NCBI RefSeq assembly: GCF_017876815.1
Contig: NZ_JAGIOS010000002.1
Location: forward strand, 1,230,001-1,262,000
Direction of reading: 5' to 3'
DNA: 32,000 nucleotides
Source: Sinorhizobium meliloti
GTDB taxonomy: Bacteria; Pseudomonadota; Alphaproteobacteria; Rhizobiales; Rhizobiaceae
Of this stretch, positions 1 through 32,000 are shown one piece after another. Position 1 is the first letter of the stretch, and each line of letters opens with the position of its first letter. The position numbers were made by a program, and so were the translations under genes. The notes beneath the pieces were generated by a model. That model had not been told where the DNA came from and did not search any database. It saw only the letters and a list, made by a program, of their open reading frames with translations.

Positions 1-444
<444 letters not shown>

Positions 445-479
445 AGGGTGCTCCCGAGTTCGAAGGCATATTGACGGCA

Positions 480-1388
480 TCACGGATATTGCACGCCGTT
501 GGTTGCCGTGTAGATGGAATAGAGCGACTGGGTGGCCGTGATGAAGAGGCGGTTCTTCTTGGGGCCGCCGAAGGTGAGGTTCGACACCGTCTGCGGCACG
601 AGGATCTTGCCGAGCAGGGTGCCGTCGGTGTCGAAGCAATGCACTCCGTCGGCAGCACTGCACCAAAGATTTCCCGCTACGTCGAAACGAAAGCCGTCCG
701 GATTGCCGTTGTCGATGGAACAGAAATAGCGGCCGTTTGCGAGGACGCCGTCAGCGGCAACGTCGAAAACGCGGATATGCCTCGGAACCTCGTGCTTTGC
801 AGATCCCGAGTCGGCAATATAAAGCCGCGCCTCGTCCGGCGAGAAGGCGAGCCCGTTCGGCTGGATGAAATCGCGGACGACGGCCTTGATTGCGCCGGAT
901 AGAGGGTCGATCCGATAGACATTGCGTGTCGGCTGTTCCGGTTCCGCTTTGTGGCCTTCATAGTCCGACAGGATGCCGTAGGTTGGATCGGTAAACCAGA
1001 TCGAGCCGTCGGAGTGCACCACGGCGTCGTTCGGCGAGTTGAGCCGCTTTCCTTCATAACTGTCGGCAAGCACGGTGATGCGGCCGTCATGTTCCGTGCG
1101 CGTCACGCGCCGGCCGCCGTGCTCGCAGGAGATCAGGCGGCCCTGGCGGTCGCGCGTGTTGCCGTTCACGTAATTCGAGGGCGAGCGGAAGACGGAAGCG
1201 CCGTCAGGCGTCCAGCGCATCATGCGTTGGTTTGGAATATCGCTCCAGATCAGGCAGTCGAGGTCGGAAAACCAGACCGGCCCTTCCGCCCAGCGGCAGC
1301 CGCGATAAAGTTCTTCGAGCGCTGCGCTGCCAACGATCAGGGAACGGAAACGTTCATCGCGAATGTCGTAGTGCGGGCTGTCTGCCAA
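480..1388 (-). CDS. SMP-30/gluconolactonase/LRE family beta-propeller lactonase
   Basis: 302 aa with family-typical blocks: AEGPVW, NSPNDAVVHSDGSIWFTDP, PNGLAFSPDE..LYIADS, PDGFRFDVAGNLW, LTFGG...LFITA. Confidence 0.9.
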   Translation of the reverse strand: MADSPHYDIRDERFRSLIVGSAALEELYRGCRWAEGPVWFSDLDCLIWSDIPNQRMMRWTPDGASVFRSPSNYVNGNTRDRQGRLISCEHGGRRVTRTEHDGRITVLADSYEGKRLNSPNDAVVHSDGSIWFTDPTYGILSDYEGHKAEPEQPTRNVYRIDPLSGAIKAVVRDFIQPNGLAFSPDEARLYIADSGSAKHEVPRHIRVFDVAADGVLANGRYFCSIDNGNPDGFRFDVAGNLWCSAADGVHCFDTDGTLLGKILVPQTVSNLTFGGPKKNRLFITATQSLYSIYTATNGVQYP

Positions 1389-1596
1389 CGCTCTTCCTCC
1401 ATATCCTGCGAGCCGTCGGCGTGAGGACGCGCGAGTTTCGCCGGCTGTTCTTCTGGCGGCCGCAGGGGGTCCACTTATAGTTCGAGTCCGGCTGATGGAA
1501 CAGGCGATACATCCATCGCCTGCATCGATTTCCTCCCGCAGGGCGATTTGAAGGCTACTTCGCCAGCTCGCTGCGTGACGCGTTCTGTCAAGCCGC

Positions 1597-1622
1597 GGAA
1601 CAACTTCTCAACCCAACGGGTT
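1597..1622 (+). promoter_or_regulatory. candidate EcfG/RpoE2-type (general stress response) promoter GGAAC-N17-GGTT
   Basis: GGAAC at 1597-1601 and GGTT at 1619-1622, about 44 nt upstream of the DUF1236 ATG. The consensus I know is GGAAC-N16/17-CGTT, so the -10 element matches 3 of 4 positions. This rests on a single motif match only. Confidence 0.3.
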
Positions 1623-1665
1623 GTTTGGCGGAAGGGACGTATTTTGCATAACGGGAGAATGCCTG

Positions 1666-2085
1666 ATGAAAGATCTGATCGTCAAAGGTGCCATTGTTCT
1701 GGGTCTCGGGCTCGGCTGCTTTGCTATTCCAGCAGCGGCACAGAGCACGACCAAGAACAGCACCGTGACCGGCGCAGCCGGCGGAGCTGCTGCAGGTGCA
1801 GTCATAGGCGGTCCTGTCGGAGCTGCCGTTGGTGGGGTCGCCGGAGCGGTCGCAGGTGCGGCGCTCGACCCGCCGCCGCCGAAGGTAATCGAGTATGTCG
1901 AGGCGCAGCCGCTTCCGGCAGAGCCGGTCGTCGTTCAACAGGAGATCGTAGTCGGAAAGCCGCTGCCTGAGACGGTGGTGGTCACGCCGATCCCCGACGA
2001 TACGCGCTATGCCTATGCCGTAGTCAACGAGAAGCGCGTCATCGTAGAGCCGAAGAGCCGCACGGTGGTGCAGGTCGTTCAGTAA
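1666..2085 (+). CDS. secreted DUF1236 protein with N-terminal glycine-zipper segment
   Basis: Start at ATG 1666, with GGGAGA about 8 nt upstream. Signal peptide MKDLIVKGAIVLGLGLGCFAIPAAAQS. Gly/Ala zipper GAAGGAAAGAVIGGPVGAAVGGVAGAVAGAA. The C-terminal block ...PLPETVVVTPIPDDTRYAYAVVNEKRVIVEPKSRTVVQVV is typical of DUF1236. Confidence 0.85.
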   Translation: MKDLIVKGAIVLGLGLGCFAIPAAAQSTTKNSTVTGAAGGAAAGAVIGGPVGAAVGGVAGAVAGAALDPPPPKVIEYVEAQPLPAEPVVVQQEIVVGKPLPETVVVTPIPDDTRYAYAVVNEKRVIVEPKSRTVVQVVQ

Positions 2086-2110
2086 ATGACGCGCCTGAAA
2101 TGCGGCGTTC

Positions 2111-2147
2111 GAGCGGGAGAAGCCGCGTAGGCTTTCCTCTCCCGCTC
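2111..2147. terminator. 10-bp-stem hairpin between convergent genes
   Basis: GAGCGGGAGA (2111-2120) pairs perfectly with TCTCCCGCTC (2138-2147) across a 17-nt loop. It lies 26 nt after the DUF1236 stop. There is no clear U-tract. Confidence 0.45.
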
Positions 2148-2160
2148 TGAACCTCAAGCT

Positions 2161-2191
2161 TGCCCGGCGAGTTTCCTAAGCCCGCCGGGCA
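2161..2191. terminator. 9-bp-stem hairpin directly after the TetR-family gene stop
   Basis: TGCCCGGCG (2161-2169) pairs with CGCCGGGCA (2183-2191). It abuts the minus-strand TAG at 2193-2195. Confidence 0.45.
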
Positions 2192-2192
2192 G

Positions 2193-2807
2193 CTATAACG
2201 CCGCGTTTTTCGTCAACACGCCCCAGGCGGCCATTGCGCCGTTTGCGACGTTTTTCAGCGCTTCATAGCTGCCGCCATCGCGCGCGAGGATCGACATTCC
2301 ATGTTGTACCGTCGCATAAAAGGTCGCGATGGCCCCGGCATCCACCCCACCGGGCAACTCGCCTGCAGCAATTGCAGCTTCTAGCCGATGGCGTAGCTTA
2401 TCCATGTTTTCCGTGCGGTGGCGGGTCAACGCTTCGCAGACCGCTTCGGGAATTGCTGCCTGGTGAAGTCCTCCGAGCGCTATCAGGCAGCCGTGCGGGG
2501 TATCCGGCTGAGAATAGGCTTCGGCTGTCGCGAGCAGGAATCCATTGACCGCTTCCCTTGCCGTCGGCGCTGTCTCCAGTGGCGCCCAGATTTCAGTGCC
2601 GACCGTTTGCACGTAGAGCTCCATTGCCTCAAGGTAGAGCGCTTCCTTGCAGCCGAATGCGGCATAGAGGCTGGGCGGATTAATGCCCATGGCAGCGGTC
2701 AGCGCTGTCAGCGACGCGCCCTCGTATCCTTTCTCCCAAAACACCTGCATCGCGCGCATGAGTGCATCGGCACGATCGAAGCTGCGGGGGCGGCCTTTGT
2801 CGGACAT
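2193..2807 (-). CDS. TetR/AcrR family transcriptional regulator
   Basis: 204 aa from ATG 2807 (MSDKGRPRSFDR...). HTH block ASLTALTAAMGINPPSLYAAFGCKEALY. The track ORF runs on to 3605, but that extension is antisense to the SDR gene and is low-complexity. Confidence 0.9.
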   Translation of the reverse strand: MSDKGRPRSFDRADALMRAMQVFWEKGYEGASLTALTAAMGINPPSLYAAFGCKEALYLEAMELYVQTVGTEIWAPLETAPTAREAVNGFLLATAEAYSQPDTPHGCLIALGGLHQAAIPEAVCEALTRHRTENMDKLRHRLEAAIAAGELPGGVDAGAIATFYATVQHGMSILARDGGSYEALKNVANGAMAAWGVLTKNAAL

Positions 2808-2829
2808 AGGATCAACTCTTTTCTGTAGC

Positions 2830-2891
2830 GATCGATAAATATATCGCTTGACAGCTATTGGCAAGCTCGTGCAACGATTTATGTATCGATC
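2830..2891. promoter_or_regulatory. two related palindromic operator candidates in the TetR/SDR divergent promoter
   Basis: GATCGATAAATATATCG (2830-2846) matches the reverse complement of CGATTTATGTATCGATC (2875-2891) at 15 of 17 positions. Each copy contains its own CGATA-N4-TATCG-type palindrome. CTTGAC lies at 2847-2852 between them. Confidence 0.55.
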
Positions 2892-2912
2892 ATTACACAA
2901 TGGAGCTTCCCT

Positions 2913-3659
2913 ATGACATCGACAAGTTTGGCCGGAAAGACCGCTTTCGTTACCGGCGGCAGCAGGGGTATCGGCGCGGCGATTGCCAAGAGACTTGCCC
3001 TGGAAGGGGCGGCGGTGGCGCTTACTTATGTGAACGCAGCTGACCGGGCGCAGGCCGTCGTCTCTGAGATCAAACAGACGGGCGGTCGCGCGGTTGCGAT
3101 CCGTGCCGACAATCGCGACGCCGAAGCCATCGAACAGGCGGTTCGCCAGACTGTCGATACCTTGGGCGGGCTGGACATACTGGTCAACAGCGCAGGTATC
3201 TGGCACTCGGCTCCTTTGGAGGAGACGACTGTCGCCGATTTCGACGAAGTGATGGCGGTCAACTTCCGCGCCCCATTCGTGGCTATCCGTTCGGCGTCCC
3301 GGCATCTCGGTGACGGCGGCAGGGTAATTACGATCGGCAGCAATCTGGCCGAACTGGTTCCCTGGCCGGGGATCAGTCTCTATTCGGCCAGCAAGGCCGC
3401 TCTGATCGGTCTGACGAAAGGCTTGGCTCGTGACCTCGGGCCGCGGGGGATCACCGTCAACATCGTTCATCCAGGCTCGACCGACACCGATATGAACCCG
3501 GCCGGTGGGGACCATGCCGAAGCGCAACGGGAACGCATCGCCACCGGCAGCTACGGTGAACCGCAAGACATCGCCGGCCTCGTCGCCTGGCTGGCGGGGC
3601 CGCAAGGCAAATTCGTCACCGGCGCTTCGCTGACCATCGACGGCGGTGCCAACGCTTAA
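2913..3659 (+). CDS. short-chain dehydrogenase/reductase (classical SDR, FabG-like)
   Basis: 248 aa. Motifs TGGSRGIG, NSAG, and YSASK (YxxxK). GGAG lies 7 nt upstream of the ATG. Confidence 0.92.
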   Translation: MTSTSLAGKTAFVTGGSRGIGAAIAKRLALEGAAVALTYVNAADRAQAVVSEIKQTGGRAVAIRADNRDAEAIEQAVRQTVDTLGGLDILVNSAGIWHSAPLEETTVADFDEVMAVNFRAPFVAIRSASRHLGDGGRVITIGSNLAELVPWPGISLYSASKAALIGLTKGLARDLGPRGITVNIVHPGSTDTDMNPAGGDHAEAQRERIATGSYGEPQDIAGLVAWLAGPQGKFVTGASLTIDGGANA

Positions 3660-3668
3660 TCCCCGATA

Positions 3669-3724
3669 GCCGCGGCCATGGCCACAGTGTCAATAATGCA
3701 TGAGGCCGGACCATGTGCCGCGGC
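3669..3724. terminator. long-range inverted repeat between the convergent SDR and AraC genes
   Basis: GCCGCGGCCATGG (3669-3681) pairs with CCATGTGCCGCGGC (3711-3724) with one bulge. The loop is 29 nt. There is no U-tract. Confidence 0.35.
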
Positions 3725-3731
3725 TCAATCT

Positions 3732-4880
3732 TCATCCTTGAACCGACTTGAGCCAGTCGCCGATCGTAGCCCCACGGTCCCGCTCCGGCGGCGCAACGGG
3801 CGTGGCGAGGCGTTCGGCGGCCGCGGCCTTGCGGATTTCGCGCGGATTCGCTCCGAATTCGTGGCTAAAGGCACGGGTGAAATTCGCGGCAAGGTCGAAG
3901 CCGGCCGCTTCCGCGATCTCCGCGATGGGCCTGTTGTTCGTCGGATCGCTGAGCTCCGCGTAGGCCTGCAGGAGCCGGCGTCTTCGAATATAGTTCAGCA
4001 CGCCGCCGCTCGGCTCGAAAAGCTGATAGAGGCGGGTTCTGGAAATGCCGAGCTCCCGGCATATGGCTTCGGGCGTCAGGTCGCCCGAGTTAAGGTTGAG
4101 ATGGATATATCGGTGCGCCCGCTCCATCACTCCCATTTTCGCCTGGGAACCTCCCGCATCCGGTCTCACCGCCGCCACGCAGGCAACGACCATGTCGCGT
4201 ATCGTGCGAACGATACGTGGCACTTCTTCCACGGTGATGTTGCCGAGGTTTTCTTCCATGCCGTTGATATAGTTGGCGAGCAGGCCGGCGAGGCTGCCGA
4301 ACAAGACCGAATTGTTAGCGCCTTCGAGCTTGCCCGCATCGTCCGCAAGCAGTTCATAGGGCATGAAGAGAAGGATCGATGCGGCATCCGTCATCCGCCC
4401 ACGATAGGGATAGCCGAGCGACCGGAAGAAAAACTCTCCCGGTCCCGTCTCGGTGACGCGGCGGTCGGCTTCGGTCCATGACCGGCCGCTGCGAAAGAGG
4501 CCGACGTTCCAATGGTCGATCGGGCTCGAGCGCAACATCGTCTGGGAGCGCTCGTAACTATGTGCCGGCGTCACCTGTTGAACGATCAGCAAATCGCCGA
4601 GATGCCATCCGGTCAGCTCCGCCGGGAAGCCGTCCTCTTCGGACACCCCGTCGGGCAAGCGCACCTCCACGAGCGGCGCCATATGCGCACGCCAGGATCT
4701 GAATTGCTCTTGCGGCGGCAGATCACGCGTCGAGAATCGCGAAGGTACGAGCGCCGGTGACCTTTCGGATAAACGGTCCTTTCGAGCTGTTGGATCGCGC
4801 GGCCAACGGCGCCGCTCCATATGGGCAGGCCAAGCCGGAATTTCGACGGGGTCATCTCCTGATCCGGAGTCCTTCGTCAT
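3732..4880 (-). CDS. cuxR: AraC-family activator, CuxR-like (c-di-GMP-responsive regulator of the adjacent polysaccharide operon)
   Basis: 382 aa from ATG 4880, with GGGAGA 5 nt upstream. C-terminal bipartite AraC HTH: LTPEAICRELGISRTRLYQLF and IAEIAEAAGFDLAANFTRAFSHEFGANPREIR. The Arg-rich N-terminus carries RxxxR motifs. Its position divergent from uxs1 matches S. meliloti SMb20457. Confidence 0.85.
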   Translation of the reverse strand: MTKDSGSGDDPVEIPAWPAHMERRRWPRDPTARKDRLSERSPALVPSRFSTRDLPPQEQFRSWRAHMAPLVEVRLPDGVSEEDGFPAELTGWHLGDLLIVQQVTPAHSYERSQTMLRSSPIDHWNVGLFRSGRSWTEADRRVTETGPGEFFFRSLGYPYRGRMTDAASILLFMPYELLADDAGKLEGANNSVLFGSLAGLLANYINGMEENLGNITVEEVPRIVRTIRDMVVACVAAVRPDAGGSQAKMGVMERAHRYIHLNLNSGDLTPEAICRELGISRTRLYQLFEPSGGVLNYIRRRRLLQAYAELSDPTNNRPIAEIAEAAGFDLAANFTRAFSHEFGANPREIRKAAAAERLATPVAPPERDRGATIGDWLKSVQG

Positions 4881-5237
4881 GCAACTCTCCCGCGAAATGG
4901 ATTGCCCGTTTGGGTGAGCCCAAACGAGCGATTATCCGGGCGTCGAATCTGTCCCACTCTGGCGTAACTCGCCTCGGGGTGGAATCGAATCGGCGAGGCA
5001 CACCTTCCAGTTTCCAGTTTATACCCCTTTATATGTAGAAATGCACGGCGGGATAACAATCGGGATTGGGTGATAATGACAATTCCCATCCGCTGGTTGT
5101 ATTAAATACCTACAGTTATTCCAAGCATTGCCGAAAATTAAATAAGGTAGTTTCGAACGGTAAAATTTCGATCACCAATTTATTGTGCCTGCTGTGGATG
5201 AATTTTAGAAGTTAGCAGATAGTGTGAGGAATATTCC
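4881..5237. promoter_or_regulatory. divergent cuxR/uxs1 control region with a pronounced AT-rich island
   Basis: 357-bp gap. I counted 40 G+C in the 120 nt of 5101-5220 (33%). It contains several short direct repeats and one hairpin, detailed in the findings. Confidence 0.7.
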
Positions 5238-6284
5238 GTGAACTATTTCAGAAATGACTTCAGGGGAACTCTCTTCGGCGCGGATTACGCTACAGATTCA
5301 TTGCGGCGTCGGAGCAATCAAAAGAGAATACTTGTTACCGGCGGTGCCGGATTCCTGGGCTCGCATCTTTGCGAGTTGCTTCTCGGCGCCGGGCACGAGG
5401 TCATCTGCCTCGACAATTTCTCCACAGGCCTGAGGCGCAATATCGCGCCGCTCACGCGCTTCGATACCTTCCGCGTCGTAGCCCACGACGTCGTGGAGCC
5501 GATCGACCTCGAGGTTGACGAAATCTATAACCTCGCCTGCCCGGCATCGCCGCCGCATTACCAGGCAGACCCGATCCAGACGACGAAAACCTGCGTGATC
5601 GGCTCGCTCAACCTCCTCGATCTGGCCGCGCGTCGTGGCGCACGAATCTTCCAGGCGTCCACATCGGAAATCTACGGCGACCCGCACGTCCACCCGCAGG
5701 TGGAGAGCTATTGGGGTAACGTCAATCCCTTTGGCCCGCGCTCCTGCTATGACGAGGGCAAGCGTTGCGCAGAGACCCTGTTCTTCGACTTCCACAAGTC
5801 CCATGGGGTCGCAATCAAGATCGTTCGTATCTTCAACACCTACGGTCCGCGGATGCGCCCGGATGACGGCCGTGTCGTTTCCAACTTCATCGTCCAGGCC
5901 CTGAAAGGTGAGGACATCACGATCTACGGCGACGGCTCGCAGACTCGTTCCTTCTGTTTCGTCGACGACCTGATCGACGGCTTCATCCGCCTGATGGCGT
6001 CGCCGCCGTCGCTTACCGGCCCGGTCAATCTCGGCAATCCGGCAGAGTTCACGATCGGCGAACTCGCCGAAGAGGTGATCCGGTTGACCGGCTCGCGCTC
6101 GAAGATCGTCCGGCGGCCCCTGCCTGTCGACGATCCCCGCCAGCGCCGCCCCGACATCTCGCTCGCGACGGAAGAGCTCGGTTGGCGTCCGAAGGTCAAT
6201 TTGGCCGAGGGCCTTGCGCACACGATCCGTTATTTCGACGACCTTCTCTCCCGGTCGATACGGCAAAACGCGGAGCTGGTCTGA
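5238..6284 (+). CDS. uxs1: UDP-glucuronate decarboxylase (UDP-xylose synthase)
   Basis: 348 aa. GTG start with GAGGA 7 nt upstream. Motifs [22 protein letters not shown] (YxxxK), and the NTYGPRM...DGRVVSNF block typical of UXS enzymes. Confidence 0.92.
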
Positions 6285-7270
6285 TGGTTGCGCCACGTAT
6301 CCTCGTCACCGGTGGCGCCGGCTATATCGGCAGTCACACCGCGAAGCTTCTGCGTTTGGAGGGCATCGAGCCCGTCGTTTTCGACAATCTGACGACTGGA
6401 AACCGTTCCGCCGTGCGCTGGGGACCATTCGTTCAGGGAGATATCGTGGACGGGCGGCACCTGATCGAGGTCATCGAGGCCTATCAGCCGGACGCCGTCA
6501 TCCACTTCGCCGCATCCGCCTATGTCGGCGAATCCGTCGCCGATCCCGCGAAATACTACAACAACAACGTCCGCGGCACGCTGTCGCTCCTCGATGCATG
6601 TCGCCAGACGGGTGTCGACAAGGTGATCTTCTCATCGAGCTGCGCCACCTATGGCGTACCGGCGGTACTGCCCATCGACGAAGCGACGCCGCAGGCACCG
6701 ATCAACCCCTATGGTAAGACGAAACTGGTGGCCGAGCACATGCTCGCCGACTATGCGGCCGCCTTTGCGCTGAATTATGTTTCGCTGCGCTATTTCAACG
6801 CATGTGGCGCTGATCCTGAGGGTGACCTCGGCGAATGGCACGACCCGGAAACGCACCTCATTCCGCGGGCGCTCATGGCCGCGGCAGGCAGGATTCCGCA
6901 TCTGGAGATTTTCGGCGAGGACTACGATACCCCGGACGGAACCTGCGTACGCGACTATATCCACGTTGCCGATCTTGCGAGCGCTCATGTGCTGGCATAC
7001 CGGCATCTCGCCAAGGGCGGCGGGAACGTCGCGCTCAACCTCGGTACCGGGCGCGGATTCTCAATAAAGGAAGTCCTGCGAACGATCGGCGAAATCACCG
7101 GGCATGACGTCCCGGTCGTGTTTCGCCGCCGTCGTGCCGGAGATCCGCCGGCTCTCTATGCGGATGCCGGGCTTGCTTGCCGGACGCTCGGCTTCCTGCC
7201 GCGATATTCCGATCTCGAGACGATCGTGCGAACGGCGGCCCCATTCTTCGGGCTGGAGGTGCGGTCATGA
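6284..7270 (+). CDS. uxe: GalE-family UDP-sugar 4-epimerase (UDP-xylose/UDP-arabinose 4-epimerase)
   Basis: 328 aa from ATG 6284, which overlaps the uxs1 TGA (ATGA-type coupling). Motifs GGAGYIGSH, SSSCATYG, YGKTK. The upstream part of the track ORF lies inside uxs1. Confidence 0.9.
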   Translation: MVAPRILVTGGAGYIGSHTAKLLRLEGIEPVVFDNLTTGNRSAVRWGPFVQGDIVDGRHLIEVIEAYQPDAVIHFAASAYVGESVADPAKYYNNNVRGTLSLLDACRQTGVDKVIFSSSCATYGVPAVLPIDEATPQAPINPYGKTKLVAEHMLADYAAAFALNYVSLRYFNACGADPEGDLGEWHDPETHLIPRALMAAAGRIPHLEIFGEDYDTPDGTCVRDYIHVADLASAHVLAYRHLAKGGGNVALNLGTGRGFSIKEVLRTIGEITGHDVPVVFRRRRAGDPPALYADAGLACRTLGFLPRYSDLETIVRTAAPFFGLEVRS

Positions 7271-9132
7271 CCGTCCTTTCCACCAATGGACCGACGCGCA
7301 TTTCCGAGGACGGTGAGCCGCGGCTCGTACCTGTGCTCACGCGCGAACGCCGGATGGAATTTTTGCTCGGCGCAGGGCTCTGGGTAGCAGCGCTCGTCCA
7401 TTTTTGGGCCTGGTGGCTGGAGCCGCGCCATCACGTGGACGCCTTGGGCAGTACCATCGTGACCGCGGTCCTTGCCTGGGTCACGCTGCTGCCGGCCTAT
7501 TTCATCGCCGTCTTTTATGGCGCGCGGAAACCAAACGGACCGTTGCGGCTCCCGGCCGGCAGTCGCATCGCCATGGTCGTCACCAAGGCCCCGTCGGAAC
7601 CGTTTTCGGTCGTGGCTGAGACATTGGAGGCGATGCTTGCGCAGGACGTGCCGCACGACACCTGGCTTGCCGACGAGGATCCGTCTGAGGCGACGCTCGA
7701 CTGGTGCCGCAGCCATGGCGTCCTCGTCTCCACCCGCAAAGGCCGGGCAGACTATCACCGGACCACTTGGCCACGGCGCACGCGCTGCAAGGAGGGCAAT
7801 CTCGCCTTCTTCTATGATCACTACGGTTATGACCGGTACGACTTCGTGGCTCAGCTCGACGCCGACCATGTCCCCGCACCCGGTTACCTCTTCGAAATGC
7901 TACGCCCCTTTGCCGACCCGGCAGTAGGTTACGTTTCCGCGCCCAGCATCTGCAACCGCAACGCTTCCGCGAGTTGGTCGGCGCGCGGGCGCCTCGACGC
8001 GGAGGCGAGCATGCACGGCGCTCTTCAGGCCGGCTATAATGGCGGGCTCGCACCGCTTTGCATCGGCTCACACTATGCGGTGCGCACGGCCGCACTCAAG
8101 GAGATCGGCGGTCTCGGCCCGGAGCTTGCCGAAGACCATTCGACGACATTGATGATGAATGCGGGAGGCTGGCGCGGCATTCACGCACTCGACGCGATCG
8201 CCCATGGCGACGGACCGCGCACCTTTGCCGACCTGGTGACCCAGGAGTTCCAGTGGTCGCGTAGTCTCGTCATGCTCCTGCTGCAGTATTCGCCGCGTCT
8301 CGTTGGCCGGCTGCCGCTGCGACTGAAGTTCCAGTTCCTCTTCTCGCAGCTCTGGTATCCGCTCTTCGCGTGCTTCATGGCGCTGATGTTTGCAATGCCG
8401 ATCGTCGCCCTTGCACGCGGCGAGACCTTTGTCGCTGTGACCTATCCGGAGTTTCTGGCCTATTTCGCGCCGCTTTCGATCATCCTCGTCCTGCTAGCCT
8501 ATCGCTGGCGGGCAACCGGCGCCTTTCGGCCTTACGACGCAAAGATCCTGAGCTGGGAGTGCATGCTCTTCCTCTTTGCGCGCTGGCCGTGGGCACTTGC
8601 CGGTACGCTGGCCGCCTTGCGCGACTGGATCACCGGGTCCTTCGTGGATTTCCGTGTCACGCCAAAGGGATCATCCGAGGTCGACCCGCTGCCCCTGCGC
8701 GTGCTCGCGCCCTACTTCTTCCTGGCGGTTGCCGCTGTCCTGCCTGTCCTTTTCGTCGACGATGCCGCGAACGCCAAGGGGTTCTACCTCTTTGCGATTC
8801 TCAATGCGGCAATTTACTGCCTCCTTCTGCTGGTCATCGTCCTGCGGCATTCGAGGGAGAACGCCGTTGGCACCACCTCCCGTTTCTATCGCCCCGCAAT
8901 AGGGGCCGGGCTCCTGGCGATCGTCGCACTGCCCGGCATCGCGACGGCCGAACACGGGAAGGAGGGGCTCGAGGCACTCGCATGGGGCAGTGGGCACCTG
9001 CGCCTCTTCGAAGAGCGCTATGCGGTGGCCGGAGCCGGCCAGGGCGGTACGGCATTGCGAAAGATCGTCTTCCGTCCACGCTGGATTTCCGCCCCGGCGG
9101 AACAGCGGGACGGCAATTTAGAGAGGGGATAG
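7267..9132 (+). CDS. apsS: processive family-2 glycosyltransferase, cellulose-synthase-like polysaccharide synthase
   Basis: 621 aa from ATG 7267 (ATGA overlap with uxe). Two N-terminal and about six C-terminal hydrophobic segments. GT2 motifs LADED, QLDADH, ELAEDH and QEFQWSRS, the last sitting in the QxxRW position. Confidence 0.88.
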   Translation: MTVLSTNGPTRISEDGEPRLVPVLTRERRMEFLLGAGLWVAALVHFWAWWLEPRHHVDALGSTIVTAVLAWVTLLPAYFIAVFYGARKPNGPLRLPAGSRIAMVVTKAPSEPFSVVAETLEAMLAQDVPHDTWLADEDPSEATLDWCRSHGVLVSTRKGRADYHRTTWPRRTRCKEGNLAFFYDHYGYDRYDFVAQLDADHVPAPGYLFEMLRPFADPAVGYVSAPSICNRNASASWSARGRLDAEASMHGALQAGYNGGLAPLCIGSHYAVRTAALKEIGGLGPELAEDHSTTLMMNAGGWRGIHALDAIAHGDGPRTFADLVTQEFQWSRSLVMLLLQYSPRLVGRLPLRLKFQFLFSQLWYPLFACFMALMFAMPIVALARGETFVAVTYPEFLAYFAPLSIILVLLAYRWRATGAFRPYDAKILSWECMLFLFARWPWALAGTLAALRDWITGSFVDFRVTPKGSSEVDPLPLRVLAPYFFLAVAAVLPVLFVDDAANAKGFYLFAILNAAIYCLLLLVIVLRHSRENAVGTTSRFYRPAIGAGLLAIVALPGIATAEHGKEGLEALAWGSGHLRLFEERYAVAGAGQGGTALRKIVFRPRWISAPAEQRDGNLERG

Positions 9133-9136
9133 GAAC

Positions 9137-9751
9137 ATGAGAGTGAAAGTCCCATTCTTCGGGAGAGAGGTCCGCGGCACCCGACATGCGCTGCTCGGCA
9201 GGCACTTCGTCCTTGGCGTCTTGCCGGTCGCCCTATTCCTCTGGAATTCACCGGCGTCCGCGGAAGTTGCCGTTCCTGACAACGCCCGCACCATGACGGG
9301 CGTGGAGCTCTACATGATTTTCCAGGGCAAGACCTGGACATGGGAGAGCGGCGCCGGCCGGATGGAGAGTGAAGACCGTGCGTTCTGGGCCTGGGCGCAA
9401 TCGTCAACGGGAGAGAGCTGGGCCGAAGGCCGCTGGAGCGTGAATGACCGCGGCCAACTCTGCCTGATGGCCGTGTGGCACAGCCAGAGTGCTGCCGCCC
9501 CCGACAAGACCTGCTTCAGCCACCGCACGCTCGACGGAACCATTTACCAGAAAAGAGAGCCGTCGGGCGAGTGGTACGTCTTTAGACATGCCAAGGCGCA
9601 GGCAGGCGACGAGTTCAACCGTCTTGTCTCGGAAGATCTGGTCGCTTCCAAGCTCGCAGCCGTCAAGGAGCGTCTCGAGCGCCAAGTGAAAGAAACAAAG
9701 AATAGCGTTCGCCGGCACGCCGGCACGAACGCGGTTGGAGGTATGCAATGA
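9137..9751 (+). CDS. apsH1: secreted DUF995-type protein
   Basis: 204 aa. Signal peptide ...LFLWNSPASA/EV. Clear paralog of the protein at 10725..11234. Confidence 0.8.
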   Translation: MRVKVPFFGREVRGTRHALLGRHFVLGVLPVALFLWNSPASAEVAVPDNARTMTGVELYMIFQGKTWTWESGAGRMESEDRAFWAWAQSSTGESWAEGRWSVNDRGQLCLMAVWHSQSAAAPDKTCFSHRTLDGTIYQKREPSGEWYVFRHAKAQAGDEFNRLVSEDLVASKLAAVKERLERQVKETKNSVRRHAGTNAVGGMQ

Positions 9752-10725
9752 ACAGGAAATCAAAGGCCATTGCCTTCGCATCTTTCGGGCTATTGCTGTC
9801 CGGTACGGTGCTCGCGGCCAACATCCCGCGGGGTATTCCCGATCCGAACTCGGCGACGATGGCAACGCCATCGGACAAGCGGCCCGTACTAACGGAGAAC
9901 TCGGTCGATTTCGGCGCTTACGATCCTCACGGCGACTTCGGCACGCCGGGCAGCTCAAAGATCGAGCATCTCTTCCTGCCGTGGGAAGACGTCGACCTGT
10001 CGACGCTGACGCTTGCCGACGACTACGCCCAAGCGCGCGGCCGCTCGCTCATGATCACCGTGGAACCGTGGTCGTGGTCGCCCGAGTGGCGCGTGACCGA
10101 AGGGGAACTCCTGCGTTCGATCCTGAGCGGCGAACGCGACGAGAACATGGCTCGGGTCTGTTCGGCCGCCGCCGCCCTCAAGAGTCCCGTCATCATCCGC
10201 TGGGGTCAGGAAATGGACGAAACCGATAACCAGTTCTCCTGGTCGCATTGGCGGGGCGAGGACTTCAAGGCAGCCTATCGCCGCGTGGTGAATGTCTGCC
10301 GCAGCCACCTGAAGAACGCGAAGTTCATGTGGTCTCCCAAAGGCAACGAGGGGCTGGAAGCCTTCTATCCAGGTGACGACGTCGTCGATATCGTCGGGCT
10401 CTCGGTATTCGGTTACCAGCCTTACGACCAGGGCACGACCGGCCGCGATCAGACATTTGCGGAGCGGCTAGCGCCCGGATACGGCCGGGTGATGAACTAC
10501 GGCAAGCCGATCATGGTCGCCGAGCTCGGCTACGAGGGCGGTGGTTCATACGTCGCAAGCTGGGCGGCAACGGTCGCCGAGCGCCACGCCGAATTCCCCC
10601 AACTGACAGCCGTGGTCTACTTCAACGATCGCGAGATTTATGACTGGCCGCAGGGCTACGGCCGGCCCGATTGGCGGGTCGTCCGCAATACCATTAGCGG
10701 GCAAGTGCCCGATGGAGGCATGTGA
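9748..10725 (+). CDS. apsE: secreted glycoside hydrolase, GH26-like
   Basis: 325 aa with an ATGA overlap with apsH1. Signal peptide ...SGTVLAANIP. The blocks IIRWGQEMDE...FSWSHW and IMVAELGYEG resemble the GH26 acid/base and nucleophile glutamate motifs. Confidence 0.75.
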   Translation: MNRKSKAIAFASFGLLLSGTVLAANIPRGIPDPNSATMATPSDKRPVLTENSVDFGAYDPHGDFGTPGSSKIEHLFLPWEDVDLSTLTLADDYAQARGRSLMITVEPWSWSPEWRVTEGELLRSILSGERDENMARVCSAAAALKSPVIIRWGQEMDETDNQFSWSHWRGEDFKAAYRRVVNVCRSHLKNAKFMWSPKGNEGLEAFYPGDDVVDIVGLSVFGYQPYDQGTTGRDQTFAERLAPGYGRVMNYGKPIMVAELGYEGGGSYVASWAATVAERHAEFPQLTAVVYFNDREIYDWPQGYGRPDWRVVRNTISGQVPDGGM

Positions 10726-11234
10726 TGAAATCGATATATCGAGGAATACCTTTGGCCATCGCGCTGGCCGCCAGCATAGCCGGTGCTTCACTCGCCGAAG
10801 CCGCCGCTGGGCGTGCCGAGAGGAAGACCACTCCCCTGACGCACGCAGAACTGTACCAACTCTACGGCCAGAAATCCTGGATATGGAAAGAGGGCGCAGG
10901 CTATTTCTCGGTGCAGGCGCGCCGGTTCATCGCCTGGTCCAAGGAGAACGGAAAACCGTCCTATGGGGTAGGCCGCTGGTTCATCACCGGTCCTGGGAAA
11001 CTATGCTTCCGTGCCGAATGGCATGCCAGGGATGGCTCGTCGCCAGCGACGACCTGCTTCAGCCACGCCAAGCGGGGTGGCGTGATCTATCAGAGGCGGG
11101 AGCCGGATGGCGCCTGGTACGTCTTCAAGAACGCACGGGTGAGGCCAGATGACGAGTTCGCCAAGCTTCGGCGCGGCAATTACGTGGGCGCAAGCCTGAA
11201 CCGCATCGAGGCGAGACTCGGCCGGGTCGAGTAA
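10725..11234 (+). CDS. apsH2: secreted DUF995-type protein (second paralog)
   Basis: ATG 10725 overlaps the apsE TGA. GTG 10722 is an alternative start. Signal peptide MKSIYRGIPLAIALAASIAGASLAEA. It shares the TCFSH and IYQ.REP.G.WYVF blocks with apsH1. Confidence 0.8.
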   Translation: MKSIYRGIPLAIALAASIAGASLAEAAAGRAERKTTPLTHAELYQLYGQKSWIWKEGAGYFSVQARRFIAWSKENGKPSYGVGRWFITGPGKLCFRAEWHARDGSSPATTCFSHAKRGGVIYQRREPDGAWYVFKNARVRPDDEFAKLRRGNYVGASLNRIEARLGRVE

Positions 11235-11254
11235 CCCCCGGCCGGGAAGGGGTT
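11233..11254 (+). terminator. weak hairpin at the end of the aps operon
   Basis: AACCCC (11233-11238) pairs with GGGGTT (11249-11254) and overlaps the TAA. There is no U-tract. Confidence 0.25.
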
Positions 11255-11423
11255 GCGCGGTCGGCCGGTGTCAGCAGTGCAAATTGGCTCCGCAGATGAG
11301 CCCGGCATCGAACGGCCCGCAACCCCGCCCTTAGGTAGGTTGCACTGAAACAGTGAAACGACCTCGTTTTTTGAAACTGCGCATTCCGAACGGAAAACGA
11401 CAGACACCTGTCCGGCACTGCTT

Positions 11424-11726
11424 CTAACGAAGGAAGCAGCGCGAGGTGCTTCCGAAGCCGCTGGGCGTGCAGATATAGGGAGCCCGCCCGAGATAGGCCG
11501 AGCGCACCAGTTTTGGCGTTTTTTGCGTGACCGCTTGCTTGCCCAGCGCGGGCTTCCTTTCAGGCGAGGGGTAGCCGACTTCCCGCGTGATCGAAGCGGT
11601 CGTTTCCTGGCTGACCGTCGAGGAGCAGCCCCAGGCAGCGGCGGCGAGCATCACCGCAAGAGTGCTGCGGGCGACGGTTTTGCGGGCTTCGAACAGTCCG
11701 GACAATGCTTTCGTCTTTACCTTCAC
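11424..11726 (-). CDS. small putative lipoprotein / secreted protein
   Basis: 100 aa. GTG start with GGGGAG 8 nt upstream. Hydrophobic leader ...LAVMLAAAAWGC/SST has an atypical lipobox. The C-terminus has a Cys pair, APYICTPSGFGSTSRCF. Confidence 0.5.
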   Translation of the reverse strand: MKVKTKALSGLFEARKTVARSTLAVMLAAAAWGCSSTVSQETTASITREVGYPSPERKPALGKQAVTQKTPKLVRSAYLGRAPYICTPSGFGSTSRCFLR

Positions 11727-11889
11727 AATTGCAACTCCCCGTTTTTTGGTTGTGAAGGAAGGTTAGCCGAAAGGATTTAATTCACGGTCGAGGAAAAGCC
11801 GACAATTCGCCGGGATTGCGCATCAGGCCCTTAACCATTCGGCCTGTCGCGCCTGATTTGGAGTTGCTGCCGAACCGGCCCAGCAGCCG

Positions 11890-12960
11890 TCAATTTTCGA
11901 CCTTGTTGCTGAAATGCGCGTTGCCGAGGCCAGTCCCGATCGTCAGGATCCCCCAACTCGATGCATTCTGCACGAAGGGTATCTGCGACAGACCTTGCAC
12001 GACGGCGTCGTTGTGCATGATCACGAAGGTCTCGTGATCGCCGATTTGCGGAATGGCGTCCTTAAGGGCGGCGGGCAGGTTGAAATGCTCGCTTTCCCAG
12101 TTGCCGCCCGGCAGGTTCTGGCCGCCGCGAAGGATCGAGCCATCCTCGTTGATCACACCGGGGCAGGCCACGCCGATGACCGGCGCCGGCGCGAGGTCTG
12201 CCTTGTCCGCCTTGGCTATAAGCTTCTCGATCATGCCGATGAGCCCCTCGATGGTCGTGCTTCTGTTGGGCTTGTCATCCGCATGGCGCCAGATATCCGA
12301 TTTCCAGACCTTGGCCTTGGAGAGATCGGTTTCATCCTTCAGGTGCAGCTCGACTATGCCCACGCGGATATTGGTGCCGCCGATGTCGATGGCGAGGATC
12401 GCCTTGTGTCCCTTCAGCATCCAGGCGGGCATGAGATGCGCGGCACCGATAAGTCCCGCATCATCCGGATGGTGAACGATAGGGGAGAGTTCGATCTTGA
12501 TGCCTTCAGCCTTCAGTAGCACCATTGCCCGGGCAATGGCCAATTCACCTACTGCGCTTCCCCGGAAGCCTCCGCCGATTACCACGCGTTCCGTATTCTT
12601 CCAGTTCTTTTGTTGCAGAAACCGTTCGAGAACGCTGGCGAGTTCGCCGGCGAAATCGTCGACCGCACCCATGATCAGGGCGGCCGCCTCCTTGTCGTCG
12701 CCGCGCAGAAGGGCATCGACTTGCTTTTTGGACAGATCCTGGGTCAAAGCCTGCCCCAGCGGATCGTCGCCGCCTTTGCGCACGCGTTTGCGCCACGCGT
12801 CGAGCTTCTCCTGGAAGGCAAATTTGTTGGCCCTGTCGCCAAGGAAGCCGTCGCCGTCACGCAGCTCCAGATTATAATCGTCAACCGTCACCGACGGCAG
12901 ATCGCTGGCCCCATGAATGAGCGGGACGCCATTTCGTTTTTCGTTCGCGGATCTGCCCAC
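11890..12960 (-). CDS. ASKHA/ROK-like sugar kinase homolog with swapped domain order
   Basis: I place the start at GTG 12960 (GGGAGG 4-5 nt upstream), giving 356 aa. The track ORF extends to 13425 through R/S-rich sequence that overlaps the divergent M42 gene. C-terminal half carries AIDIGGTNIRVG, GVACPGVI, MHNDAVVQG and TIGTGLG. N-terminal half carries GDDKEAAALI..., VVIGGGF and DAGLIGAAHL. Confidence 0.75.
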   Translation of the reverse strand: MGRSANEKRNGVPLIHGASDLPSVTVDDYNLELRDGDGFLGDRANKFAFQEKLDAWRKRVRKGGDDPLGQALTQDLSKKQVDALLRGDDKEAAALIMGAVDDFAGELASVLERFLQQKNWKNTERVVIGGGFRGSAVGELAIARAMVLLKAEGIKIELSPIVHHPDDAGLIGAAHLMPAWMLKGHKAILAIDIGGTNIRVGIVELHLKDETDLSKAKVWKSDIWRHADDKPNRSTTIEGLIGMIEKLIAKADKADLAPAPVIGVACPGVINEDGSILRGGQNLPGGNWESEHFNLPAALKDAIPQIGDHETFVIMHNDAVVQGLSQIPFVQNASSWGILTIGTGLGNAHFSNKVEN

Positions 12961-13134
12961 GCAACCTCCCGAGCTTCGCCTCGCTGGACTTGCCGAATAG
13001 CTGAGTACCTTACAACGTAGCGGGCGGTGCGATGTTCCCGTCCGCGACTTTCGATACGCGCGTGACGATCTGCGGGAGCCCGTCGCTTCGGTAACATTGT
13101 TGACGCGGGCATCCATGCTTGCGACAACGCATTC

Positions 13135-14292
13135 ATGCAGACACCGATCAATATCGACCCGGAATATCTCACCAGCCGGCTGAAAGCTCTGCTCGACATT
13201 GCGAGCCCCACCGGCTTCACCGATGAGGCGGTGCGCTACACGGCGCGTGAGCTCGAGCGCCTCGGCCTTGAAGTCAAGCTGACCCGCCGGGGTGCGATCC
13301 GCGCTCTTCGGCCGGGGGCTGCCGAGCGGCCGGCCCGCGGGATCGTCTCGCACTTGGACACCCTCGGCGCGCAGGTGAAGGCGCTGAAGGAAAACGGCCG
13401 CCTCGAACTGGTATCGATCGGGCACTGGTCGGCACGGTTCGCGGAGGGGGCTCGCGCCTCGATCTTTTCCGGCAAGGGCACCTATCGCGGCTCAATTCTC
13501 CCTCTGAAAGCTTCCGGTCACACCTTCAACGAGGAGGTCGACACGCAACTGACAGGCTGGCGCCATATCGAGCTGCGCGTCGATGCGCTCGCCCGCGACC
13601 GCAACGACCTGGTGCAGCTCGGAATAGACGTCGGCGACATCGTCGCCATCGATCCGCAGCCGGAATTCCTCGAGAACGGGTTCATCGTTTCGCGGCATCT
13701 CGACGACAAGGCGGGGGTCGCCATCATGCTTGCGGCGCTTGAGGCCATGCAGCGTGAGAAGGTGGACACGCCGGTCGACACCTATTGGCTCTTCACCATC
13801 GGCGAGGAAGTAGGTGTAGGCGCGTCAGCGGCAATCGTCCCGGAAATCGCCTCGCTGGTGGCGATAGACAACGGCACGACCGCGCCGGGCCAGAATTCGG
13901 ACGAGTTCGGCGTGACTCTCGCAATGGCGGACCAGACGGGACCTTTCGACTATCACCTCTCAAAAAAGCTTTACGAGCTTTGCGGCGAGCATGGCATCCG
14001 CGTCCAGAAGGACGTCTTCCGCTACTACCGTTCCGATGCCGCTTCCGCGGTCGAGGCGGGGCACGACGTCCGCACGGCCCTTCTCACTTTCGGTGTCGAC
14101 GCGTCGCACGGCTATGAGCGTATTCACCTCCATGCCCTGATGTCCGTTGCGAAGCTCGCGGTGTATCACACGGCAAGCGAGGTCCAGATCGAGCGCGACG
14201 CCGAGGAGGTCTCCGGCCTTCGGGGCTTTACCCGGCAGAAGGTACGACAGGCCGAGCAGGATTTGAAGGCGGACGAGCCGGACGTATCCTGA
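13135..14292 (+). CDS. M42-family metallo-aminopeptidase/hydrolase, probably the NAGGN-associated type
   Basis: 385 aa. M42-like blocks SHLDTLG, SRHLDDKAGVA, TIGEEVGVGAS and VDASHGYER. The link to NAGGN is inferred from asnO-ngg lying 7.5 kb downstream. Confidence 0.8.
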   Translation: MQTPINIDPEYLTSRLKALLDIASPTGFTDEAVRYTARELERLGLEVKLTRRGAIRALRPGAAERPARGIVSHLDTLGAQVKALKENGRLELVSIGHWSARFAEGARASIFSGKGTYRGSILPLKASGHTFNEEVDTQLTGWRHIELRVDALARDRNDLVQLGIDVGDIVAIDPQPEFLENGFIVSRHLDDKAGVAIMLAALEAMQREKVDTPVDTYWLFTIGEEVGVGASAAIVPEIASLVAIDNGTTAPGQNSDEFGVTLAMADQTGPFDYHLSKKLYELCGEHGIRVQKDVFRYYRSDAASAVEAGHDVRTALLTFGVDASHGYERIHLHALMSVAKLAVYHTASEVQIERDAEEVSGLRGFTRQKVRQAEQDLKADEPDVS

Positions 14293-14343
14293 TGCGCCTT
14301 GCTTTCAATCGGACTCACTACCGCATCCGACTTGCCTTCATCC

Positions 14344-14366
14344 GCCTGCCGGTCCGACCGGCAGGC
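14344..14366. terminator. perfect 9-bp-stem hairpin after the M42 gene
   Basis: GCCTGCCGG-TCCGA-CCGGCAGGC, 52 nt after the stop. There is no U-tract on either strand. Confidence 0.45.
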
Positions 14367-14666
14367 CGAATGCCCCGAGCGCCATCCACACTGCCATGGC
14401 AACCATCATCAGGTTCTCGATCAGCGAGACGAATCCGAGAGGAACGTTGCTCGATCCACCGTGGCTGCGAGGCCTACCGGGTAGCGCGGCAATCGAAAGC
14501 AGCTGTCGATTGCCGGATTATTTTGCCTCTGTGACCGGCATAACTTATCGCAAGTCAACAGTTCCAATTCGCCGTGGAACAGTAGTCTTGACCATTTTGC
14601 AACGGTCTTTGTCCCGACCGAAAAGGGCGGAAACAGACGAGATGTTTCGCCTCGCACCATACTCCG

Positions 14667-14888
14667 TTAGACGGCTGCCTGCTTGTCTCCCGCGAGAGTG
14701 TACGCCACGAGCGCATTTGCATGGCCGTGGCCCATTCCGTGTTCGCTCTTCAGCAGATCGACGAGTTCCATGTGCTTTGCTGGATAGTGCTTTCGCACGA
14801 GCGCCTGCCAATCACTGATCGGACGGCCGTATTTCTTCTCGATCGATGGAAAATAGGAAGCAGGCCCTTTGATCTTCTCGGTGGTCAT
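14667..14888 (-). CDS. DUF4287 domain protein
   Basis: 73 aa. ...GPASYFPSIEKKYGRPISDW...HGMGHGHANALV matches my memory of DUF4287. It has an ATGA overlap with the upstream VOC gene. Confidence 0.75.
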   Translation of the reverse strand: MTTEKIKGPASYFPSIEKKYGRPISDWQALVRKHYPAKHMELVDLLKSEHGMGHGHANALVAYTLAGDKQAAV

Positions 14889-15370
14889 AGCGTGTCACCT
14901 CCTTTTCGTGCCGCATCGATCGCAGCTACGTCGATTTTCCTCATCGACATCATCGCGTCGAATGCGCGTTTTGCTTGTTCGCCACCTGCTGCAAGCGCGT
15001 CCATTAGAGTGCGAGGTGTGATCTGCCACGATACGCCCCACTTATCCTTGCACCAGCCGCATTCGCTTTCCTGACCGCCATTGCCGACGATGGCGTTCCA
15101 ATAGCGATCTGTTTCTTCCTGATCCTCGGTGCTGATCTGGAATGAGAAAGCTTCGCTGTGCTTGAATGTGGGGCCGCCGTTCAATCCGATGCAAGCGACA
15201 CCTGCCACCGTGAACTCCACGACCAGCACGTCTCCCTCCTCTCCGTCGGGGTATTTGCCGGGCGCGCGAATGACGGCTCCGATCTTGCTGTCTGGGAAGG
15301 TGTCCGCATAGAAGCGGGCGGCTTCCTCAGCGTCCTTGTCGTACCATAGACAAATGGTGTTCTTAGACAT
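14885..15370 (-). CDS. VOC/glyoxalase-fold protein, PhnB-like (3-demethylubiquinone-9 3-methyltransferase domain family)
   Basis: 161 aa. N-terminus ICLWYDKDAEEAARFYADTFPDSKI and the block CGWCKDKWGVSWQI are typical of this family. AGGAGGA lies 7 nt upstream of the ATG. Confidence 0.8.
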   Translation of the reverse strand: MSKNTICLWYDKDAEEAARFYADTFPDSKIGAVIRAPGKYPDGEEGDVLVVEFTVAGVACIGLNGGPTFKHSEAFSFQISTEDQEETDRYWNAIVGNGGQESECGWCKDKWGVSWQITPRTLMDALAAGGEQAKRAFDAMMSMRKIDVAAIDAARKGGDTL

Positions 15371-15652
15371 CGCGTCGTCCTCCTGGTCGTTGTCCTTCAG
15401 ATCGAGAGCCCGACCTGATGATACGATGACGCACCAGCCGCAACCGATCCGACATCGTCATCATCAAAAATCGGTGCTCTCTTTCGATCCATCTCGTTTT
15501 GTGGACCGAACGCCTCGGGCCGAGGCAACGTCGATCGCCTTTGCGCCATTTAGAGGGTCACCATGGGCGGGGCTTCGTCGAGGGGCATCCTCTCTATGTC
15601 GCGCTCGATGGAGGGTCTGTAATTCAATCATGATAAATCATTGCAAGGCGAA

Positions 15653-15670
15653 TATTTATCGTTATAAATA
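15653..15670. promoter_or_regulatory. AT-rich inverted repeat TATTTAT-N4-ATAAATA upstream of the peptide ABC operon
   Basis: Perfect 7-bp arms, 41 nt upstream of ATG 15711. The near-palindrome ATGATAAATCAT sits at 15630-15641. It could be an operator (for example for the operon's GntR) or simply -10-region AT-richness. Confidence 0.35.
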
Positions 15671-15710
15671 GCCCCTCGCGAACTGAAGCCAAATCGAAAG
15701 GATCTTCCCC

Positions 15711-17264
15711 ATGAAGAGGCTGTTTCGGAGCGCCATCGCCTTGGCCGCTCTTGCTTTTGCAGGGGCCGCCGCAGCGCAGACTCCGCCCGATGTTCTCGTC
15801 GTTGGCCAGATTGCCGAGCCGCAGTCTCTGGACCCGCATACGGTGACCGCAACCAATGACTTCCGCATTCTGGTCAACGTCTATGATGGCCTGGTCCGTT
15901 TCAAGGACGGTACATTGGAGGTCGAGCCGGCGCTTGCGGAAAGCTGGAAAATCTCGGACGATGGCAAGACTTATACGTTCACGCTAAGGCAGGGGGTGAA
16001 GTTCCACGACGGTTCGAATTTCGATGCCGAGGCGGTGAAGTTCAACTTCTACCGCATGCTGAAGAAGGACCATCCGTTCTACGACACCGGGCCATTCCCG
16101 CTTTCCTTCAACTTCGCCTCCGTCGAAGCGGTTAACGTGCTGGATGAGCATACGGTCGAGTTCAAGCTCAGCGAAGCCTTTGCGCCGTTCCTTTCAAATC
16201 TAGCCTATCCCACGGGTCTGATCGTTTCGCCGGTCGCCGTGGAAAGACATGGCAAGGAATATGGCCGCAGCCCGTCGGGGACCGGCCCGTTCAAATTCGT
16301 CGAGTGGCTGTCGAACCAGCGTGTCGTCGTGGAGCGCAATCCGGACTACTGGGATGGCGCCGCGAAGCTTCAGGCCGTCGTCTTCCGCCCCATCACCGAC
16401 GCCAACACCCGCGTCGCCGAGATGATGGCTGGCGGTATCGACGTGATGGTCGAGGTGCCGCCGGACAATCTCGCGACCTTTGAGCAGGATGCCAATTTTG
16501 CCGTGGCCGAGCAGGCGGGGCCACATGTCTGGTTCACCATCCTGAACACCAAGCAGGGCCCCTTTGCCGACAAGCGCGTGCGCCAGGCGGCCAATTATGC
16601 GGTGAACAAGCAAACGCTGGTCGACGACGTGCTGCGGGGAACGGCGACGGTCGCGGCCGGCCCGATACCGCCCGCCTTCAACTGGGTGGAAAGCTCGGTG
16701 GAGCCCTATGCCCATGATCCCGAAAAGGCCAGGGCACTGCTCGCGGAAGCCGGCGTCGAAAATCCGCAGGTGACGTTCTACGTCACCGAAGGCGGCTCGG
16801 GCATGCTCGATCCGATCACCATGGGTGCGGCGATCCAGGCGGATCTCCAGGCTGTCGGCTTCAAGGTCAAGATCGAAACCTACGAGTGGAACACCTTCCT
16901 TGGCCGCGTAAATCCGGGCCTCGAGGGCAAGGCGGACATGGCCGAGATGGCCTGGATGACAAACGATCCGGATACCGTCCCCTATCTGACGTTGCGCACC
17001 GATGCCATGCCCGACAAGGGAGGCTTCAACTCCGGCTACTATTCCAATCCGCAGCTGGACGAGCTTCTGGAAAAGGCGCGCAGGTCCACCGACCAGGCCG
17101 AACGCGGCAAGCTCTATGGCGAGGTCCAGTCGATCGTGCATGACGACGCGCCGTGGCTCTTCGTCGCCAACTGGAAGCAGAACGCGGTGACGACCGCCGC
17201 CGTCAAGGGTTTCAAGCTGCAGCCCTCCTTCCTCCTCGATCTCCATGGCGTGACGAAAGAGTAG
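15711..17264 (+). CDS. ABC transporter substrate-binding protein, family 5 (peptide/nickel/opine type, DppA-like)
   Basis: 517 aa. Signal peptide ...ALAFAGAAAAQ. The length and blocks such as LVRF.DG.LEPALAESW are typical of SBP family 5. Confidence 0.9.
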   Translation: MKRLFRSAIALAALAFAGAAAAQTPPDVLVVGQIAEPQSLDPHTVTATNDFRILVNVYDGLVRFKDGTLEVEPALAESWKISDDGKTYTFTLRQGVKFHDGSNFDAEAVKFNFYRMLKKDHPFYDTGPFPLSFNFASVEAVNVLDEHTVEFKLSEAFAPFLSNLAYPTGLIVSPVAVERHGKEYGRSPSGTGPFKFVEWLSNQRVVVERNPDYWDGAAKLQAVVFRPITDANTRVAEMMAGGIDVMVEVPPDNLATFEQDANFAVAEQAGPHVWFTILNTKQGPFADKRVRQAANYAVNKQTLVDDVLRGTATVAAGPIPPAFNWVESSVEPYAHDPEKARALLAEAGVENPQVTFYVTEGGSGMLDPITMGAAIQADLQAVGFKVKIETYEWNTFLGRVNPGLEGKADMAEMAWMTNDPDTVPYLTLRTDAMPDKGGFNSGYYSNPQLDELLEKARRSTDQAERGKLYGEVQSIVHDDAPWLFVANWKQNAVTTAAVKGFKLQPSFLLDLHGVTKE

Positions 17265-17280
17265 CTCGTGCACCGGAAAT

Positions 17281-17311
17281 CGCCGCCGGCATGTTCGTTC
17301 TGCCGGTGGCG
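17281..17311 (+). promoter_or_regulatory. intercistronic hairpin after the SBP gene
   Basis: CGCCGCCGGCA (17281-17291) pairs with TGCCGGTGGCG (17301-17311). The stem is 11 bp with one G-U pair and the loop is 9 nt. It lies between the SBP stop (17264) and the permease start (17342). Confidence 0.5.
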
Positions 17312-17341
17312 ACCAACACGGACCTCCCCGGAGGGTTATCC

Positions 17342-18289
17342 ATGCAGGCCTATGTCCTGAAGCGGCTTGTTGCCGTGGTGCCCGTCCTGTTCGGGCTTTC
17401 CATCATCGTCTTTCTCGTCATGGCTCTCATTCCTGGCGACACGGCGACGGCCATTCTCGGCTCCTATGCGACGCCGGAAAACGTCGAGCGCATCAATCGT
17501 GACCTCGGACTCGACAAGCCGCTGGTGCAGCAATACGCGATCTGGATCGGCAACGTGCTGCAGGGCGATTTCGGCCGGTCCTTCGCGCTGAACCGGCCCG
17601 TGCTCGACGAGGTGCTGGAACGGTTTCAGGCAACGCTGGTGCTGGCCGGCGTATCGCTGGTCCTGTGCTCGGTGATCGGGCTTCTCGCAGGTGTGGTCTC
17701 CGCCGTGCGCCAGTTCGGCTGGGCCGACCGCGTCATCACCTTCTTCGTGCTGGCCGGCATCTCCACGCCTTCGTTCTGGCTCGGGCTCCTGCTCATCTAC
17801 CTCTTCGCCGTTCATTGGCGCATCCTGCCGGCCTCCGGCATGTACGCCGTCTACGGCGGCGGTGACCTCAAGGATCTTCTGCTCCATCTGATCCTGCCGG
17901 CCGCCACGCTCGCCGTCGTTGCCGCCGGCGTCATAGCGAGGCTGACGCGCGGAGCGATGCTGGAGGTCCTGAGGCAGGACTATGTGCGCACGGCCCGCGC
18001 CAAGGGGCTGCCCGAGCGGCGTGTGATCTACGCCCATGCCTTCCGCGCGGCGCTGGTCAGCGTCGTTCCCGCGATAGGCATCCAGGCGGGCTTCGTGCTC
18101 GGCGGCGCCGTCTATGTCGAGACGGTGTTCCAGTGGCCCGGCATCGGCGCGATGCTCGTGAAGGCGATTTCTACGCGCGATATCCTGCTGGTACAGGGCG
18201 GCGTGCTCGTCGTGGCGGCGAGCTACGTCCTGTTCAACCTTCTCGCCGACGTCGTGCAGTCGATGCTCGATCCGAGGATTCGCACATGA
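17342..18289 (+). CDS. ABC transporter permease (DppB-like)
   Basis: 315 aa from ATG 17342, with GGAGGG upstream. N-terminus MQAYVLKRL. EAA-loop region YVRTARAKGLPERRVIYAHAFRAAL. Confidence 0.9.
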   Translation: MQAYVLKRLVAVVPVLFGLSIIVFLVMALIPGDTATAILGSYATPENVERINRDLGLDKPLVQQYAIWIGNVLQGDFGRSFALNRPVLDEVLERFQATLVLAGVSLVLCSVIGLLAGVVSAVRQFGWADRVITFFVLAGISTPSFWLGLLLIYLFAVHWRILPASGMYAVYGGGDLKDLLLHLILPAATLAVVAAGVIARLTRGAMLEVLRQDYVRTARAKGLPERRVIYAHAFRAALVSVVPAIGIQAGFVLGGAVYVETVFQWPGIGAMLVKAISTRDILLVQGGVLVVAASYVLFNLLADVVQSMLDPRIRT

Positions 18290-20088
18290 GCGCGCTCGCA
18301 GCATCGCCGGCTCCGCGGAGGGGATCGGGACGGATCACGTCCTGGCACCTGCTGCTCAACAACCGGCTCGCCACGGGAGGGCTCATGCTGCTCGGACTGA
18401 TCCTGTTGCTGATTGTTCTGGTCCCGATCCTGCCGCTGCCCGATCCGGATGCCACGGCACCCGTCGACCGGTTGCAGCCGGTGCTGACCGCCGGACATCT
18501 TCTCGGCACGGATCAGCTCGGGCGGGACATACTGAGCCGCCTGCTTTGGGGCACGCGGGTCTCGATCGCGGTCGGTTTCGCCGCGACCCTCATTGCGGCC
18601 GGGATCGGATCGGCGATCGGCATCATCGCCGGTTACGCCGGCGGGCGCACCGATAACGCCATGATGCGCGGCATCGACATGCTGATGGCCTTTCCCTACA
18701 TCCTGCTGGCGCTCGCGATCGTCGCCGCCCTCGGGCCCGGACTGATGAATGCTCTCTATGCGATCGCCCTCGTAAATATTCCGTTCTTCGCCCGGAATGT
18801 GCGCGGCGTGACGCTCGGCTACGCCCATAGCGAATTCGTCGACGCGGCGCGGCTCTCCGGTAAGGGACATCTGTCTGTTATTCTCACCGAAGTTCTGCCG
18901 AACGTGATGCCGGTCATCGTCATCACCATGTCGACGACGGCAGGCTGGATGATCCTCGAGACGGCCGGGCTCAGCTTCCTCGGCCTCGGCGCGCAGCCGC
19001 CCCAGGCCGACCTCGGCTCCATGCTGGGCGAGGGGCGAGCGCAGCTCTTCACGGCCCCGCATGTCTCGGTCGTGCCGGGCGCGATGATCTTCCTGATCGT
19101 CATCAGCCTGAACGTTCTCGGCGACGGAATCCGCGACGTGCTGGACCCGCGGCTTCGCTCGGGCGCTCTCGCGCGGCCGGGGCCGGTCACCGAAGTCGCC
19201 CCCGACCGCACCGCGCCGGCAAACACGGCTGAAGGTGCTTGCCTGGCGATCGAGAAGCTGGAAACCGGCTTCCGGAGGGGAAAGGAGATCGTGCCGGCGG
19301 TTCGGGACGTCTCGCTGCATGTGGAGCCGGGCGAATGCCTTGGGCTTATCGGCGAGAGCGGCTCGGGCAAGAGCGTCACCGCCCTGTCCGTCATGGGCCT
19401 CGTCGCCTCGCCGCCGGGTGTGATCCGCAACGGTGCGGTCTATCTCGGAAACGACGATGTACTTTCCATGCCTGAAACCAGGCTGATCGCGAAACGCGGC
19501 AGCCGCGTCGCCTATGTGTTCCAGGACCCGCTCACGACGCTGCATCCAATGTATCCCGTCGGGCGGCAGGTGGAGGAGGCGATCGCAGCGCATCAGCCGG
19601 TCAGGGCGGCCGAACGGCGGGAAAAAGCCGTCGCGCTTCTGGAAAAGGTGGGTATCCCGGACGCCCGCGAGCGGTCGGTGCATTATCCCCACCAGCTTTC
19701 CGGCGGTCAGCGCCAGCGTGTCGGCATCGCGATGGCGCTCGCCAACGATCCGGAGATCATCATTGCGGACGAGCCGACGACCGCGCTGGACGTGACGGTT
19801 CAGGCCCGCATCCTGGAGCTCCTGCGCGATCTTCAGCGCGAGCAGGGCATGGCGCTGCTCTTCATCACCCACGACTTCGGCATCGTTTCGGAATTCTGCG
19901 ACCGCGTGGCCGTGATGAAGGATGGCGAGATCGTCGAAACCGGTAAAACCCGGGAGGTACTCGCCAATCCGCAGCATCCCTATACGAAGCGGCTGATCGC
20001 CTGCGTGCCCGAGCTCGGAACGGGCGAGCGCTTCCTGGATCGTGTTGCCGGGCTTTTTGCCGGCGGCAAGGCGGAGGTGGCGCAATGA
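18286..20088 (+). CDS. fused ABC permease (DppC-like) and ATP-binding domain (DppD-like)
   Basis: 600 aa with an ATGA overlap with the previous gene. The permease part runs to ...GDGIRDVLDPRLRS. A linker of about 30 aa follows. The NBD has GESGSGKSV, LSGGQRQRVGIA and IIIADEPTTALD. Confidence 0.88.
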   Translation: MSALAASPAPRRGSGRITSWHLLLNNRLATGGLMLLGLILLLIVLVPILPLPDPDATAPVDRLQPVLTAGHLLGTDQLGRDILSRLLWGTRVSIAVGFAATLIAAGIGSAIGIIAGYAGGRTDNAMMRGIDMLMAFPYILLALAIVAALGPGLMNALYAIALVNIPFFARNVRGVTLGYAHSEFVDAARLSGKGHLSVILTEVLPNVMPVIVITMSTTAGWMILETAGLSFLGLGAQPPQADLGSMLGEGRAQLFTAPHVSVVPGAMIFLIVISLNVLGDGIRDVLDPRLRSGALARPGPVTEVAPDRTAPANTAEGACLAIEKLETGFRRGKEIVPAVRDVSLHVEPGECLGLIGESGSGKSVTALSVMGLVASPPGVIRNGAVYLGNDDVLSMPETRLIAKRGSRVAYVFQDPLTTLHPMYPVGRQVEEAIAAHQPVRAAERREKAVALLEKVGIPDARERSVHYPHQLSGGQRQRVGIAMALANDPEIIIADEPTTALDVTVQARILELLRDLQREQGMALLFITHDFGIVSEFCDRVAVMKDGEIVETGKTREVLANPQHPYTKRLIACVPELGTGERFLDRVAGLFAGGKAEVAQ

Positions 20089-20882
20089 CGGGTGCTGCCA
20101 TTCAGGTTCGGGACCTTTCGAAGACCTTCGGCGGAGGCCGCAGCTTTTTCGGAAAGGCGAAGCATGAGATAAGGGCCGTGAAAGCGGTGTCGCTGGATGT
20201 CGCGCGGGGCGAGACCCTCGCTGTCGTCGGCGAAAGCGGGTCCGGCAAGAGCACGCTTGCACGCATGCTCGCCGGCCTAGAGGAACCGACATCCGGCAGC
20301 ATGCTGATCGCAGGCAGGGATGCGGCGGCACTGCGGCGATCCGGCCCGAGGGCCTTCGGCAAGACGATCCAGTATGTCTTCCAGGATCCGGTCGCTTCGC
20401 TGAACCCGCGCAAGACGATCCAGGAAATCCTGGAGACGCCACTGAAGCTTTTGTGCGGCTACGAAGCCCCGCGCCGTCGCGCCCGGATGCAGGAGCTGCT
20501 GCACGCGGTGCAGATGCCGGAGGATACGCTCTTGCGCTACCCGCACGAGTTTTCCGGCGGGCAGGCGCAGCGGATCGCGATCGCCCGGGCGCTCGCGACG
20601 GAGGCCGAGATCATCGTGCTCGACGAGCCGGTGAGCGCGCTCGACGTGTCCATCCAGGCGCAGGTCCTGCTTCTGCTGCGCGATCTGAAGCAGCGCTTCG
20701 GCCTCTCCTATCTCTTCATCAGCCACGATCTGGCGGTGGTCGAGGCGATCTCGGATCGGGTGGCGGTGATGTATTTCGGCGAGGTGGTCGAGACTGCACC
20801 GGCCGCCCGCCTTTTTACCGACCCTGAGCACGCCTATACACGACAGCTTGTCGCAAGCGGCCCCCGCATCAGGAAAGAGTGA
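20085..20882 (+). CDS. ABC transporter ATP-binding protein (DppF-like)
   Basis: 265 aa with an ATGA overlap. Motifs GESGSGKST, FSGGQAQRIAIA and IIVLDEPVSALD. Confidence 0.92.
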   Translation: MTGAAIQVRDLSKTFGGGRSFFGKAKHEIRAVKAVSLDVARGETLAVVGESGSGKSTLARMLAGLEEPTSGSMLIAGRDAAALRRSGPRAFGKTIQYVFQDPVASLNPRKTIQEILETPLKLLCGYEAPRRRARMQELLHAVQMPEDTLLRYPHEFSGGQAQRIAIARALATEAEIIVLDEPVSALDVSIQAQVLLLLRDLKQRFGLSYLFISHDLAVVEAISDRVAVMYFGEVVETAPAARLFTDPEHAYTRQLVASGPRIRKE

Positions 20883-20888
20883 CGGTTC

Positions 20889-21671
20889 ATGCCAGTGGTC
20901 ATCGAAAAGAAAAAGGAAACCGGTGGAGATGGCCAGCGTCTCTTCGTCCCGGCCGAGCGTACGAAACGCAGACCTGAGGCGATCGCCGATCGCATCAAGG
21001 ATTACATCCGCTCGGAAGGATTGGGGCCGGGCGACCGTCTTCCGCAGGAGCGCGACCTGATCGACACGTTCAAGGCGGCCAAGGGGACCGTACGCGAGGC
21101 GATGAAAGCGCTGGAGACGCAGGGCCTCGTCTTCACGCGCAGCGGCCCGGGAGGCGGCGCCTTCGTCGCCAAGCCCTCGGCGCGGCACGCCATGGAGCTT
21201 CTGTCGACCCACTTCTTCTTCGATCAGCCGAGCATTTCCGACATATACGCCATGCGCAAGGTGCTGGAGCCGGAGGTAGCGGCGCTCCTGGCCGGCAGGG
21301 TGACGCGGGAGGAACTCATCGCCCTCGAAAACACGATCCGCATCTACGATCATCCCCCCGCCGATCTGGACGAGCAGTATCGCCAGCGCGTCGCCGAGCT
21401 CGACTTTCATTCGATGCTGGCGCAACTCTGCCCGAATCCGCTTCTCGGCTTCGTCTGCGGGCTCATGCACAATCTGCTGCGCGAACTCCCGGCCGCACGA
21501 GCGATCTATGCCGACCCGACGTCGCTTTCGCGAGAAACGGGCTTGTCGTTCCAGTACCGGCTCATGGCCGCGCTCAAGGACGGGCGGTCGGAGGATGCGC
21601 GCGTGATCGCCGCCGAGCATATGGCTTTCGCCGAAAGCTACATGCTCGAACGTGCAGCCGCGACCAAGTGA
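20889..21671 (+). CDS. GntR-family regulator, FadR subfamily (FCD domain)
   Basis: 260 aa. Winged-helix block LPQERDLIDTFKAAKGTVREAMKALETQGLV followed by an all-helical C-terminal domain. It starts 6 nt after the ATPase stop, so it is probably co-transcribed. Confidence 0.88.
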   Translation: MPVVIEKKKETGGDGQRLFVPAERTKRRPEAIADRIKDYIRSEGLGPGDRLPQERDLIDTFKAAKGTVREAMKALETQGLVFTRSGPGGGAFVAKPSARHAMELLSTHFFFDQPSISDIYAMRKVLEPEVAALLAGRVTREELIALENTIRIYDHPPADLDEQYRQRVAELDFHSMLAQLCPNPLLGFVCGLMHNLLRELPAARAIYADPTSLSRETGLSFQYRLMAALKDGRSEDARVIAAEHMAFAESYMLERAAATK

Positions 21672-21717
21672 CGCCCATGGCGGAACTGTCGGCCCGGTGG
21701 GGCATTGAGTTTTCATA

Positions 21718-21759
21718 GCGCCGTCAGGGCCGCGGATCGATCCGCGGCCCTGACGGCGC
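21718..21759. repeat. 42-bp perfect palindrome (21-nt arms, no spacer)
   Basis: GCGCCGTCAGGGCCGCGGATC|GATCCGCGGCCCTGACGGCGC, verified base by base. It lies 46 nt after the GntR stop and 35 nt before the asnO ATG. There is no U-tract on either side. Confidence 0.9.
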
Positions 21760-21794
21760 GTCTCGTACCAACAATGGAGGTTTCGACCCGGTTC

Positions 21795-23570
21795 ATGTGT
21801 GGAATTTGTGGAGAAGTCAGGTTCGATGGCGGTTCGCCGTCGGTTACGGCAGTCTCGATCATGGCGGACGTCCTTGCCCCTCGCGGGCCGGATGCGTCAG
21901 GCGTGGTGGTGCGCGGGAATGTCGGACTGGGGCACCGGCGATTGCGTATTCTCGACCTCTCCGACAAGTCGCAGCAGCCGATGGTCGATTCCGACCTCGG
22001 CCTATCGCTCGTCTTCAACGGCTGCATCTACAATTTTCGCGAACTGAGGTTGGAGCTTGAAGAGAAGGGTTACAGATTCTTCTCGTCCGGCGATACCGAG
22101 GTCATCCTGAAGGCGTGGCATGCCTGGGGCGAGGAATGCGTCTCGCGTTTCCATGGCATGTTCGCATTCGTCATTCACGAGCGCGACAGCGGACGCGTCG
22201 TCATGGCGCGCGACCGTTTCGGGATCAAGCCGCTCTATATCGCCGAAGTACAGGGCGCCTTGCGCTTCGCTTCCGCCTTGCCCGCGCTCGTCAAGGCGGG
22301 CGGCGTCGACACCTCGATCGACGTGGCCGCGCTCCACAACTACATGACCTTCCACGCGGTCGTGCCGCCGCCGCGCACGATCCTGAACGGCGTTCGCAAG
22401 CTGCCGCCTGCGACCCTTCGCGTTTATGAACGTGACGGCAGCTTCGAGGACCGGCGCTACTGGGATCCGCCCTATCGCCGCCAGGCAGGTGACTCAGCCA
22501 TAAGCCGCGAGGAATGGCAGGAACAGCTCCTCGACGCGCTGCGCATTGCCGTGAAGCGTCGCATGGTCGCCGACGTGCCGGTCGGCGTGCTTCTTTCCGG
22601 CGGCGTCGATTCCAGCCTGATCGTCGGGCTTCTCGCGGAAGCGGGCCAGCGCGGTCTCATGAGCTTCTCCGTCGGCTTCGAGGAGGCAAACGGCGAAAAG
22701 GGCGACGAATTCGTCTATTCGGACCTGATCGCCGGTCACTTCGGTACGGATCATCGCAAGATATTCGTCCCCTCCGCCGATCTGATGGGGGCCTTGCCCG
22801 GGACCATCGCCGCAATGTCCGAGCCGATGGTCTCCTATGACAATGTCGGCTTCTATCTGCTCTCGAAGGAGGTTTCGAAGCACGTCAAGGTCGTACAGTC
22901 GGGGCAGGGTGCGGACGAGGTCTTCGGAGGTTACCACTGGTACCCGCCGCTGATGAACTCCAACGACGTCGTTGCGGATTACGGCAAGGCCTTCCGCGAC
23001 CGTTCCCACGCGGTCTTGACCACCCAGTTGTCGGATGCCTGGATTGCCGACCATGACGTGAGTAGCGACTTGCTGAACGAGCACCTCCTGCGCGAGGGTG
23101 CCGATACGCCCGTCGATCAGGCGCTCCGCCTCGACAGCAACGTTATGCTCGTCGACGACCCCGTGAAGCGGGTCGACAATATGACCATGGCCTGGGGCCT
23201 CGAAGCGCGCGTGCCTTTCCTCGACCACGAGCTGGTGGAACTTGCCGCGCGCATGCCCCCGGAGGAGAAGCTGCGCGACGGCGGCAAGGGCATTCTGAAG
23301 GACGTGGCGCGCCGGGTCATTCCGAGCGAGGTCATCGACCGCAAGAAAGGCTATTTCCCGGTGCCGCAGCTCAAATATATCGCCGGTCCGTATCTCGATC
23401 TGATCCGCGATACCTTGCGCTCGCAGAAGGCGCGCGAGCGGGGCCTCTTCCAAGATGCTTATCTTGACCGCCTGTTCCAGGAGCCGTCGGATCACATCAC
23501 GCCGCTGCGCGGCTCCGAACTGTGGCAGGTCGGACTTCTTGAAATGTGGCTTGAAGCGCAGGGGGTATAG
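21795..23570 (+). CDS. asnO: asparagine-synthase-family glutamine amidotransferase (N-acetylglutaminylglutamine amidotransferase)
   Basis: 591 aa from ATG 21795, chosen so that the protein begins MCGICG (Cys2 Ntn nucleophile). PP-loop motif LLSGGVDSS. It is followed directly by ngg, as in S. meliloti SMb20481-82. Confidence 0.88.
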   Translation: MCGICGEVRFDGGSPSVTAVSIMADVLAPRGPDASGVVVRGNVGLGHRRLRILDLSDKSQQPMVDSDLGLSLVFNGCIYNFRELRLELEEKGYRFFSSGDTEVILKAWHAWGEECVSRFHGMFAFVIHERDSGRVVMARDRFGIKPLYIAEVQGALRFASALPALVKAGGVDTSIDVAALHNYMTFHAVVPPPRTILNGVRKLPPATLRVYERDGSFEDRRYWDPPYRRQAGDSAISREEWQEQLLDALRIAVKRRMVADVPVGVLLSGGVDSSLIVGLLAEAGQRGLMSFSVGFEEANGEKGDEFVYSDLIAGHFGTDHRKIFVPSADLMGALPGTIAAMSEPMVSYDNVGFYLLSKEVSKHVKVVQSGQGADEVFGGYHWYPPLMNSNDVVADYGKAFRDRSHAVLTTQLSDAWIADHDVSSDLLNEHLLREGADTPVDQALRLDSNVMLVDDPVKRVDNMTMAWGLEARVPFLDHELVELAARMPPEEKLRDGGKGILKDVARRVIPSEVIDRKKGYFPVPQLKYIAGPYLDLIRDTLRSQKARERGLFQDAYLDRLFQEPSDHITPLRGSELWQVGLLEMWLEAQGV

Positions 23571-23571
23571 C

Positions 23572-25359
23572 ATGAAGAAGTCGCGCGAGATCGCATTGCC
23601 GCGTCAACGCAGCAAGGGCACCAAGGCGGTCACGCACCGGCTGAACCGGTTGCGGACGCATACTCAGCCAGGGCGCGATGCCGAGGGGTCGAGAACCGCC
23701 GGAGGGGCGAAGCGGGACGTCGTGCTCGACTGCGGTTGGGGCAGGCTCCTGTTCGCGCAGACGTTTTCCGACGACGAGAAACTCTTGTCCGAATTGCGCG
23801 AGGAAGCCCCCTCGAGCCGGGACATTGCCTTCTACGTACGGGACCCGCATGTGCTTCTGTCACGGGCGCCACAGGAGATTTTCCTCGACCCCTCCCACAC
23901 CTACCGGCTCGACCTGTGGACCTACCGTGCAAACACCCGCCGCACGCGAGGCATCACGATCCGCAGGCTCGCGTCGGAAGCCGATGGAGACGGCATCAAC
24001 CGGGTCTATGCCGCTTGCGGCATGGTCCAGATCCGATCCGATTTCTTCTCGTCCGAGCGGGACGACCGGTCGCTGACCTATTTCGTGGCGCAGGACGACG
24101 CCACGGGCGAGATCGTCGGCACGGTCACCGGCATCGACCACCAGAGACTGTTCGACGATCCGGACCGCGGCGCTTCGCTGTGGTGTCTCGCGGTGCATCC
24201 GCAGGCGCGCCAGCCGGGCATCGGCGAACATCTGGTCCGCAAGCTTGCCGAGCATTTCCAGGCACGCGGCCTTTCCTATGTCGACCTGTCGGTGATGCAC
24301 GACAATACGTTGGCGATCGGGCTCTATGAGAAGCTGAATTTCCGGCGCATGCCGCTTTTCGCCATCAAGCGGAAGAATGCGATCAATGAGAAGTTTTTCG
24401 CGATGCCACATCAATCCTACGATGCGCTCAATCCCTATGCGCGGCTGATCGTGGATGAGGCGACGCGGCGCGGGATCCATGTCGAAATCACCGATGCGGA
24501 AGGCGGGTTTTTCCGCCTGTCCCATGGCGGACGCTCGATTCATTGCCGCGAGAGCCTATCGGAACTGACTTCCGGCGTCGCGATGTCGATCTGTGACGAC
24601 AAGGCGATTACCCGCCGCATGGTCTCCGCGGCAGGGCTGGTCGTCCCGGACCAGATCGAAGTGGATGAAAACGGCAAGGCCATTCAGGACTTCCTAAAGA
24701 AGCACGGCAAGCTGGTGGTCAAGCCGGCACGCGGCGAGCAGGGCCGGGGCATCTCGGTCGGCATCACGACGATGGAAGCGCTGGAGGAGGCAATCGCCTC
24801 GGCCCGTCAGGTCTGCGACCGGGTATTGCTGGAAGCCTTTTTCGAGGGAGAGGACCTCCGCCTCGTGATCATCGACTATACGCTTGTTGCCGCCGCGGTT
24901 CGCTTGCCGCCGCGGGTCATTGGCGACGGCCGCAGCAAGATCGCTTCCCTCATCGGGAAACAGTCGCGCCGCCGCGAGGCCGCTACGGGCGGCGAAAGCC
25001 GGATTCCGCTCGATGCGGAGACGGATCGCTGCCTTGGGGAGCAGGGTCTCGATCTCGAAACGATACTGGAAGAGGGACGGGAGATTACGGTTCGCAAGGC
25101 CGCCAATCTCCATGCGGGCGGTTCGATCCACGACGTGACGGAGATCGTGCACCCCGATCTTGTCGAGGCCGCCTGCCGCGCGGCGCGGGCAATCAACATC
25201 CCGGTGGTCGGCATCGACCTCATGGTCCGCGATCCGGCGGAACCGGACTACGTCTTCATCGAGGCCAACGAGCGCCCCGGCCTGGCAAATCACGAACCAC
25301 AGCCGACGGCGGCGAGCTTCATAGAGCTGCTTTTCCCCGGCAGCCGCACGGCAGTGTAG
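23572..25359 (+). CDS. ngg: bifunctional GNAT acetyltransferase / ATP-grasp ligase (N-acetylglutaminylglutamine synthetase)
   Basis: 595 aa. The ATG is 1 nt after the asnO TAG, with AGGGGG upstream. GNAT block VHPQARQPGIGEHLVRKLAEHFQARG. ATP-grasp blocks LVVKPARGEQGRGISV and FIEANERPGL. Confidence 0.85.
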   Translation: MKKSREIALPRQRSKGTKAVTHRLNRLRTHTQPGRDAEGSRTAGGAKRDVVLDCGWGRLLFAQTFSDDEKLLSELREEAPSSRDIAFYVRDPHVLLSRAPQEIFLDPSHTYRLDLWTYRANTRRTRGITIRRLASEADGDGINRVYAACGMVQIRSDFFSSERDDRSLTYFVAQDDATGEIVGTVTGIDHQRLFDDPDRGASLWCLAVHPQARQPGIGEHLVRKLAEHFQARGLSYVDLSVMHDNTLAIGLYEKLNFRRMPLFAIKRKNAINEKFFAMPHQSYDALNPYARLIVDEATRRGIHVEITDAEGGFFRLSHGGRSIHCRESLSELTSGVAMSICDDKAITRRMVSAAGLVVPDQIEVDENGKAIQDFLKKHGKLVVKPARGEQGRGISVGITTMEALEEAIASARQVCDRVLLEAFFEGEDLRLVIIDYTLVAAAVRLPPRVIGDGRSKIASLIGKQSRRREAATGGESRIPLDAETDRCLGEQGLDLETILEEGREITVRKAANLHAGGSIHDVTEIVHPDLVEAACRAARAINIPVVGIDLMVRDPAEPDYVFIEANERPGLANHEPQPTAASFIELLFPGSRTAV

Positions 25360-25366
25360 CGGCCCG

Positions 25367-26437
25367 TCATTCCCGCGGCATCTCGCTGTCCATCAGCGCA
25401 TCGAGCGGACCGGTCAGCGCCGTTCTCGGCGGCACGAGCTGCGGCTCGATCATGTGTATCTGCAAGGATGCTCTCGGTTCCTCGATCACTTCGAAGGCCT
25501 TGGCTATCATTCCCTCGATATTCTGCCGGATCATGATGACGGGGAAGGGGAGGAAGGAGGCGAACGGGTCGTAATCGTAGCAGCCGACGACGAGATCCGT
25601 GAAATTTTCGAGCGGATGCTCGGCCATGAAACGCAGCAATCCCTCGAAATTGATCGATGAGTTGACGAAGAAGCCGCGCGGCAGTTTTCCATGCTGTTCG
25701 TAGAAGGCTTCGAACGCCTTTCGCGCGTTGTCGGCGGCATAGCCGGTCGGCCATATGCACTCGTCCGGATCGCTTCCCAGCAGCTCCTGCTTCACCGCCC
25801 GAAATCCGCGGATGCGCTCGCGCGTGGCGTGATCATCGCGCCCGCCGAACAGGTAGAGATCGTCGGGCTCGAGCGGCCGCTCGGCGGGGAAGTGGCGGAT
25901 GATCGCCTCGGTCAGGAGGCGGCCGCCTTCGAAATTGTCGCTGATGACCGACGGCACTTTCGTACCGGGGAGATCGATGTTGATATGCCTTAGGCCGGCC
26001 GCTTCGCAGACCTCGTGCACGCCATCGGGATCCGTCGCGCCGCAGATAAACAATTCGTCGATGGAATAGGAGATCAGCGTTTCGGCCGTCCTGCGCTCCT
26101 CCTCCGGGTCCCGGCTCGCACTGACAACGATCGGACATTGGCCCTTGCTACGCACATGCGCCTCGAAGGTCTGGGCAAGCGAAGAAAAGTAGCGGTTGTC
26201 GTGTACGGGCAGGAGCAGACCGACGAGGCCGGAACGGGAACTGCGTAGGCCCCGCGCTTGCCGGTTTGCAGTGTACTGGTGGGTTTCGGCGAGGCTTCGG
26301 ATGAGCTCCGCGGTGCTTTCCTTGATCCGTCGCTTGCGCCACGTGCCGTTTAGCACCGCACTGACGGTAGAGGGCGAACTTCCCGACAGCACCGAGAGAT
26401 CATAGATCGTCGCTTTTTTCCTGCCGCCGTTCGTCAT
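25367..26437 (-). CDS. LacI-family transcriptional regulator
   Basis: 356 aa from ATG 26437, with GGAGGAGG upstream. HTH block ATIYDLSVLSGSSPSTVSAVLNG. The rest is a periplasmic-binding-protein-like effector domain. Confidence 0.9.
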   Translation of the reverse strand: MTNGGRKKATIYDLSVLSGSSPSTVSAVLNGTWRKRRIKESTAELIRSLAETHQYTANRQARGLRSSRSGLVGLLLPVHDNRYFSSLAQTFEAHVRSKGQCPIVVSASRDPEEERRTAETLISYSIDELFICGATDPDGVHEVCEAAGLRHINIDLPGTKVPSVISDNFEGGRLLTEAIIRHFPAERPLEPDDLYLFGGRDDHATRERIRGFRAVKQELLGSDPDECIWPTGYAADNARKAFEAFYEQHGKLPRGFFVNSSINFEGLLRFMAEHPLENFTDLVVGCYDYDPFASFLPFPVIMIRQNIEGMIAKAFEVIEEPRASLQIHMIEPQLVPPRTALTGPLDALMDSEMPRE

Positions 26438-26505
26438 CTGACCTCCTCCAAACCCCGGAAAACCGATGCGCACGTTTCCTGGAATTGCTCTAGTGCCGAT
26501 TTCGG

Positions 26506-26535
26506 CTTGACGAAAAATTAAGTCTGAATGATAGT
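26506..26535 (+). promoter_or_regulatory. candidate sigma-70 promoter for the sugar ABC operon
   Basis: CTTGAC (26506-26511) is a perfect match to the rhizobial -35 consensus. TGATAG/GATAGT lies 17-18 nt downstream and is a weak -10. The operator palindrome starts 3 nt later. Confidence 0.3.
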
Positions 26536-26537
26536 CA

Positions 26538-26579
26538 TTGCACCATCGATTGTGCAAAAAAGAAATATCGATTGTGCAA
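26538..26579. promoter_or_regulatory. LacI-type operator palindrome plus a repeated half-site
   Basis: TTGCACCATCGATTGTGCAA (26538-26557) is palindromic at 18 of 20 positions around a central CG. ATCGATTGTGCAA occurs at 26545-26557 and again at 26567-26579, 22 nt apart. A third GTGCAA lies at 26632-26637. Confidence 0.6.
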
Positions 26580-26710
26580 GTTGTTGGTGCCGTCTGAGGA
26601 GGCGGCCGTCAGCGGCGGGATATCCCCTTCCGTGCAAAAGAATTAAGCTGGAGGCCGGCGCGTGAAGCGCCCGGGAGCGTTCCCCTCGGGGAAACATGTG
26701 GAGGAGAAAC

Positions 26711-27703
26711 ATGATCAAGAAAATTCTTGCCGCCGCTCTGGCGGCGTCGCTTTCGCTTGCGGGTGCCTATACCGCCGCGGCGCAGGATACGGGCAAGGTC
26801 GGTGTCGTCGTCAAGATCGGCGGCATACCGTGGTTCAACGCCATGGAGGCGGGTATCAAGGAGCGCGGCGAAAAGCTTGGCGTCGACGCTTTCATGGTCG
26901 GGCCGACCAGTGCCGACCCGGCACTGCAGGTTCGCGCGATCGAAGACCTGATCGCCCAGAACGTCAAGGTGATCGGCGTCGTACCCAACGACGCCAAGGT
27001 GCTGGAGCCGGTGCTCACCAAGGCCAGGGAAAAGGGCATCATCGTCATTACGCATGAATCCCCCAGCCAGAAGGGCGCGGATTGGGATTTCGAGCTCGCG
27101 TCCGCCACCGGCTTCGGTGAGGCGCATGCAAAGCTGCTTGCGGAGAAAATGGGCGGCAAGGGCGAATATGCCGTCTTCGTAGGCTCGCTGACCGTGCCGC
27201 TGCACAATGCCTGGGCCGACGCAGCAATTGAATACATCAAGAAGAACCATCCCGAGATGACGCTTGTCGGCGATCGTTATGGCGTCGCAGAGGATGTGGA
27301 CAAGAGCCGTTCGACGGCGCTCGATCTGATCTCCGCTCATCCGGATCTCAAAGGCTTCCTTGCCTTCGGAAGTCAGGGCCCAATTGGTGCCGGGCGCGCT
27401 ATCGAGGAGCGCCGCAAGGTCGGCGAAATCTTCGTTCTCGGGCCTTTCTCGCCCGGCCAGGGCCAGAAGCTCATCAAGTCCGATGCCATTTCCGGCGGCT
27501 TCATGTGGAATCCCAAGCAGGCCGGCGAAGTCTTCGTGACGCTCGCCGCCAAGCTCATGAAGGGCGAGGAAATCAAGGACGGCGAGGAAATCGAAGGTCT
27601 CGGCGTGATCCACCCCGACTTCGAAAATCGAAACATCATCGTCGACCAGCTCGTGCCGATCAACAAGGAGACGGTCGCCGACCTCGCCGCGATGGGTCTC
27701 TGA
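26711..27703 (+). CDS. sugar ABC transporter substrate-binding protein (CUT2, RbsB/LsrB-like)
   Basis: 330 aa from ATG 26711, with GAGGAG 4 nt upstream. Signal peptide MIKKILAAALAASLSLAGAYTAAAQ. The fold blocks are type-I PBP. Confidence 0.88.
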   Translation: MIKKILAAALAASLSLAGAYTAAAQDTGKVGVVVKIGGIPWFNAMEAGIKERGEKLGVDAFMVGPTSADPALQVRAIEDLIAQNVKVIGVVPNDAKVLEPVLTKAREKGIIVITHESPSQKGADWDFELASATGFGEAHAKLLAEKMGGKGEYAVFVGSLTVPLHNAWADAAIEYIKKNHPEMTLVGDRYGVAEDVDKSRSTALDLISAHPDLKGFLAFGSQGPIGAGRAIEERRKVGEIFVLGPFSPGQGQKLIKSDAISGGFMWNPKQAGEVFVTLAAKLMKGEEIKDGEEIEGLGVIHPDFENRNIIVDQLVPINKETVADLAAMGL

Positions 27704-27716
27704 ACGGACAGAAGTT

Positions 27717-27742
27717 GGGCGGGAGCCAAGCGCATCCCGCCC
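27717..27742 (+). promoter_or_regulatory. intercistronic hairpin after the sugar SBP gene
   Basis: GGGCGGGA (27717-27724) pairs with TCCCGCCC (27735-27742) across a 10-nt loop. It lies 14 nt after the SBP stop. Confidence 0.5.
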
Positions 27743-27811
27743 CACCAACGGGTTCTCCCGGCTGCTGGGCCGGCTCCGGCCGGCTTGGCAGATCCTCTGG
27801 AAACACCATCG

Positions 27812-29341
27812 ATGGGCCTCGACAGCATGCACCAGTCGGCAAGCGCGGCGAGCACGGACAAGCCGCTTCTGTCTCTTCGCAACATCAACATGACCTTTGG
27901 CGGCGTCAAAGCACTGAAGAATGTGAGCTTCGAGGTGCGCCCGGGCGAGGTCCATTGCCTCGCCGGAGAGAATGGCTGCGGCAAGAGCACGCTCATCAAG
28001 GTGATCACGGGTGTCTATCGCCCCGCGGAGGGGGCGGTGATCGAATATGACGGCGAAACCTATCCGCATATGTCGCCGGTTACGGCACAGGACCGCGGCA
28101 TTCAGGTCATCTGGCAGGATCTTGCGCTTTTCCCGGAAATGACCGTCGCGGAAAACATCGCCTTCCACGAGGTGCTCGGCGGCCGGCCGCGGCTGGTGGA
28201 TTACGGCCGCATGCGTAGGATCGCGGTGGATGCGCTGGGCCGCCTCGGCATCACGCTCGACGTCGACCTACCGCTCAAGGAATATGCGATCGCCCAGCGT
28301 CAGATCGTGGCGATTGCCCGGGCGCTCGTCGGTGAGGCGAAGCTGGTCTTCATGGACGAGCCGACCGCATCGCTGACGCAGTCGGAGACGGACCATCTGC
28401 TCGAAATCGTCCGTAGCCTGTCCGCCTCGGGCGTCGCGGTCGTCTTCGTCAGCCATCGGCTTGCCGAGGTGCTGGAGATTTCAAGCCGGATCACGGTCTT
28501 GCGCGACGGCGCGCTGGTCGGGGTCTATCCCGCAGCCGGCATGACGCAGTCGAAAATCACCGAACTCATGACCGGCAAGACCTTCGATCAGCACGTCCGC
28601 GCGCGCCCGAAGACGGACCAGCCGGCCGTTCTCGAGGTTCGCGGCCTGACGAGGCCGGGCGACTTCGAAGACATTTCGCTGACCGTTCGCCGCGGCGAAA
28701 CGGTCGGCATAACCGGCCTGCTCGGGGCAGGGCGGACCGAGCTGGCGCTCGCCCTCTTCGGCATGCTCAAGCCCGCAACCGGGACGATCAGTATCGATGG
28801 CCGGGAGGTCCGCTTCGGCTCGAACCGCGAGGCGATCAGGGCCGGCGTCGCATATCTGTCGGAGGACCGGTTGTCACTCGGACTCATCCAGCCGCAGCCG
28901 ATCGCCGACAATCTCGTTATCGCCTCGCTGCGCAAGATTCTCTCAGGGGGTCTTCTTTCCGAAGACCGCAAACGAAGTCTCGTCTCCCGGTGGATCGCCG
29001 ATCTCGGCGTCAAGATCGGCCATCAGGCCGACGCGATATCGACGCTTTCCGGCGGCAACCAGCAGCGCGTGGCGATCGCCAAATGGCTTGCCACCGATCC
29101 CAAACTGTTGATCCTCGATTCACCTACAGTCGGCGTCGACGTCGGGGCACGGGCCGGGATCTTCGACATCGTCGCCAAGCTCGCCGAGAGCGGGCTTGCG
29201 ATTATCCTGATCTCGGACGAGGTGCCGGAAGTCTATTTCAACGCCGACCGTGTCCTGCACATGGCGCAGGGCCGCATCGTCGGAACTTATGATCCGCGCC
29301 AGTCGCGGCTGGAAGAGATCGAGGCGGCCGTCTATGCGTAG
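27812..29341 (+). CDS. sugar ABC transporter ATP-binding protein with two NBDs (RbsA-like)
   Basis: NBD1 has GENGCGKST and LVFMDEPTASL. NBD2 has GLLGAGRTE, LSGGNQQRVAIA and LLILDSPTVGVD. The start is uncertain: ATG 27812, ATG 27827, or the track's TTG 27785. Confidence 0.88.
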   Translation: MGLDSMHQSASAASTDKPLLSLRNINMTFGGVKALKNVSFEVRPGEVHCLAGENGCGKSTLIKVITGVYRPAEGAVIEYDGETYPHMSPVTAQDRGIQVIWQDLALFPEMTVAENIAFHEVLGGRPRLVDYGRMRRIAVDALGRLGITLDVDLPLKEYAIAQRQIVAIARALVGEAKLVFMDEPTASLTQSETDHLLEIVRSLSASGVAVVFVSHRLAEVLEISSRITVLRDGALVGVYPAAGMTQSKITELMTGKTFDQHVRARPKTDQPAVLEVRGLTRPGDFEDISLTVRRGETVGITGLLGAGRTELALALFGMLKPATGTISIDGREVRFGSNREAIRAGVAYLSEDRLSLGLIQPQPIADNLVIASLRKILSGGLLSEDRKRSLVSRWIADLGVKIGHQADAISTLSGGNQQRVAIAKWLATDPKLLILDSPTVGVDVGARAGIFDIVAKLAESGLAIILISDEVPEVYFNADRVLHMAQGRIVGTYDPRQSRLEEIEAAVYA

Positions 29342-30335
29342 CTTGATCCGCACTCACGCGACGGAATTTTCGCTGCTGGCGGTGATCGTCATCATCAGCG
29401 CCGTGCTCTCCTTCGCGACGGCGAATTTCTTCTCGCTCGGCAACGCCTTCGATCTTCTGAACATCAGCGCCGTCAACATCATCTTCGCTGTCGGCCTCCT
29501 GGTGGTGCTGATCGCCGGCGGCATCGATATCTCCTTCGCCGTGGCCGCTTCCGTCGTCCAATACGGCACGGCGATCGCGCTCGGCTGGATCGGCGGCGGC
29601 GGTTGGATCTCCGGGCTTCTCATCGCGGGCTCCTTGGGCGTGCTGCTCGGCTGCTTCAACGCCTTTCTGATCCACCGCTTCCGGATCATTTCGATCGTCG
29701 CCACGATCTCCACCTTCAATATCTATTTCGGATTGCTGATGTTCTTCACCCGGGGCGTATCGATCTACGACCTGCCCGACTGGCTGACGGACCGCGTGAT
29801 CCTCTTCGAGCGTGAAATGCCCGACGGTACCTGGATCGAGATCACGCTTCCGGTTCTCGTCATGATCGTCTGCGTCATTGCCACATGGACGCTGATCACG
29901 CGGACCACGACCGGCCGCCAGCTTTACGCCTTCGGCGACAATCCGGAAGGCGCCCGGCGCTTCGGCATCAATATCGGTGCCATGCAATTCATTGCCTTCG
30001 GCTGGCTTGGCCTGATGGCCGGCATCGGCGGTCTCATCCAGGCGCATTATGCTCAGGAAGTCGTGCCGAATGCGCTTTATGGCCGCGAACTCGACGTGCT
30101 CGCCGCGGTCGTGCTCGGCGGCGCGCGCCTCGGCGGCGGCAAGGGCACCGTGCTCGGCTGCGTGCTCGGCGTGCTTCTGATCTCGATCACCCAGAACGGT
30201 TTGAATCTGATGGGCGTGTCGCCCTTCGCCTTCAAGATGATCATCGGCGCCATCATCCTGATCGCCATCACCCTTTCCAACACGCGGATCGAGCGCCTGC
30301 TGCCTTTTGTCGGTCAGAAGGGAACGGGACGATGA
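29334..30335 (+). CDS. sugar ABC transporter permease (RbsC-like)
   Basis: 333 aa from ATG 29334, an 8-nt overlap with the ATPase gene. It is multi-TM and has the block GRELDVLAAVVLGGARLGGGKGTV. Confidence 0.88.
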   Translation: MRSLIRTHATEFSLLAVIVIISAVLSFATANFFSLGNAFDLLNISAVNIIFAVGLLVVLIAGGIDISFAVAASVVQYGTAIALGWIGGGGWISGLLIAGSLGVLLGCFNAFLIHRFRIISIVATISTFNIYFGLLMFFTRGVSIYDLPDWLTDRVILFEREMPDGTWIEITLPVLVMIVCVIATWTLITRTTTGRQLYAFGDNPEGARRFGINIGAMQFIAFGWLGLMAGIGGLIQAHYAQEVVPNALYGRELDVLAAVVLGGARLGGGKGTVLGCVLGVLLISITQNGLNLMGVSPFAFKMIIGAIILIAITLSNTRIERLLPFVGQKGTGR

Positions 30336-31330
30336 CCACAGTCTTCGAAAGGATCAAGGCCGCCATAGGGCCGGAAATGGCCGGTCCGGGGCTCGCCTTC
30401 GTGGCTGTCGTGCTCGTTTTCGGGATCGCCTCACCGCAATTCCTGAGCGCCGCGACCTTCGGCTCCGTCGCCTTCCAGCTGCCGGAACTCGGACTCCTGA
30501 CGCTTGCCATGCTGCTGCCGATCCTGACGGGCGGCCTCAATCTCGCAATCACCTTCACCGCCAATCTTGCCGGACTGACCCTTGCCTGGGTCCTCAAGGC
30601 GAACGGAGGGGCCGACGCGGGCTTCGGCATCTTCCTCGTCGGTTCCCTCCTTGCCGTGATGGTCGGTGCGGCAAGCGGAGTCGTCATGGGCCTGGTGATC
30701 GCGTTCACACGCGCCCATCCGATCCTCGTCTCCCTGTCGATGATGATCTTCCTGCGCGGCCTCGGCGAGTTTCTGACGCGCGGGGGCGACATCTCCGGCT
30801 TCCCGCCCTTCGTCGGCGTGATCGGCCATGGCTCCGTCGCCGGCATTCCCGTGCCGCTGATCGTCTTCGTCGTCTGCGTGCTCGCCTGGCATCTGCTTCT
30901 CGGCCGCACAAAGCTCGGCTTCAACACCTATATGATCGGCTCGAATCTCGAGGCGACGCGCTATTCAGGCATCAACACGCGCAAGGCGATCGTGCTCGTC
31001 TACACGCTTTCCGGGGTCATGTGCGCGATAGCCGGCATCATCATGCTGGCACGCTTCAATTCGGTGCGCATCGGCCATGGCGAGTCCTACCTGCTGATCA
31101 CGGTGCTCGCGTGCTTCCTCGGCGGCGTCAATCCGTTCGGGGGCTTCGGCCGGGTGATCCCCGTCTTCGTCGCGTTGGTGGTGCTGCAGCTTCTCTCGTC
31201 CGGGCTCAATCTCATCGGAGCCAACCAGCATCTCGCGACCGCCGTCTGGGGCATCCTTCTCGTCGGCGTGATGATCCTGCGTTGGGCCGTTTCCAGGATC
31301 AAGATTTCAATTGTCAGAAGAGGATCATGA
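30332..31330 (+). CDS. sugar ABC transporter permease (second RbsC-like subunit)
   Basis: 332 aa from ATG 30332 (ATGA overlap). The upstream part of the track ORF (29885-30331) lies inside the previous permease gene in another frame. Confidence 0.88.
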   Translation: MTTVFERIKAAIGPEMAGPGLAFVAVVLVFGIASPQFLSAATFGSVAFQLPELGLLTLAMLLPILTGGLNLAITFTANLAGLTLAWVLKANGGADAGFGIFLVGSLLAVMVGAASGVVMGLVIAFTRAHPILVSLSMMIFLRGLGEFLTRGGDISGFPPFVGVIGHGSVAGIPVPLIVFVVCVLAWHLLLGRTKLGFNTYMIGSNLEATRYSGINTRKAIVLVYTLSGVMCAIAGIIMLARFNSVRIGHGESYLLITVLACFLGGVNPFGGFGRVIPVFVALVVLQLLSSGLNLIGANQHLATAVWGILLVGVMILRWAVSRIKISIVRRGS

Positions 31331-32000
31331 CGATGCAGGGTTTTGGCGTTCATACGAGCATGTGGACAATGAATTGGGACCGTCCCGGCGCCGAACGGGC
31401 GGTAGCCGCAGCGGTCAAATACAAGGTCGATTTCATCGAGATCCCGATGCTCAATCCGCCTGCCGTCGACACGGAGCACACCCGTGCCCTCCTCGAGAAG
31501 AACCGTCTGCGCGCGGTCTGCTCGCTCGGCCTGCCGGAGCGGGCCTGGGCCTCGGTTCGGCCCGAGGCGGCGATCGACCATCTGAAGATCGCGATCGACA
31601 AGACTGCCGATCTCGGCGGCGAGGCGCTGTCGGGCGTCATCTATGGCGGCATCGGCGAGCGCACCGGCGTGCCGCCGACCGTCGAGGAGTATGACAATAT
31701 CGCCCGCGTGCTGCAGGCCGCGGCCAAGCACGCCAAGTCGCGCGGCATTGAGCTTGGCGTCGAAGCCGTCAACCGCTACGAGAACCACCTGATCAATACC
31801 GGCTGGCAGGCGGTCAAGATGATCGAGCGGGTCGGAGCCGACAACGTCTTCGTGCACCTCGATACCTATCACATGAACATCGAGGAAAAGGGTGTCGGCA
31901 AAGGTATCCTCGATGCCCGCGAGCACCTGAAATACATCCATCTTTCCGAAAGCGACCGCGGCACGCCGGGCTACGGCACCTGCGGCTGGGACGAGATTTT
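31327..32000 (+). CDS. ketose 3-epimerase family enzyme (D-psicose/D-tagatose 3-epimerase-like TIM barrel), 3' end outside the window
   Basis: Not in the ORF track because it has no stop in-window. I translated it by hand: MTMQGFGVHTSMW...GVEAVNRYENHLINT...VHLDTYHMNIEEKG...KYIHLSESDRGTPGYGTCGWDEIF. The E..NR(Y/F)E and LDT(Y/F)HMNIEE blocks are the metal-binding signature of this family. An alternative start is ATG 31333. Confidence 0.8.
   Translation, partial: MTMQGFGVHTSMWTMNWDRPGAERAVAAAVKYKVDFIEIPMLNPPAVDTEHTRALLEKNRLRAVCSLGLPERAWASVRPEAAIDHLKIAIDKTADLGGEALSGVIYGGIGERTGVPPTVEEYDNIARVLQAAAKHAKSRGIELGVEAVNRYENHLINTGWQAVKMIERVGADNVFVHLDTYHMNIEEKGVGKGILDAREHLKYIHLSESDRGTPGYGTCGWDEI

Follow-up and report, generated by a model that had tools for sequence, protein, structure and literature searches.

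A dipeptide-type ABC importer, a GntR regulator and an M42 peptidase recurrently linked to NAGGN synthesis genes in Sinorhizobium meliloti and its relatives

Introduction

Does a bacterium that makes the osmoprotectant dipeptide N-acetylglutaminylglutamine amide (NAGGN) also carry genes to take it up and break it down? The question is raised by a locus of Sinorhizobium meliloti in which an M42 peptidase gene, a peptide-type ABC importer and a GntR regulator precede asnO and ngg, whose established function is NAGGN synthesis. A preliminary description, which also noted a DUF4287/VOC pair in the interval, proposed that the locus may encode a full NAGGN economy with effector-responsive GntR control. 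We have examined this proposal in the window, a stretch of 32,000 nucleotides from pSymB (pSymB records match it at 100% identity) whose gene product names are already in GenBank.

Gene order at the locus

Profile matches and coordinates place all of the named genes where the preliminary description had them, and the features discussed below are as follows.

13135–14292, forward: M42 metallopeptidase of the NAGGN-associated family, orthologue of SMb20466 (TIGR03106, Peptidase_M42)
14667–14888, reverse: DUF4287 gene of the pair SMb20474-SMb20475 (Pfam DUF4287)
14885–15370, reverse: VOC/glyoxalase-like gene, SMb20475 in that pair (Pfam 3-dmu-9_3-mt)
15419–15458, reverse: ECF42 (RpoE10) promoter of the VOC/DUF4287 operon
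15625–15668, forward: sigma-70-like importer promoter, conserved in alignments of upstream regions
15711–17264, forward: periplasmic family-5 solute-binding protein, SMb20476 (SBP_bac_5)
17342–18289, forward: DppB-like ABC permease, SMb20477 (BPD_transp_1_N and BPD_transp_1)
18286–20088, forward: fused DppC-like permease and DppD-like ATPase, SMb20478 (BPD_transp_1, ABC_tran, oligo_HPY)
20085–20882, forward: second, DppF-like ATPase, SMb20479 (ABC_tran and oligo_HPY)
20889–21671, forward: GntR regulator of the FadR/FCD type, SMb20480 (GntR wHTH and FCD domains)
21682–21706, forward: predicted EcfG/RpoE2-type general-stress promoter of asnO-ngg (GGAAC-N16-CATT)
21718–21759, forward: perfect 19-bp hairpin in the GntR-asnO intergenic region (folding and conservation)
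21795–23570, forward: asnO, N-acetylglutaminylglutamine amidotransferase, SMb20481 (TIGR03104)
23572–25359, forward: ngg, N-acetylglutaminylglutamine synthetase, SMb20482 (TIGR03103; GNAT and ATP-grasp domains)

The M42 gene lies on the same strand as asnO-ngg, outside the importer operon and in a separate transcription unit, and 7.5 kb separate its stop codon from the asnO start, as described earlier. The adjacent asnO-ngg-M42 trio that the same description contrasted with this layout is seen in Azospirillum and in 47 of the 50 metagenome loci with enough upstream sequence to show the M42 neighbourhood. S. meliloti is not alone in having M42, importer, GntR and asnO-ngg in this order, a correction to the earlier description: the order is conserved in Ensifer, Aquamicrobium, Brucella/Ochrobactrum, Falsochrobactrum and Pseudaminobacter, with 140–250 bp between the end of M42 and the binding-protein gene. 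In eight related genomes the five-gene importer-GntR operon alone lies between M42 and asnO.

Insertions at the junction between M42 and the importer vary in size from 1.4 to 9.5 kb. In S. meliloti it holds SMb20474-SMb20475, a published RpoE10-dependent operon, and positions 15419–15458 match exactly the SMb20475 promoter sequence in Table 1 of that paper (PMC6180224). Because this pair is missing from the junction in 8 of 11 loci of the same overall layout, it falls outside the NAGGN system, and is an unrelated, RpoE10-controlled insertion.

The M42 peptidase and the synthesis enzymes

A profile search, which the preliminary description had called for, assigns the M42 protein to the NAGGN-associated family. 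It scores 595.1 bits against TIGR03106 (“osmoprotectant NAGGN system M42 family peptidase”; cut-off 397.75), with residues 8–349 aligned to profile positions 1–342 of 343, and in a Pfam search Peptidase_M42 covers its full length. No signal peptide is visible, and the enzyme is predicted to be cytoplasmic. Its closest solved structure is 2GRE (E = 1e-64), a Bacillus cereus protein that has the same peptidase family and metal ligands; the ligand motifs (H-x-D, DD, EE, D and H), read by eye, align with those of 2GRE and are invariant in an 11-sequence alignment. The label of 2GRE, “deblocking aminopeptidase”, is a database annotation rather than the result of an assay. N-acylated peptides are reported substrates of M42 deblocking aminopeptidases such as Pyrococcus DAP/TET, and we know of no activity for any TIGR03106 member.

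The synthesis enzymes are also identified by profile searches. AsnO scores 1037 bits against TIGR03104 (cut-off 570.1), contains GATase_7 and Asn_synthase domains, and begins MCGICG, the Met-Cys start being typical of glutamine amidotransferases of its class. Ngg scores 972.6 bits against TIGR03103 (cut-off 569) and carries Acetyltransf_1 (GNAT) and ATP-grasp domains by Pfam. In an independent metagenome sample, outside importer loci, the M42 family is adjacent to ngg only (directly downstream in 47 of 50 loci, divergent in three). Since TIGR03106 members in this sample occur only beside ngg, the M42 substrate appears to be tied to the NAGGN pathway.

Recurrence of the importer-M42 association

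Importer orthologues, defined by a binding protein at least 70% identical, were compared in 80 genomes. A TIGR03106 M42 gene lies within 10 kb of the importer in 21 of these, and 15 of the 21 also have asnO-ngg. The association with NAGGN genes is seen in no fewer than eight subclades of the binding protein and in five or more gene orders; besides the order seen here, the importer can follow asnO-ngg-M42, lie divergent from ngg and asnO, or occur with GntR and M42 only. All importer-linked M42 proteins score above the TIGR03106 cut-off (415–585 bits), and their tree parallels that of the binding proteins. A GntR gene of the FCD type adjoins the importer in 56 of the 80 loci. In Devosia, in Agrobacterium and on Klebsiella/Enterobacter plasmids, a single operon contains the importer, GntR and, as its last gene, M42, which either overlaps GntR by 4 bases or follows it after a gap of 5. 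Neither asnO nor ngg was found within 8–12 kb of these operons, which fits a role of M42 in breakdown rather than synthesis. These sequence comparisons argue that the importer, GntR and M42 do work as one unit in uptake and hydrolysis, most likely of NAGGN or a close relative.

The copy on Klebsiella and Enterobacter plasmids is a mobile cassette bounded by IS26, without adjacent synthesis genes. Shinella has M42-asnO-ngg without the importer-GntR block, and in Agrobacterium salinitolerans the importer module adjoins an opine-dehydrogenase-like gene.

The importer and the NAGGN genes also occur apart. No NAGGN gene lies within 10 kb in 59 of the 80 orthologous importer loci, and an importer of the SMb20476 type is missing from all 30 canonical asnO-ngg-M42 metagenome loci whose flanks are long; NAGGN producers in general manage without it. 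The hydrolases that neighbour the importer are, by locus count, a carbamoylase-type M20 amidase (46), DUF1028 (26) and M42 (24). The closest solved relative of the M20 amidase is an L-carbamoylase, and its place as the commonest hydrolase partner could mean an N-carbamoyl or other N-acyl substrate instead; hydantoinase and other genes of the carbamoyl pathway do not recur among the importer loci.

The importer and its binding pocket

SMb20476-80 form a five-gene operon with the GntR gene last. Its distal junctions are tight: the SMb20477 stop overlaps the SMb20478 start by 4 bases, SMb20478 and SMb20479 also overlap by 4 bases, and GntR starts 6 bases past the SMb20479 stop codon. The operon encodes the full family-5 (Dpp/Opp/Nik-type) set, namely an SBP_bac_5 protein, two BPD_transp_1 permeases and two ABC_tran ATPases with oligo_HPY. 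One permease and one ATPase are joined in the 600-aa product of SMb20478 (a locus name used in PMC3687685), and this fusion is retained in 80 related loci. Fold and subunit set are otherwise those of E. coli DppABCDF and GsiABCD and of Pasteurellaceae GbpA(HbpA)-Dpp, from which the S. meliloti importer differs by the fusion.

SMb20476 has an N-terminus resembling a Sec signal peptide and scores 355 bits against SBP_bac_5, but falls below the equivalog cut-offs for DppA (NF043070; 251.9 versus 1005 bits), GsiB (NF011942; 260.2 versus 594 bits) and NikA (TIGR02294; 238.8 versus 393 bits). Its best solved relatives, GbpA/HbpA and DppA, are ∼33% identical (3M8U, E = 4e-76; 1DPP, E = 5e-68). The orthologue group is sharply bounded, with at least 61–63% identity inside it and less than 37% for the next matches.

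Two binding-pocket loops are invariant across 86 SMb20476 orthologues, and they differ from DppA, which binds peptides with free termini. Arg355 of DppA, which we take to contact the peptide C-terminus, aligns at ∼33% identity with Gly364 of SMb20476, within TEGGSGMLDP. The position of DppA Asp408 (Asp432 in GbpA), which contacts the charged N-terminus of the peptide (PMC3295651), is Asn418 in SMb20476 and Asn in 85 of the 86 orthologues; this comparison comes from the alignment only, in which the loops contain an indel, and Asp408 may instead face a 2-residue gap. The apparent loss of both residues would suit a ligand like NAGGN, in which neither end is free. Since the pocket is invariant, all importer orthologues probably share one ligand, possibly one commoner than NAGGN.

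Separate control of importer and synthesis genes

The importer promoter has a -35 element TTGCAA (15641–15646) and a -10 element TATAAA (15663–15668). A 12-bp palindrome, TTATCATGATAA, is the candidate GntR operator, with copies at 15625–15636 and 15656–15667 that are the only two matches in the 32-kb window. In 1.76 Mb of related loci it has 138 matches (at most two mismatches), 98 of them within 250 nt upstream of a binding-protein gene, in 67 of 86 loci; in relatives it is also concentrated at divergent M20/GntR promoters. It is absent upstream of asnO and upstream of M42. The regulator SMb20480 has GntR wHTH (PF00392, 53 bits) and FCD (PF07729, 61 bits) domains, and in a profile search lies below every equivalog cut-off (NanR, LldR, PdhR and others).

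For asnO-ngg the controlling element is different. We define membership of the EcfG/RpoE2 general-stress regulon by GGAAC-N16/17-C(G/A)TT upstream together with RpoE2-dependent expression, and a predicted promoter and published arrays provide both for asnO-ngg only. GGAAC-N16-CATT, which has the same form as the published rpoE5 promoter, is found at -105 to -193 of asnO in 11 of 11 distinct loci of the Sinorhizobium/Ensifer/Shinella/Aquamicrobium/Brucella/Pseudaminobacter group, and is kept even where GntR is missing, as in Shinella. RpoE2 overexpression induces asnO (logFC 1.14) and ngg (logFC 0.73), whereas SMb20466 (M42) and SMb20476-80 are not listed as RpoE2-induced (PMC6180224, Data Set S1), and no RpoE2-type motif was found for them. 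The hairpin at 21718–21759 is placed where the asnO transcript is predicted to begin (leader -50.3 kcal/mol, z = -6.3). A hairpin is kept here in nine species with compensatory changes in seven pairs; its likely roles are to terminate importer transcripts, to stabilise the asnO mRNA as a 5′ stem-loop, or both.

The proposed NAGGN economy thus holds in one part, the link of importer, GntR and M42 to NAGGN genes, which is borne out by the recurrent orders, parallel trees and coupled operons. Effector-responsive GntR control of the whole locus does not hold, since asnO-ngg have their own RpoE2-induced promoter and the palindrome is at the importer only.

Discussion

We favour a reading in which separate transcription units serve one metabolite, NAGGN, in synthesis, uptake and breakdown, and on present sequence evidence consider it about evenly balanced between right and wrong. 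AsnO and Ngg make NAGGN, and their genes are read from a predicted general-stress promoter of their own. SMb20476-80 would import NAGGN, or a close blocked glutamine dipeptide such as N-acetyl-Gln-Gln, from the medium, where it could come from the cell's own leakage or from neighbours after osmotic downshift. The cytoplasmic M42 enzyme may then cleave imported or stored dipeptide (NAGGN or NAGG). GntR would repress the importer promoter through the two palindromes, which flank the -35 element and overlap the -10 element, until the substrate or one of its breakdown products releases it. With the units controlled separately, synthesis would answer to stress, and uptake and breakdown to substrate. 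In relatives the importer regulon also includes the M20 amidase and the DUF1028 Ntn-hydrolase; speculatively, the former might remove the N-acetyl group and the latter the C-terminal amide.

It is rather unlikely that the importer takes some other small compound that is N-blocked or contains glutamine or glutamate, for example an amino acid or dipeptide with an N-carbamoyl or N-acyl group, or a conjugate resembling an opine. M42, M20 and DUF1028 would then be general enzymes for that compound, and the asnO-ngg link would reflect shared glutamine/peptide metabolism rather than NAGGN itself. Such a compound would suit the excess of M20 and DUF1028 over M42 as neighbours, the many importer loci without a nearby NAGGN gene, the opine-dehydrogenase-like neighbour in A. 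salinitolerans, and a pocket invariant in all contexts. It accords poorly with importer-linked M42 proteins that all belong to a family otherwise confined to ngg, with the adjacency of asnO-ngg in 15 loci in four different orders, and with the lack of a recurring hydantoinase or other carbamoyl-pathway gene. A lack of any functional link is already disfavoured and very improbable; here the importer-GntR block would be a mere neighbour that became established between M42 and asnO in a single lineage, with horizontal transfer spreading it. The closest relatives with the same order (binding proteins 83–93% identical) may share it by descent or transfer, Shinella lacks the block, and the junction takes unrelated insertions, yet the association extends to distant subclades (70–75% identical) with other gene orders, GntR and M42 are translationally coupled, and the observed 26% compares with ∼0.4% by chance (a rough estimate, not a computed value, for a 20-kb window in a 5-Mb genome).

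There are two further readings. In one, which we consider improbable, ordinary Gln/Glu peptides are imported and M42 frees glutamine from them for NAGGN synthesis under osmotic stress. The importer is directly upstream of asnO-ngg on the same strand, glutamyl aminopeptidases are among the M42 enzymes, and NAGGN synthesis, which uses three glutamines per molecule, is costly in glutamine (PMC8070244); but the Asp and Arg with which DppA holds free peptide termini are missing from the pocket, only asnO-ngg are RpoE2-induced, a conserved terminator-like hairpin separates the units, and importer-GntR-M42 cassettes occur without nearby synthesis genes. The integrated form of the economy, in which synthesis, uptake and breakdown are all co-ordinated by a GntR regulator that monitors NAGGN status, with DUF4287/VOC included, strikes us as the least probable. 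All its genes lie within 12 kb and seven are on one strand, but the palindrome is missing upstream of asnO and M42, the RpoE2-type promoter is conserved even without GntR, and the DUF4287/VOC operon belongs to RpoE10 and is missing from most related loci.

Known systems provide parallels for parts of this arrangement. PA3458-PA3461 of Pseudomonas aeruginosa comprise the TIGR03104, TIGR03103 and TIGR03106 families, with osmotically relevant NAGGN synthesis and an adjacent dedicated transcription factor (PMC8070244). This MarR regulator plus asnO-ngg-M42 trio (ggnABC in P. syringae) has the three enzyme families and a neighbouring transcription factor in common with the S. meliloti locus. In Pseudomonas, however, the synthesis operon has M42 as its third gene, a divergent MarR protein represses asnO, and the trio has no importer, whereas in S. 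meliloti M42 is upstream and separate, the FCD-type GntR apparently acts on the importer only, and asnO-ngg depend on a general-stress sigma factor.

Another parallel is ehuABCD-eutABCDE (ehuA is SMb20427), the pSymB cluster that Jebbar and co-workers reportedly described in 2005 as one for ectoine uptake and catabolism, with a proven substrate. It combines an ABC importer and binding protein with hydrolytic enzymes and a GntR-superfamily regulator, and is induced by its substrate rather than osmotically. Both loci are on one replicon and cluster a compatible-solute importer (by inference in the NAGGN locus) with catabolic enzymes and GntR, but the Ehu binding protein is of family 3, the enzymes are unrelated, and S. 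meliloti makes no ectoine, while the NAGGN locus has uptake genes against synthesis genes. Halomonas TeaABC (ectoine) and Synechocystis GgtABCD (glucosylglycerol) are osmotically induced binding-protein importers that recover the cell's own leaked osmolyte in organisms that make it. They have the concept in common with SMb20476-79 but belong to different transporter families, and SMb20476-80 lie outside the RpoE2 regulon.

A literature search found no paper on NAGGN uptake or catabolism, and the recurrent partnership points to an undescribed route for both. Tentatively, and with somewhat less than even confidence, we suggest that the wider importer regulon is an NAGGN uptake-and-catabolism pathway, with ABC import of the doubly blocked dipeptide, splitting by M42 and, in many Alphaproteobacteria, deblocking by M20/DUF1028 under the shared palindrome. 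If so, the locus would join the compatible-solute uptake and catabolism clusters, a kind already known, and NAGGN would be a traded nutrient as well as an osmolyte in saline soils and seas.

Gene content of the region

The window is part of the S. meliloti megaplasmid pSymB. Positions 13000–25500 match several pSymB records at 100% identity, and product names for the genes in this interval are already in GenBank. HMM searches matched every gene, and the identities and positions assigned in the preliminary description are correct.

Genes of the region, as matched by HMM searches (window coordinates)
13135–14292, M42 peptidase (TIGR03106, 595 bits; cut-off 398)
14667–14888 (−), DUF4287 protein
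14885–15370 (−), VOC protein
15711–17264, family-5 binding protein
17342–18289, permease
18286–20088, fused permease-ATPase (DppC-like permease and DppD-like ATPase in one 600-aa protein)
20085–20882, ATPase
20889–21671, FCD-type GntR regulator
21795–23570, AsnO (TIGR03104, 1037 bits)
23572–25359, Ngg (TIGR03103, 973 bits)

As judged by profile score, all three NAGGN enzymes belong fully to their families, TIGR03106, TIGR03104 and TIGR03103, and the HMM check proposed for the M42 protein does place it in the NAGGN-associated family. In strain 1021 the genes from the importer to ngg are SMb20476–SMb20482, with SMb20481/82 corresponding to asnO/ngg (first characterised in S. meliloti; Sagot et al. 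2010, as cited in PMC8070244), and from its coordinates the M42 gene should be SMb20466. The fused permease-ATPase gene is SMb20478, which is named in PMC3687685, where a ChvI-binding fragment lies inside it in strain 1021. The DppC-DppD-like fusion is preserved in every one of the 80 orthologous loci that has a complete gene.

Recurrence of the importer-NAGGN neighborhood

The binding-protein orthologues form a sharply bounded group in tblastn searches of plasmids and chromids (at least 61–63% identity inside the group, next matches below 37%). A genome scan seeded with an alignment of six orthologues listed 80 loci out of more than 558 relatives (70–93% identity), which were annotated by tblastn and all-against-all ORF clustering. 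A GntR regulator of the SMb20480 type adjoins the importer in 56 of the 80 listed loci. A TIGR03106-type M42 gene lies within 10 kb of it in 21 (20 of the 66 with full flanks), and asnO and ngg within the same distance in 15. The loci linked to M42 or NAGGN genes show several gene orders and belong to eight or more subclades in the binding-protein tree, which the M42 tree mirrors; all importer-linked M42 proteins score above the TIGR03106 cut-off (415–585 bits).

Gene orders of importer loci linked to M42 or NAGGN genes
(a) M42, importer, GntR, asnO, ngg: Sinorhizobium, Ensifer, Aquamicrobium, Brucella/Ochrobactrum, Falsochrobactrum, Pseudaminobacter
(b) asnO, ngg, M42, then importer: Oricola, Hoeflea
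(c) ngg and asnO divergent from importer-GntR-M42: Hoeflea sp., Flavimaribacter, Rhizobiaceae MAG
(d) as (c), with DUF1028 added and M42 inverted: Tropicimonas
(e) importer-GntR-M42, without asnO/ngg within 8–12 kb: Thalassospira, two MAGs, Devosia neptuniae, Agrobacterium salinitolerans, Klebsiella/Enterobacter plasmids

In order (e), the GntR stop and the annotated M42 start share a 4-base overlap in Devosia and Agrobacterium and are 5 bases apart in Klebsiella, which makes M42 the last gene of the importer operon there. On the Klebsiella michiganensis plasmid pKOXM1B (locus L005, 11300–18950), an IS26-bounded cassette contains a DUF1028 fragment, the importer, GntR and an NAGGN-type M42. 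Nine plasmids of K. michiganensis, K. pneumoniae and Enterobacter hormaechei, from both soil and clinical isolates, carry this cassette with 100% identity; in 5,426 complete E. coli genomes it is absent, with matches to IS26 only. Cassettes of this kind, with no synthesis genes nearby, favor a catabolic role for M42, the third gene of the NAGGN "trio", and the IS26-bounded copy does so especially.

On the conjugative plasmid pDG3-1g of Agrobacterium salinitolerans (locus L089, 1618–11047), DUF1028, importer, FCD regulator and M42 adjoin a gene of the octopine/nopaline-dehydrogenase family and a LysR gene, a hint of an opine-like context at this one locus.

For the reverse sample, a metagenome scan was seeded on an M42 alignment with the Azospirillum sequence first, and returned 80 loci. 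Where at least 1.5 kb of upstream sequence was present, ngg lay directly upstream of M42 in 47 of 50 loci and asnO-ngg was divergent in the other three; none of the 30 loci with long flanks had the importer, and no neighbor other than ngg/asnO recurred. In both samples, then, gene neighborhoods tie the M42 family to the NAGGN pathway, and the link between importer and NAGGN genes is real, but confined to some lineages, mainly Alphaproteobacteria.

Layout in S. meliloti

In order (a), the M42 gene ends 140–250 bp before the binding-protein gene in 8 of 11 loci, and the distance is greater only in S. meliloti (1.4 kb, holding the VOC/DUF4287 pair), S. medicae (4.6 kb) and Ensifer sp. LCM 4579 (7.7 kb). 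Strain 1021 has an extra 8.1 kb between window positions 14305 and 14460 (17481–25574 of its locus, L088), with genes for a two-component system (HisKA_3 kinase and LuxR-type response regulator), a GDSL lipase and a NodU/CmcH-like carbamoyltransferase; the break point is common to about one quarter of the S. meliloti pSymB records among the matches listed. The variable gaps and this insert indicate that the junction following M42 tolerates unrelated insertions, and is an insertion hot spot. The importer does lie between M42 and asnO, as the initial picture of a "trio" split by the importer had it, and a better description of the arrangement is an eight-gene cluster that is conserved and has taken up lineage-specific insertions.

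In Shinella the importer is absent and the arrangement is M42-asnO-ngg. Simple insertion of the importer into an ancestral arrangement of this type is not favored, because the Shinella M42 nests within a clade whose other members carry the importer. Loss in Shinella may therefore be at least as likely as gain elsewhere, although our confidence in this is low, since the neighbor-joining tree has no support values.

Four separately controlled units

The GntR-asnO intergenic region (123 bases) contains GGAAC-N16-CATT at 21682–21706, followed by a perfect 19-bp hairpin at 21718–21759. The motif has the form of published S. meliloti RpoE2 promoters, such as that of rpoE5 (PMC6180224 Table 1), and is found 105–193 nt before asnO in 11 of 11 distinct loci of the Sinorhizobium/Ensifer/Shinella/Aquamicrobium/Brucella/Pseudaminobacter group. 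In Shinella it is present although the preceding gene is M42, not GntR. In RpoE2 overexpression microarrays, asnO is up (log2 change 1.14, adjusted p = 2.5e-5), as is ngg (0.73), and SMb20466 and SMb20476–80 are absent from the table of significant genes (PMC6180224 Data Set S1). A search upstream of M42 and of the binding-protein gene found no RpoE2-type motif. A second such motif, GGAACATCGCACCGCCCGCTACGTT at 13014–13038 (−), is directed away from M42 toward SMb20465, a ROK-family "glucokinase" gene (11890–12960, −) that is strongly RpoE2-induced in the published arrays (log2 change 3.2). M42 is thus flanked by two RpoE2 units and is itself not listed as RpoE2-dependent.

The hairpin is located at the predicted 5′ end of the asnO mRNA (near 21714) and has been retained in nine species, seven pairs showing compensatory changes; the leader folds at −50 kcal/mol (z = −6.3), and a conserved ribosome-binding segment, GGAGGTTTCGACCC, lies 3′ of the hairpin (leader region 21682–21797). 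In Pseudaminobacter and Falsochrobactrum a T-run follows the hairpin, so that it may have a dual role, as terminator of the upstream operon and as stabiliser or attenuator of the asnO mRNA. A search of 11000–26500 against Rfam gave no real family, only chance miRNA/snoRNA matches on the hairpin and elsewhere.

The five importer genes, from binding protein to GntR, are tightly packed: 78 bases separate the first two, the next two junctions are 4-base overlaps, and GntR begins after a gap of 6 bases. A sigma-70-like promoter, TTGCAA-16 bases-TATAAA, precedes the binding-protein gene and is conserved across genera; its predicted transcription start is about 7 nt past 15668. Two copies of the palindrome TTATCATGATAA, at 15625–15636 and 15656–15667, flank its −35 box and overlap its −10 box, and are the only copies in the 32-kb window. 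Allowing up to two mismatches, the palindrome has 138 matches in 1.76 Mb of related loci, 98 of them no more than 250 nt upstream of the binding-protein gene, distributed over 67 of 86 loci. We infer that it is the GntR operator. No copy was found upstream of M42 or asnO. In other gene orders the palindrome also occurs at a divergent promoter common to GntR and the gene for an M20 amidase (loci L042, L052, L058, L066 and L069), and from this arrangement in Rhodobacterales, M20 and DUF1028 appear to share the importer regulon. In the five loci these sites, between the divergent M20 and GntR genes, are about 1.6 kb upstream of the binding-protein gene.

The VOC/DUF4287 pair (SMb20475-74) is unrelated to the system and is a published RpoE10 (ECF42) operon (PMC6180224); positions 15419–15458 match the printed promoter exactly. 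The VOC gene has unusually high conservation at the DNA level (76–92%) on replicons of Rhizobium, Shinella, Roseibium, Ralstonia and Cupriavidus, and Azospirillum argentinense (locus L007) has a protein copy with 79% identity 3 kb upstream of its orthologous importer.

Based on the separate promoters, operator and regulons, the region consists of four independently controlled units: M42, VOC/DUF4287, importer-GntR and asnO-ngg. A generic promoter/terminator scan gave counts at or below the shuffle expectation and missed both conserved promoters.

Substrate clues from the binding pocket and hydrolases

The importer belongs to the family-5 peptide/nickel class. Its binding protein scores far below the cut-offs of the NCBIfam equivalogs GsiB, DppA, NikA and OppA, and among solved structures it comes closest, with about 33% identity, to the glutathione-binding GbpA/HbpA (3M8U) and to E. 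coli DppA (1DPP). DppA Arg355, which we take to be the carboxylate partner, aligns with Gly364 in TEGGSGMLDP. DppA Asp408, which touches the charged terminus of the dipeptide and whose replacement makes dipeptides unlikely ligands (PMC3295651), falls in a two-residue gap of the alignment, and GbpA Asp432 aligns with Asn418 in AWMTNDPD. Both segments are essentially invariant in 86 orthologues (Asn418 in 85). NAGGN is blocked at both termini, with N-acetyl at one end and an amide at the other. A pocket lacking both DppA terminal clamps would fit a doubly blocked ligand of this kind, a reading that is suggestive only, because of the low identity and an indel in one loop.

The M42 protein lacks a signal peptide and retains every metal ligand of the family; its closest solved relative, 2GRE (E = 1e-64), is annotated as a deblocking aminopeptidase, and PA3461 is called a "hypothetical glutamyl aminopeptidase" in PMC8070244. 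Two further hydrolase candidates accompany the importer elsewhere. A divergent M20 amidase of the hydantoinase/carbamoylase family is its partner in 46 loci; this amidase matches TIGR01879 and is most similar, among solved structures, to the L-carbamoylase 3N5F, and its next-best NCBIfam relatives include the N-carbamoyl-L-glutamate amidohydrolase ErtE, at a score below the cut-off. A DUF1028 protein, whose best solved relative 2IMH is of unknown function, is a partner in 26 loci. In Tropicimonas, M20, DUF1028, M42, importer, GntR, asnO and ngg all lie within about 14 kb.

Discussion

We see an even chance that the importer-GntR operon and M42 constitute an uptake-and-breakdown route for NAGGN or a near relative, such as N-acetyl-Gln-Gln. 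The periplasmic binding protein would capture the compound, the ABC system would import it, and the cytoplasmic M42 would cleave it, with GntR repressing the importer promoter until substrate or product appears; asnO-ngg synthesis would be switched on separately, by the general-stress sigma factor. In relatives with the same operator, M20 and DUF1028 might, more speculatively, take off the N-acetyl group and the C-terminal amide.

That the commonest hydrolase partner is the carbamoylase-type amidase, and that 59 of 80 loci have no NAGGN genes nearby, would suit an importer for a different N-blocked substrate, which we regard as rather unlikely and still the most serious competitor. It is improbable that the importer supplies precursors for NAGGN synthesis: the binding pocket weakens this idea, the importer is outside RpoE2 control, and synthesis-free cassettes exist. 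A meaningless neighborhood is slightly less probable again, given its recurrence in several gene orders and subclades. Least probable is a single regulated NAGGN "economy", as originally put forward; its functional linkage of importer, GntR, M42 and NAGGN genes is upheld by the recurrent synteny, and its common regulation is contradicted by the promoter and operator evidence.

The uptake-and-breakdown reading has parallels among known systems. The ectoine Ehu/Eut cluster of pSymB combines catabolic hydrolases with an ABC importer and a regulator of the GntR superfamily, and is substrate-induced; it is the nearest known functional analogue, on the same replicon, and the TeaABC and Ggt osmolyte salvage systems are close in concept. 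By comparison, the locus may be of the compatible-solute uptake/catabolism type. NAGGN synthesis has been understood since 2010. Our literature search found no paper on NAGGN uptake, recycling or catabolism, or on an NAGGN transporter, and no experimentally shown function for the M42 gene; a text search for SMb20476-82 or ggnABC returned nothing relevant.

The comparative evidence names candidates for an importer (SMb20476-79), for a sensor/repressor with its operator (SMb20480 and the palindrome), and for up to three hydrolases (M42, the carbamoylase-type M20 and DUF1028), so that two questions, what becomes of NAGGN and what the third trio gene does, become single-protein experiments. If the proposed route is correct, DUF1028 would gain a function, the binding protein would be a member of the peptide family that has specialised in a doubly blocked ligand, and NAGGN would be, like ectoine and glycine betaine, both an osmolyte and a shared environmental nutrient.
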